From NCBI GenBank assembly GCA_002345425.1, contig DDWA01000019.1, forward strand, positions 411 to 64,410: DNA of 64,000 nt, in the 5' to 3' direction. The notes beneath the pieces are model-generated. The model saw only the letters and a list, made by a program, of their open reading frames with translations, ran no database searches and was not told where the DNA came from. The stretch comes from Bacillales bacterium UBA2298 (lineage in GTDB: Bacteria; Bacillota_I; Bacilli_A; Izemoplasmatales; Hujiaoplasmataceae). Position 1 is the first letter of the stretch. Every line of letters starts with the position of its first letter. A program made the position numbers and the translations under genes. Positions 1 through 64,000 of the stretch are shown here, in pieces.

Positions 1-475
1 CCAATATCGGAAAACGAATATCAAAACAAATCATGATACCCATTACCCCAAATTCAGTCGCAAATACTCCAATTTCTTCCCCAGGAGATAATACCGCACC
101 TTCATCAAAAGATGAATTATCAGGGTATACCACAGAAAACAAGTTCATTTTACGATATTTTTTGATTAAATCTCCAGAACGATTAAAAATATATGAAGTG
201 TTATAGATATTATTATTAATTTGCTCAGGTACACTCCCACCGATAACATAGGCTTCATATCTTATTGCTATGTCTTTCAACCACTTTACAACTTGAGAAT
301 TATCATTTTGAACATATTCATTGAAAAGGTCGATTTGATAAGGTGTAGTAAACATTTCCGGAAAAACGATAAAATCTAGACGTTCTTTCTTAAAACTTAG
401 CAGAAGATTCTCTAAATTATTCAAACTATCTTTGATTTCTTTAAAAACATCATTTTGAATCAGTAAAAGTTTCAT
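1..475 (-). CDS. Carbon-nitrogen hydrolase (nitrilase superfamily), N-terminal ~158 codons; the 3' end lies outside the window
   Basis: Not in the ORF track because it is open at the window edge. My translation from the ATG (complement of 473-475) reads MKLLLIQNDV...FIVFPEMF...YRKMNLF...GIMICFDIRFP. These are the Glu/Lys/Cys triad contexts of nitrilase-fold amidases. A GGGGGT RBS lies upstream. Confidence 0.7.
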   Translation of the reverse strand, partial: MKLLLIQNDVFKEIKDSLNNLENLLLSFKKERLDFIVFPEMFTTPYQIDLFNEYVQNDNSQVVKWLKDIAIRYEAYVIGGSVPEQINNNIYNTSYIFNRSGDLIKKYRKMNLFSVVYPDNSSFDEGAVLSPGEEIGVFATEFGVMGIMICFDIRFPIL

Positions 476-596
476 GATTCTACCCCCATTCATCTATGAT
501 TAATTCTATCATGAAATCAAATATAAGTAAATTTATTCAAGGATATCATTTCAATATCAAGCGATAATATTGTATAATATTATCTGAGGTAAGACT

Positions 597-1220
597 ATGA
601 AAAAATTCTGTCAATATTGCCAATATGATTATCTAAATGGCGAAATCATAACCACCAATGAAAACTCAATTATCTTTAACACTGATGATGATTTGAAATA
701 TGTATATCAAATCAACGACGGTTATGTCAAAATGGTTAGATATTTAGAAAATGGAGATGAAAAAATTATTGGAATCATGGGTCCTGGCGATTATTTAGCG
801 CTCCTAGCTATTCTCCAAAAGAAAGCTTCTTATCTAGCAACCGCGGTAACATTAACTAAGACAATTCTTAAAAAAATACTTTATAATGAAATTCTTATTG
901 CTTATGAAAAGAATCAAAGTTTTAGAGATCGATGTCTTAATTGTGCTGTTACAAGATCCAAGACCTTTCAAAATTATTTAGTTCAATCAGCTAATATTGA
1001 TGTAAAAGAAAAAATTATCAACACACTAAGAATACTATTCGAAAAATTCGGTTACAGAGAAAAAGGTATACAAATTCTTGATTTACCATTTTCAAAAACA
1101 GTTCTTGCTAATATCATCGGTATTAGAAGGGAAACACTATCAAGAAATTTAAAAAAACTACAAGATGATGAGATAATAAAATTTGAAAAAAATACATATA
1201 TTTTAAATTATGTGATTTAA
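597..1220 (+). CDS. Crp/Fnr-family transcriptional regulator (cNMP-binding-like beta-barrel plus C-terminal HTH)
   Basis: 207 aa. The C-terminal motif TVLANIIGIRRETLSRNLKKL is a typical Crp/Fnr HTH. Two CxxC pairs are present (C5/C8 and C113/C116). A GAGGT RBS precedes the start. Confidence 0.8.
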   Translation: MKKFCQYCQYDYLNGEIITTNENSIIFNTDDDLKYVYQINDGYVKMVRYLENGDEKIIGIMGPGDYLALLAILQKKASYLATAVTLTKTILKKILYNEILIAYEKNQSFRDRCLNCAVTRSKTFQNYLVQSANIDVKEKIINTLRILFEKFGYREKGIQILDLPFSKTVLANIIGIRRETLSRNLKKLQDDEIIKFEKNTYILNYVI

Positions 1221-1226
1221 GTCACA
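1211..1226. promoter_or_regulatory. Perfect CRP/FNR-type palindrome TGTGA-N6-TCACA overlapping the regulator's stop codon, upstream of the first DUF438 gene
   Basis: The sequence is tgtgatttaagtcaca. An extended -10 (tgtTATAAT) lies at 1245-1253, which puts the box centre about 41.5 nt upstream of the expected transcription start (about 1260). Confidence 0.6.
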
Positions 1227-1277
1227 GTAAAACTAACCTCCTTTTGTTATAATCAAGACAATAGGAGGTTTTATATT

Positions 1278-2474
1278 ATGAGTGAAATTATAAATAATTC
1301 AAAAAAAAGACAAGATAAATTAAAAGATTTGATCAAAAAGATCCATGCAGGTATGCCTTTAGATGAGGCTAAAAAACTATTTAAAAAGGATTTTCAGGAA
1401 ATATCAACAGATGAAATAATTACCCTTGAACAAGCTTTAATAGATGAGGGTATGCAAGTGGAAGAGATTCAAAGTCTTTGCGATGTGCATGCCGCTGTCT
1501 TTGATAAGAGTATTTCCGATATTCATAAACCAAAAGACATTACAAGAATCCCTGGGCATCCAGCCAAGGTATTTTCTGATGAAAATAAGCAAATAGAAGA
1601 ATTAATAGAAAATGAATTGGAACCATATCTAGAAAAAACTGATACAACTTCATATTTAATGCTACGAATTGGTATGGACCGTTTAGCGAACATCTCTAAG
1701 CATTATGCTAGAAAAGAATATCTATTCTTCCCAAGTTTAGAGAAAAAAGGCATCGATTCCATTCCTAAAGTTATGTGGGGAGTAGATGATGAAATCAGAG
1801 CTGACATTAAAAAAGCTATAAAAATGCTTGATGACAAAGATGAAAATTTGGACAATATCAAAGCAGCAATAAAAGCAGTGATAATTAGAGTAAAGGATAT
1901 GATAATTAAAGAAGAAAACATTCTTTTACCAAAATTGTCTGATTTAATGAGTTTTTATGACTGGATTATGGCAGATCAAGGTAGCGATGAAATCGGCTAC
2001 TTCATGGAAAAACCGCAAGAAAGCTGGAATGTTGAAGAAAAGAAAGTAGAAACTGAAGAAGCGTTTAACGGTAAAGTTAAATTTGATGCTGGAACTCTCA
2101 ATCAAGCAGAACTTAACGCCATTTTTAATACTCTTCCTTTAGATATGACTTTTGTTGATAAAGATGGTCATGTTAAATACTTTACTCAAGGTAAAGAAAG
2201 AATCTTTGACAGACCGAAAACTGTTATTGGTCGTCATGTTTCTTTATGTCATCCACCTCAAAGCGTTCATATAGTAGAAGATATTATTAATAGTTTCAAA
2301 TCTGGTGAAAAAGATCACGAAGATTTCTACATCAATTTTAAAGGTATGTTTGTTTTTATTCAGTATTATGCTGTAAGAGATAAAGAAAACAACTATTTAG
2401 GAACTCTTGAAATAACTCAAGACATTAAACCGATACAAGCGATAAGTGGCGAGAAAAGGTTAGTTTCTAAATAA
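1278..2474 (+). CDS. DUF438-type protein (hemerythrin-like HHE region plus C-terminal PAS-like domain), paralogue 1
   Basis: 398 aa. It has a GGAGG RBS. Motifs seen: CDVHAAVF, HPAKVF..EN, and C-terminal LPLDMTFVDKDG...CHPPQSV...YYAVRD...ISGEKRL. Confidence 0.65.
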   Translation: MSEIINNSKKRQDKLKDLIKKIHAGMPLDEAKKLFKKDFQEISTDEIITLEQALIDEGMQVEEIQSLCDVHAAVFDKSISDIHKPKDITRIPGHPAKVFSDENKQIEELIENELEPYLEKTDTTSYLMLRIGMDRLANISKHYARKEYLFFPSLEKKGIDSIPKVMWGVDDEIRADIKKAIKMLDDKDENLDNIKAAIKAVIIRVKDMIIKEENILLPKLSDLMSFYDWIMADQGSDEIGYFMEKPQESWNVEEKKVETEEAFNGKVKFDAGTLNQAELNAIFNTLPLDMTFVDKDGHVKYFTQGKERIFDRPKTVIGRHVSLCHPPQSVHIVEDIINSFKSGEKDHEDFYINFKGMFVFIQYYAVRDKENNYLGTLEITQDIKPIQAISGEKRLVSK

Positions 2475-2494
2475 GGAAGATTTTATATTTATCA

Positions 2495-2833
2495 TTGGGA
2501 GTAAAAGCAGTAAGTCTAGGTGTTGTAGGAATTATTTTACCGATTTTACCAACAACACCTTTTTTGCTTTTAGCAACAATCATGTTCTCTAAATCTTCTG
2601 ATAGATTAAATTATAAATTTCAAAACTCAAAACTTTATAAAAAATACTTGGAAGATTTTATTGGAAAAAGGACAATGACTAAAAAAAGAAAATGGACCTT
2701 ATTGATTGGTGTTGATTTAATCTTGTTAGTTTCCTTAATTACTTTAGTAAATCCATATTTAAGAACTATTTTAGTAATATTGTTTCTTGTAAAACATTGG
2801 TATTTTTACAACTATGTTAAAACCAGCGATTAG
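2495..2833 (+). CDS. DUF454/YbaN-family small inner-membrane protein
   Basis: 112 aa with a TTG start. The motif GIILPILPTTPFLLLA..FSKSS.R is the YbaN signature. A second TM segment is present. Confidence 0.6.
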   Translation: MGVKAVSLGVVGIILPILPTTPFLLLATIMFSKSSDRLNYKFQNSKLYKKYLEDFIGKRTMTKKRKWTLLIGVDLILLVSLITLVNPYLRTILVILFLVKHWYFYNYVKTSD

Positions 2834-2932
2834 CGATTATTTTAATTGCTAATCTTTTCTTTATCAACAAGACAAATTTGATTTAAAAATCTCCATATTA
2901 TAGTATAATAATAACGACAGAAAAATTTCGAG

Positions 2933-3850
2933 GTGATTAATTTGGAAAAAGTTTATGATTTAATAATTTTAGGTGCTGGGCCAGGTGGGTTGAGCGCCGC
3001 TATTTATGCTCAAAGAGCCAAGCTAGATTTCTTGCTATTAGAGAAATGGTTACCTGGTGGAGAAATAGCTAATACTTTTGAAGTAGAAAACTATTTAGGT
3101 TTAAATAAACTTAGTGGTATGGAATTAGCTGAAAAAATGGTCAATCATGTCCAGGATTTAGGAGTAAAAATCACTATTGATCCAGCTGTGCAAGTAGATT
3201 TTTCACAACCAATAAAAAAAATAATCACTGAAAATAATGTCTATCTAACTAAAACCGTGATAATTGCTACAGGTGCTAGTGCGAGAAAATTAGGAGTTAC
3301 AGGTGAAAATCGTTTGAATGGATATGGTGTGACTTATTGTGCCACTTGCGATGGATTCTTATACAAAAACAAAGTCGTGGCTGTTATAGGTGGTGGCGAT
3401 GTTGCAGTAGAAGACGCAATCTATCTTTCAAGAATTGCAAAAAAGGTTTATTTAGTCCATCGACGCGATGAATTAAGAGCTGCTAAGTCACTTCAAGAAA
3501 GAATGCTAAATACACCTAATGTAGAAGTTAAGTGGGATAGCACTGTTGAAGAAATTTATGGTGAAAACTTTGTTAAAGGCATAAAAATTAAAAATAAGTT
3601 AACCAACAAAATAGAAGATATTGAAGTAAATGGAGTATTTATTGCTGTTGGAAATAAACCAAATGTTGAATACCTAGGCAATCAAATAGAACTTATCGAA
3701 GGTAATTGGATAAAGACAGATAGCCGTTTAGAAACTAACGTAAAAGGTGTTTATGCAGTCGGTGACATTAGGGACACATATTTACGCCAGATTGCTATGA
3801 GCGTCAGTGATGGAGCTCTAGCAGTTAATTCCTTATCTCATTATTTATAA
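2933..3850 (+). CDS. trxB: Thioredoxin-disulfide reductase
   Basis: 305 aa. It has the FAD motif GAGPGG, the redox-active CATCDG and the NADPH motif GGGDVAVEDA. The GTG start overlaps the GAGGTG RBS, so TTG at 2942 is an alternative start. Confidence 0.9.
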   Translation: MINLEKVYDLIILGAGPGGLSAAIYAQRAKLDFLLLEKWLPGGEIANTFEVENYLGLNKLSGMELAEKMVNHVQDLGVKITIDPAVQVDFSQPIKKIITENNVYLTKTVIIATGASARKLGVTGENRLNGYGVTYCATCDGFLYKNKVVAVIGGGDVAVEDAIYLSRIAKKVYLVHRRDELRAAKSLQERMLNTPNVEVKWDSTVEEIYGENFVKGIKIKNKLTNKIEDIEVNGVFIAVGNKPNVEYLGNQIELIEGNWIKTDSRLETNVKGVYAVGDIRDTYLRQIAMSVSDGALAVNSLSHYL

Positions 3851-3856
3851 ACAACA

Positions 3857-3889
3857 AATCAGCTTAATAAAATTAGCTGATTTTTTTTA
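3857..3889 (+). terminator. Rho-independent terminator after trxB
   Basis: The stem aatcagct/agctgatt is followed by a T8 run. Confidence 0.8.
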
Positions 3890-3977
3890 TCATTTTGTTG
3901 AGATACAGGTAAATATAATCGATTTTTATGATATAATTTTTTTAAAGCTAAAGAAAATTTGTTTGAGGTTATAAGAG

Positions 3978-4598
3978 ATGACGAAAAAAGATATACTAAC
4001 AAAAATATTTAGAATAATTATTATTTTATCTGCAATCATTGGTATTGTTTTAAATGCTTCAAACTCTGTAGAACCGTCAAAACAATTTATTTACTTCACC
4101 TTACAATCAAATGTTTTAGTTGCTATAGTTTATATAATATTAATTTTTTTGAAAAAAGAATCAAGAATATTCAATCTTGTAAAAAATCAAGCGACTGTAG
4201 CGATAATTTTAACTGGTTTAGTTTTTAATTTACTGTTAAGACCAGTAGTAGATGGCTATGATTATAATCCAAATACAATTTCTGATTTTTTAGTACATTC
4301 ATTAACATCATTCTTGGTTTTAATTGATTTTATTTTTTTCACAAACCATGGTAAAATTAAGAAAATTGATCCAGTATATTGGCTTATATTTCCGTTTATC
4401 TATTGGATTTTCACTATTATTTATGTCGCTTTTGGAGGTAATTTTAATGGTGAAACCTATGAATCAAATTACCCATATTTTTTATTAAATTTTAAGGAAT
4501 ACGGAATAGTTTTTTTTCTATTAGTAGTAATTTTTGTTTTAATCATCAGTTACATGCTTTTTTATATTGATAAATTAATGTTTAAACGTCGCAAGTAA
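3978..4598 (+). CDS. Polytopic membrane protein of unknown function
   Basis: 206 aa with about 6 hydrophobic segments. It has a good RBS and start context. No family is recognised with confidence. Confidence 0.5.
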   Translation: MTKKDILTKIFRIIIILSAIIGIVLNASNSVEPSKQFIYFTLQSNVLVAIVYIILIFLKKESRIFNLVKNQATVAIILTGLVFNLLLRPVVDGYDYNPNTISDFLVHSLTSFLVLIDFIFFTNHGKIKKIDPVYWLIFPFIYWIFTIIYVAFGGNFNGETYESNYPYFLLNFKEYGIVFFLLVVIFVLIISYMLFYIDKLMFKRRK

Positions 4599-4612
4599 AG
4601 TAGGAGAAGCAA

Positions 4613-5791
4613 ATGGAAATATTCAAGTATAATCAAGAACGTGTCAAAAAGATAAATCAATTTATGGAAGATTTACTTAGAGCCAAAAACACATCTGAAA
4701 AGGTTAAACTTTATAAAGAATATGAAGATGAAATTGCTAACTTAAATCCTCTAGATATTTTTTATCTAGATTTCTATAGCGATAACACTAAACTATCAAT
4801 ATCAGAAATAAAAGATAGCGCCAATAAATTCGTTAACGTTTTCCATAAGGGCATTAACAATCAAGCTGTTTTGGGCGATCATATTTTATTCAAAGAACTT
4901 TTGGAAGAAAACAAAAGAATCCAACATCACCTAGCAGAAATCAAGAACTATTATAAAAGAGAAGTTATTACCAAACACAAAAAAGAACTGCTGAAAATCT
5001 TTAATCAATGTTTACAATTTGATAAAAAGTTTAACAAATATGAAAATGTTATTTTTCCTAATTTAGAAAGTAAAATCCCTTCAAATAAACCCTTGGAAGT
5101 TTTATGGGAATTACATGATGATTCCAAAGAACTATTAAATAAAATAATTATGCTTTTACAAAATAGAGATAGTATTGAAGAAGATTTAATTAGAGAAATC
5201 GGCACTTACCACTACTTGGTTTTTGGAATCAATCAAAAAGAAGAATTGATTCTTTTACCTGTTATGAGACAGATATTATCCGATAATCAGTTATATAAAA
5301 TTTATAATGAGTGTCTAGAAATCGGATTTGTATTTAGCAACGAATCTCATGAAAAAATTGATTTAGAAGAGAAAGATAATTTTGAAGGCTATTTTACTAG
5401 CAAAACAGGTAAAGTCCCATTTAAGGAATTAATAGCGATGTTAAACCATCTACCTTTTGATATAACTTTTGTTGATAAAGATGATGTGGTTTTATATTAT
5501 AATGACAACAAAACCAGGCATTTTCCAAGGATGCCTTCAGTGATAGGACGTCTTGTGAAAAATTGTCATCCGCCTAAAAGCGTAGAAATAGTAGAAGCTA
5601 TCATCAGAGATTTCAAAGCGAAAAAGAAAGACTTTGAAGATTTTTGGATCAATTTCAAAGGTGAGTTGCTTTACATTGCTTATTATGCGGTTAGAGACGA
5701 TGAGGGAGAATACTTAGGTGTATTAGAAGTATCTCAAGATATTACTAAATTCACCACCATCAGTGGCGAAAAAAGATTACGAAATAGATAA
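4613..5791 (+). CDS. DUF438-type protein (hemerythrin-like plus PAS-like), paralogue 2
   Basis: 392 aa. The C-terminal ~110 aa align by eye with the 1278-2474 product: LPFDITFVDKDD...CHPPKSV...YYAVRD...ISGEKRL. Confidence 0.65.
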   Translation: MEIFKYNQERVKKINQFMEDLLRAKNTSEKVKLYKEYEDEIANLNPLDIFYLDFYSDNTKLSISEIKDSANKFVNVFHKGINNQAVLGDHILFKELLEENKRIQHHLAEIKNYYKREVITKHKKELLKIFNQCLQFDKKFNKYENVIFPNLESKIPSNKPLEVLWELHDDSKELLNKIIMLLQNRDSIEEDLIREIGTYHYLVFGINQKEELILLPVMRQILSDNQLYKIYNECLEIGFVFSNESHEKIDLEEKDNFEGYFTSKTGKVPFKELIAMLNHLPFDITFVDKDDVVLYYNDNKTRHFPRMPSVIGRLVKNCHPPKSVEIVEAIIRDFKAKKKDFEDFWINFKGELLYIAYYAVRDDEGEYLGVLEVSQDITKFTTISGEKRLRNR

Positions 5792-5841
5792 ATAATCAAA
5801 GCCTCTAGATTTGTTTTGTCAGTTAAAATATGTTATAATAT

Positions 5842-5867
5842 AATGATGACTTTGGTCATCATTTTTT
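5842..5867 (+). terminator. Hairpin plus T-run between DUF438-2 and the next gene
   Basis: The stem aatgatgac/gtcatcatt is followed by T6. It lies directly in front of the AAGGAG RBS of the next gene. Confidence 0.55.
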
Positions 5868-5876
5868 CATTAAGGA

Positions 5877-7100
5877 GTGATTGAATTGATAAATATCGGA
5901 AAAACACCGCTTATTAGAGCGGAAAATATCGAAAAAATACTGGGAATAAAAAAATTATACTTAAAACTGGAGGGAAACAATCCGACCAGAAGTAAATACG
6001 ACAGAATAGCTGAAGTTATTGCTAAAGCAGCTCAAGTAAAGAAAAAAAATGCGATTATTATCGACGGTGAAAAACGACTTCTAAGAGCAATGAATTATAT
6101 TTGCCAGCAAGAAAATATTCTATTGCTTGTGCCTAAATATAAAAATGATAATTGGAAAGAAAAGATAGTTGACAAAGATCAATTAATCGATTTGTCAGGT
6201 GTAAAAAAGAATGATCTTTTAGAGGTTTTAAAAAATCTAACGCTTAACAATCAAGCTTTTTTGGTAGACGAAAACTCATATAAACAATTATCGTTAATTG
6301 CTTATGAACAAATAGCTGAAGAAATCCATCTTCGTTATCAAGGTGAGATTGATAGTGTATTCTATCATAGTGATGTAGAAACAAGCTATCATGCATATCA
6401 AAATGTATTTTTAAAGAAACATCTATTAACAGGTGAAAAACTTCCTGAAATTTATGGTTCAAATATCAACAATAATCAAGTCTACCCTGAAGAAAATCTC
6501 GTGGTAATTGATGATGCATTATTAGTTGAAGCGACTACCCTATTACAAAAATACGAACATCTTAAAGTTAAACAAAAAGACGTCGCACCGTTCGCAGCTT
6601 TTTTAAAAAGTTTAAGAGCTGGAAAAATAAGTGAAGGAAGACATGTTATTGTTTTAGACACAGCTAGAAGTAGAATTAATATTAATCAAATCACTGATTT
6701 TTCAACTCTTTCTAAAAACGAATTAGTTGATTACGTCGATAATTATTTAGATCAATATTCAGATTCGAAAACTGAAGCTTTAGAAGCGATTGAACTTGCA
6801 GTTGAAAATGGATACATCTTGACAGCTTCAAGAGGAGAAGAAATTGATGGTGTATTAGTTATAGTCCATATGGGGTTTGAAAAGTTTATTCCAACATATC
6901 ATTTAGCTTACATTGGCATCAATCCCAACAGTAAAGGCCGTGGCCTTGGTTCTGAGTTGATTAAAGAAGCTATCAACTTAACAAACGGTAATATTTCTTT
7001 ACATGTTGATTTAGATAATAAGAATGCTAAAAGGTTATATAAAAAAATGGGATTTGCCCACGTTTATGATCGAATGATCTATCAAAGAACAGAAAAATAG
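5877..7100 (+). CDS. Fusion protein: degenerate PLP-dependent (Trp-synthase-beta/CysK-like) fold at the N-terminus plus a C-terminal GNAT acetyltransferase
   Basis: 407 aa. The N-terminus GKTPLIR...LKLEGNNPTRSKYDRIAEVI resembles the CysK motif NPxGSxKDR, but the Lys position is Tyr. The C-terminus has the GNAT motif GINPNSKGRGLGSELI...AKRLYKKMGF. TTG at 5886 is probably the true start. Confidence 0.55.
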   Translation: MIELINIGKTPLIRAENIEKILGIKKLYLKLEGNNPTRSKYDRIAEVIAKAAQVKKKNAIIIDGEKRLLRAMNYICQQENILLLVPKYKNDNWKEKIVDKDQLIDLSGVKKNDLLEVLKNLTLNNQAFLVDENSYKQLSLIAYEQIAEEIHLRYQGEIDSVFYHSDVETSYHAYQNVFLKKHLLTGEKLPEIYGSNINNNQVYPEENLVVIDDALLVEATTLLQKYEHLKVKQKDVAPFAAFLKSLRAGKISEGRHVIVLDTARSRININQITDFSTLSKNELVDYVDNYLDQYSDSKTEALEAIELAVENGYILTASRGEEIDGVLVIVHMGFEKFIPTYHLAYIGINPNSKGRGLGSELIKEAINLTNGNISLHVDLDNKNAKRLYKKMGFAHVYDRMIYQRTEK

Positions 7101-7154
7101 ATTTTTTAGTGTTTTTTAATTAATTTTAGAGTATAATAATTTCGGTGAATATTT

Positions 7155-8450
7155 ATGATTAAAACAGATTTTTTTAGAAGTATCGGTTATCTTGTAATCT
7201 TAAGTATTATTACAACAGTAATTTGGTACTTCGGTCTAGAACATATTGGTATAACGGTCTTTGCCGGTATAGCTATTGCAATTCTCATTGTTAATAAAAA
7301 TGGTATCGCAGTTATACCATTTTTTCTAAATATGTTATTTATGATAAGTCAAACCGAATGGTCTTTGACCCTAATTCCCAATTACTTATTCATTGCACCG
7401 ATTGCTTTGATACTTGGTTTCATCATTCACGTTATTAGATTTAGACCATCAGCCTTCTTTAATGGAAAGTTGACAAGACCATTAGTATTGTTGTTCTTAT
7501 CAATGCTTTTAACTATGTATACGATAGATTCTATCAGTCTTATTTATGCTTTTTACTTTGTAATCGGGCTCTTCTTCATGTTTGTTTATTTTTTCTTTAG
7601 AAGTTCACTTACAGGTGATAATTTAAAATATCTGATTAGACTATTCGCGATTACCGGGATTATGATATCAATTCAAGTACTAATCTTTTATTTAAGAGTC
7701 GATGATGTTGTAATGGCGCTTAAAACAAAAAACCTTGATTTAGGTTGGGGTATATCAAACTTCGTTGCTACTTATTTAATTATCTTTATTTCAGCCATGT
7801 TTTACTTTATGAAAAAGTATAAATTTCATATTTTTTGGGTAATTGTCGCTGCATTTGAAATACTGGCTTTGGTTTTCACGCTTTCACGCGGTGGAATTTT
7901 AGCTTTTTCAATTACTTTTATATTCCTGTTAATTTATCTTTTCTATGGATACGAGCATAAAGTTAAAATGGCAATCAATCTAGTAGTTGCTTTGCTAATA
8001 CTAGCTTCCTTTGTCTATTTCAAAATTGATTATTTTATTACAATATGGGAACGTTTATTTGCTGATTTCTTCGCTGATAACGGACGTTTTGATTTATGGG
8101 TAGAAGCCTTTGAAAAATTTAAAGCTCATCCATTATTCGGATCAGGTTTGTTTGCTAGGGTTAGTAATGATTATTTCGGCTTATATCACAACACAATTAT
8201 TCATACAGCCGCTACTTTAGGCTTAGTCGGTTTAACATCACTTATATGGCAGTTTGTAGTAATTATCAAAATTTTCGTCCATAAACTCACTCTAGAGAAA
8301 GCGATTTTGTTTATCGCGTTAATTGGCGCTAACATTCATGGTATGGTTGACAATGTCTATTATATGCCTCAATTTATGATTATCTTCTTTATTATCATAG
8401 CTGCAGTTGAAAACCATGATGAGGCTTTGTTAGAGGTGGAAGTAGCATGA
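7155..8450 (+). CDS. O-antigen-ligase/Wzy_C-like polytopic membrane protein
   Basis: 431 aa with at least 10 TM segments. It has the motif LSRGGILAF and a late loop FGSGLF...YHNTIIH typical of the O-antigen ligase family. Confidence 0.55.
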   Translation: MIKTDFFRSIGYLVILSIITTVIWYFGLEHIGITVFAGIAIAILIVNKNGIAVIPFFLNMLFMISQTEWSLTLIPNYLFIAPIALILGFIIHVIRFRPSAFFNGKLTRPLVLLFLSMLLTMYTIDSISLIYAFYFVIGLFFMFVYFFFRSSLTGDNLKYLIRLFAITGIMISIQVLIFYLRVDDVVMALKTKNLDLGWGISNFVATYLIIFISAMFYFMKKYKFHIFWVIVAAFEILALVFTLSRGGILAFSITFIFLLIYLFYGYEHKVKMAINLVVALLILASFVYFKIDYFITIWERLFADFFADNGRFDLWVEAFEKFKAHPLFGSGLFARVSNDYFGLYHNTIIHTAATLGLVGLTSLIWQFVVIIKIFVHKLTLEKAILFIALIGANIHGMVDNVYYMPQFMIIFFIIIAAVENHDEALLEVEVA

Positions 8451-17768: not shown

Positions 17769-18919
17769 ATGAAACCATGCATCGCAATTGACATATCCAA
17801 AGGCAAGAGTTACTACCAAGGATTCATATCATTGAATGAACCATTTACAAAAACGAAATCAATTCATCATGATAAAGTTGGATACGATGAATTGATATCT
17901 GTAGGCATGACTATGAAAGAAAAATACGGAGATATCGATTACGTATTTGAATCAACAGGAATCTATCACAAGGGATTACAAAATCGTTTAGAGACAGAAA
18001 AGCAAAAATATATTATCTTAAATCCATTGGAAGCAGCGAAGATCCGTAAAAGCAAACTCCGTTCTACAAAGACCGACAAAAAGGATTGTCAGAGTATCGC
18101 ATTAGCTTATTATACGAGAGAACATAAGCCACACAATAAAAAAGATAAACTCCATGAAACACTCCAAATCATGAATCGGGAATATAAGTTCTTAATTCAA
18201 ATGTTGCGCCAAATGAAGGTGAGATTTATAACAATCCATATACCGAAGTTCCAATGGTATTACTAAAGAAATATCCACATCCTGAAGATATTAAAAACAA
18301 GTGTGAAGAAACAATAGCCAAATATCTAGAGAGCAACCATTCATCATCACGCATTTTTATTAAATGAAACTTGAAAAGTAAAATTGTACGCTGAAAACAC
18401 AGCTTCAAGATGCCATAGAGATGGGTATGAAGTGGAAGCTCTATCTTCACTAGTAAAACACCTTGAAACACAACAACAAGAAGTAAATCAATGTTTAGAT
18501 AGGATGAAAGGATTAGTGAAAGACAATCCATATTATGATCAACTTCAATCCATACCAGGAATGGTTCAATTCTAGCAATCAGATTATTTGCGGAACTTGG
18601 AGATTTAGGCCGTTTCTCACATTCAAGAAAACTCGTTGCCTATGCCGGAATCGATCCAATCGTATACCAATCAGGGTAAAGAACCGGCGAGCATCAATCC
18701 ATTACCAAAAAAGGAAACAAGAACTTAAGATGTCTTTTGTATTTGGCGGTAAATGCAAATATCAGAAGCAAGAAACCAAATTCCATTATTGACTTCTACA
18801 ACAAAAAGCGGCAACAAGCCAACCCACTGGCATATCGTGTCGCCGTTATAGCTTGTGCAAATAAATTGCTTAGAATAATCTACTCAATGCACAAGTCTGG
18901 AAAGTACTATAAATACTAA
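17769..18919 (+). pseudogene. IS110-family (DEDD) transposase/recombinase, disrupted
   Basis: The N-terminus is intact with IAIDISK (D8), FESTG (E61) and KTDKKD (D103/D106). The frame then moves 0 to 2 (about 18230), 2 to 0 (about 18340-18384) and 0 to 2 (a 1-nt deletion in IPG(I)GSILA near 18558). An in-frame TAA at 18677-18679 follows AYAGIDPIVYQSG. The C-terminal part continues as GEHQSITKKGNKNLR...ANKLLRIIYSM. Confidence 0.85.
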
Positions 18920-18943
18920 TCTAATTACATTATAACGCAATTT

Positions 18944-18966
18944 ATCCGATTTGACATCGGATTTTT
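18944..18966 (+). terminator. Hairpin plus T-run downstream of the transposase frame
   Basis: The stem atccgat/atcggat is followed by T5. Confidence 0.6.
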
Positions 18967-19100
18967 GGTTTTACCTAAAATATCTATAAATTATTATTAT
19001 AAAAGTCATTGACTTTATTTATCTAGTTTTTATTCGCTTTTTTAATCAAAGCAATTGAAGGAAACCGCTTTCTATGATATCATTAATTTGAGGTGATAAT

Positions 19101-19826
19101 ATGAAGTTAGAAGAGGTAGAAGCGCTTAAAGAGCAATTAGTCAACAAGAAAAAAACAATGACTAAAGCTGAACTTGCAGAAATATGCGATGAATTTGACA
19201 AAAGATTTATCTATGAATCAACAAGTTTTGATAATGATGATTTTACTTATGAAGATGTTTGTTTCTTGTTGGAGGATCATTCACGCGAATTCCCAGATAA
19301 AAAAGCCAATCGAAGAAAGGCGATAATTAATAATTATCACGCTATTAACATGGTTCATCGTCTTGTTGACAAGGGTACTCAATTGAATGAAAGCACTGTT
19401 AAGGATTTACACCAAGTTTTGGTTGAAGGCATTATTACTGGTGGCGTTTATCGAACAAGAGATTTATTCATATTAGGAGCTAAACACGTTCCGCCAACTT
19501 ATCTTAAAATCTTTAAAAAGATGGATGCTTATTTTAATGACTTAAACAATTCAAATTTAAAAGGACTAGAAAAAGCAGCTTTTGCTCATTTGCAATTGTT
19601 GAAGATTTATCCTTTTATGGATGCTAATGGAAGATTAGCTAGATTATTACTCAATTATCAACTGGAATTAGACGGTTATTTGCCAGTATCAATCACCAAA
19701 GAACAACGCGACTTATATTTTAAAAATATTGATGAGTATAAAATCAATAAAAAGATTGAGCCGTTCACTGAATTTTTAGCGGATTTAGAAGTGGCAAGGA
19801 TTAAAGAATTTATAGAGAGAGATTAA
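19101..19826 (+). CDS. Fic/DOC-fold protein with a degenerate active-site motif
   Basis: 241 aa. The core motif reads YPFMDANGRLAR where the canonical form is HPFx(D/E)GNGRxxR (His to Tyr, Gly to Ala). The GAGGTGA RBS is good. Confidence 0.75.
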   Translation: MKLEEVEALKEQLVNKKKTMTKAELAEICDEFDKRFIYESTSFDNDDFTYEDVCFLLEDHSREFPDKKANRRKAIINNYHAINMVHRLVDKGTQLNESTVKDLHQVLVEGIITGGVYRTRDLFILGAKHVPPTYLKIFKKMDAYFNDLNNSNLKGLEKAAFAHLQLLKIYPFMDANGRLARLLLNYQLELDGYLPVSITKEQRDLYFKNIDEYKINKKIEPFTEFLADLEVARIKEFIERD

Positions 19827-19857
19827 ATTCTCTCTTTTTAATGAAAGGAGACTTATT

Positions 19858-20823
19858 ATGAAATATGTTAGTTACCCATTTAATGAAATAAAAAGATTAA
19901 GTTTTTATCTCGCTACTGAAGAATTTCTGGCAAGAAATTATCCGGAAGACGAATATTTTTTCATGTGGCAAGTAAACCCTACTGTTATTTTCGGTAGAAA
20001 TCAATTGATTGAAAATGAAATTAATATGAAATATGTTAAAGAAAACAATATTGAGTATTACCGCAGAAAATCTGGTGGTGGTTGTGTTTATGCCGACTTT
20101 TCCAATATTATGTTTTCTTTTATAACTCCTAATTTTAATAAGGATTTTGTTTTCAGCACTTACTTGAATAAAGTAGCTGACTTATTAAAAGATTTAGGAC
20201 TAAATGCCTATGTTTCAGGGCGTAATGATATTTTAATTGATGGTCTAAAGGTATCAGGTAATGCCTTTTATCAAGTTAATTCTAGATCAATAGTTCATGG
20301 AACAATGCTTTATAATACAGACCTTAGCGTTATGGTCAAAGCCATCACACCGGATAATGAAAAACTTGTTTCTAAAGGTATTGACTCAGTTAGAAAAAGA
20401 GTTACCAACATTAAAGACCATCTACCAATAACGATTGAAGATTTTAAGAATCACATAAAAAATAATCTTTGTGATCAAGAGATTGTCTTGACACCAAAGG
20501 ATATTGAAAAAATCAGTAAAATAGAAGAAACATATTTAAAAGATGAATTCATCTATGGCAAAAATCCTAATTACACTTTAAAAAAGAAAAGCAAAACTGA
20601 AGCTGGCATTATTGAAATATCACTGGAACTAAAAAACAATATTGTTAAAAGATTGAATATGCTTGGAGATTATTTCCTGATAGGTGATGAAGATGAGTTT
20701 CTCAATAATTTTAAAAATATCACTTTTACAAAAGCGGATTTTGCTCAGGTTCTAAAGGATGTTAATATTAAAGATTATATCTATAATTTGACAGCTGAAG
20801 AATTTTTACAAATCTTATTCTAA
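19858..20823 (+). CDS. lplA: Lipoate-protein ligase
   Basis: 321 aa. Motifs RRKSGGGCVYAD and GLKVSGNAF are present. Confidence 0.85.
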   Translation: MKYVSYPFNEIKRLSFYLATEEFLARNYPEDEYFFMWQVNPTVIFGRNQLIENEINMKYVKENNIEYYRRKSGGGCVYADFSNIMFSFITPNFNKDFVFSTYLNKVADLLKDLGLNAYVSGRNDILIDGLKVSGNAFYQVNSRSIVHGTMLYNTDLSVMVKAITPDNEKLVSKGIDSVRKRVTNIKDHLPITIEDFKNHIKNNLCDQEIVLTPKDIEKISKIEETYLKDEFIYGKNPNYTLKKKSKTEAGIIEISLELKNNIVKRLNMLGDYFLIGDEDEFLNNFKNITFTKADFAQVLKDVNIKDYIYNLTAEEFLQILF

Positions 20824-20860
20824 TGAATAAATTTGTGTTATAATTATTTTGAGGTGAAAT

Positions 20861-21964
20861 ATGGAAAATTTAAAGAAAACTTGCCTTTACGATAAACACA
20901 TCCAATTAGGCGCTAAAATGGAAGATTTTGCTGGCTATGAAATGCCAATAGTTTATGATAACATTAAAAACGAACACTTAGCAGTAAGAAATAATGTTGG
21001 GATGTTTGATGTTTCACATATGGGTGAAATTATTGTTAAAGGTAAAGACGCACTTCATTTTGTTGAAAAGATATTCACCAATAAAGTTGAATCTCTAGTC
21101 GACGGTCAAGTTGCCTATGGAATGATGCTTTATCAAAATGGCTGTGTAGTCGATGATTTATTGGTTTATCGATTTAATGAAGAATATTTTTTACTCGTAG
21201 TTAACGCAAGTAATGTCGCTAAAGACTATACTTGGATTGTAGAAAATAGCAGTGAATTTGATGTTTTAATTCAAAATGTCAGTGAAGATTATCAAGAAAT
21301 TGCAGTACAAGGTCCAAATGCTGAAAATATTTTAATGATGTCCTTAGGTATCGATTTAAGTGAACTTGGTTTTTTCTTTTTTGCTAACTTTGAATTTCTA
21401 AATCATCACTTGTTAATTTCTCGAACAGGTTACACTGGAGAAGACGGTTTTGAAATTTACGCTTCCGAAGATGCTATTAGAGAAATTTGGGATGTGCTAA
21501 TCAATAATCAAGTAGCGCCATGTGGTTTAGGCTCAAGAGATACTTTAAGATTTGAAGCAGCTCTACCATTATATGGTCATGAAATTTCGCAAGAAATAAC
21601 TCCTCTTGAAGCAGGATTAAAGTTTTTTGTTAAACTTGAGAGCGACACTGATTTTATTGGTAAACAAGCTCTTCTAAATCAAGGAGAAAACCTATCTCGA
21701 AGAGTCGTTGGCATAGAACTGACTGAAAGATCAATACCGAGAGAAGGATATGAAGTTTATCACGAAAATGAGCTTATAGGCTATATAACTACCGGTTATT
21801 TAAGCATCTCTTTAGAAAAACCAATAGCCATGGCGATGATTAACAGACCTCACACCAAAAAAAACACCCCTATACATGTTAAGGTCAGAAATAAGATGAT
21901 TGCTGGCTTTGTCAGAGATAAAAAATTCTTAGAAAAAAAATATAACAAAACGAAGGGAGTTTAA
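20861..21964 (+). CDS. gcvT: Glycine cleavage system aminomethyltransferase (T protein)
   Basis: 367 aa. Motifs seen: GMFDVSHMGEI, SRTGYTGEDGFEIY and RDTLRFEA. Confidence 0.95.
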   Translation: MENLKKTCLYDKHIQLGAKMEDFAGYEMPIVYDNIKNEHLAVRNNVGMFDVSHMGEIIVKGKDALHFVEKIFTNKVESLVDGQVAYGMMLYQNGCVVDDLLVYRFNEEYFLLVVNASNVAKDYTWIVENSSEFDVLIQNVSEDYQEIAVQGPNAENILMMSLGIDLSELGFFFFANFEFLNHHLLISRTGYTGEDGFEIYASEDAIREIWDVLINNQVAPCGLGSRDTLRFEAALPLYGHEISQEITPLEAGLKFFVKLESDTDFIGKQALLNQGENLSRRVVGIELTERSIPREGYEVYHENELIGYITTGYLSISLEKPIAMAMINRPHTKKNTPIHVKVRNKMIAGFVRDKKFLEKKYNKTKGV

Positions 21965-21965
21965 T

Positions 21966-22346
21966 ATGAGTAAATTAGTAGAAGGACTTTATTATTCAAA
22001 AAGTCATGAATGGGTAAAACCATTAGAAGATGATGTTGTTTTAGTTGGCATCACCGATTTTGCACAATCAGAATTGGGAGATGTAGTGTTTGTTGATCTG
22101 CCAGAAGCGGGAGAGACTATCAGCCAAGAAGATGAATTTGGTGCGGTAGAGTCTGTAAAGGCTGCTTCGGATTTAATCGCTCCAGTGAGTGGAGAAATTT
22201 TAGAAGTTAACGAAGAATTGGTTGGAGAACCAGAACTTCTGAATAAAGACCCTTATAAAAATTGGTTGTTAAAAGTTAAACTAGAAAATACTGATGAATT
22301 AGGTAGTTTGTTAAGCTCTGAAGAATACGAAGAATTTATCAAGTAG
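21966..22346 (+). CDS. gcvH: Glycine cleavage system H protein (lipoyl carrier)
   Basis: 126 aa. The lipoyl-lysine motif VESVKAASD is present. Confidence 0.95.
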   Translation: MSKLVEGLYYSKSHEWVKPLEDDVVLVGITDFAQSELGDVVFVDLPEAGETISQEDEFGAVESVKAASDLIAPVSGEILEVNEELVGEPELLNKDPYKNWLLKVKLENTDELGSLLSSEEYEEFIK

Positions 22347-22355
22347 GTGGAATAA

Positions 22356-23690
22356 TTGTTTAAATATTTTCCCCACACTAAAGCAGACATAGAATCAATG
22401 TTAAAAACACTTAATATCTCATCAATTGATGAGTTATTTAAGGATGTTCCAGAAAGCGTAATATTTAACAGTGATTATGATGTTCCCAGCTTTATGTCTG
22501 AATCAGAGTTAAGGAATCATTTTGCTGAACTTAGCAAAAAAAATCAAGAATTGACTTTGTTTTCAGGTTTAGGGATTTATGATCATTATCAACCGGCTGT
22601 TATTGATGCCGTTACATCAAGACAAGAGTTTATGACATCATACACGCCATATCAACCGGAAATATCTCAAGGAACATTGCAGTATATTTTTGAATATCAA
22701 TCAATGATTCAAACTCTTACTGGACTTGAAGTTTCCAACGCTTCCATGTACGATGGAACAACTGCAACCGCTGAAGCTTGTTTTATGGCTTGCGCTGTTG
22801 CTAAAAGAAACAAAATATTAATATCCTCAACTTTAAACCCAAATACAGTAAATGTCATTAAAACATACTTAAAATACAAAGAGTTGGAATGGGATTTTAT
22901 TGCAGAAAAAGATGGCGTTGTAGACATTGAAGATTTGAAAAACAAACTTGATAAAGATGTGGCTGGGGTTGTTGTCCAAAAACCTAATTTTTACGGTATT
23001 ATCGAAGATTATGAAGGCTTTGCAGATTTGATAAAAGCCAACAAGTCCTTATTTATTGTCAATGCTGATATTTCAACTCTAGGTGTTCTTAAATCGCCTA
23101 AAGAAGATGGAGCTGACATTGCTTGTGGTGAATGCCAAAGTCTTGGTATGCCAGTAGCTTTTGGTGGCCCAAGTTTAGGATATTTGGCTACAGAAAAAAC
23201 CTATGTTAGAAAAATGCCAGGACGCATATGCGGCTATACACATGATTTGGAAGGAAGAAGAGCCTTTGTCTTGACCTTGCAAGCAAGAGAACAACATATT
23301 AGAAGAAGCAAAGCTAACAGTAACATATGTTCTAATCAATCATTGATGGCATTATTCGCAACTATATATTTATCATTAATGGGTAAAAATGGACTTAGAG
23401 AAGTAAATAACTTGTCTTATCAAGGTGCTCATTATCTTTATGAAAAACTCTTGAAAACAAAGAAGTTTACTGATCCGTTCAAGAAACCATTTTTAAAAGA
23501 ATTCACCTTAGAAACTAATATTCCTAAAGAAGCCATTCAAACAGCTTTACTAGAAAAAGGCATTTTTGGAGGTATTGGTTTAGATGTTTTTGGTGAACAA
23601 TACGAAGGATTGATTAATTTTTCTGTCACAGAAAAAAGAACTAAAGCTGAAATTGATAATCTTGTAAATATATTGGAGGGATTATCATGA
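22356..23690 (+). CDS. gcvPA: Glycine dehydrogenase (decarboxylating) subunit 1
   Basis: 444 aa with a TTG start after an AGGTGGA RBS. The motif YTPYQPEISQG is present. Confidence 0.9.
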   Translation: MFKYFPHTKADIESMLKTLNISSIDELFKDVPESVIFNSDYDVPSFMSESELRNHFAELSKKNQELTLFSGLGIYDHYQPAVIDAVTSRQEFMTSYTPYQPEISQGTLQYIFEYQSMIQTLTGLEVSNASMYDGTTATAEACFMACAVAKRNKILISSTLNPNTVNVIKTYLKYKELEWDFIAEKDGVVDIEDLKNKLDKDVAGVVVQKPNFYGIIEDYEGFADLIKANKSLFIVNADISTLGVLKSPKEDGADIACGECQSLGMPVAFGGPSLGYLATEKTYVRKMPGRICGYTHDLEGRRAFVLTLQAREQHIRRSKANSNICSNQSLMALFATIYLSLMGKNGLREVNNLSYQGAHYLYEKLLKTKKFTDPFKKPFLKEFTLETNIPKEAIQTALLEKGIFGGIGLDVFGEQYEGLINFSVTEKRTKAEIDNLVNILEGLS

Positions 23691-25162
23691 TAAACTACAA
23701 CAAAATGATATTTGAATTATCGAACTCTGAAAGAATCGGTTATTCTCTACCAAGAGAAAAATTTAGTGAATTTCATATTAATCAATTATCTGACAATTTA
23801 TTAAGAAAAAAAGAGTTATTACTACCTGAAGTTTCAGAATTAGATGTTTTAAGGCACTTTACAAATATATCCATCAAAAATTTTGGTGTTGAAAACGGCT
23901 TTTATCCATTGGGTTCATGCACGATGAAATATAACCCGAAAATCAATGAAGAAATGGCCGCAAATAAGGCTTTCAGTAATTTGCATCCTTTGCAACCGAC
24001 AAGCACTACTCAAGGTGCTTTGGAAGTTTATTATAACTTACAAACCTACCTTTCAGAACTTTCTGGGTTACATGAATTTTCAATAAATCCATATGCTGGA
24101 GCACATGGTGAATTAGTTGGTTTAATGGTTATTAAAGCCTATCATGAAGATCGTGGTGATTTTAAGCGAAAGAAAATAATCATTCCTGATTCCGCGCATG
24201 GTACTAACCCAGCTTCTACAGTAGTTTGCGGTATGGATGTGGTGGAAATTGAGTCAAACGAATTAGGACGTGTCGACCTTAAAAAATTAAAAGCAGTTCT
24301 CAATGATGAAATTGCTGGTATGATGTTAACTAATCCTAATACCTTGGGAATCTTTGAAAATGATATTTGCGAAATCACAAAACTAATTCATGAAGCCGGT
24401 GGGTTGATGTACTATGATGGGGCAAATTTAAATGCTTTACTTGGTAAGGTTAGACCAGGGGATATGGGATTTGATGTCATGCATATTAATCTTCATAAAA
24501 CCTTCTCAACTCCACATGGAGGCGGGGGACCTGGTTCAGGTCCAGTTGGTGTAACTGAAACTTTAGCAAAATACCTTCCTAATCCAAGAATTAAAAAACT
24601 AGACGATTATTACTTTGTTGAAAACAGTAGTACTGCTTTGGGACAAATCTCCAGCTATTTTGGAAATTATTTAGTAGCTCTAAGAGCATATACCTATATT
24701 AGAACCCTAGGAAAAGAAAACTTAAAATTAGTAGGCCCTTATGCCACATTAAACGCTAACTACATATCAAAAGCACTTAGAACAGCTTATGAACTACCAA
24801 TCAAAGGCTATTGTATGCATGAAGTAGTGTTTAACGGTCTTATTAATAAAGACAATGATGTTAGAACTCTAGATATAGCAAAAAGATTACTTGATTTCGG
24901 CATGCATGCTCCAACCGTTTATTTCCCACTTTTATTCCCACAAGCAATCATGATAGAACCGACTGAAACAGAATCTAAGGAAACAATCGATGATTTTATC
25001 AATGTTATGCATAAAATTGCAATCGAAGCCAAAGAAGATCCTGATAAGTTGAAACAAGCTCCAACCAAGACACCAATTAGAAGAACTGATGAAGTCTTTG
25101 CGGCTAAAATGATGATTTTTTCTTACAAGGACTATTTAGAATATATTAATAATCGAGGGTAG
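23687..25162 (+). CDS. gcvPB: Glycine dehydrogenase (decarboxylating) subunit 2
   Basis: 491 aa. Its start forms an ATGA overlap with gcvPA. The PLP-lysine context NLHKTFSTPHGGGGPG is present. Confidence 0.9.
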   Translation: MINYNKMIFELSNSERIGYSLPREKFSEFHINQLSDNLLRKKELLLPEVSELDVLRHFTNISIKNFGVENGFYPLGSCTMKYNPKINEEMAANKAFSNLHPLQPTSTTQGALEVYYNLQTYLSELSGLHEFSINPYAGAHGELVGLMVIKAYHEDRGDFKRKKIIIPDSAHGTNPASTVVCGMDVVEIESNELGRVDLKKLKAVLNDEIAGMMLTNPNTLGIFENDICEITKLIHEAGGLMYYDGANLNALLGKVRPGDMGFDVMHINLHKTFSTPHGGGGPGSGPVGVTETLAKYLPNPRIKKLDDYYFVENSSTALGQISSYFGNYLVALRAYTYIRTLGKENLKLVGPYATLNANYISKALRTAYELPIKGYCMHEVVFNGLINKDNDVRTLDIAKRLLDFGMHAPTVYFPLLFPQAIMIEPTETESKETIDDFINVMHKIAIEAKEDPDKLKQAPTKTPIRRTDEVFAAKMMIFSYKDYLEYINNRG

Positions 25163-25166
25163 TCAA

Positions 25167-25898
25167 ATGAATATTTTAAATTTGTTTGGAATTGTAGATG
25201 TTTTAATTGTTTTAAGTGTTATTGGTTTAATCATATTAGGTTGGAAAAGTGGATTTTTACTAAAAATAATTCAACTAGCTTCCAGTTTATTTGGCTTAAT
25301 TGCTTCAATTCTTTTAGCACGACCATTTTCAAAAGTTTTAGATGGATGGTTCGGTGAAGGAATCTATAGCAGAATCGAAACATTTCTTCTAGATCGAATT
25401 GCTTCAGGTGACACATTGGCAACAGAAGCAAACATTCGTGAAGCGTTTGAAGGTATGGCTTTACCTAATTTCATTGTTGAATGGGTAATCAATTCGGTTA
25501 ATGCTGAAGAAACCATTCAATCGTTTATCAATGCTGTAACACCATTGCTTACATCTTTAGTTTTACTATTAATTGCCTTTGTTACCTTGTTTTTTGGTTC
25601 GATGCTGTTATTCTTATTACTTAAACTATTAGCAAAAATGATTACTTCATTGCCAATTATTAAACAAGTTGATAAATTTTTAGGGGCAATATTCGGATTA
25701 TTTAAAGCAGCTGTATTAATTTTCGTTTTGCTATTCCTCCTCGGTCTACTGATTACAATTCCGGCAATCAATAACTTTATGGGTGAGTTTATAATTAATG
25801 ATATGCAGCTTCAAAACGATAGTTTTAGATTATCAAAATGGCTCTATGATAATAACATCCTCAAATACATTATCAATGTTTTTGTGACAATAATTTAA
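25167..25898 (+). CDS. CvpA-family membrane protein
   Basis: 243 aa. The N-terminus DVLIVLSVIGLIILGWKSGFL and its 4 TM segments are typical of CvpA. Confidence 0.6.
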   Translation: MNILNLFGIVDVLIVLSVIGLIILGWKSGFLLKIIQLASSLFGLIASILLARPFSKVLDGWFGEGIYSRIETFLLDRIASGDTLATEANIREAFEGMALPNFIVEWVINSVNAEETIQSFINAVTPLLTSLVLLLIAFVTLFFGSMLLFLLLKLLAKMITSLPIIKQVDKFLGAIFGLFKAAVLIFVLLFLLGLLITIPAINNFMGEFIINDMQLQNDSFRLSKWLYDNNILKYIINVFVTII

Positions 25899-25903
25899 AA
25901 AAA

Positions 25904-25936
25904 GAACGTTCAGATCAATGTCTGAACGTTTTTTAA
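25904..25936. terminator. Bidirectional terminator
   Basis: The stem gaacgttcaga/tctgaacgttt is flanked by A- and T-runs, between convergent genes. Confidence 0.8.
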
Positions 25937-26982
25937 TACTCAATTATTATTTGTTTTAAAGTTGCCACAAGATCTTCTTGCTTAACTTTTTTGACCCTTT
26001 CACCATCGATAAAGAGTAAAGCTTCATTTAAACCGCCGGCTACAGCAATATTGGCTTCTTTAGCTTCTCCCGGTCCATTCACCACACATCCCATAATAGC
26101 GATTGAGATATCTTTATTGATATTCTCTAAAAATGTTTCAATTTCATTAACTATGGGAATCATATCATATTGAATTCTGCCGCAAGTAGGACATGATATT
26201 AATTTAGGTTTTTTATACAATTTTAAGTTAGCTAAAATTTCCTTAGCAACTTTAATTTCCTCAACTGGATTGGCAGTCAAAGAAACTCTAATGGTTGAAC
26301 CTATACCATGATAAAGCAAAGTTCCTAAACCAATCGAAGAAGAAATTGTCCCGCCAAAAGTTGTTCCTGCTTCAGTAACTCCTAGATGCAAAGGATAAGG
26401 GAATTTTTCTGCTGCTAAAAGATTTGCTGCTATAGTATCTTTGACGCTTGATGATTTTAAGGAAATGATAATATTGGTAAAACCAAATTTTTCTAATAAA
26501 GATACATGATATTGAGCAGAAGCTACCATCGCTTCAGGTGAAGGTTTGTGATATTCTTCTAAAATATGTTTTTCAATCGACCCGGAATTTATACCGATTC
26601 TAATAGGAATATTTTTTTCATTACAGGCATCTACCACTAATTTGATTTTAGTTTCATCGCCAATATTTCCAGGATTTATTCTGATTTTATCAACACCTGA
26701 TTCTAAAGCTTCTAAAGCCAATTTATAATCAAAATGAATATCGGCTACAAGTGGTATATGAATTGCGCTTTTAATTGCTTTTAATGCTTTTGCATCTTCC
26801 ATATTCAATACAGCAACTCGGGCGATTTGACAGCCGACTTTTTCAAGTTCGAGAATTTGAGATATTGTAGTTTCTACATTCTTAGTTCTTGTATTAGTCA
26901 TAGACTGAATAATAACCGAGTTTTCACCGCCAATTGATAGATTGCCAACTTGAATTTTCTTTGTCTTTTCTCTTGTATACAT
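25933..26982 (-). CDS. ispG: 4-hydroxy-3-methylbut-2-enyl-diphosphate synthase (MEP pathway)
   Basis: 349 aa. Motifs seen: IRINPGNIG, SCPTCGR and GCVVNGPGE. Confidence 0.9.
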   Translation of the reverse strand: MYTREKTKKIQVGNLSIGGENSVIIQSMTNTRTKNVETTISQILELEKVGCQIARVAVLNMEDAKALKAIKSAIHIPLVADIHFDYKLALEALESGVDKIRINPGNIGDETKIKLVVDACNEKNIPIRIGINSGSIEKHILEEYHKPSPEAMVASAQYHVSLLEKFGFTNIIISLKSSSVKDTIAANLLAAEKFPYPLHLGVTEAGTTFGGTISSSIGLGTLLYHGIGSTIRVSLTANPVEEIKVAKEILANLKLYKKPKLISCPTCGRIQYDMIPIVNEIETFLENINKDISIAIMGCVVNGPGEAKEANIAVAGGLNEALLFIDGERVKKVKQEDLVATLKQIIIEY

Positions 26983-27099
26983 TACATTTACCTCACATAA
27001 AAATCTAACTAATATTATACTATATTATTCAATTTTTTTGGTTTTAAAACTTCTTTTATTCGAAAATATGGTAAAATATAAGTATAAAGAGGTGTTATT

Positions 27100-27774
27100 A
27101 TGCTGAGTTTCCAAGGAATTGGCGCTACAAATGGTAAAGGTAGCGGTGTGGCAATTATTCATAAAAAAACATCTGTGAGAACTCATGAAAAATTCTATGA
27201 ACTAGAAGCCAAAGAATTATTTTATGAAATGAAAGAATTGGCTTTGGCAGAGATAGACTCTCTGATTGAAATATGCCACGACTGCGAAGAAAAGGATATT
27301 CTAATAGCTCACAAGCTTATTTTAGATGACCCAGATGTAAATGACCAGATATTCAATGAAATTGAAAAAGGAGAAGACTTAGTAAAAGCAATTAAGACGG
27401 TTCAAAGCAACTACTTCAATCAATTTAAAGCTATGGAAAACGAAGTTTTCAGCTCTAAGGCGCTGGATGTTGAAGATGTTTTTGAACGTTTAGTTAACAA
27501 TATAAAAAAGCAGGATAAATTTAAAACTATCAACAAGAGTTTTGTTTTAGTGTGTGATGACCTTTTGCCAACGACAATATATGATTATCCTCTAAATCAT
27601 TTAAAGGCGATAGTGGTAAAACAAGGATCATTATTCTCACATGGTGTAATAATTGCTAAATCAAAAAATATTCCGGTAGTGATTGGACTTGGCTTTGATT
27701 TTGCGAAAATAAAAGCCGGCGATTATATGGTTGTTGATGGCTTAACCGGTAAAGTTGTTTTAATCAGTGAATAA
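27100..27774 (+). CDS. Stand-alone PTS enzyme-I-like N-terminal fragment (HPr-binding region plus phosphohistidine swivel domain) with no PEP-binding barrel
   Basis: 224 aa. The N-terminus is GIGATNGKGSGVAII. The swivel motif is KQGSLFSHGVIIAKSKNIPVVIG, with the His retained. The protein ends right after this domain. Confidence 0.6.
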   Translation: MLSFQGIGATNGKGSGVAIIHKKTSVRTHEKFYELEAKELFYEMKELALAEIDSLIEICHDCEEKDILIAHKLILDDPDVNDQIFNEIEKGEDLVKAIKTVQSNYFNQFKAMENEVFSSKALDVEDVFERLVNNIKKQDKFKTINKSFVLVCDDLLPTTIYDYPLNHLKAIVVKQGSLFSHGVIIAKSKNIPVVIGLGFDFAKIKAGDYMVVDGLTGKVVLISE

Positions 27775-27888
27775 TTTTTAATACAAATTGTTCACTTTTT
27801 TATTTTTAAATAATTTATAAATTTTTTGTATTAAGAGTGATTTTTGATAATTTAAAGTAAAATGTTATAATATATTTGAGGCGATAAC

Positions 27889-29139
27889 ATGGATAAAAAA
27901 AGAAAGATTTCGCTTGATAGAGCGGAAGAACTTAAAAAAAGAATCGATGATTACCTACAAGCTAAAGACAAAATTACTAAAGGATTGGAATTATCTTCAA
28001 CTATCAAAAGCCATAAGAAAATCATTATGGATTACTTTAAAGCTGATGAAAAAAGCTGGAATGATTGGCATTGGCAATTAGCAAATCGAATTAATGATAT
28101 TGAAGTTTTGCAACATTTTTTCTCTTTCACAGAAAAAGAAATTGAAGATATTAAGAAAGTTTCGATAAAATTTAGATGGGCTATATCACCTTACTACTTA
28201 AGTTTAATTAATCCGAATGATAGATATGATCCGATAAAATTGATGTCAGTTCCAACTTCTCTTGAATTGCTTGAATCATCAGATTCTTTAGATCCTATGG
28301 CAGAAGAATACACGAACCCAAGCGGTGCGATTACAAGGAGATATCCTGATCGCTTGATTATCAATGTTACAAATGAATGTGCAATGTATTGTCGCCATTG
28401 TCAAAGAAGAAGAAATATCGGCGATAAAGATCGAGTTAAATCCAAAAAAGTATTACTTGAATCATTTGATTACATAAGAAATAATAAAGAAATTAGAGAC
28501 GTACTTATAACCGGTGGAGATCCGCTAACTATGACCGATAATCTGTTGAATTGGATTTTGCAAGAAATAAGAAATATTCCTCATGTTGAAATAATTAGAA
28601 TCGGCACTAGAGTACCAGTCACTATGCCACAGAGAATTACCGATAAATTAGTCAAAATGTTAAGCAAATATCATCCGCTATATATCAACACCCAATTTAA
28701 TCATCCGATGGAAATAACTTATGAAAGTAAGATTGCGTGTGAGAAATTAGCTAATGCGGGAATTCCTTTAGGAAATCAAGCTGTTTTACTTAATGGAATT
28801 AATAATGATAAGTTCGTCATGAAATGTTTAAACCAGGAATTACTTAAAATAAGGGTCAAGCCTTACTATATTTTTCATGCAAAGAAAGTTAAAGGTACAA
28901 TCCATTTTAATACATCAGTCGCAGACGGATTAGAAATAATGGAGCATTTAAGAGGTTATACATCTGGTTTGGCAATTCCAACTTATATCATCAATGCCCC
29001 TGAAGGAAAGGGTAAAACACCTATACTTCCAAATTATTTATTAGAAAAAGGAAATGGTTATGTAAGGATAAGAACCTGGGAAAATGTTGTGATTGACTAT
29101 CAAGATGATGAAACTATTGATATTAAAACTAAAATATAA
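27889..29139 (+). CDS. kamA: Lysine 2,3-aminomutase (radical SAM, PLP)
   Basis: 416 aa. It has the radical-SAM motif CAMYCRHCQRRR, plus ITGGDPL and a conserved C-terminal region. Confidence 0.85.
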   Translation: MDKKRKISLDRAEELKKRIDDYLQAKDKITKGLELSSTIKSHKKIIMDYFKADEKSWNDWHWQLANRINDIEVLQHFFSFTEKEIEDIKKVSIKFRWAISPYYLSLINPNDRYDPIKLMSVPTSLELLESSDSLDPMAEEYTNPSGAITRRYPDRLIINVTNECAMYCRHCQRRRNIGDKDRVKSKKVLLESFDYIRNNKEIRDVLITGGDPLTMTDNLLNWILQEIRNIPHVEIIRIGTRVPVTMPQRITDKLVKMLSKYHPLYINTQFNHPMEITYESKIACEKLANAGIPLGNQAVLLNGINNDKFVMKCLNQELLKIRVKPYYIFHAKKVKGTIHFNTSVADGLEIMEHLRGYTSGLAIPTYIINAPEGKGKTPILPNYLLEKGNGYVRIRTWENVVIDYQDDETIDIKTKI

Positions 29140-29253
29140 CCATACTTTAAAAACAAAAAAAATAAAAAGCTAATTCTCTAATATTTAGGGTTGAAGTAAG
29201 GGCTTACATCGTTTATAATATTAGTGATGTCTAAATATTATGGAGGTAGAGTT

Positions 29254-30270
29254 TTGACTGAAATTGATTACAAAAATTTAGGATTCAAAGTTAGAGACGC
29301 TCATGCTAATTATATTTCTTACTACAAAGATGGAAAATGGGATGAAGGAGTTTTAAGGGAAGAAGATACAATAACAATTTCTGCATATTCAACATCTTTG
29401 CATTATGGACAAGAAGCTTTTGAAGGTTTAAAAGCTTATCGTCGAAAAGATGGTAAAATTCAAATTTTTAGAATGGACGAAAATGCAAAAAGATTACAGA
29501 GTTCATGTGAAAGAATTTTGATGCCTAAAGTACCAATTGAAAAATTTCTAGACGCAGTCAAACAAGTCGTTATAGCGAACAAGGATTTAATTCCACCTTA
29601 TGGATATGGAGCTTCATTATATCTAAGACCTTATGTTATCGGTGTCGGAAGAAATTTAGGTGTCAGACCAGCTTCCGAATATATATTTGGTGTTCTTGCC
29701 TCACCAGTGGGTAATTATTTTAAAAGTGGATTATCACCAGTTAATTTTATAGTTACTGATAAGGACCGAGCTGCACCTAATGGAACTGGACAAGTGAAAG
29801 TTGGAGGAAATTATGCAGCTAGTCTAATGAGTCATGAACACGCTCAAGAAGCTGGTTATGCAGATTGTATCTATTTAGATCCACTTACTCATACAAAAAT
29901 TGATGAAGTTGGTGCCGCGAATTTCTTTGGAATTACAAAAGATGATGTTTTTGTCACACCGAATTCAAGTAGTATATTACCAAGCATAACAAAAAAGAGT
30001 CTCTTATACATCGCTGAACATTATCTTGGCTTAAAAACTGAAGTTAGAGATGTATATATTGATAAACTTGATGAATTAAAAGAAGCAGGTGCTTGTGGAA
30101 CAGCAGCTGCAATAACTCCGATAGGAAGAATTGATTATAATAATCATAAGCATGTATTTTACAGTGAGACTGAAGTAGGACCAATCACTAGAAAATTGTA
30201 CGACGCTTTACTAGGGATATACTTTGGAGATGTTGAAGCGCCTAAAGGATGGATAACAATTATTGAATAA
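29254..30270 (+). CDS. ilvE: Branched-chain amino acid aminotransferase (class IV)
   Basis: 338 aa from the TTG at 29254, with a GGAGG RBS 7 nt upstream. The ORF-track GTG at 29224 is less likely. Motifs seen: [17 protein letters not shown] and GTAA. Confidence 0.85.
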
Positions 30271-30274
30271 AAAA

Positions 30275-30298
30275 GGCGAGTATAACACTCGCTTTTTT
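30275..30298 (+). terminator. ilvE terminator
   Basis: The stem gcgagt/actcgc is followed by T6. Confidence 0.7.
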
Positions 30299-30543
30299 GC
30301 TTTTTATATAAAACAAAAAAATCTAGTGTATATAATAGAACTCTTGATTTAAAAAAAGAAATTTACCCTTGTTTTAAAAGCGCTTTCATTGTATAATCAA
30401 TAGTGTTGATAACCGTCCTCTTTAAGAGGTGATGGGAGAAGGTTTTTGGGTAAAAATATAATAGCATTTACTATGCTTTTTTTTACGAATGATGACAATC
30501 GATTAAATAAAATCGAAAAAATATAAGAAGTGAGGCGAATAAA

Positions 30544-31890
30544 TTGTTTACAAATGAGCACTTAAATAATCTGTTTGAGATTACTAAACAAAGAAATAGT
30601 TCTCAACCAGAGTATCTTCAAGCTGTTGAAGAATTTTTTGAAGCGATGAATTTCATCGTTGAAAACGATCCGAATATCCAAAAATTTGGAATCATGGAAA
30701 GAATTATCGAACCGGAAAGAATTGTTAAATTTAGAGTTACTTGGGTTGACGATGAAGGTAAAGTTAATGTTAATCGAGGATACCGAGTGCAATTCAATTC
30801 AGCAATCGGGCCTTACAAGGGAGGTTTACGTTTTCATCCTTCTGTAAATGAATCAATTCTCAAGTTCTTAGCTTTTGAACAAACTTTTAAAAATGCACTT
30901 ACTGGTTTACCAATGGGTGGAGGAAAAGGTGGTTCGGATTTTAATCCTCGTGGACGTTCAGATGCAGAAATTATGCGTTTTTGTCAAAACTTTATGCTAG
31001 AAATGTATCGACATTTAGGAGCTGATACTGATGTTCCTGCTGGTGATATCGGAGTTGGATATAGAGAAATTGGCTATTTATATGGTATGTATCGAAAAAT
31101 CAAAAATGAAAATACTGGTGTTTTAACTGGTAAAGGAATATCCTATGGTGGCTCTTTAGGAAGAGCAGAAGCTACAGGTCACGGCGTTTTATATTTTGTT
31201 AAAGAAATGCTTAAAGTTTATCGCAATGAAACAATTGAAGGAAAGAAAGTAATAATTTCCGGTTCAGGAAAAGTTGGTATGCATGCTGCTTTAAAAGCTC
31301 AGGAAATGGGCGCTAAAGTTATAGCTTTATCTGATGTCAATGGTTTTGTTCATGATCCTAATGGATTGGACTTAAACATTGTTAAGATGTTAACAGCTAA
31401 AAATCCTGAATTTTCAACAGAATACTTACAATATCGTCCTTCAGCAACTTATGATTCAAATCCTACAAACATCTGGACTGTTCCGTGTGATATAGCTTTA
31501 CCATGTGCAACTCAAAATGAATTGCCTTTAGAATCTGCTCAAGCACTAGTTGAAAATGGTTGTTTCTTGGTTTGTGAAGGTGCAAATATGCCAACAACCA
31601 TCGATGCAACAAAATATTTACAGCATGCTGACATTTTATTCGCTCCTGGAAAAGCTGCTAACGCTGGTGGTGTTGCCGTTTCTGGATTGGAAATGACTCA
31701 AAATGCAATGCACTACCCATGGACTTATCAAGAAGTTGATGAAAAATTACAGGTAATTATGGCTGAAATCTTTAAAAAGGCTTATACTGAAGCAAGAAAA
31801 TATACGGATCATCGTAATTTAGTTGTTGGAGCTAATATTGCTGGCTTTATGAGAGTATACCACGCAATGTTAGAACAAGGTATCATTTAA
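30544..31890 (+). CDS. gdhA: Glutamate dehydrogenase
   Basis: 448 aa with a TTG start after a GTGAGG RBS. It has the motif PMGGGKGGSDFNP and the dinucleotide fold GSGKVG. Confidence 0.9.
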   Translation: MFTNEHLNNLFEITKQRNSSQPEYLQAVEEFFEAMNFIVENDPNIQKFGIMERIIEPERIVKFRVTWVDDEGKVNVNRGYRVQFNSAIGPYKGGLRFHPSVNESILKFLAFEQTFKNALTGLPMGGGKGGSDFNPRGRSDAEIMRFCQNFMLEMYRHLGADTDVPAGDIGVGYREIGYLYGMYRKIKNENTGVLTGKGISYGGSLGRAEATGHGVLYFVKEMLKVYRNETIEGKKVIISGSGKVGMHAALKAQEMGAKVIALSDVNGFVHDPNGLDLNIVKMLTAKNPEFSTEYLQYRPSATYDSNPTNIWTVPCDIALPCATQNELPLESAQALVENGCFLVCEGANMPTTIDATKYLQHADILFAPGKAANAGGVAVSGLEMTQNAMHYPWTYQEVDEKLQVIMAEIFKKAYTEARKYTDHRNLVVGANIAGFMRVYHAMLEQGII

Positions 31891-33080
31891 TGTGTGTAGT
31901 TGTAACACCAAAAATTTTACTGCCTATTGATTCCATTAATAAGGAAAAATGGGCAGTAATTGCCTGTGATCAATTTACATCAGAACCTGAATATTGGGAT
32001 AAACTTAAGGCTTATGTTGATAATGTTCCTTCAACATATCATTTGATTTTGCCTGAAGCGTATCTTGATCATGACATGAAACATAAAATCAACAGAGTTA
32101 ATTACAATATGGACCTTTATTTGAAAAACCACATGTTTGAAGAACATGATGGTTTTATCCTTGTTGAAAGACAAACTCCTTACGTCAGTAGACGTTTAGG
32201 ACTTGTTTTAGCGATTGATTTAGAAGCTTATGAATATGAACCAGGAAAAAAAGGTAAAATTGCAGCAACGGAAATGACAGTTCCTGAGAGAATTCCACCG
32301 CGTGTTCAAATACGTGAAAAAGCACCGATTGAATTACCTCATGTTTTGGTATTGCTTGACGATCAAGGACAAAACTTTATAGTTAATCTTTATAAAAATC
32401 GAAAAAAATACAAAAAAATTTATGATTTCAAACTAAATATGAATGGCGGATACATCAAAGGTTATGAAATCAAAAACACTCAACCAATAATTGATGCGAT
32501 TGAAGCATTGCCTAATGATTTGAATTTAATTGTCGGTGACGGCAACCATTCTTTAGCTGCCGCTAAAGTTTGCTGGGAAAATATCAAACATAAATTAACC
32601 GAAGCTGAACTTCAATCACATCCAGCTAGATTCGCTCTTGTTGAATTAATTAGTTTATATGATGATGGTCTGACCTTTGAACCGATACACAGAGTTCTTT
32701 TTAATGTCGATTTAAGCTTAATTAAAGTTCTTGAAAATCGTTTAAGTGGTCAAGGCAAATTAGAAGTCTTTTTTAACAATGACGTTTATCATTTAGAAGT
32801 GTCTGAAAATCCATTTATAGCCATTAAGGAAATACAAGAAATATTAGATCAATATTTAGAACAAAATAAATTTGCTGAAATTGATTTTGTTCATGGAATC
32901 GAAAGTTTAAAAAAAGTTGTTAAAAATAATCGAGATTGCGTCGGTATTACCATGCCTGCTCTTGAAAGAGATAGACTATTACCTTATATTAGAGAAAACG
33001 GAGTGCTACCTAGAAAATCTTTCTCATTGGGAGAAGCGGAAGAGAAACGTTATTACTTAGAAGGTAAAAAAATATTATAA
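31890..33080 (+). CDS. DUF1015-family protein
   Basis: 396 aa. Its start forms a TAATG overlap with the gdhA stop. The motif DGNHSLAAAK and the overall length fit the DUF1015 family. This is recalled from memory and not searched. Confidence 0.55.
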   Translation: MCVVVTPKILLPIDSINKEKWAVIACDQFTSEPEYWDKLKAYVDNVPSTYHLILPEAYLDHDMKHKINRVNYNMDLYLKNHMFEEHDGFILVERQTPYVSRRLGLVLAIDLEAYEYEPGKKGKIAATEMTVPERIPPRVQIREKAPIELPHVLVLLDDQGQNFIVNLYKNRKKYKKIYDFKLNMNGGYIKGYEIKNTQPIIDAIEALPNDLNLIVGDGNHSLAAAKVCWENIKHKLTEAELQSHPARFALVELISLYDDGLTFEPIHRVLFNVDLSLIKVLENRLSGQGKLEVFFNNDVYHLEVSENPFIAIKEIQEILDQYLEQNKFAEIDFVHGIESLKKVVKNNRDCVGITMPALERDRLLPYIRENGVLPRKSFSLGEAEEKRYYLEGKKIL

Positions 33081-33094
33081 AAGGAGTGAAATAA

Positions 33095-34186
33095 ATGGAA
33101 AGAGTATATAATTTTTCGGCTGGACCTGCAGTATTACCAGTTGAAGTGTTACAAACAGCTGCTGATGAAATGTTAAACTATAAAAATAGCGGTATGTCAG
33201 TTATGGAGATGTCTCATCGTTCCAAAGTGTTCGATAAAATCATTAAAGAAGCTGAAGCTGATTTAAGAAAATTAATGAATATACCAGCAAACTATAAAGT
33301 CCTGTTTTTACAAGGTGGAGGTCATTTGCAATTTTCAATGGTTCCGCTCAATTTAATGAAAAATAAAGTCGCTGATTACATCGTCACTGGCGAATGGACT
33401 AAAAAAGCGATCAAAGAAGCTGGTAAGTACTTAAAAGCTAATAAAATCGCAAGTTCTGAGGATAAAAACTTTACTTATATTCCTGACTTAAATAACTTGA
33501 ATCTAGATCCAAAAGCGGACTATGTCTATATTTGTCAAAACAATACAATTTTTGGAACAAGATTCACTGAATTACCAGACACAAAAGGAAAAGATTTAGT
33601 TTCCGATATGTCATCAAACATCTTATCAGAACCAGTTGATGTTTCAAAATTCGCTCTAATCTTTGCTGGTGCTCAAAAAAATATTGGACCAGCTGGAACT
33701 ACTATAGTTATTATTAGAGAAGACTTATTAAAAGATGATCTTCCCGAATTTTGCCCAACGATGTTAAGTTACAAAATCCACGCTGATAAAGAATCGCTTT
33801 ACAATACACCGCCAACATATGGTATTTATATCTGCGGTTTAGTTTTTAAACATTTATTAGCTAATGGTGGCGTTGAAGCAATGTATGTCAAAAACCTTGA
33901 AAAGGCTAAATTAATCTATGATTATCTTGATAATTCTCAAGTTTTCAAAGGTACTGTAGCCAAAAAAGATCGTTCGTTAATGAACGTTACTTTCGTCACT
34001 GAAAGTGAAGAATTAAATGCGCGTTTCATCAAAGAAGCTACAGAAGCTAAATTAGTCAATTTAAAAGGACATCGTTCAGTAGGTGGTATGCGTGCCTCAA
34101 TCTATAACGCTATGTCTATAGAAGGAGTAAAAGCTCTTGTTGACTTTATGGCTGAGTTTGAAAGGAAGGTACTAAATGAAAGTTAG
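33095..34186 (+). CDS. serC: Phosphoserine aminotransferase
   Basis: 363 aa. The N-terminus is YNFSAGPAVLP. The motifs AGAQKNIGPAG and GGMRASIYNA are also present. Confidence 0.9.
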   Translation: MERVYNFSAGPAVLPVEVLQTAADEMLNYKNSGMSVMEMSHRSKVFDKIIKEAEADLRKLMNIPANYKVLFLQGGGHLQFSMVPLNLMKNKVADYIVTGEWTKKAIKEAGKYLKANKIASSEDKNFTYIPDLNNLNLDPKADYVYICQNNTIFGTRFTELPDTKGKDLVSDMSSNILSEPVDVSKFALIFAGAQKNIGPAGTTIVIIREDLLKDDLPEFCPTMLSYKIHADKESLYNTPPTYGIYICGLVFKHLLANGGVEAMYVKNLEKAKLIYDYLDNSQVFKGTVAKKDRSLMNVTFVTESEELNARFIKEATEAKLVNLKGHRSVGGMRASIYNAMSIEGVKALVDFMAEFERKVLNES

Positions 34187-35333
34187 TTGTCTAAATAAAA
34201 TCTCACCAATTGGTTTAAATGCATTTACAAGTAAATATGAAATTTCTAAAGATATTTCTAACCCTGATTTACTCATGGTTAGATCTTTCAATATGCATAA
34301 TTATCTAATTAATGAAAATCTGTTAGCAGTTGCTAGAGCCGGAGCGGGTGTTAATAACATTCCTTTGGAAAAAATGGCTGATGCCGGAGTAGTTGTTTTC
34401 AACACACCTGGTGCTAACAGCAATGGTGTCAAAGAATTGGTTATTGCTAGTATGCTTATGTCTGCACGCGATTTAATTGGCGGAATTGATTGGGTGAAAA
34501 ATAATAAATCTGACAAGGATATTTTAAAGTCAATCGAAAAAGCCAAAAGTGCTTTCGCAGGTAATGAAATTTTAGGAAAAACAATTTTAGTAATTGGTCT
34601 TGGAGCAATTGGCGGTAAAGTAGCCAATGCCTGTGATAGTTTAGGTTTAAAAGTTATTGGTTACGATCCTTATATCAGCGATGAAGCGAAAAACTTGCTT
34701 AATCCTAGTGTTGAGATTAACAATAAACTTGAAGAATCTTATCCAATAGCTGATTATATTAGTTTGCATCTGCCACTATTAGATTCTACTATGCATATGA
34801 TTAATCAAAGTATATTTAATCAAATGAAACCCGGTGTTGTTCTTTTAAATTTCAGCCGTGACTTATTAGTCAAAGATGAAGATTTAAAAATTGCTTTAGA
34901 AGCGAAAATAGTGAAAAAATATATTACTGATTTTCCTGATTATTATGTTGCTAATCTAGAAAATGTTATTGCCTTTCCACATTTAGGGGCTTCAACAGAG
35001 GAATCTGAAGATAACTGTGCAATTATGGCTGCTAAACAATTAATGGCTTATATTGAAAAGGGAGAAATAATTAATTCAGTAAATTATCCAAACGTCAATT
35101 TAGACACATGTGCAACAAAAGCAAGAATGATTATTCTTGCTAAAAATCAACCTTCTATCGCCAGAGAGATAGCTAAAGCATTCGTTGACATTGAACAGCA
35201 TATAAAAGCAAAAATGTCTAAGGTAAGAGGCGAGCATGCCTTCTACGCATTCGATATTGATCAAGATATTCCGTTAGCGCTGATTAATGCTATTGAGCAT
35301 ATTGAAGGTATAAATCGAGTTAGAGTAATTTAG
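34176..35333 (+). CDS. serA: D-3-phosphoglycerate dehydrogenase-type 2-hydroxyacid dehydrogenase with a C-terminal ACT-like domain
   Basis: 385 aa. It has the NAD motif GLGAIGGKVA and the motif FPHLGAST. It overlaps serC by 11 nt. Confidence 0.8.
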   Translation: MKVSCLNKISPIGLNAFTSKYEISKDISNPDLLMVRSFNMHNYLINENLLAVARAGAGVNNIPLEKMADAGVVVFNTPGANSNGVKELVIASMLMSARDLIGGIDWVKNNKSDKDILKSIEKAKSAFAGNEILGKTILVIGLGAIGGKVANACDSLGLKVIGYDPYISDEAKNLLNPSVEINNKLEESYPIADYISLHLPLLDSTMHMINQSIFNQMKPGVVLLNFSRDLLVKDEDLKIALEAKIVKKYITDFPDYYVANLENVIAFPHLGASTEESEDNCAIMAAKQLMAYIEKGEIINSVNYPNVNLDTCATKARMIILAKNQPSIAREIAKAFVDIEQHIKAKMSKVRGEHAFYAFDIDQDIPLALINAIEHIEGINRVRVI

Positions 35334-35341
35334 ACATAATA

Positions 35342-35369
35342 AAACGTTACGACTTAAAGTAACGTTTTT
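35342..35369 (+). terminator. serA terminator
   Basis: The stem aaacgttac/gtaacgttt is followed by a T-run. Confidence 0.8.
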
Positions 35370-35400
35370 GTTTGTATTAAAGCACTTCTTGATAATTGCG

Positions 35401-35418
35401 TCTTGATAAATATCAAGA
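35401..35418. promoter_or_regulatory. Perfect 8-2-8 palindrome TCTTGATA-aa-TATCAAGA just upstream of the rpmG promoter
   Basis: Extra CTTGAT copies occur at 35387-35392 and 35426-35431. The promoter TTGATT-17-TAGAAT lies at 35427-35455. Confidence 0.4.
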
Positions 35419-35482
35419 AAAAATACTTGATTTTTTAACTCATAAATTATAGAATAGAATAGTGTTGAATGGAGGAATGTTT

Positions 35483-35632
35483 ATGAGAGTTCAATTTACA
35501 TTGAAATGTACTGAATGTAATTCAGAAAATTATCAACTTAGCAAAAACAAAAAGACACATCCAGATAAAATGGAAGTAAAAAAATACTGTCCAACGTGTC
35601 AAAAACAAACTGTACACAAAGAGAAAAAATAA
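35483..35632 (+). CDS. rpmG: 50S ribosomal protein L33 (Zn-ribbon form)
   Basis: Not in the ORF track (49 aa). My translation is [59 protein letters not shown] precedes it. Confidence 0.9.
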
Positions 35633-35697
35633 TCAGTCGATTTTGTATCCATACGGATACTTTTTCTTTATAACTGGGTATCAGAAAAGAGGTTTTT

Positions 35698-36624
35698 ATG
35701 AGAAAGTATAATTTAGGAATTGATATAGGCGGAACGTCAATTAAGATTGGCTTATTTGATTTAGACGGTAATCTACGTGACGTTTATAGCTTGAAAACTA
35801 ATATACTAGAAAATGGAAAATACATTCTAACTGATATTGCAAATCTACTTAAAAAGAAACTAAATGTTTCGGAAATTAGAGCTATAGGTTTTGGCGTACC
35901 AGGACCTGTGGCTAAAAACATAATTATTAATTGTGTCAACCTTGGTTGGCAAAGAAAAGATATTGTTACTGAATTCAAAGAAGTAATCGGGGATAATGAA
36001 ATTTTAATTCGCGTTGCTAATGATGCAAATTTGGCAGCTGCTGGAGAAATCTATAAAGGTGTTGCAAGTGGTTATGTTAATGCATTTATGGTGACTTTAG
36101 GAACCGGAATCGGCGGTGGAGTTATTATTGACGGTAGAGTTGTTGACGGAATTAATGGTGTTGCCGGAGAAATTGGTCACACTCATATTGATGATTTGTT
36201 TGATCTCAAATGCAATTGTGGCAAAAGCGGTTGTTTAGAAACTGTTGCTTCAGCCACAGGAATTGTCCGCTTGGCTAAAGAATACTTAAAACAAAGCGAT
36301 AAACCATCCATTTTAAGAAATTTTCCTGATTTCAGTGCAAAAAAAGTTATTGATTTAGCCAAAGCAAATGATGAATTAGCGCAAGAAATCATTAGTAAAT
36401 CAATGGAATATCTAGCTAGAGTCCTAGCTAAAGTTTCTTATATCATAAATCCAGATATCTTCATAATCGGCGGGGGTATTTCCAATGCCGGGAATTTCAT
36501 CATTGAACAGATAACTAAGCATTACTACCCTTTAGTTATGCCATTTATCAAACACACAAATTTTGAAATTGCCACTCTAGGAAATGAAGCGGGTATGTTT
36601 GGAGCGTGTTATTTAATAAAATGA
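35698..36624 (+). CDS. glcK: ROK-family glucokinase
   Basis: 308 aa. Motifs seen: GIDIGGTSIK, LGTGIGGG and the Zn motif CNCGKSGCLE. Confidence 0.85.
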   Translation: MRKYNLGIDIGGTSIKIGLFDLDGNLRDVYSLKTNILENGKYILTDIANLLKKKLNVSEIRAIGFGVPGPVAKNIIINCVNLGWQRKDIVTEFKEVIGDNEILIRVANDANLAAAGEIYKGVASGYVNAFMVTLGTGIGGGVIIDGRVVDGINGVAGEIGHTHIDDLFDLKCNCGKSGCLETVASATGIVRLAKEYLKQSDKPSILRNFPDFSAKKVIDLAKANDELAQEIISKSMEYLARVLAKVSYIINPDIFIIGGGISNAGNFIIEQITKHYYPLVMPFIKHTNFEIATLGNEAGMFGACYLIK

Positions 36625-37253
36625 TTAATATAACTAAGTATTCAAGCAAAAATATGGATGTTAACACCTATATATTAGCGAAAGAAAACCAAGCATTAGT
36701 CATTGATCCGGGATTTAATGGTAAAACAGTTATCAACCACTGTGAAAATCATAATCTCAGAATTGAAGCTGTGGTTCTTACACATGGTCATTATGATCAT
36801 ATTAGAGATTTAACTTTATTGATTAATAATAATGACTTGAAAATATACATTTACATTGATGAATCTGATTTCTTATATAATCCTAATTTAAATTTGTCTT
36901 CAATGTTTAAAGATGATATTATTCTCAATAAGGAAATCAAAGTCACTAAAGTTGAAGACGGTCAAATCATTGAATTTAACAAGGAAAATTTAAAAGTAAT
37001 TCATTTGCCTGGCCATACAAAAGGGTCGATAGGACTATTATACAACCAACATTTCTTTTCGGGAGATACGCTTTTTTATGACAGCATTGGTAGAACTGAT
37101 TTGCCGACCGGAAATTCCGGCAAGATATTTACCTCTCTTAAGAAAATTAAAACGACACTCTCGAAAAATACTATCGTATATCCTGGACATGGTAAAGGCG
37201 GTAGATTACTTGATATTTTAAAAACGAATCCTTATTTTTCTAATTTAAATTAA
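36621..37253 (+). CDS. MBL-fold metallo-hydrolase
   Basis: 210 aa from the ATG at 36621, which forms an ATGA overlap with the glcK stop. The motif is THGHYDH. Confidence 0.8.
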   Translation: MINITKYSSKNMDVNTYILAKENQALVIDPGFNGKTVINHCENHNLRIEAVVLTHGHYDHIRDLTLLINNNDLKIYIYIDESDFLYNPNLNLSSMFKDDIILNKEIKVTKVEDGQIIEFNKENLKVIHLPGHTKGSIGLLYNQHFFSGDTLFYDSIGRTDLPTGNSGKIFTSLKKIKTTLSKNTIVYPGHGKGGRLLDILKTNPYFSNLN

Positions 37254-37254
37254 A

Positions 37255-37277
37255 AGCCAAAATATTTTGGCTTTTTT
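37255..37277 (+). terminator. Terminator
   Basis: The stem agccaaaat/attttggct is followed by T6. Confidence 0.8.
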
Positions 37278-37308
37278 CATTAATAAAAACGTTTTTATGA
37301 GAAAAAAA

Positions 37309-37335
37309 CTAGCACTCAACACTTGACATTGCTAA
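37309..37335. promoter_or_regulatory. CIRCE element 1 (imperfect), overlapping the -35 hexamer
   Basis: The sequence is CTAGCACTC-N9-CATTGCTAA, against the consensus TTAGCACTC-N9-GAGTGCTAA. Confidence 0.7.
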
Positions 37336-37351
37336 TAAGCTTTAGTATAAT
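37323..37351 (+). promoter_or_regulatory. Sigma-A promoter of the hrcA operon (TTGACA-17-TATAAT)
   Basis: Both hexamers are perfect, with a 17-nt spacer. Confidence 0.8.
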
Positions 37352-37355
37352 ATCA

Positions 37356-37382
37356 TTAGCATTCGAAACGAATGAGTGCTAA
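37356..37382. promoter_or_regulatory. CIRCE element 2 (near-perfect), immediately downstream of the -10 hexamer
   Basis: The sequence is TTAGCATTC-N9-GAGTGCTAA. Confidence 0.85.
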
Positions 37383-37393
37383 AGGGTGATTAT

Positions 37394-38403
37394 ATGACGA
37401 AAAGACAAGAAATAATTCTCAAATTGATTGTTGACGAATATGTTAAAGCCGCTGAACCAATTGGTTCCAAGACTTTGACGGAAATGCTTAATGTTTCCTC
37501 TGCGACAATCAGAAATGAAATGGGAATTTTGGAAGACCTTGGCTACATTGAAAAAACCCATACTTCTTCAGGAAGAATCCCTTCTGAAAAGGGCTATCGT
37601 TATTATATTGAGACCATAATTAAAAATCTTGATGAAGAAACTGATGGTTTTTTTGAGTTCGAAGAAGTATTTAGCAATAAAGATAATGAAAGAGACGAAA
37701 TCATAAAAGAAGCGATAGACTTACTTTCTCAGGCAACTAATTGTACCGCTATATCTTTGGGTCCTAATGCTTATCATTCCAAAGTGAAAAAAGTTCAACT
37801 AGTACCGATAACGAGTCATCAAGCGATAATTCTCGTAATAACTAACTTTGGTTATGTCGAATCTAAACAAATAACAATTCATGAAGAAATTGATACCGAA
37901 GAATTAATCAAAGTAATTGACTTGTTAAATGAAATGCTAGTTGATACGCCAATTTCCCAAGTATCAGAGAAACTTCATTATGAAATACAACACAGCCATA
38001 TAAAAGAATTACTGAAATATCGTGAAACGATTGTCGATTCATTTATCGAAGCTTTCTCCAAATTTGCTCAAACAAAATACTATTTAACCGGTCAATCAAA
38101 TATGTTATACCAACCCGAGTTCAATGATATCCAAAAATTAAGAGAATTCATTTCAACAATTGAAAATAATGAAATATTTAAGATTATTGAAGTTGATACA
38201 GAAGGAATTTCTGTAAAAATCGGAACTGAAAACCAAGTAACATCGATGCAAGATTGCACAGTTATTTCTTCAAGTTACGATACAGTTGATGGCGAAAAAG
38301 GAACAATTTCTCTAGTAGGTCCAACAAGAATGGATTATCGTAGAGTAATTCCTTTAATGAAATATCTAGCAAAACATATTCAAAAATTATATGAAGAGGA
38401 GTA

Positions 38404-38404
<1 letters not shown>
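37394..38404 (+). CDS. hrcA: Heat-inducible transcription repressor HrcA
   Basis: 336 aa from the ATG at 37394. The N-terminal winged helix reads RQEIILKLIVDEYVKAAEPIGSKTL. Its position upstream of grpE-dnaK-dnaJ supports the call. Confidence 0.9.
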
Positions 38405-40883
<2,479 letters not shown>

Positions 40884-40922
40884 AAACTTTAATATTTTCA
40901 AAGAAAAGCTTGAGGTGGTTTA

Positions 40923-42047
40923 ATGGAAAAACGTGATTACTATGAGGTGCTTGGTATTAGCAAGACTGCCTCTGATGAAGAAGTCAAAAAAGCATATCGA
41001 AAATTAGCAAAAAAATATCATCCCGATGTTTCAACTGAACAAAACGCAGAGGCTAAGTTTAAAGAAGTTCAAGAGGCTTATGATGTTTTGAGCGACCCGA
41101 CAAAAAGAGGTCAGTATGATCAATTTGGTCACCAAGCTGCTAACGCAGGATTTGGCCAAGGAGGTTTTGGTGGTGCTGGTTTTGAAGGGTTTGATTTTGG
41201 TGATATTTTCAGTGCATTTTTTGGTGGCGGTCAAAGAACCACTCGGCAAACAAACAGACCAAGAAAAGGCTCAGATATTCAAAGACGAATGTCAATTACA
41301 TTTGAAGAATCAATATTTGGCAAAACTGAAAAAATCAAAGTTCCGATATATGATGAATGCCATGTCTGCCATGGATTAGGCGCAGAGAGCAAAAAAGATA
41401 TCAAAGTTTGTTCACAATGTGGTGGTTCTGGTACGGTAATTATGGAACAACAAACATTGTTTGGTAGAACCCAGACAAGAACGACTTGTCCTAACTGTAA
41501 AGGAACTGGAAAAGAATTTATTAATAAATGCCCTAACTGTAATGGTGAAGGTGTTGAACGAGTTAGTAAAGAGGTTGAAATACGCGTTCCAAAAGGTATT
41601 GAAACTGGTCAACAAATTCGCCTAGAAAGTTTCGGAAATAAAGGCGCAAGCGGTGGTCCAAACGGTGATTTGTATATCGTATTTGAAGTCAAGCCTTCAG
41701 ATAAATATATTCGTGAAGGCGACGACATCATTGTTAATGTGCCGATAACATTTGCCCAAGCAGCTCTAGGAACAGAAATAAAAGTAGATACAGTGTACGG
41801 AGCGGTAATGCTTAAAATTCCGCCAGGAACTCAATCCGAATCAAAGTTCAGATTAAAAGGCAAGGGTGCTCCAAATGTTAGAACTAAGCAACTTGGAGAT
41901 CAACACGTCATAATTACAGTTGTTACTCCACAAAAGCTTAACAATCAACAAAAAAAAGCCTTTGAGGAACTATTGAGAGTTGAAGATGATGCACTGCCAC
42001 AGAAAAATTGGTGGGATAGATTCAAATCAAATTTTAATAAATCATAA
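40923..42047 (+). CDS. dnaJ: Molecular chaperone DnaJ
   Basis: 374 aa. It has a J-domain with HPD, a G/F-rich region and four CxxCxGxG repeats. Confidence 0.97.
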
Positions 42048-42052
42048 ACTAT

Positions 42053-42080
42053 AGGTAGTCGATTTGACTACCTTTTTTTA
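42053..42080 (+). terminator. dnaJ terminator
   Basis: The stem aggtagtc/gactacct is followed by T7. Confidence 0.85.
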
Positions 42081-42140
42081 TTGAATTTTCTTATAAAAAA
42101 TTGATCAATAAAAAAAATATAAATAATTTTTTATTTGCTG

Positions 42141-42169
42141 TTTACAATCAATATGCAAAGAGTTATAAT
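42141..42169 (+). promoter_or_regulatory. Sigma-A-type promoter (TTTACA-17-TATAAT) of the PadR/SMC-like operon
   Basis: The hexamers lie at 42141-42146 and 42164-42169, with a 17-nt spacer. Confidence 0.6.
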
Positions 42170-42249
42170 ATAAACATGTTATGTATAAACAAGAAATCTA
42201 TAATGTAATTATGTATAATATGATAATACATAAACACGTTATATATAAA
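42170..42249 (+). repeat. Two 20-nt direct repeats, ATAAACAyGTTATrTATAAA (42170-42189 and 42230-42249), plus a 21-nt imperfect palindrome ATGTATAATAtGATAATACAT (42211-42231); candidate PadR operators
   Basis: The repeats match at 18 of 20 positions and their starts are 60 nt apart. The first abuts the -10 hexamer. The second abuts the RBS. Confidence 0.5.
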
Positions 42250-42262
42250 AGGAGGTGAGATA

Positions 42263-42613
42263 ATGACTAACTCAGGCGAATTTGTCAGAGGTTTTACTGA
42301 TTATATTATTCTATCAATTCTATCTAAATTTGATAGTTATGGATATGAAATGTCAAAGATTATTGAATTTGTAAGCGAAAATAATATTCAATTAACCGAA
42401 GCGACTTTATATATTGCCTTAAAAAGATTATTAAATGACGGCAAAATAAATACCTATACCGGCAAAAACAAAAAAGGCATGGGTCGACGTTATTATCAAA
42501 TTACTCCAAAAGGTAAAAAATCAATTAAAGATTTCCGTAAAGATTGGATAATGATTGAAAATACTCTTTCATCATTAGTTGGCGGCAATTTTGAATATTA
42601 TCGAGAAAGTTAA
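42263..42613 (+). CDS. PadR-family transcriptional regulator
   Basis: 116 aa. The motifs ILSILSKFDSYGYEMSKII...TEATLYIALKRLLNDGKI...RRYYQITPKGKK form the PadR winged helix. A GGAGGTGA RBS precedes it. Confidence 0.85.
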   Translation: MTNSGEFVRGFTDYIILSILSKFDSYGYEMSKIIEFVSENNIQLTEATLYIALKRLLNDGKINTYTGKNKKGMGRRYYQITPKGKKSIKDFRKDWIMIENTLSSLVGGNFEYYRES

Positions 42614-42625
42614 GGAAGTGAGATT

Positions 42626-44047
42626 ATGAATATATTTGATATAGTTCCAAAACAATTTTTTAGTGTTTTATCTAGTAAAAATCATCGAGTTTATGTTTCC
42701 TGTATTCTTGAACTTTTTAAAGTTTATGAACAAGGTTCTATTTTAGGTATTGATCGCAATATCGCTAGACAAGCTCTAGTAGATTATTTAGATATAAATC
42801 CACTTGAAGAGGAGTTAGAAGAAGATGACAACGAAATTAGTGAAAGCGGAGAAACGTTAATTACTAACCGTGACCGTGCTAATCAAATTTTAAGAAGATT
42901 AGAAGAATGCGAATGGATAGACATTGATGTCAATAATGATTATGAAGAAATTTTAAATTTTAGAGATTACGCAATAACAATTATAGAAGCTTTAAAAGAG
43001 ATTGCAAATGACAGTTATTATGGAGAAGAAAGCGAAGCCCATGAATTTAGAGGATATATCTACACAGTTTATTCTCTGTTATCGAATGATCATGGTGAAT
43101 ATGCCTTAACGCTCGATCAAGTATATAAAAATACCATTGCTTTTGTGAGAGAAATTCGTAAACTGGATTCAAGATTAAAATATTATATCCGTACAATTGT
43201 TGATAATAGTGAAATTAAGGATTTGATCAATCTTTTAGTCAATTACAAAGTTGAATTAGTTGACCATGCATATCGACGCTTAAAGACAAGTGACAATATC
43301 AATAAATACCGCACGGAAATTGTTAAAAAATTGGAAGAGTATCAACAAAATCCTTTAATCATGGAGATGATTTCCAAAGAATATCTAATCAAAAATCATA
43401 ATGATCCTGATATTGCAATGATTAAAGCTAATAAAAAAATTGATGATATAATCGATATCTACAACTCAATATCTTACATAATCGATGAAATTGATAATAA
43501 GAATAAAATTTATGTTAACACGACAATCGCTAAAATTAAATTCCTATTGTCAGATGATGAAAATATCATTACTAAATTAAGTAAAATTCTTACATATACC
43601 GGAAATCACGTTCGTAAGAATCGCACAGTGAAAGCACTAAACGATATCGCGCCGCTATTTAATATTAATTCTTACCAGCAACTATCTTCAAGATCTGTTT
43701 ATACTCCAAGAGGAATTTACAAACATATTGAAGCTCAATATTTAGTTGAGAACAACGGTGCTCCAGATCGAAGATTGCAAGAAGAATTCTATGATGAATT
43801 TGAAACAAATTATTCTGAAGATGTTATTGCTAAATATTTAAAAGCTTACTTTCGCAAAAATAAATTGATTAGAGCATCAGAAATATTAAGAGATGATATG
43901 AGTGACGAATCAATTATCAGGCTGTTATACATTTTAGTATATGCAGGTGAAGAATTAGATTACTCAATTAATCCGCTATTTGAAAAAATAAACAACAAAC
44001 GATTCAATCTAGATGATTTTGAAATAATTAGGGGGTACCAAGAATGA
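42626..44047 (+). CDS. JetA/MksF-like (kleisin-type) subunit candidate of an SMC-like complex
   Basis: 473 aa, starting 12 nt after padR. The assignment rests on size, position as the first of three coupled genes, and an acidic linker (EEELEEDDNEISESGE). I recognise no catalytic motif. Confidence 0.45.
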   Translation: MNIFDIVPKQFFSVLSSKNHRVYVSCILELFKVYEQGSILGIDRNIARQALVDYLDINPLEEELEEDDNEISESGETLITNRDRANQILRRLEECEWIDIDVNNDYEEILNFRDYAITIIEALKEIANDSYYGEESEAHEFRGYIYTVYSLLSNDHGEYALTLDQVYKNTIAFVREIRKLDSRLKYYIRTIVDNSEIKDLINLLVNYKVELVDHAYRRLKTSDNINKYRTEIVKKLEEYQQNPLIMEMISKEYLIKNHNDPDIAMIKANKKIDDIIDIYNSISYIIDEIDNKNKIYVNTTIAKIKFLLSDDENIITKLSKILTYTGNHVRKNRTVKALNDIAPLFNINSYQQLSSRSVYTPRGIYKHIEAQYLVENNGAPDRRLQEEFYDEFETNYSEDVIAKYLKAYFRKNKLIRASEILRDDMSDESIIRLLYILVYAGEELDYSINPLFEKINNKRFNLDDFEIIRGYQE

Positions 44048-44649
44048 TTTTAGAAAAATATGATGATTTTAATTTAGGACAAAAACAGTTGTTTGCTAAA
44101 ACCTGCCTTAAGTTGCTGCAAAACAGTTTTATAGCTAGAGATAAAGAAGATAACAAAGAAATGTATTACTTCATTCTAAGTTTTAAAAACTATTTTGATG
44201 AATATTTTGAAGTAATGGATTTTGAAGTTGTACTAGATCGAGAAATGGGCGCAATTCAACTTGTTAATCGTGAAGGCAATAATCTCTTGCGTCTTAAAAA
44301 AGAGGAAACTTTGGTACTGCTAATTCTGAGAATTCTTTATCATCAACATTTAGTAAGGACATCAGTAAATGATAATGTTGTCATTAAAGTTGATGAGATT
44401 CACCAATATTACGATTCGCTTGAGCTCAAGAAGAAAATCAATAAAACAGATTTAGTAAAAATCTTAAGAACATACCGAAAATTAAATTTGATAGATCCGT
44501 TAGGAGACATCACTAAAGCTAACACGAAAATTGTAATATATCCGACCATTCTCTTGGCAATCAACACCCAAGCAATTAACGATGTTTATAATCTTGTCGC
44601 CAATATTGAAGATAGAAATGAAGGTGAAGAAAATGAAGAAACTGACTAA
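44044..44649 (+). CDS. JetB/MksE-like (KITE, DUF4194-type) subunit candidate
   Basis: 201 aa. Its start forms an ATGA overlap with the upstream gene. The size, the acidic C-terminal tail and the pattern ...YFDEYFEVMDFEVVLDREMGAIQLVN...LRLKKEETLVLLILR fit the DUF4194 layout as I recall it. Confidence 0.45.
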   Translation: MILEKYDDFNLGQKQLFAKTCLKLLQNSFIARDKEDNKEMYYFILSFKNYFDEYFEVMDFEVVLDREMGAIQLVNREGNNLLRLKKEETLVLLILRILYHQHLVRTSVNDNVVIKVDEIHQYYDSLELKKKINKTDLVKILRTYRKLNLIDPLGDITKANTKIVIYPTILLAINTQAINDVYNLVANIEDRNEGEENEETD

Positions 44650-47600
44650 AGTCAGATTGATCAATTGGCATTATTTTGCCAATGAAACAATTTATGTTAA
44701 AAATAACACTCTGATAACTGGGCAAAATGCTACAGGGAAATCAACAATAGTTGATGCGATTGCCTTTGTTTTAACTGCAGGCGACCAAATTTTTAATATC
44801 GCTGCTAATGAAAAAAGCAAAAGAGACCTGCGTGGATATGTCAAATGTAAACTAGGAACTGACACTCAAGAATATTTACGGGACACTGATACAACAGGAC
44901 ATATTGCTTTAGAATTCTTTGATGAAAGAAAAGAACAATACTTCACTATCGGTACAGTTATTGATGTTTTCGGCGATATCGTAACTCCAAAGGTAATTTT
45001 CTATGAATATCAAGATGCAATGCAAGAATCACTATTTATTGATGATGAAGGCCGTATTTTAACAACAGTTAACTTTAAAAAAACCAAACAAGCTAAGAAA
45101 ATCTTCCTAACAAGAAGAGAAGCAAAATTAGCTTTTAGATCACTATTTGGTTCAATTAACGAAAATTACTTTTCTCTTTTACCTAAAGCTTTAGCTTTTA
45201 AACCGATTCCTGATGTTAAAGACTTTATTTATCGATATTTACTAGAAGAAAGAGAACTTGACGTTGAACCGATAAAAGAATCAATTCATGCTTATAGAGA
45301 TTTAGAAGCCACTTTAAAGATAATCAAAGAAAAAGTTAATGATCTTGACCAAATCAAACATCTTTATGAAGAAATCAAAAATAACCAAGATCAAAAACAT
45401 TTCTATGAATACTTTTTACAATTGCTCGAAGTAGAATCTTTAAAGAATAAGATTGATCAAATCAACAAAAAACAAGAAAAGATTACAATCGCTAAAGAGC
45501 AAAACCAAGTGCTAATTAATGAAATCAATGCACAATTAGATATCCTAGAAGAAAGATCTCGTGAAATCTATTCAATGCTCAAAAATAATGACAGTTTCAA
45601 AGCTGCAGAGATTTACGACAAAGAAATAGCAGAATTGACGAAGAAAATTGATCAACAAGTTGAATTAAGAAATTATTCTGTCACCAAAGTCAAAAAGATG
45701 AAACAAGTCATGAATGAGCTAAAAAGCGAGCATAACAACAAGGTATACAATGAACTCATTAAAATAGACTTAGATAAAATCGATGACAATAATTATGAAG
45801 ATCAAAAACTAAAACTTATTACCATTAACAAAACTCTAAATGAAGTAGAAGACTCTAATAAAGTTAATCTTGGTAGATATCAACAAGTTAGAGATGACAT
45901 TGTCAAAGAAATTAATGAAGTTTACTTAACTTTAAAAGATTTAGAAAACAATCAATTAAGATACAATCCAATGATTAAACGTCTTCAAAATAAAATTGAA
46001 GAAGGAGTTTTAAAAAGATATGGCAAAGAAGTAAAGGTTCATATCCTTTGTGAATTACTTGAAATCACTGATAGTGATTGGGCTAACACAATCGAAGATT
46101 ATCTAGGACAACAACGGTTTAATTTGATTGTCGAACCAAGATACTTTGATGAAGCTTTAAATGTTTACAATCAAATTAAAGACACTTTGGATATATATGG
46201 AATTGGTTTAGTTAATACCAAGAAAATTCAACATTTTACCAATTTTAGAGATAACTCTTTAGCTTCTATTATCACATCAGACAATATTGATGCTGAACAT
46301 TATATCAATATGATCTGCGGTAACTTGATAATGGTAGATGAGGTTCAAGACTTAGAAAAGTATCCGCAAGCTATCACGAAAAGCGGTATGGTTTACCGTT
46401 CTTATACAGTTAGATCTTTATACAACAAAACTGAAAAACCTTTTATCGGTAAGAAAGCCAAGAGTTCTCAGTTAGAAAATTGGAGAGCTAAAGCAAAAGA
46501 ATTAAAGGATAAACATCAAGAAGTATCAGACAAAATACAAATGATAACTGAAGAAAACAACGCTATAGCTGCATTGAATTTAGAAGGATTCATCAATATG
46601 CTAAAAACTTATTATTCTTTAGATAGTTTAAAAGAAAAACGCAAGGTTTTAGCATTAAAGAAAAAGAATGTCCCTCAAGAAGACTTAAGTCAATTAAGAC
46701 AAGAATACGAAGATGTTAAAGATGAAATCAGAGATTATAACGCAAATCGTCAAAAAGCTTATCAAAAACAAGGCAAACTCGAAAGCGATGAATTAAAGTC
46801 TCATGAAGAACTTTTAGAAATTGAAAATTCAATTAAAGAACTTGAAGCTGTTCTCGATAAAAACGATAATTTAGTCGTTAAAAAAGAAGCTAAAGATCTC
46901 TATGAAATTGAATTAAAGAAAACTTCAAACATAACAAACATCTTTGAAGAGTATCAGAGCAAGATTCAATCAGAACTTAACAACATAATCAATCTCGAAG
47001 ATTCTTTAAAATCTAAACAAATCCGTTACACATCAAAATATAACTTGAGTTATAAATACGGAGTTGAGTACATGCAAGAATATTTGGATGAACTAGACAA
47101 ATTAGTTAAGTCTGAATTAGTTAAATATGAAACAAAAGTTAGAGAAGCGAGAGAAACGGCTGAAAGATTATTTAAAGAAGACTTTATCGCTAAATTAAGA
47201 AACTATATTGTATCCGCTCAAGAAGAGATCTCTAAGATCAATGAAACGTTAAAAACAATTCATTTCGGTGAAGACACATATGAGTTTATCTTCCCTAAAT
47301 CAAAAGAATACGGCGAATATTATGATATGGTTCTAAGTGATGAATCAATGAAAACCGGTGAAGAAATCTTTAATTATGATTTTGAAATGAAATATCAAAG
47401 ACAGTTGGAAGAATTGTTTATCAATCTCGCATCTGAAGATTTGAATTCCCAAGGTTCTGTCAACAAGTTTACTGATTACCGTACTTACATGGATTATGAT
47501 ATTTCCATCTCAAATACCGCTGGTGAACGTTATCTTTATTCTAAAGTCTTTAAGGAAAAGAGTGGGGGAGAAACGCAAGTGCCATTCTATGTTGCGACCC

Positions 47601-47872
47601 TTGCATCATTCGTTAGAGTTTTCGAGCAAGCATCTAGAGGTGTTGGTCATGATTCAATTGGTCTAATATTGTTTGATGAAGTGTTCGATAAAATGGATAC
47701 CTCAAGAATCAAAGCAATGATGAAATTTATTAAACAATTGCCAGTTCAAATCCTTCTAGCAACACCACCTCAAAAAATGGAAGTGTTATCAAAGTATACT
47801 GATACAACAATCGTTACCTTAAGAGATGGAAAAATTGCTAGAGCTTACGAAGTAATCAAAACAGATTTATAA
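44633..47872 (+). CDS. JetC/MksB-like SMC-family ATPase
   Basis: 1079 aa from the ATG at 44633. A GAAGGTGA RBS lies upstream and the gene overlaps the upstream gene by 17 nt. Walker A is GQNATGKST (44720-44746). A long charged, heptad-rich middle region follows. The C-terminal head has the SGGETQ signature and the LILFDEVFDKMD Walker B. Confidence 0.75.
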   Translation: MKKLTKVRLINWHYFANETIYVKNNTLITGQNATGKSTIVDAIAFVLTAGDQIFNIAANEKSKRDLRGYVKCKLGTDTQEYLRDTDTTGHIALEFFDERKEQYFTIGTVIDVFGDIVTPKVIFYEYQDAMQESLFIDDEGRILTTVNFKKTKQAKKIFLTRREAKLAFRSLFGSINENYFSLLPKALAFKPIPDVKDFIYRYLLEERELDVEPIKESIHAYRDLEATLKIIKEKVNDLDQIKHLYEEIKNNQDQKHFYEYFLQLLEVESLKNKIDQINKKQEKITIAKEQNQVLINEINAQLDILEERSREIYSMLKNNDSFKAAEIYDKEIAELTKKIDQQVELRNYSVTKVKKMKQVMNELKSEHNNKVYNELIKIDLDKIDDNNYEDQKLKLITINKTLNEVEDSNKVNLGRYQQVRDDIVKEINEVYLTLKDLENNQLRYNPMIKRLQNKIEEGVLKRYGKEVKVHILCELLEITDSDWANTIEDYLGQQRFNLIVEPRYFDEALNVYNQIKDTLDIYGIGLVNTKKIQHFTNFRDNSLASIITSDNIDAEHYINMICGNLIMVDEVQDLEKYPQAITKSGMVYRSYTVRSLYNKTEKPFIGKKAKSSQLENWRAKAKELKDKHQEVSDKIQMITEENNAIAALNLEGFINMLKTYYSLDSLKEKRKVLALKKKNVPQEDLSQLRQEYEDVKDEIRDYNANRQKAYQKQGKLESDELKSHEELLEIENSIKELEAVLDKNDNLVVKKEAKDLYEIELKKTSNITNIFEEYQSKIQSELNNIINLEDSLKSKQIRYTSKYNLSYKYGVEYMQEYLDELDKLVKSELVKYETKVREARETAERLFKEDFIAKLRNYIVSAQEEISKINETLKTIHFGEDTYEFIFPKSKEYGEYYDMVLSDESMKTGEEIFNYDFEMKYQRQLEELFINLASEDLNSQGSVNKFTDYRTYMDYDISISNTAGERYLYSKVFKEKSGGETQVPFYVATLASFVRVFEQASRGVGHDSIGLILFDEVFDKMDTSRIKAMMKFIKQLPVQILLATPPQKMEVLSKYTDTTIVTLRDGKIARAYEVIKTDL

Positions 47873-47898
47873 AACAACCGATTTCGGTTGTTTTTTTC
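47873..47898 (+). terminator. Terminator closing the SMC-like operon
   Basis: The stem aacaaccga/tcggttgtt is followed by T7, immediately after the stop codon. Confidence 0.85.
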
Positions 47899-47940
47899 TT
47901 GTTTTATTAAATTATATGTTATGATATTAATGGTGATAAA

Positions 47941-48666
47941 ATGCAAAGATACTTTGTGAAAGCAAATCAAATTAATAATAATTTAATTACAATAATCGAT
48001 AAAGACGCACACCACATCAAAGATGTGATGCGTTTTAAACATAGAGATTTAGTAATTGTAAATACTGAAGACGGAGATTTATACCAAGCTAAGATTATTG
48101 AATTTACTAAAAAGGAAGTCATATTGGAAATAACTTCTAAGATGGACAATGATTATAAACCTTTAAATTTAGTTTTAGGTATAAGTCTAATTAAGAAGGA
48201 TAATTTTGAACTTATCTTACAAAAAACAACTGAACTTGGAATTAGAAAAATAATTCCTCTTAAAACCGAGAGGTCCATTATCAAAATTGATGATTTTGAT
48301 AAGAAGAAACTACGTTATCAGACAATCGTCAAAGAAGCTTCCGAACAATCAGAAAGAACGATTCTGCCGATTATAGCAGATGAAACAGAGATTACAAATA
48401 TCGATTTGTCTGAGTATGATTATAAATTTATTTGTTTTGCTAGAGAAAATAGTAATTTAATTAACAATGAACTAAAGAGTTATCAACCTAATAAAAAAGC
48501 TTTGGTTTTAATCGGACCTGAAGGTGGTTTCTCACCAAGTGAAATTACTAAATATCTTAAGTTAGGTTTTACTACCGTCTCCTTAGGAAAAACTATCTTA
48601 CGTGCTGAAACGGCAGCTATTTATGTAACATCGCTATTCAGATATCTCGAGGAGGTATATAAATGA
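47941..48666 (+). CDS. rsmE: 16S rRNA (uracil1498-N3)-methyltransferase
   Basis: 241 aa. It has an N-terminal PUA-like region and the C-terminal motifs GPEGGFS and LRAETA. Synteny with mtaB supports the call. Confidence 0.85.
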   Translation: MQRYFVKANQINNNLITIIDKDAHHIKDVMRFKHRDLVIVNTEDGDLYQAKIIEFTKKEVILEITSKMDNDYKPLNLVLGISLIKKDNFELILQKTTELGIRKIIPLKTERSIIKIDDFDKKKLRYQTIVKEASEQSERTILPIIADETEITNIDLSEYDYKFICFARENSNLINNELKSYQPNKKALVLIGPEGGFSPSEITKYLKLGFTTVSLGKTILRAETAAIYVTSLFRYLEEVYK

Positions 48667-49952
48667 AAGTAGCTTTTCATACCTTAGGTTGTAAGGTAAA
48701 TTCATATGAAACAGAAGCAGTTATGGAAAAATTCATTGCCAGAGGATATGAAATAGTCAATTATGATGACTTTAGCGATGTTTACGTTGTTAACTCTTGT
48801 ATGGTTACAAATGCAGGTGAAAAAAAATCTAAACAGATGATTAGAAGACCTCATAATTATAATCCTAAGGCAATTATTATTGTCATGGGTTGTTTGACCC
48901 AACTAAAAGCTGAAGAAATTCTTGAGATTGAAGGAGTAAAAATTGTTTTAGGTACCAAGAACCGGGACTTAATAGTAGATTACTTAGAAACTTATCTAAA
49001 AGAAAAACAACCACTTAACATGGTTTCGCCATTGGAAACAAAAGAAAATTACGATCCTTTGGCAATCATCGATTTTAAAAAACAAAAACGTGCATTTTTA
49101 AAAATACAGGATGGATGTAATAATTTCTGTACTTACTGCATCATTCCTTATACTAGAGGAAGAATTAGATCAAAGACAAGAAATGTAATCATCGAAGAAG
49201 TCAATTATTTAGTTGAAAACGGACATATTGAAGTGGTTTTAACCGGAATTCATACTGGTGGCTATGGTGAAGATTTAGAAGATTATAGTTTCGCAGAACT
49301 ATTAAAGGATTTAGAATCAATTTCCGGTTTAAAAAGAATAAGAATTTCTTCGATAGAAATTACTGAAATTGATGATGAAATCTTATCAGTCATCGCAAAG
49401 TCTAATAAAATTGTTCACCATTTACATGTTCCGTTACAAAGTGGAACCAACCGAATTTTAAAATTAATGAACCGTAAATATACAACAAAAGAATACCAAA
49501 GTATGATTGAAGCAATTAGAAATAAAATACCGGATGTTGCCTTTACAACGGATGTTATTGTTGGCTTCCCTGGCGAAACCGATGAAGATTTTGAAGAAGC
49601 ATATAACTTTATTAAAAATGTCGGTTTCCAAGAGTTACATGTTTTCCCTTATTCAAGAAGACAAGGAACAGTCGCTGATAAAATGCCTAATCAAGTTGAT
49701 GGACGCCTGAAGAAAGATCGTGTTCATAGATTGATTGAATTAAGCGATAAGTTGATGGAAGAACACATTAAAAAAAGCATTGGTTCTATTCACTATGTGA
49801 TAGCTGAACAAGTTAAGGAAGGTTTTTTAGTAGGACACTCGCGAGATTACATTGCCTTAAAGTTTATTGGTAGTGAAAATCTCCTTGGCCAAGAAGTTAA
49901 AGTTCAAATTATCAGCGCTGATAAACCATATAATAACGCAATATTGGTATAA
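48663..49952 (+). CDS. mtaB: tRNA (t6A37) methylthiotransferase MtaB (radical SAM)
   Basis: 429 aa. The N-terminus is TLGCKVNSYE. The radical-SAM motif is CNNFCTYCIIP. A TRAM-like C-terminus follows. Its start forms an ATGA overlap with rsmE. Confidence 0.85.
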   Translation: MKVAFHTLGCKVNSYETEAVMEKFIARGYEIVNYDDFSDVYVVNSCMVTNAGEKKSKQMIRRPHNYNPKAIIIVMGCLTQLKAEEILEIEGVKIVLGTKNRDLIVDYLETYLKEKQPLNMVSPLETKENYDPLAIIDFKKQKRAFLKIQDGCNNFCTYCIIPYTRGRIRSKTRNVIIEEVNYLVENGHIEVVLTGIHTGGYGEDLEDYSFAELLKDLESISGLKRIRISSIEITEIDDEILSVIAKSNKIVHHLHVPLQSGTNRILKLMNRKYTTKEYQSMIEAIRNKIPDVAFTTDVIVGFPGETDEDFEEAYNFIKNVGFQELHVFPYSRRQGTVADKMPNQVDGRLKKDRVHRLIELSDKLMEEHIKKSIGSIHYVIAEQVKEGFLVGHSRDYIALKFIGSENLLGQEVKVQIISADKPYNNAILV

Positions 49953-49954
49953 AA

Positions 49955-49986
49955 AAATCCTCTATTTGAAAGAGGATTTATTTTTT
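49955..49986. terminator. Bidirectional terminator
   Basis: The stem aaatcctct/agaggattt is flanked by A- and T-runs. Confidence 0.8.
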
Positions 49987-50628
49987 CTTATTTTTCTTAT
50001 CTTTTTTGCTTAATTTAGATAGTTTAAATTTCTTTTGAACTTTTTTAGAATTCTTTACAATGTCATAAGCCAATATATTATCATTTTCATGATTAACTAA
50101 ACGATATGGATTGCTTTCATTGATATTTAACGGCAATTCATAAAGAAAAGCAATCATCGGCGTTAACATTTGATATTTATTGATAGCTTTAATTAAACCC
50201 TTAACTTTTTTAGATTTATCCCATTGATATAAAACTCGTTCGTTATCATCCAAGACTAAAAGTATAAGTTCACTTTTGTTTTTATCAGCTGAAGTGTAAC
50301 TTCTCAGTAAGACTTGTTCTGGTAAATTTTTATAGAAATATTCTAAATATCTCTTAGTTAAAGTTTTCCCTTTTCTTTTTAGAGATTTATAAGTATTGGT
50401 ATTATCAACCGTATATTTGTTTATCAAATCTTCTATCAACATATTGCCATTATATTTTTTATTGATGGTTTTATCGAATCTCTTGTAAAAACGGCGGTAT
50501 CTAACCTTATATTTACGTCTTGTAATGATTATTCCCAGCAAACTCAAGGCAAGAATTCCAGCAACAACAATAATTATTATTCCTGTTATATCTAATGTTA
50601 AAAATCGTAGAGTGCTGTTCATAATCAT
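49978..50628 (-). CDS. Lys-rich, N-terminally membrane-anchored protein of unknown function
   Basis: 216 aa. It has one TM (ITGIIIIVVAGILALSLLGIIIT), a basic juxtamembrane stretch and a poly-Lys C-terminus. Confidence 0.45.
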   Translation of the reverse strand: MIMNSTLRFLTLDITGIIIIVVAGILALSLLGIIITRRKYKVRYRRFYKRFDKTINKKYNGNMLIEDLINKYTVDNTNTYKSLKRKGKTLTKRYLEYFYKNLPEQVLLRSYTSADKNKSELILLVLDDNERVLYQWDKSKKVKGLIKAINKYQMLTPMIAFLYELPLNINESNPYRLVNHENDNILAYDIVKNSKKVQKKFKLSKLSKKDKKNKKK

Positions 50629-50788
50629 TCCCTTTCTTTGTACTTTAGTTTCTTATTCACTAATTTTAATTTCTTGTTTAATTTTACCACAAATACGCAG
50701 TTAAATAAATATATTTTCAAAAAAAATAAGTTTACTTTTACTTAATAATTTAGTATAATACTAGATGGTAAGAAAAGGGGTGAAAGCA

Positions 50789-50962
50789 ATGGCTAAAACT
50801 GTCGTCAGAGATAACGAGACAATTGAAGATGCACTTAGACGTTTTAAACGTGATGTTTCGCGTTCGGGAAATCTTGCTCAAGCCCGTAAAAAAGAGTATT
50901 ACGAAAAACCAAGTGTTACCAAAAAATTAAAACTACGTGCAAATAAGGCTCGTAAGAAATAA
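50789..50962 (+). CDS. rpsU: 30S ribosomal protein S21
   Basis: 57 aa from the ATG at 50789, with an AAAGGGGTGA RBS. The sequence is [27 protein letters not shown]... Confidence 0.9.
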
Positions 50963-50976
50963 CAATTAATAAATTT

Positions 50977-51008
50977 TGACAATTCATTGAATTGTCATTA
51001 TTTTTTTC
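50977..51008 (+). terminator. rpsU terminator
   Basis: The stem tgacaattc/gaattgtca is followed by a T-run. Confidence 0.8.
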
Positions 51009-51082
51009 CAGTAAGTATTTTTTTTGAACTTATGATATAATAAATTTATCTAATGAACACTTTCAAATTGAAGGAGGACTGT

Positions 51083-51985
51083 ATGAATCAAAAACTAGAC
51101 AAGACGATTAAATGGTTATATCGAAATGGTAGACCTTTAGACGTTGCCAGATATGAATATCTATTTCATAATACCAACAAGGAATTAGTCGAGAGGGCTT
51201 TAAAAAGCTATCAGAATAGCGATGGCGGCTTTGGCCATGGCTTAGAGCCGGATTCGCAAAATCCTTTCTCTTCTCCAATACAAACTTGGATGGCTATGGA
51301 AGTTATCGAAGAACTTGGTTTAGATAATAAAAATAAGATTGTGAAAAATGTTTTGGATTACTTAATCAATAAAGCACCTCGTAAAGACGGACTTTATCCG
51401 GCGACAATTTCGACAAATAATTTCTATCCGCATGCATCTTGGTGGACTCATAGTCCCGAAGGTGCTGTTTGGGGATTCAATCCAACAATTGCGATTGCTG
51501 GATTCATCTACAAGCACGCAGTCGATGCTTCACAAAAACAGTTAGCTACTGAATTAATTCAAAAAGGGATAAATTCGCTTTTAGATAATCCTTCGAATAA
51601 TATGCATGAAATTAGAGCGTATTTAGAGATGGTTAACATAGTAACTGATCTTTCTAAGTTTTCTAAACATCAAGAATTCTTAGATAAACTTCTGGAACAA
51701 ATTGATTATAATATCGAAAAGAATACCAGTCTCTGGTTTAAGACTTACTGCGTTAGACCTTTGCAATTTTTTGATAAACCAAATCTTTTTGGATATGAAA
51801 AATTTTCAGAACTAGCTAAACTAGAAGCGGGAATGATTCTTGAAAATTTGAATAATGATGGTTTTTGGGATATAACATGGTCTTGGGATAATTATAAAGA
51901 AGCCGAAGCAATCGCTAAAAGGGATTGGCAGTCTTCAATAATTATCGGCTATTTAAAAATTCTCAAAGCTTATGATATAAATTGA
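51083..51985 (+). CDS. Hypothetical protein, possibly with alpha/alpha-toroid (prenyltransferase/terpene-cyclase-like) repeats
   Basis: 300 aa from the ATG at 51083, with an AAGGAGGA RBS. The motif YQNSDGGFGHGLEPD resembles the DGG(F/W)G repeats of toroid-fold proteins. The assignment is weak. Confidence 0.35.
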   Translation: MNQKLDKTIKWLYRNGRPLDVARYEYLFHNTNKELVERALKSYQNSDGGFGHGLEPDSQNPFSSPIQTWMAMEVIEELGLDNKNKIVKNVLDYLINKAPRKDGLYPATISTNNFYPHASWWTHSPEGAVWGFNPTIAIAGFIYKHAVDASQKQLATELIQKGINSLLDNPSNNMHEIRAYLEMVNIVTDLSKFSKHQEFLDKLLEQIDYNIEKNTSLWFKTYCVRPLQFFDKPNLFGYEKFSELAKLEAGMILENLNNDGFWDITWSWDNYKEAEAIAKRDWQSSIIIGYLKILKAYDIN

Positions 51986-52010
51986 TGAATGATAGGAGAG
52001 ATTAATCTTA

Positions 52011-52979
52011 GTGACAAACATTGTAAAATTAGATCCGGAAATCAGTAATCTTAATGAGTTGGTTGATATCCTTGGAGTCCATGATAAAAATATTAAATTA
52101 CTTGGCAAATTACTCAAAGTCAACATTTACTCCAACAACGAAGAAGTACTGATAGATAGCGAAGATGAAGAAAAGATTTTAAAACTTAAGAAAATATTTC
52201 AGATAATGATCAAGCTGATTAGGAACAATATTGTTTTTAGTGAGCGAGATATTATCTATCTTTTCCACACTGTGGATAAAATTGACAATAATGAAATTAT
52301 AAGTTTGTTTTTAAGCAGAAAAGAAATAATCAAAACCTATAGTGGAAAACCCGTTTATCCAAAAACGATTAATCAGAAAAAATATCTTGAAGCTATAGAA
52401 AAAAATACATTGATATTTGGAATTGGTCCAGCTGGTACGGGTAAAACCTATCTAGCTGTCTTATCTGCATTGAAAAAACTTAAAGATAACCAAATTAAAA
52501 GAATTATTTTAACCAGACCAGCAGTAGAAGCTGGAGAAAAATTAGGGTTTTTACCGGGCGATTTAAAAGAAAAAATCGATCCTTACTTAAGACCCCTTTA
52601 TGATGCAATGTATGAAATTTTAGGTGTGAAACAAAGTACTGAATTTATTGAAAAAGGAATCATTGAAATTGCTCCACTTGCTTATATGCGGGGACGTACA
52701 CTAGAAAATGCTTACGTCATTCTTGACGAAGCTCAAAACACGACAATCAACCAAATGAAACTATTTTTAACAAGACTTGGTTTTGGTTCAAAAATGATTG
52801 TTACTGGCGACATCACTCAAAGTGATTTGCCACCTCAAGTGCTTTCAGGCTTAGTTAAAGCTTCTTATATCCTGAAAAATGTCGATGATATAAAAATATT
52901 ATATTTTGATGAATTAGACGTTGTTAGACATCCATTAGTCCAAACGATTATCAAGAGGTTCGAAGATGCTAAAAATTAA
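52011..52979 (+). CDS. phoH: PhoH-family ATPase
   Basis: 322 aa. Walker A is GPAGTGKTYLAV. The motifs LDEAQN and TGDITQ are present. Confidence 0.9.
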   Translation: MTNIVKLDPEISNLNELVDILGVHDKNIKLLGKLLKVNIYSNNEEVLIDSEDEEKILKLKKIFQIMIKLIRNNIVFSERDIIYLFHTVDKIDNNEIISLFLSRKEIIKTYSGKPVYPKTINQKKYLEAIEKNTLIFGIGPAGTGKTYLAVLSALKKLKDNQIKRIILTRPAVEAGEKLGFLPGDLKEKIDPYLRPLYDAMYEILGVKQSTEFIEKGIIEIAPLAYMRGRTLENAYVILDEAQNTTINQMKLFLTRLGFGSKMIVTGDITQSDLPPQVLSGLVKASYILKNVDDIKILYFDELDVVRHPLVQTIIKRFEDAKN

Positions 52980-53397
52980 TATTTTTAACCAGTATAATGA
53001 AGACAAAGAATATAACAAAATCATCAATAAAATTTTAAAACAAGCATACAAATTTTTAAAGTTCAAAGAAAAAATGATTGTTAATGTTGTTTTAGTTGAT
53101 AATAAAGCTATTAAAGATATGAATAAAAATTACCGCAATATTGATAAAGAAACTGATGTCTTAAGTTTTGAAAATGACGGATATACGACTGAAATTGGCG
53201 ATATATTCATTTCAATTGATAAAGTCAAAGAACAAGCAACAGCTTACAACCATAGTTTTGCAAGAGAATTAGCGTTTCTATCTGTCCATGGGTTCTTACA
53301 TTGTTTAGGTTATGATCACTTAAACAAAGAAGATGAATTAGAAATGTTTAGTTTGCAAGACGAAATCTTAGAAATATCTAAATATAGGAGGACATAA
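52966..53397 (+). CDS. ybeY: rRNA maturation endoribonuclease YbeY
   Basis: 143 aa. The motif is HGFLHCLGYDH. Confidence 0.9.
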   Translation: MLKINIFNQYNEDKEYNKIINKILKQAYKFLKFKEKMIVNVVLVDNKAIKDMNKNYRNIDKETDVLSFENDGYTTEIGDIFISIDKVKEQATAYNHSFARELAFLSVHGFLHCLGYDHLNKEDELEMFSLQDEILEISKYRRT

Positions 53398-53789
53398 TGA
53401 ATAATCTACTAAAATTAGCGAAAGAGAATATTAAAAATGCCTATGTGCCTTATTCTCATTTCCGAGTATCTGCAGTTCTAAAACTAAAAAACGGCGAGAC
53501 AATCAAAGGAATCAACGTTGAAAATGCTTCTTATGGTCTGTCAAACTGTGCTGAAAGATCAGCTTTATTCGCTGCTTATTCTCAAGGAATTAGAAAAGAG
53601 GATATTGAATCAATATTAGTTTATACTGATAAAGATTATTTTGTTTCACCATGCGGCGCTTGTCGTCAAGTGATGAATGAACTGATGGAGCCTGATGCAA
53701 AAGTCTATTTTGCAAACAGCAAGGATGAAATCAAGGAATTATTAAACAAAGATCTTTTACCTTATGGATTTTCTAAAGAGGATTTATAA
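53397..53789 (+). CDS. cdd: Cytidine deaminase
   Basis: 130 aa. The Zn motifs CAERSA and PCGACRQ are present. Confidence 0.9.
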   Translation: MNNLLKLAKENIKNAYVPYSHFRVSAVLKLKNGETIKGINVENASYGLSNCAERSALFAAYSQGIRKEDIESILVYTDKDYFVSPCGACRQVMNELMEPDAKVYFANSKDEIKELLNKDLLPYGFSKEDL

Positions 53790-54679
53790 TGTTTAAGAGT
53801 GGTTTTGTCTCGATTATTGGCGAACCAAATGTTGGTAAGTCAACTTTTTTAAATCAAGTTCTTAAACAAAAAGTCGCAATTGTATCAAATAAACCGCAAA
53901 CAACCAGAAATGTTTTTTCTGGTATTTATAATGACGATGAATCACAGATAATTTTTATTGATACTCCCGGTATCCACCAAGCTAAAACAAAGTTAGGTGA
54001 ATACATGAGTTCTGCCGCTTTATCAACCATAAAATCAGTTGATTTGGTTTTGTTTATGATCAACGCATATGATGATGTATTAGAATACAACTTGAAAATC
54101 ATGGAAAAACTTCAAGGTGTTAAAACACCAGTTTTCCTTATTATCAACAAGTTGGATACCATAACTGATTTTGAGCGTTTAAATCAAGCGATAGAAGTGT
54201 ATAAACAAGCATATGATTTTCAAGGTGTCTTCGGCATTTCTGCACTTAAAGGCGATAATGTTGATTTATTGTTATTGGATATTAAAAAAGAACTATCAGA
54301 AGGACCTAAATACTATATGGATGGGGAGATATCAGATCGTCCGGAAACTTTTTTGATTCAAGAGTTCATTCGTGAAAAAATTCTTGAGTTTACTCATGAA
54401 GAAGTACCCCATTCAGTGATGGTTTATTTAGAGTCATATAAAAATAAGAAACATATTATTGAAATACTAGCAACAGTTGTCGTTGAAAGAAAATCACAAA
54501 AAGGCATTATTATCGGCAAGAATGGCGCGATGCTAAAAAGAATAGGATCAGCTGCCAGAATTGACATTGAAGCACTTTTAGGCGCTAAAGTTTATTTAGA
54601 GTTATTCTGTAAAGTGGAAGAAAATTGGCGAAATCGAGAATATTATTTAAAATCATACGGGTATAAAGATATAGAATAG
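53789..54679 (+). CDS. era: GTPase Era
   Basis: 296 aa. It has G1 (GEPNVGKST), DTPG and NKLD, plus a C-terminal KH domain. Confidence 0.95.
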   Translation: MFKSGFVSIIGEPNVGKSTFLNQVLKQKVAIVSNKPQTTRNVFSGIYNDDESQIIFIDTPGIHQAKTKLGEYMSSAALSTIKSVDLVLFMINAYDDVLEYNLKIMEKLQGVKTPVFLIINKLDTITDFERLNQAIEVYKQAYDFQGVFGISALKGDNVDLLLLDIKKELSEGPKYYMDGEISDRPETFLIQEFIREKILEFTHEEVPHSVMVYLESYKNKKHIIEILATVVVERKSQKGIIIGKNGAMLKRIGSAARIDIEALLGAKVYLELFCKVEENWRNREYYLKSYGYKDIE

Positions 54680-54690
54680 AGGCAATCTAG

Positions 54691-55407
54691 TTGGAAGAGT
54701 ATCGTGGCATTATTCTAAAAAAAATTAATTTTAAAGAAAGTTCAGAAATCATCTATTTATATACAGAGACAGGGCTTGTCGGAGTTTTGGTTCATGGCAG
54801 TAAAACCATGAAAAGTCCTCATTTAAACCTGACTAAAGTTTTGAATCATGTCAAAGTAATAATCAGTGGGAAAAATCTCAAAGTTTTGCGTGATGGAGAA
54901 GTTATAAACAATTATTCTTCGATACATAGTGACTTAGAGAAATATACTTATTTATTACATTTAGCAGAATTGATCTATTACTTTTCGACTCACGAACATG
55001 ATCATGAAAAACTTTATAATTTTTTAATAAAAATTCTAGAACAAATTAAAGATAAAGAAGAATATATTCCATATATCAATATGTGTGAATTAAAATTACT
55101 TTATCTCTTAGGAGTTAATCCTAATTTAAATTCATGCATGATTTGTCAAAACACACAAAACTTGGTTTTTTCCGTAAAAGAAGGTGGAGTATTTTGTCCA
55201 GATCATTTACCAGATTATTATTATAGTAATAAAGTCTTAGCTGCAGTTCAAAAACTTTATTATTTTGATCTCAATAAAGAACAACGACTAGAAATTGATA
55301 ATTCTTTACTAAGAGACATTAGAAACGTAATTGATGAATATTATGACTATCACTTGAATTACCATTCAAAGACGCGGAAAATGTTAAAGGGACTTATTGG
55401 CTATTGA
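54691..55407 (+). CDS. recO: DNA repair protein RecO
   Basis: 238 aa with a TTG start. It has an OB-fold N-terminus and a Cys motif CMICQ...FCPDH. Synteny after era supports the call. Confidence 0.8.
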   Translation: MEEYRGIILKKINFKESSEIIYLYTETGLVGVLVHGSKTMKSPHLNLTKVLNHVKVIISGKNLKVLRDGEVINNYSSIHSDLEKYTYLLHLAELIYYFSTHEHDHEKLYNFLIKILEQIKDKEEYIPYINMCELKLLYLLGVNPNLNSCMICQNTQNLVFSVKEGGVFCPDHLPDYYYSNKVLAAVQKLYYFDLNKEQRLEIDNSLLRDIRNVIDEYYDYHLNYHSKTRKMLKGLIGY

Positions 55408-55442
55408 TGAGTTCTTTTTCTTTTTTTATGTTCTTAATCGGT

Positions 55443-55471
55443 TTGACTTCAGCGCTTAAAAAGAGTATAAT
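55443..55471 (+). promoter_or_regulatory. Sigma-A-type promoter (TTGACT-17-TATAAT) for glyQS
   Basis: The hexamers lie at 55443-55448 and 55466-55471. Confidence 0.55.
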
Positions 55472-55511
55472 TAAAATGAGTTAGTATGCGAAAAAAACGG
55501 AGGAAATTGCT

Positions 55512-56894
55512 TTGAAATATACTATTGAACAGTTAAATGCTTATACTAAGCGTTATGGTTTCGTTTATCAAGGTTCGGAGATTTATGGCGGTCTAGCAAA
55601 CACTTGGGATTACGGTCCTCTTGGAGTAAGTTTAAAAAATAATATTAAACAACTATGGTGGAAACGTTTTGTTTCCCAAAATAAATATAATGTCGGAATC
55701 GATTCGTCGATTCTTCTTAACCCGAAAACATGGGAAGCTACTGGTCATGTCAGCGGTTTTAAAGACCCTTTGATGGATTGCAAAATATGTAAATCTAGAT
55801 ATAGAGCTGATAATTTGATCTCACAATCAACTAAGAATGAAGTAGACGCTGACGGGTGGGATTATCAAAAAATGTATGATTACATTATCGAACATAAAAT
55901 CAAATGTCCAAATTGCGGCAGTCACGATTTCACAGAAATTCGTGAATTTAATCTAATGTTCAAAACATCACAAGGTGTTACTTCCGAAAATAATAATGAG
56001 ATATATCTTCGTCCTGAGACAGCGCAAGGAATATTTTTAAATTTTAAAAATGTCGTAAGAACTTCAAGAAAAAAAGTTCCTTTTGGAATTGGACAAATTG
56101 GTAAATCGTTTAGAAATGAAATAACTCCAGGAAATTTCGTTTTCCGTACTCGTGAATTCGAACAAATGGAACTTGAATTTTTCTGTGTTCCCGGAACGGA
56201 AATTGAATGGTTTGAATATTGGAAAAATTTTGCTAAAGAATTCCTTGAAGAAGTTGGCTTAAAAACTGAAAACATTAAGTTTTATAATCATCCCAAAGAA
56301 AAATTATCATTTTATTCAAATGCGACAACTGATGTTTTATATAATTTTCCATGGGGTTTCGATGAGTTATGGGGAATTGCATCGAGAACGGATTATGATT
56401 TAAGAAGACACCAAGAATATTCAGGAGAAAATCTAGAGTATCTTGACCCCAATACTAATGAAAGTTATTTACCTTATGTAATCGAACCTTCATTAGGTGT
56501 TGAAAGATTGTTTTTAGCTATTTTATTGGATAATTTAGAAGAGGAAGAACTAGCTGACGGCGAAACTAGAACTTTACTAAAAATAAGTAAAGATTTGGCT
56601 CCTTATCAAGTTAACGTCTTACCTTTATTAAAAAAATATCACACTGAAAAATCAGAAGAAGTATATGAAATTCTAATGAAAGACTTCGTTGCTTTCTATG
56701 ATGATGCAGGTAACATAGGCAGAAGGTATAGAAGAGCAGATGCCATAGGAACGCCTTACTGTGTAACAATCGATAATCAAACTTTAGAAGATCATACCGT
56801 TACTATTAGGGAAAGAGACTCAATGGAACAAATAAGAGTCAAAATTCAAGATTTAAAGGCGCATTTACAAAAAGAATTTGACACAAATAGTTAA
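55512..56894 (+). CDS. glyQS: Glycine-tRNA ligase (homodimeric class II type)
   Basis: 460 aa with a TTG start after a GGAGG RBS. Motifs seen: [21 protein letters not shown] and EPSLGVERL. Confidence 0.95.
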
Positions 56895-56908
56895 AAGAAA
56901 GGTAAATA

Positions 56909-58723
56909 ATGGCCAGATACAGTCAGAAAAAAGTAGAAGAAATTACAAGAACTGCTGACATAGTAGATGTAATATCTGAATTTGTATCGTTGCAACAAGC
57001 GGGCAAAAGCATGAAAGGTCTTTGCCCTTTTCATAATGAAAAAACACCTTCATTCTTTGTCAGTAAAGACCGACAATTATTTAATTGTTTCGGCTGCGAT
57101 GAAAAAGGCAACGTTATTCAATTTATCTCTAAATATAAACATTTAGAATATTGGGAAGCTGTCAAGTTTTTAGCTGATAAATATGGCATTGAAGCTGATT
57201 ATAAAGATGATATTAAAAGAAACGATAATTCTGTAAGATATTTCAGGATTAATGAACTTGCAAAGCAGTTTTTTTCCTTACAATTATTGAATTTGGAGAT
57301 AGGAAACGATGCTTTGAATTATTTAAAAAAACGTGGTTTCAATGAACAAACTCTTAACTATTTTGATATTGGTTTTGCTCCTAAGAGTGGGAATCTTTTG
57401 TGGGAAAGTCTTTCAAAAGATTTTAATGATTATGAGCTTTTAGAAGTTGGATTAGTAGCTAAAAATCAGAGTGAATACTATGATGTTTTCAGAAATAAAA
57501 TCATGTTTCCAATCAATAACGAATTAGGAAAAACAGTTGGGTTTAGCGGTAGAATTTTCAATAATGAAGAAAACGCCGCAAAGTATGTGAATTCTACGCA
57601 AACAGATATTTTTACTAAATCTGATGTTTTATATAACTTAGATAAAGCGATTCCTTTCATTAATCAAAACAAGCGATTAGTTCTAATGGAAGGCTTCTTT
57701 GATGTTATTAGCGCTTATACAGCTGATGTTAAAGAAGCGGTTTGTTCGATGGGAACTGCACTTACTTTAAGCCAAGCTAACTTGATTAAAAAGTATACCG
57801 ACACAGTGGTAGTTTGCTACGATGGCGATGATGCGGGCGTAAGAGCCGCTTACAAAGCTTTAATATTATTGGGACAAGTTGGTCTAGACGTTAAAGTTGC
57901 ACTTTTACCCGATGGGTTAGATCCTGATGATTATATCAAAAAAAACTCTAAGGAAAGTTTTAGAAACATCCTTAAGAATAATTTGTTAGATCAGTATGAT
58001 TTCGTTTATGAGATTATAGTAAGTAAAAAAGATTTATCAAAACCAGCTGAAATCGAAAAGGCTAAACTAGCTTTATTTGAGTATCTAAATAAAGTAGCCA
58101 GTTCCACGATTAGGGAAATATATTTAAAAAAATTTAGCAATGATACCAAAGTCAATTACGAAGATATTTTGGCTGATTATCATCATTTCCAAATGGAAAA
58201 TGCTAGATTGAACAATATTAGGCAACGACAAAATGCAATTACTAAAGCAAGCAGTCAACAACTCTTGTCAAAAAAAGCGGTTGAGTCTGCAAGTAGAAAA
58301 GTTATCAATTATTATTCTATTTTTGAAGAATCGCGTAACTTAATAAACAGCAGACTAGATAGCTTAAAGATTGATAATAACCGTTATTTAGCATTTTTAA
58401 TGACGCTTACAGCATTATACCGCGGTGATGTAACAATCAACGAAATGCAGATAAAAAAAGATTTTTCCGACATTACCGAAGATGAAATCAAACTTTTTCG
58501 CAAAGGAACTAACTCAAGCTATAACGAGCAAGAATTGTTGGACTGTTTAGACACGTTAATGGAAAACAAATATGAATATGATTTTATAAATTTACAAGAA
58601 AAGTTATCTAATGATGTGAATACACGCGAAGAAGCTAATGAAGTAATGATTAAAATGATAGAATTACGCAATAACATCCAATCCATAAGGGGGAAAAGAA
58701 ATGTCAAAAAAACAAGCAATTGA
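56909..58723 (+). CDS. dnaG: DNA primase
   Basis: 604 aa. It has the Zn finger [11 protein letters not shown]...CFGC and a TOPRIM region (EGFFDV...DGDDAG). Confidence 0.95.
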
Positions 58724-59954
58724 GAAATTATTAGCGGTTTACGAAGAAAACAGTAAACTCACAGTTCAAGATGTATTTAAAAACATCAGAAAAACAGATC
58801 CAGCATTTGGTGATGTAATCAGTGAACTCGCTAATAAAGGTATCCTTCCCGATGAAATTTTTGATTTTATCAAAAATGAAGAAGGAAAAGGCGATCATAT
58901 TTCCTTAGACGATTTAAATGAGGAAGATATAAAACCAACTGATATTGACATGATGAGAGATTACTCTAAAGAAATCGAAGAGGAATTAATGAAAGAAAAA
59001 GTCTTTGATTCTTCAGTTTCAATCAAAGTTGATGACCCAGTAAGAATGTACCTTAAGGAAATTGGAAGAGTGGATTTATTAACAGGTGAAGAAGAATATG
59101 AACTTGCAACCTTAATAGACCGTGCTAAAAAAGTTAGAGAAGAATATGACTACCGCTTAAAGATTGGTGATGTTATATCTCCTGAAGAGTTAGCGGAATA
59201 TGAAGATATCTTTAAAAAAGGTGAATTTTCAAGCAAAAAATTAGTTGAAGCGAATTTAAGATTAGTTGTTTCAATCGCTAAACGTTATGTTTCCAGAGGT
59301 TTACAATTTTTAGATTTGATTCAAGAAGGAAACATGGGTTTAATGAAAGCTGTCGGTAAATTCGACTACACCAAAGGCTATAAATTTTCAACCTATGCAA
59401 CATGGTGGATTAGACAAGCAATTACGAGAGCTATCGCTGATCAAGCTAGAACCATAAGAATTCCAGTTCATATGGTTGAAACTATCAATAAGATGGTTAG
59501 AACTCAAAGAACTTTAACTCAAGAATTAGAAAGAGAACCTACTCCAGAAGAAGTTGCAGAAAGAATGGGAATCACGGTCGAAAGAGTTCAAAGTATCCAA
59601 AAAACAGCTCAGGAACCTATTTCTCTAGAATCACCAGTGGGTGAAGAGGAAGATTCCAGTTTAGGTGATTTCATTGCGGACAATGACACGCTGACTCCAT
59701 ACGAATTTACTTCTAAAGAGATGCTTAAAAGAGAACTTGACGCTGCCCTAGAAACATTGACTGATAGAGAAGAAAAGGTTTTAAGAATGCGTTTTGGTTT
59801 GCTTGATGGCAAAAGCCGTACTCTCGAAGAAGTTGGAAAAGAATTTAATGTCACTAGAGAGAGAATCAGACAAATTGAAGCCAAAGCAATCAGAAAATTA
59901 AGAAGTCCCAATCGCTCCAAAAAGTTAAAGGATTTCCATCAAGGATCTAATTAA
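58701..59954 (+). CDS. sigA: Primary RNA polymerase sigma factor
   Basis: 417 aa. Motifs seen: [30 protein letters not shown] and [18 protein letters not shown]. Confidence 0.97.
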
Positions 59955-60604
59955 TGAAATCAATAAGGCTTTTAGCTGCCAGTAAGTATGTAATTGGTTA
60001 TAATTGTTTAGCCGATTGCGGGACTGATCACGCCAAATTGCCCATTTATTGCGTCGAAAATAATTTTGTTAAAAAAGCCTATGCATCCGACAATAAAATC
60101 GGTCCTTTAGAGAATGCGATTAAGAGTATTAAAGCAGCTAATCTAGAAGGAAAAGTCTTTCCGGTTTTAGCTGAGGGATTAGGTTACTTAATATCAGAGA
60201 TTGATGTTGTAAGTATCCTCGGAATGGGTGGTAGATTGATAGTATCTATCCTTGAAGAAGCAAATCTTATTGATGTCAAGCGTTTGATTTTAATTGCAAA
60301 TTCGGAAAATTCTATTTTAAGAGATTTTTTAGAGAAAAATAACTGGAAAATCGATGTTGAAGAACTGATAAAAGAGAAGGGTAAATATTATCAATTAATG
60401 GTCCTTGCAAAAGGAAGTATGAAATTATCAGCGATTGAAAAAGAATTTGGACCTTTAATTATAAAAGACAAATCAGAAGCATTTATCGAAATGATCGATA
60501 AATTTATCAAAAAACTAACAAAAGCCAAACAGCATGCTAAGTCAGCTGATGTTATTATAGAAATTGATGAACGTTTAAAAATACTTAAGGAGGTTATTTC
60601 ATGA
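59954..60604 (+). CDS. trmK: tRNA (adenine22-N1)-methyltransferase TrmK
   Basis: 216 aa. Motifs DCGTDHAKLP and GMGG are present. Synteny after sigA matches B. subtilis yqfN. Confidence 0.75.
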   Translation: MKSIRLLAASKYVIGYNCLADCGTDHAKLPIYCVENNFVKKAYASDNKIGPLENAIKSIKAANLEGKVFPVLAEGLGYLISEIDVVSILGMGGRLIVSILEEANLIDVKRLILIANSENSILRDFLEKNNWKIDVEELIKEKGKYYQLMVLAKGSMKLSAIEKEFGPLIIKDKSEAFIEMIDKFIKKLTKAKQHAKSADVIIEIDERLKILKEVIS

Positions 60605-61365
60605 ATTTAGTTGATGTCATTAGATATTTTGAAACCAAATATCCTAAAGAATTAGCCTATGAATGGGATAATGTTGGTATTCAAGTCGGTACTTTAAATA
60701 TTGTTGCTAAAAAAATATTAGTGACTCTTGATGTAACCAAAGAAGTTGTTAAAGAAGCGATTGATAAAAAAGTGAATATGATTATATCTCATCATCCTTT
60801 ACTATTTAACCCATTAGATAAAATAATCTTTGATACACCTAGAGGCTGGATAATTAAGAATTTAATAAAACATAATATTACAGTTTATTCAGCACATACT
60901 AATTATGACACCGCTGAAGGCGGTATGAATGATGAATTTGCAAAAATTTTAAACCTAGAAAATGTTGGTTTACTTGATGAGGTTGATGGAATAGGGCGTT
61001 TCGGTTATATTGAAACAGTTGAATTTTCAAAATTTCTGGAAATCATCAAAACAAAATTACAACTTGATACAGTTAAAGTAATTGGCAATACTGACAAACA
61101 AATTAGCAAAGTCGGTATCTCTGGCGGTTCGGGATCAAAACACATGTATCAAGCTAAAATGCGGGGTTGTGACGTTTATTTAACTGGTGATGTGACATAT
61201 CATACCGCTTTAGATGCTATTAGTATAGGGCTTACGATTATCGACATTGGACATCACGCCGAAAAGATATTTGTTGATGCAATTATCAATTTCCTTTCTA
61301 ATCAGTTTAAAGAAATTGAGTTCATTAAATCGGAAGTAAATACAAATCCATATAAAACATATTAA
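60601..61365 (+). CDS. NIF3-family (YqfO/YbgI-like) metal-binding protein
   Basis: 254 aa. Motifs seen: SHHPLLF, HTNYD and DIGHH. Its start forms an ATGA overlap with trmK. Confidence 0.85.
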   Translation: MNLVDVIRYFETKYPKELAYEWDNVGIQVGTLNIVAKKILVTLDVTKEVVKEAIDKKVNMIISHHPLLFNPLDKIIFDTPRGWIIKNLIKHNITVYSAHTNYDTAEGGMNDEFAKILNLENVGLLDEVDGIGRFGYIETVEFSKFLEIIKTKLQLDTVKVIGNTDKQISKVGISGGSGSKHMYQAKMRGCDVYLTGDVTYHTALDAISIGLTIIDIGHHAEKIFVDAIINFLSNQFKEIEFIKSEVNTNPYKTY

Positions 61366-61388
61366 AAGAGCTGACTGCTCTTTTTTTG
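61365..61388 (+). terminator. Terminator
   Basis: The stem aagagc/gctctt is followed by T7. Confidence 0.7.
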
Positions 61389-61468
61389 ATGTTTTTGTGA
61401 AGTTTCATAAATTGACAATAAAAGCTTAACTTCCTCCGTATATATTGACAAAGAAGGAGGATTACATA

Positions 61469-62122
61469 ATGAAAAACAAATTTTTAAAAACACTATTAAT
61501 TGGAGGACTTGCTCTAACAGGGTTTGTAAGTATTGCTTTAGTTAACGTAGATGCAGCAAGTGTCTATGATGAATTTTCACAAAGCTCTTACCAACCATTA
61601 TCAACAGAAACCAATCTAACCGTTGAAGAAATGTTGAATTACGCTATCAATGATGAATATATGGCTTTATCTGAATACAAAGCTATCGTCGAAGAATTTG
61701 GTGATGTAATGCCATTTGTTAGAATAATTTCTGCCGAAGAAACACACATAACAACTTTGTTGGTCTTATTTGAAACATATGGTTTTACAGTACCCGAAGA
61801 TCAGAGTCAAGACTATGTAGTAATTCCAGAATCAATCACAGCAGCAGTCGCTACAGCAATTGAAGCTGAACAAGCAAACATTGCTATGTATGAAAGTTTC
61901 TTAGCTCAAGAAGACTTACCAGAAGATGTAAGATTAGTTTTTGAACAATTATTAGCAGCTTCAGAACATCACCTACAAGCGTTCCAAGCAGATCGTCTAT
62001 CATACCGCGGTGAAGATGCTATGAATCAATTTAGAAATGGTTTCAGAAAAATGTTCGGCAACGGCTTAAATGAAACAAATAGTCAAAACCGTCACCAAAA
62101 AAGAATTAATGTTGCACAATAA
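61469..62122 (+). CDS. Secreted ferritin-like (DUF2202-type) protein
   Basis: 217 aa from the ATG at 61469, with an AAGGAGGA RBS. It has a signal peptide, then YAINDEYMALSEYKAIV...AEETHITTL and a second E..H half-site (AIEAEQANI...ASEHHLQAF). Confidence 0.6.
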   Translation: MKNKFLKTLLIGGLALTGFVSIALVNVDAASVYDEFSQSSYQPLSTETNLTVEEMLNYAINDEYMALSEYKAIVEEFGDVMPFVRIISAEETHITTLLVLFETYGFTVPEDQSQDYVVIPESITAAVATAIEAEQANIAMYESFLAQEDLPEDVRLVFEQLLAASEHHLQAFQADRLSYRGEDAMNQFRNGFRKMFGNGLNETNSQNRHQKRINVAQ

Positions 62123-62148
62123 ATAAATTTTAAATAAAAATAACAAAA

Positions 62149-62176
62149 AGAGTTGAAGAAATTCAACTCTTTTTTG
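62149..62176 (+). terminator. Terminator
   Basis: The stem agagttgaa/ttcaactct is followed by T6. Confidence 0.8.
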
Positions 62177-62210
62177 CTTGTATTTTAATTTAATTAATGT
62201 TAATATATTG

Positions 62211-62223
62211 TTTGAAGTTCAAA
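62211..62223. promoter_or_regulatory. Palindrome TTTGAA-g-TTCAAA upstream of the degV-marR pair; candidate MarR operator
   Basis: The 6-1-6 inverted repeat is perfect. An extra TTTGAA half-site lies at 62227-62232, about 30 nt upstream of the RBS. Confidence 0.35.
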
Positions 62224-62259
62224 CTATTTGAATTTAAAATTATATTTTAGGAGAGTACA

Positions 62260-63105
62260 ATGGATAAAATTGGAGTAGCAGTATGCGGAAATTCAGGAAT
62301 TGATTATTTGGTTCATGATAAAGGTATCAGGAAATTTAGATCATTATTAAAAATTGATAATCAAGAATATGAAGATTTTGTGGAAATCAATAGTGATGAT
62401 TTTTATAGCCGATTGGAAAAAAATCCAGATTTGGATATTTCTACATCACAAACTTCTACCGGAAAAATCTTAGAAATGTATGAAGAAATGAAAGCTTCTG
62501 GTTATAACAAATTACTTGTCATAACTATCTCAAAGCAATTAAGCGGTACATATCAAAACGCAGTTTTAGCTGCTAAAATGATTGATATCGATGTAGTTGT
62601 CTATGATTCTTTCTCTTTGACATACATTGAAGCTTTGATGGCTATGACTGCTAAAAAGATGGCTGATGAAAATAAACCACTTGAAGAAATTATCGAACAA
62701 TTAGATAAAATCAAAGACAATAATCATGTATATATAACGGTTAACACTTTAAAATATCTTATCAAAAACGGAAGATTATCTGGAGTTGCTGGAGCTTTAG
62801 GGTCATTGCTAAAACTAAGACCGTTGTTGCATATAAGCAAAGAAGGAAAAATTGACACTTTAGCCAAAATTAGAACAACAGAAAAAGCAAGAGAAGAACT
62901 TAAACATAGATTTTTGAGTGAGATAAAAGGTAAAAATGTAACTCCTTTTATTGTATATACCAATAATATGGAAGAAATGCTTGATTTAAAAGATGAATTG
63001 GAAAATCATGGATTGAATGACATTTTATTAATCCCATTAACACCAGTTGTCGGCTGTCATGCTGGTCCGGGAACCATGGGGGTAGGATATATTGAAAAAG
63101 TATAA
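62260..63105 (+). CDS. DegV-family fatty-acid-binding protein
   Basis: 281 aa. Motifs seen: TSQTS.G, ISKQLSGTYQNA and GPGTMGV. Confidence 0.85.
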   Translation: MDKIGVAVCGNSGIDYLVHDKGIRKFRSLLKIDNQEYEDFVEINSDDFYSRLEKNPDLDISTSQTSTGKILEMYEEMKASGYNKLLVITISKQLSGTYQNAVLAAKMIDIDVVVYDSFSLTYIEALMAMTAKKMADENKPLEEIIEQLDKIKDNNHVYITVNTLKYLIKNGRLSGVAGALGSLLKLRPLLHISKEGKIDTLAKIRTTEKAREELKHRFLSEIKGKNVTPFIVYTNNMEEMLDLKDELENHGLNDILLIPLTPVVGCHAGPGTMGVGYIEKV

Positions 63106-63538
63106 TCGACAAGAGGCGAGAGAAATAATTAACGAATTATTAGTCAAAATATTCAATCGTATTTTAGCGATAGAAGGTCAAAATTTAAAAGATAAAGGTA
63201 TTAAGCTATCAATGAGTGAGGTTCATGTTCTCGAAGCAATTGAATTGTCTGATGAACCAACAATGTCAAATATATCTAATAGATTGGGAATAACGATAGG
63301 CTCTTTAACCACAGCTATCAACACTCTTTTTCAAAAAGGCTATGTTTCCAGAGAACGAGATGCAGAAGACAGACGAAAAGTGGTAGTCGGCTTACTGCCT
63401 AAAGCAGTAGAAGTGCTTAACGAACACGATGCTTTTCATAAAGAAATGATTGATTCAATTTTTGACGAGATGGAACTAGAGAAAGATGAATTACTAATTG
63501 AGTCTTTAGAAAAACTCTCTTCTTATTTCAAAAAATAG
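63092..63538 (+). CDS. MarR-family transcriptional regulator
   Basis: 148 aa with a TTG start overlapping the end of degV. The winged helix is MSNISNRLGITIGSLTTAINTLFQKGYVSRERDAEDRRKV. Confidence 0.8.
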   Translation: MKKYNRQEAREIINELLVKIFNRILAIEGQNLKDKGIKLSMSEVHVLEAIELSDEPTMSNISNRLGITIGSLTTAINTLFQKGYVSRERDAEDRRKVVVGLLPKAVEVLNEHDAFHKEMIDSIFDEMELEKDELLIESLEKLSSYFKK

Positions 63539-63548
63539 ATGCAGTGGT

Positions 63549-63581
63549 AAAAAAATAACGGAATTTTCCGTTATTTTTTTT
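63549..63581. terminator. Bidirectional terminator
   Basis: The stem ataacgg/ccgttat is flanked by A- and T-runs, between convergent genes. Confidence 0.75.
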
Positions 63582-63584
63582 GCT

Positions 63585-63755
63585 TTAGTCTGCTATTACG
63601 ATGCAATCAACTGGGCAATTGGGTTCACATACTCCGCAATCGATGCAAGCGTCTTGGTCAATCACGTAGATATCACCTTCAGCGATACAATCTACAGGAC
63701 AATTATCTTTACAAGTTCCACAAGCAATGCAAGTGTCTAAAATAACTCTAGGCAT
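63585..63755 (-). CDS. fdx: 2x[4Fe-4S] ferredoxin
   Basis: Not in the ORF track (56 aa). My translation is MPRVILDTCIACGTCKDNCPVDCIAEGDIYVIDQDACIDCGVCEPNCPVDCIVIAD. It has two CxxCxxCxxxCP motifs and a GGAGGA RBS. Confidence 0.9.
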   Translation of the reverse strand: MPRVILDTCIACGTCKDNCPVDCIAEGDIYVIDQDACIDCGVCEPNCPVDCIVIAD

Positions 63756-63914
63756 GATATTTCCTCCTTATAAGAAACTTTTTTATATACATATATATAA
63801 TAACAACGTTTTAAGATTTTGTAAATATTAAATAAAAATTAACTTGTAAAATATATTTCTTGAATTTGCCCTATTTGTTTGATAAAATATGTATGTTGTT
63901 TAAAGGGGTGGTAT

Positions 63915-64000
63915 ATGATGCAATTATGGTTAGCAATAGTGTTAATTGTAGTAGCACTGCTAGGTGGCGGTGTTGGTGGCTTCTTTTTCGCTAGAAATTA
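63915..64000 (+). CDS. UPF0154/YneF-family small membrane protein, 5' part only
   Basis: My translation MMQLWLAIVLIVVALLGGGVGGFFFARN... resembles the N-terminus of B. subtilis YneF. An AAAGGGGTGG RBS precedes it. The gene runs off the window. Confidence 0.6.
   Translation, partial: MMQLWLAIVLIVVALLGGGVGGFFFARN

What the first reader, a model, noticed from the sequence alone, without database searches (positions are those of the whole stretch)
42263..47898. PadR-linked JetABC/MksBEF-like SMC complex without a JetD/MksG nuclease, inserted between dnaJ and rsmE
Three genes of 473, 201 and 1079 aa are translationally coupled, through an ATGA overlap at 44044-44047 and a 17-nt overlap at 44633-44649. 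The third protein has a split ABC/SMC head. Its N-terminus carries Walker A GQNATGKST. Its C-terminus carries the SGGETQ signature and the LILFDEVFDKMD Walker B. A very long charged, heptad-rich region separates the two. The sizes and order match JetA (MksF-like kleisin), JetB (MksE-like KITE) and JetC (MksB-like ATPase) of Wadjet/MksBEF systems. In described Wadjet (JetABCD) and MksBEFG systems a fourth gene encodes the Toprim nuclease, JetD/MksG. Here a strong terminator (47873-47898) follows the ATPase directly, and the next gene is the housekeeping rsmE. The cassette occupies the position where B. subtilis has prmA (hrcA-grpE-dnaK-dnaJ-prmA-rsmE-mtaB). It has its own promoter and begins with a PadR regulator only 12 nt upstream of the first subunit. 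A regulator-controlled, nuclease-less Wadjet-like module inside the heat-shock/ribosome-maturation locus is not an arrangement I know as described. It could be a DNA-sensing or compaction module that uses another effector, or a transcriptionally gated plasmid or phage restriction system.
Basis: partly seen in the sequence, partly recalled or inferred. Interest (0 to 1): 0.85.

Follow-up and report, generated by a model that had tools for sequence, protein, structure and literature searches.

The report
Core nuclease-free Wadjet-type SMC operon
A DNA-looping machine known as an anti-plasmid weapon occurs here without its DNA-cutting subunit and behind its own repressor, and it has been inherited next to the heat-shock genes across a whole order of wall-less bacteria, so it looks like a domesticated housekeeping complex rather than a mobile defence cassette.

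Summary
On the + strand, padR (42263-42613), jetA (42626-44047), jetB (44044-44649) and jetC (44633-47872) form one tightly coupled operon between dnaJ and rsmE. The three large proteins are clear type I Wadjet JetA, JetB and JetC. No JetD was found in the 64-kb window or in 2.36 Mb of related loci.

The organism is a Candidatus Izemoplasmatales bacterium. The padR-jetABC block lies in the same region, downstream of dnaJ and upstream of rsmE/mtaB, in 31 fully covered species-level genomes, and PadR sits directly upstream of JetA in 62 of 65. All 5 DnaJ-seeded contigs at Izemoplasmatales level also carry it.

JetABC distances track those of HrcA and DnaJ. dN/dS is 0.004-0.04, as low as for DnaK and DnaJ. 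The ATPase motifs are invariant. Related lineages carry jetABC without JetD and without PadR, next to dnaJ, sepF, groES or gyrA.

A conserved array of 15-bp-spaced TTATRYATAA palindromes lies between the -10 box and the RBS. It co-occurs strictly with PadR.

Best reading: a domesticated, autoregulated, nuclease-free loop-extruding SMC complex that acts on cellular DNA. Two things could not be tested: whether Smc-ScpAB coexists, and whether a JetD is encoded elsewhere in the genome.

The parts
42053..42073 (+). Intrinsic-terminator-like hairpin that ends the hrcA-grpE-dnaK-dnaJ unit, upstream of the operon
   Evidence: 9-bp stem, 4 GC pairs, T run; sequence
42141..42169 (+). Sigma-70-type promoter, TTTACA-17 nt-TATAAT (11/12 match)
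   Evidence: The same -35/-10 pair is visible in the upstream regions of most of the 60 Izemoplasmatales orthologous operons.
42179..42248 (.). Operator-like array: about five head-to-tail 15-bp units, each carrying the palindromic core TTATRYATAA, between the -10 box and the RBS. Presumed PadR binding sites (autorepression).
   Evidence: spacings between units are 15 nt in 64 cases and 30 nt in 20; the two-unit pattern occurs only here in the 64-kb window, with 6 overlapping matches against 0.39 expected; 229 matches within 130 nt upstream of padR in 61 of 62 loci, 4 elsewhere in 1.14 Mb, and none upstream of jetA in lineages without PadR. Binding by PadR is inferred, not shown.
42263..42613 (+). 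padR: 116-aa single-domain (LmrR-like) PadR-family winged-helix regulator, with RBS AGGAGG at 42250-42255
   Evidence: PF03551, 59.6 bits against a cut-off of 27. (best PDB relatives are about 110-130-aa PadR/LmrR-type proteins, E down to 9e-19); 58-92% identical across the order, mean pairwise identity 69%.
42626..44047 (+). jetA: kleisin subunit of type I Wadjet (DUF5716/PF18982), 473 aa, starting 12 nt after padR
   Evidence: 2.6e-73, covering 30-469 of the protein and 2-433/434 of the profile. (PADLOC JetA1, 5e-108).
44044..44649 (+). jetB: KITE subunit (DUF4194, MukE/MksE-like), 201 aa, with an ATGA start/stop overlap with jetA
   Evidence: DUF4194 at 1.8e-29; MksE at 25.4 bits, below its cut-off of 27. 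(JetB1, 1e-57). (sequence). The ATGA overlap is present in 44 of the JetA orthologue loci.
44633..47872 (+). jetC: SMC-like ABC ATPase, 1079 aa. N-terminal head with Walker A G30-T38, coiled-coil arms, hinge at about 450-600, C-terminal head with signature S977-Q982 and Walker B L1011-D1022. It overlaps jetB by 17 nt.
   Evidence: JetC1, 1.9e-302, end to end. (AAA_29, SbcC_Walker_B). (end-to-end alignment with E. coli GF4-3 JetC, PDB 9qxt/8as8). (motifs invariant; heads and hinge are the most conserved parts).
47871..47898 (+). Intrinsic-terminator-like hairpin plus T run directly after the jetC stop codon. rsmE starts at 47941.
   Evidence: 10-bp stem, loop of 4, T-rich tail; sequence

Best explanation
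This is an autoregulated, nuclease-free SMC operon derived from a type I Wadjet system, and it has become part of the vertically inherited core genome of Candidatus Izemoplasmatales. JetC (the SMC ATPase), JetA (the kleisin) and JetB (the KITE subunit) presumably assemble into the usual dimer-of-motors complex, load on DNA and extrude loops using ATP. No JetD Toprim nuclease is encoded with them, so the complex cannot carry out the Wadjet plasmid-cleavage step. Its most likely job is to handle the cell's own DNA, as MksBEF and MukBEF do (chromosome folding, segregation or maintenance). The operon is transcribed from its own sigma-70 promoter. PadR, made from the first cistron, most likely binds the 15-bp-periodic palindrome array between the -10 box and the RBS, holding the complex at a set, probably low or signal-dependent, level.

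Shown here: family identity, absence of an adjacent JetD, synteny, vertical descent, strong purifying selection, intact ATPase motifs, and conservation of the operator array and its exclusive co-occurrence with PadR.

Inferred: complex assembly, loop extrusion, PadR-operator binding, and the chromosomal role.
For: Identity: Pfam and PADLOC hits for all three subunits, and an end-to-end alignment of JetC with solved E. coli JetC.

No JetD: none in the window or within about 8-10 kb of the operon, contig ends permitting, in about 80 related genomes. This comes from the domain lists and from a JetD HMM with positive controls at E of 1e-184 to 1e-211, which found nothing in 2.36 Mb.

Core-genome behaviour. 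PadR sits directly upstream of JetA in 62 of 65 Izemoplasmatales species-level loci. 31 loci show dnaJ, padR-jetABC and rsmE/mtaB in that order on one contig, in some with a few intervening genes. All 5 DnaJ-seeded contigs have the operon. Pairwise distances of JetA/B/C correlate with HrcA (Spearman rho 0.69-0.88) and DnaJ (0.56-0.73) at least as well as the housekeeping genes correlate with each other. Mean identity is 67-69% for JetABC, against 74% for DnaJ, 58% for MtaB and 44% for RsmE. dN/dS is 0.004-0.04, against 0.02-0.08 for DnaK/DnaJ and 0.08-0.21 for RsmE. Walker A, Walker B and the signature motif are invariant. GC content is not anomalous. There are no relatives on IMG/VR viral contigs, and the nearest plasmid JetC is only 28% identical.

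Related lineages carry JetD-less jetABC inside other core loci: ychF-jetABC-(ylmE)-sepF-ylmH-ileS in Anaeroplasmataceae, jetABC-groES-groEL, gyrBA-serS-...-jetABC, and jetABC downstream of dnaJ.

Regulation: the conserved promoter and operator array, specific to loci that have PadR.

[quoted passage not shown] MksBEF and MukBEF, which lack a nuclease, organise chromosomes, and MukBEF was proposed to derive from a JetABCD-like ancestor (bioRxiv 10.1101/2022.10.04.510915).
Against: No functional data exist. I could not check whether Smc-ScpAB coexists in these genomes, or whether a JetD or another nuclease is encoded elsewhere. A dedicated repressor with 3-5 operators is unusual for a constitutive condensin and would also fit a gated, conditional function. 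The hydrophobic residue that in E. coli JetC (F919) anchors JetD aligns with F913 here and stays hydrophobic in all orthologues (F 41, L 10, M 3), so a docking site for a partner may persist; the alignment has low identity. In one related lineage (L179) a type III R-M methylase lies just downstream of jetC. The sample that shows universality is mostly JetA-seeded; the unbiased DnaJ-seeded sample is only n=5.
Confidence: 0.55

Rival explanations
1. It is still a Wadjet-like defence system against plasmids or other extrachromosomal DNA. JetABC senses small circular DNA by complete extrusion and then recruits a nuclease encoded elsewhere, either a distant JetD or an unrelated nuclease. PadR gates its expression.
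For: All three sensing subunits are clear type I Wadjet homologues. The position equivalent to the JetD-anchoring F919 of E. coli JetC stays hydrophobic. PadR with multiple operators suggests conditional expression. Izemoplasmatales are reported to be rich in nucleases (PMC10470597). An R-M methylase lies next to jetC in L179.
Against: Every canonical type I locus fetched here (Cohnella, Butyrivibrio, Rossellomorea plasmids) has jetD directly after jetC. None of about 50 clade members with sequence downstream of jetC has one, and no JetD was found in 2.36 Mb of flanks. Strict vertical descent, fixed core-genome positions and dN/dS of 0.004-0.04 are not what the literature describes for defence systems, which are fast-evolving and spread by HGT. 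H. nucleasis, which carries the operon, is reported to maintain a 47.9-kb extrachromosomal phage genome.
Confidence: 0.18
2. It is a nuclease-independent restriction factor. JetABC entraps and compacts or silences small extrachromosomal circles (plasmids, phage episomes, or circular DNA taken up by these DNA-foraging bacteria), analogous to Smc5/6 acting on viral episomes, without cutting them.
For: JetABC on its own extrudes loops (PMC10889018) and was seen bound to plasmid DNA in a presumably stalled state (bioRxiv 10.1101/2023.11.03.565488). The ATPase is intact and there is no nuclease. The order is known for degrading and taking up extracellular DNA (PMC10470597, PMC8289736).
Against: No precedent for this in bacteria turned up in the literature searched. 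The evolutionary signature does not separate this reading from a chromosomal role. The positions next to sepF, gyrBA and dnaK fit core cell-cycle functions better.
Confidence: 0.15
3. It is a recently acquired mobile or accessory cassette (a defence island) that happened to insert between dnaJ and rsmE in this genome.
For: The operon has its own promoter, regulator and terminator. It interrupts a gene order that is otherwise collinear with other Firmicutes.
Against: The same operon lies in the same dnaJ-to-rsmE region throughout the order, and its phylogenetic distances are congruent with the neighbours. Composition is not anomalous. No integrase, transposase or repeats flank it. It has no viral or close plasmid relatives.
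Confidence: 0.03
4. It is a decaying remnant of a JetABCD system that lost jetD and is drifting towards loss.
For: Only the absence of jetD.
Against: All three reading frames are intact in most of the roughly 80 genomes (a split or truncated jetB or jetC ORF appears in single draft contigs such as L050 and L068). The catalytic motifs are invariant. dN/dS is at most 0.04.
Confidence: 0.01

Closest known systems
Type I Wadjet JetABCD (e.g. E. coli GF4-3, PDB 8as8/8bfn/9qxt; Bacillus type I systems; the Cohnella, Butyrivibrio and Rossellomorea plasmid loci fetched here)
   Same: Same three protein families in the same order, with coupled genes: JetA (PF18982/DUF5716), JetB (DUF4194) and JetC (SbcC/MukB-like ATPase of about 1080-1100 aa). 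JetC aligns end to end with E. coli JetC.
   Different: No jetD, neither adjacent nor in the flanks. A PadR gene and an operator array sit in front. The operon is chromosomal, core, vertically inherited and slowly evolving, not patchy or plasmid-borne. JetC is only 25-28% identical to the plasmid-borne type I JetC proteins.
MksBEF condensins without MksG (e.g. Pseudomonas aeruginosa MksBEF; mycobacterial MksB)
   Same: A three-gene kleisin/KITE/SMC operon without a nuclease, which the literature reports to support chromosome organisation (PMC11329512 abstract).
   Different: A different sequence lineage: the kleisin here is a type I Wadjet JetA (PF18982), and JetB scores below the MksE Pfam cut-off (25.4 against 27 bits). 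MksBEF is described as scattered by HGT, whereas this clade is vertically inherited across an order. No PadR linkage was found described for MksBEF in the literature searched.
MukBEF of gamma-proteobacteria
   Same: A Wadjet/Mks-related SMC complex that became a vertically inherited housekeeping complex of one lineage. It has been proposed to derive from a JetABCD-like ancestor.
   Different: MukBEF replaced Smc-ScpAB and co-evolved with MatP, SeqA and others (established knowledge of MukBEF; replacement also stated in PMC10586767). Whether Smc-ScpAB is lost here is unknown. The sequences here are still recognisably Wadjet type I, so this would be a much younger or less diverged domestication.
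PadR subfamily-2 regulators (LmrR, PadR of Bacillus/Lactococcus)
   Same: A single winged-helix domain of about 110-130 aa, encoded first in the operon it presumably represses, with palindromic AT-rich operators that overlap the promoter-proximal region.
   Different: The controlled genes are an SMC complex rather than a drug pump or phenolic-acid enzymes. The operator is a 15-bp-periodic array of 3-5 units rather than a single ATGT-N8-ACAT site (that consensus is my own knowledge and was not tested). The ligand is unknown.

Membership tests
Wadjet type I (JetABCD) | JetA kleisin of the DUF5716/PF18982 family | tested here: met
   PF18982 at 2.6e-73 over nearly the full length; PADLOC JetA1 at 5e-108
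Wadjet type I (JetABCD) | JetB KITE subunit (DUF4194) | tested here: met
   PF13835 at 1.8e-29; PADLOC JetB1 at 1e-57
Wadjet type I (JetABCD) | JetC SMC-like ATPase with a split head (Walker A, signature, Walker B), long coiled coil and hinge | tested here: met
   PADLOC JetC1 at 1.9e-302; AAA_29 plus SbcC_Walker_B; motifs invariant in 53-55 orthologues; aligned end to end with PDB JetC
Wadjet type I (JetABCD) | JetD (DUF3322 + DUF2220/Toprim nuclease) encoded in the same operon | tested here: not met
   A terminator and then rsmE follow jetC. No JetD domain in any called gene of the window. The JetD HMM finds nothing in the window plus 179 loci, with positive controls at 1e-184 to 1e-211. The rest of the genome could not be searched.
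Wadjet type I (JetABCD) | Restriction of small circular plasmids by ATP-dependent cleavage | not testable with these tools
   Needs transformation or plasmid-stability assays and in vitro cleavage
Wadjet type I (JetABCD) | Accessory, horizontally mobile distribution typical of defence systems | tested here: not met
   Order-wide synteny, distances congruent with the neighbours, dN/dS of 0.004-0.04, no viral or close plasmid relatives
Nuclease-free MksBEF/MukBEF-type condensins | Kleisin-KITE-SMC operon with no nuclease gene | tested here: met
Nuclease-free MksBEF/MukBEF-type condensins | Sequence membership in the MksE/MksF/MksB or MukE/F/B families | tested here: inconclusive
   MksE PF21980 scores 25.4 bits, below its cut-off of 27. 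No MksF, MukF or MukB family hit. The best hits are Wadjet families.
Nuclease-free MksBEF/MukBEF-type condensins | Role in chromosome organisation or segregation | not testable with these tools
   Inferred only, from the evolutionary signature and the genomic context (next to dnaK, sepF or gyrBA)
PadR-family transcriptional regulators | PadR winged-helix domain above the Pfam gathering score | tested here: met
   PF03551 at 59.6 bits against a cut-off of 27; 42 PDB PadR/LmrR relatives
PadR-family transcriptional regulators | Binds a palindromic operator in its own promoter (autoregulation) | tested here: inconclusive
   A conserved palindrome array is present downstream of the -10 box and co-occurs exclusively with padR. 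Binding was not demonstrated.

The most novel reading that the evidence does not exclude
In Izemoplasmatales, and perhaps in the related Anaeroplasmataceae and other wall-less Bacilli, a type I Wadjet system lost its nuclease and became the lineage's main chromosomal SMC complex. It would partly or wholly take over from Smc-ScpAB, making this a second, independent and much younger MukBEF-like replacement event that is still recognisable at the sequence level. In Izemoplasmatales a dedicated PadR with an operator array would set its dosage.
Probability: 0.15. Interest if true: 0.85.

Novelty: new variant of a known kind. Interest (0 to 1): 0.6.

Why it matters
SMC researchers have proposed that housekeeping MukBEF arose from a JetABCD-like immunity system, and that defence and chromosome-organising loop extruders are interchangeable (bioRxiv 10.1101/2022.10.04.510915). 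No natural intermediate turned up in the literature searched here.

This clade would be such an intermediate. Its proteins are clearly type I Wadjet, yet it has no nuclease gene in or near the operon, sits at fixed positions in core loci, evolves as slowly as DnaK and DnaJ, and spans at least two orders of wall-less Bacilli. Cultured members exist, for example Hujiaoplasma nucleasis zrk29, whose chromosome appears to carry the operon.

That makes several questions directly testable. What changes when a plasmid-sensing SMC is repurposed? Does it coexist with or replace Smc-ScpAB? Why does one order put it under a dedicated multi-operator repressor?

There is also a practical point. Annotation pipelines label these genes "Wadjet anti-phage system protein", and for this clade that label is probably misleading.

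Tried and rejected
1. Testing for Smc-ScpAB or a distant JetD in the same genomes was not possible. The single genome-contig scan went to JetA and the single metagenome scan to DnaJ. The protein search lists only the best 120 hits, so an SMC seed from another lineage would not reach Izemoplasmatales. No SMC-like ORF exists in the 2.36 Mb fetched. The main text and supplements of the Izemoplasma, Hujiaoplasma and Acholeplasma genome papers do not mention SMC or ScpAB.

I compensated with a DnaJ protein search plus four context look-ups.

3. AlphaFold2 of JetA with an 18-sequence alignment gave pLDDT 53.7 and pTM 0.27. That is too poor for a fold search, so none was run.

4. Sequence searches of JetA and JetB against the PDB found nothing at E<=0.01. 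Only JetC matched.

5. NCBIfam has no model that hits JetA or JetB, and TIGR02677-80 did not match.

6. An Rfam scan of 41900-48100 found no RNA family at E<=0.1.

7. My first operator-pattern search used the wrong spacer (7 N) and found nothing. It was corrected to 6 N.

8. The F919/F913 comparison for JetD docking is inconclusive.

9. I rejected the pseudogene or remnant reading and the recent mobile-cassette reading (see rivals).


Full report
**1. The observation**

- padR, 42263-42613
- a 473-aa gene, 42626-44047
- a 201-aa gene, 44044-44649
- a 1079-aa gene, 44633-47872

The longest ORF of the last gene starts at 44582. Orthologues begin MKKLTK, however, which corresponds to the ATG at 44633.

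The coupling details can be read in the sequence:
- The ATGA stop/start overlap is at 44044-44047, preceded by AGGGGG.
- jetB and jetC overlap by 17 nt.
- The gap between padR and the first subunit is 12 nt.

The consensus scan finds three signals:
- a dnaJ terminator at 42053-42073
- an 11/12 sigma-70 promoter, TTTACA-17-TATAAT, at 42141-42169
- a hairpin plus T run at 47871-47898, directly after the stop codon of the large gene

**2. Identity of the proteins**

Profile searches are unambiguous.
- The 473-aa protein is JetA (PF18982 at 2.6e-73; PADLOC JetA1 at 5e-108).
- The 201-aa protein is JetB (DUF4194 at 1.8e-29; JetB1 at 1e-57). Its MksE score of 25.4 bits is just under that family's cut-off.
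- The 1079-aa protein is JetC (PADLOC JetC1 at 1.9e-302; AAA_29 and SbcC_Walker_B).
- JetC aligns end to end with the solved E. coli GF4-3 JetC.
- PadR is a 116-aa single-domain PadR/LmrR-type protein.
- The downstream genes are rsmE and mtaB.

**3. No JetD**

The domain lists of every called gene across the window show no DUF2220/DUF3322 protein, no SMC and no ScpA or ScpB.

I fetched three canonical type I loci from plasmids (Cohnella, Butyrivibrio, Rossellomorea). In each, jetD follows jetC directly. I built a JetD HMM from them.
- It recovers its training genes at E of 1e-184 to 1e-211.
- It finds nothing at E<=10 in the six-frame translation of the window or of any related locus, 2.36 Mb in all.

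**4. What the surroundings say**

Source names place the organism in Candidatus Izemoplasmatales.

A scan of one genome per GTDB species returned 79 loci with a JetA relative. The breakdown is as follows.
- 65 are at Izemoplasmatales level, with JetA at least 59% identical.
- 62 of those 65 have PadR directly upstream. The other three are cut at the contig end.
- 45 have dnaJ upstream on the same piece.
- 38 have at least 1.5 kb after jetC, and in 37 of these rsmE or mtaB lies downstream.
- 31 show dnaJ, padR-jetABC and rsmE/mtaB in that order on one contig, in some with a few intervening genes.

That set was seeded with JetA, so I also sampled by DnaJ. One metagenome contig and four contigs chosen from a DnaJ protein search (67-72% identity) all carry padR-jetABC downstream of dnaJ. 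Four of these five have one to four unrelated genes in between, and two of them show rsmE further downstream within the stretch fetched.

The insertion is therefore real but old.
- Distant Firmicutes have dnaJ-prmA-rsmE. The ORF was confirmed as PrmA in four loci.
- The nearest outgroups have dnaJ-rsmE-mtaB directly (L094, L097, L098).
- Three non-Izemoplasmatales lineages already have jetABC downstream of dnaJ without PadR: directly in L179, after proS in L072, and after an acyltransferase gene and a small ORF in L178.

**5. Evolutionary signature**

On 25 genomes that have all the genes, the results are:
- Mean pairwise identity is 67-69% for JetA, JetB and JetC. For comparison it is 74% for DnaJ, 77% for HrcA, 58% for MtaB and 44% for RsmE.
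- JetA/B/C pairwise distances correlate with HrcA (Spearman rho 0.69-0.88) and DnaJ (0.56-0.73). That is as good as or better than the housekeeping genes correlate with each other.

For close pairs with unsaturated dS, dN/dS is 0.004-0.04 for JetABC. It is 0.02-0.08 for DnaK and DnaJ and 0.08-0.21 for RsmE.

Walker A, the signature motif and Walker B are invariant in all 53-55 orthologues. The heads and the hinge are the best-conserved parts of JetC.

Other points against a mobile origin:
- GC content is unremarkable.
- No relatives occur on IMG/VR viral contigs.
- The nearest plasmid JetC is 28% identical.

This is the profile of a vertically inherited, strongly constrained core machine.

**6. 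A wider JetD-less clade**

Relatives at 32-50% identity also lack JetD and sit in core loci that are conserved within each lineage:
- ychF-jetABC-(ylmE)-sepF-ylmH-ileS in Anaeroplasmataceae
- jetABC-groES-groEL in an Acholeplasmatales MAG
- gyrB-gyrA-...-serS-...-jetABC in another lineage
- jetABC downstream of dnaJ in three more

In a search of 1.84 billion cluster representatives, the type I JetA family has only 635 members at E<=1e-3. Identity to the query falls gradually: 60, 44, 40, 36, 33 and then below 30%. Haloplasma and Lachnospiraceae appear at 33%.

**7. Regulation**

The upstream regions of 60 orthologous operons share, in most cases, the -35 and -10 hexamers. Immediately downstream they share two to five (usually two or three) units of the palindromic core TTATRYATAA at a strict 15-bp period, running up to the RBS. 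The spacing is 15 nt in 64 cases and 30 nt in 20.

In the window the array spans 42179-42248. The two-unit pattern occurs nowhere else in the 64 kb: 6 overlapping matches against 0.39 expected.

Across 62 PadR-bearing loci there are 229 matches within 130 nt upstream of padR, in 61 of the 62 loci. There are only 4 matches elsewhere in 1.14 Mb, and none upstream of jetA in the lineages that lack PadR.

The co-occurrence supports the view that PadR binds this array and represses its own operon. Binding itself is inferred, not shown.

**8. Mechanism (inference)**

[quoted passage not shown] JetD docks through its aCAP domain on the JetC larynx at F919 (bioRxiv 10.1101/2023.11.03.565488).

A JetD-less complex with an intact ATPase should therefore be a loop extruder that cannot cut. 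Given the core-genome behaviour, the most economical reading is a role on the cell's own DNA, similar to MksBEF or MukBEF, with PadR keeping the dosage low or conditional.

The F919 equivalent is F913, which stays hydrophobic in all orthologues (F 41, L 10, M 3). This leaves room for a partner, but the alignment has low identity and the result is inconclusive.

**9. Rivals**

- A trans-encoded nuclease, or nuclease-independent silencing of episomes, cannot be excluded without whole genomes and experiments.
- The PadR gate, and one neighbouring R-M gene in L179, speak weakly for those readings.
- The absence of JetD from all flanks speaks against them, as do the evolutionary signature and the reported 47.9-kb extrachromosomal phage in H. 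nucleasis, whose chromosome carries the operon.
- Recent acquisition and pseudogenisation are refuted.

**10. Comparison and novelty**

The operon is not a complete Wadjet system, because the defining nuclease was tested for and not found. By sequence it is not a member of the Mks or Muk families either. It works most like MksBEF or MukBEF.

Nuclease-free Mks systems are known, as is the hypothesis that MukBEF derives from a JetABCD-like ancestor. Six full-text literature searches found no description of any of the following:
- a natural JetD-less type I Wadjet lineage
- its presence in Izemoplasmatales or Anaeroplasmataceae
- a PadR-Wadjet linkage

I rate it a new variant of a known kind.

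**11. Open points**

The key unknown is whether Smc-ScpAB persists in these genomes. I could not test it (see "tried and rejected"). If it is absent, this would be a second MukBEF-like replacement event. I put that at about 15%.

Noticed in passing
window 36606-37253 (+): An MBL-fold hydrolase between the ROK kinase and hrcA carries a precomputed Pfam hit to PF23023 (Anti-Pycsar_Apyc1) besides Lactamase_B. It is conserved at this position in many Izemoplasmatales loci at 35-73% identity.
   Followed up: no
window 17769-18266 and 19101-19826 (+): A 165-aa IS110-family (DEDD_Tnp_IS110) transposase fragment is followed by a Fic-domain protein, upstream of the lplA-gcvTHP cluster. This is the only mobile-element trace seen in the window.
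   Followed up: no
L091 (Agathobacter rectalis NZ_CP143948.1, 251-kb replicon), locus 2759-8351: An unrelated lineage, with JetC only about 23% identical, also has jetA-jetB-jetC without jetD. It is followed by a gamma carbonic anhydrase gene. Loss of the nuclease may therefore have happened more than once.
   Followed up: partly
P0046 / P0219 (1,808,583-bp contig, Hujiaoplasma nucleasis): The cultured H. nucleasis zrk29 appears to carry the operon: JetA and the H. nucleasis-named DnaJ lie on contigs of identical length. The strain is reported to maintain a 47.9-kb extrachromosomal chronic phage genome (PMC10470597). That size is below the roughly 100-kb limit of Wadjet restriction.
   Followed up: partly
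L179 13738-15017; L172 18240-19529: In a Bacillales MAG, dnaJ-jetABC is followed by an HTH_3 gene and a type III R-M methylase. In one Izemoplasmatales contig, an IS605 OrfB/TnpB gene (Cas12f1-like_TNB) has inserted downstream of jetC.
   Followed up: no
window 37376-63105 (+): Apart from padR-jetABC replacing prmA, the gene order hrcA-grpE-dnaK-dnaJ ... rsmE-mtaB ... rpsU-phoH-ybeY-cdd-era-recO-glyS-dnaG-rpoD-trmK-NIF3 mirrors the Bacillus subtilis yqe-yqf region (the B. subtilis order is from my own knowledge).
   Followed up: partly
window 9904-12579 (-): An ECF-type sigma factor (Sigma70_r2/r4_2, 175 aa) is followed by two proteins of about 350 aa with no Pfam hit, possibly an anti-sigma module.
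   Followed up: no
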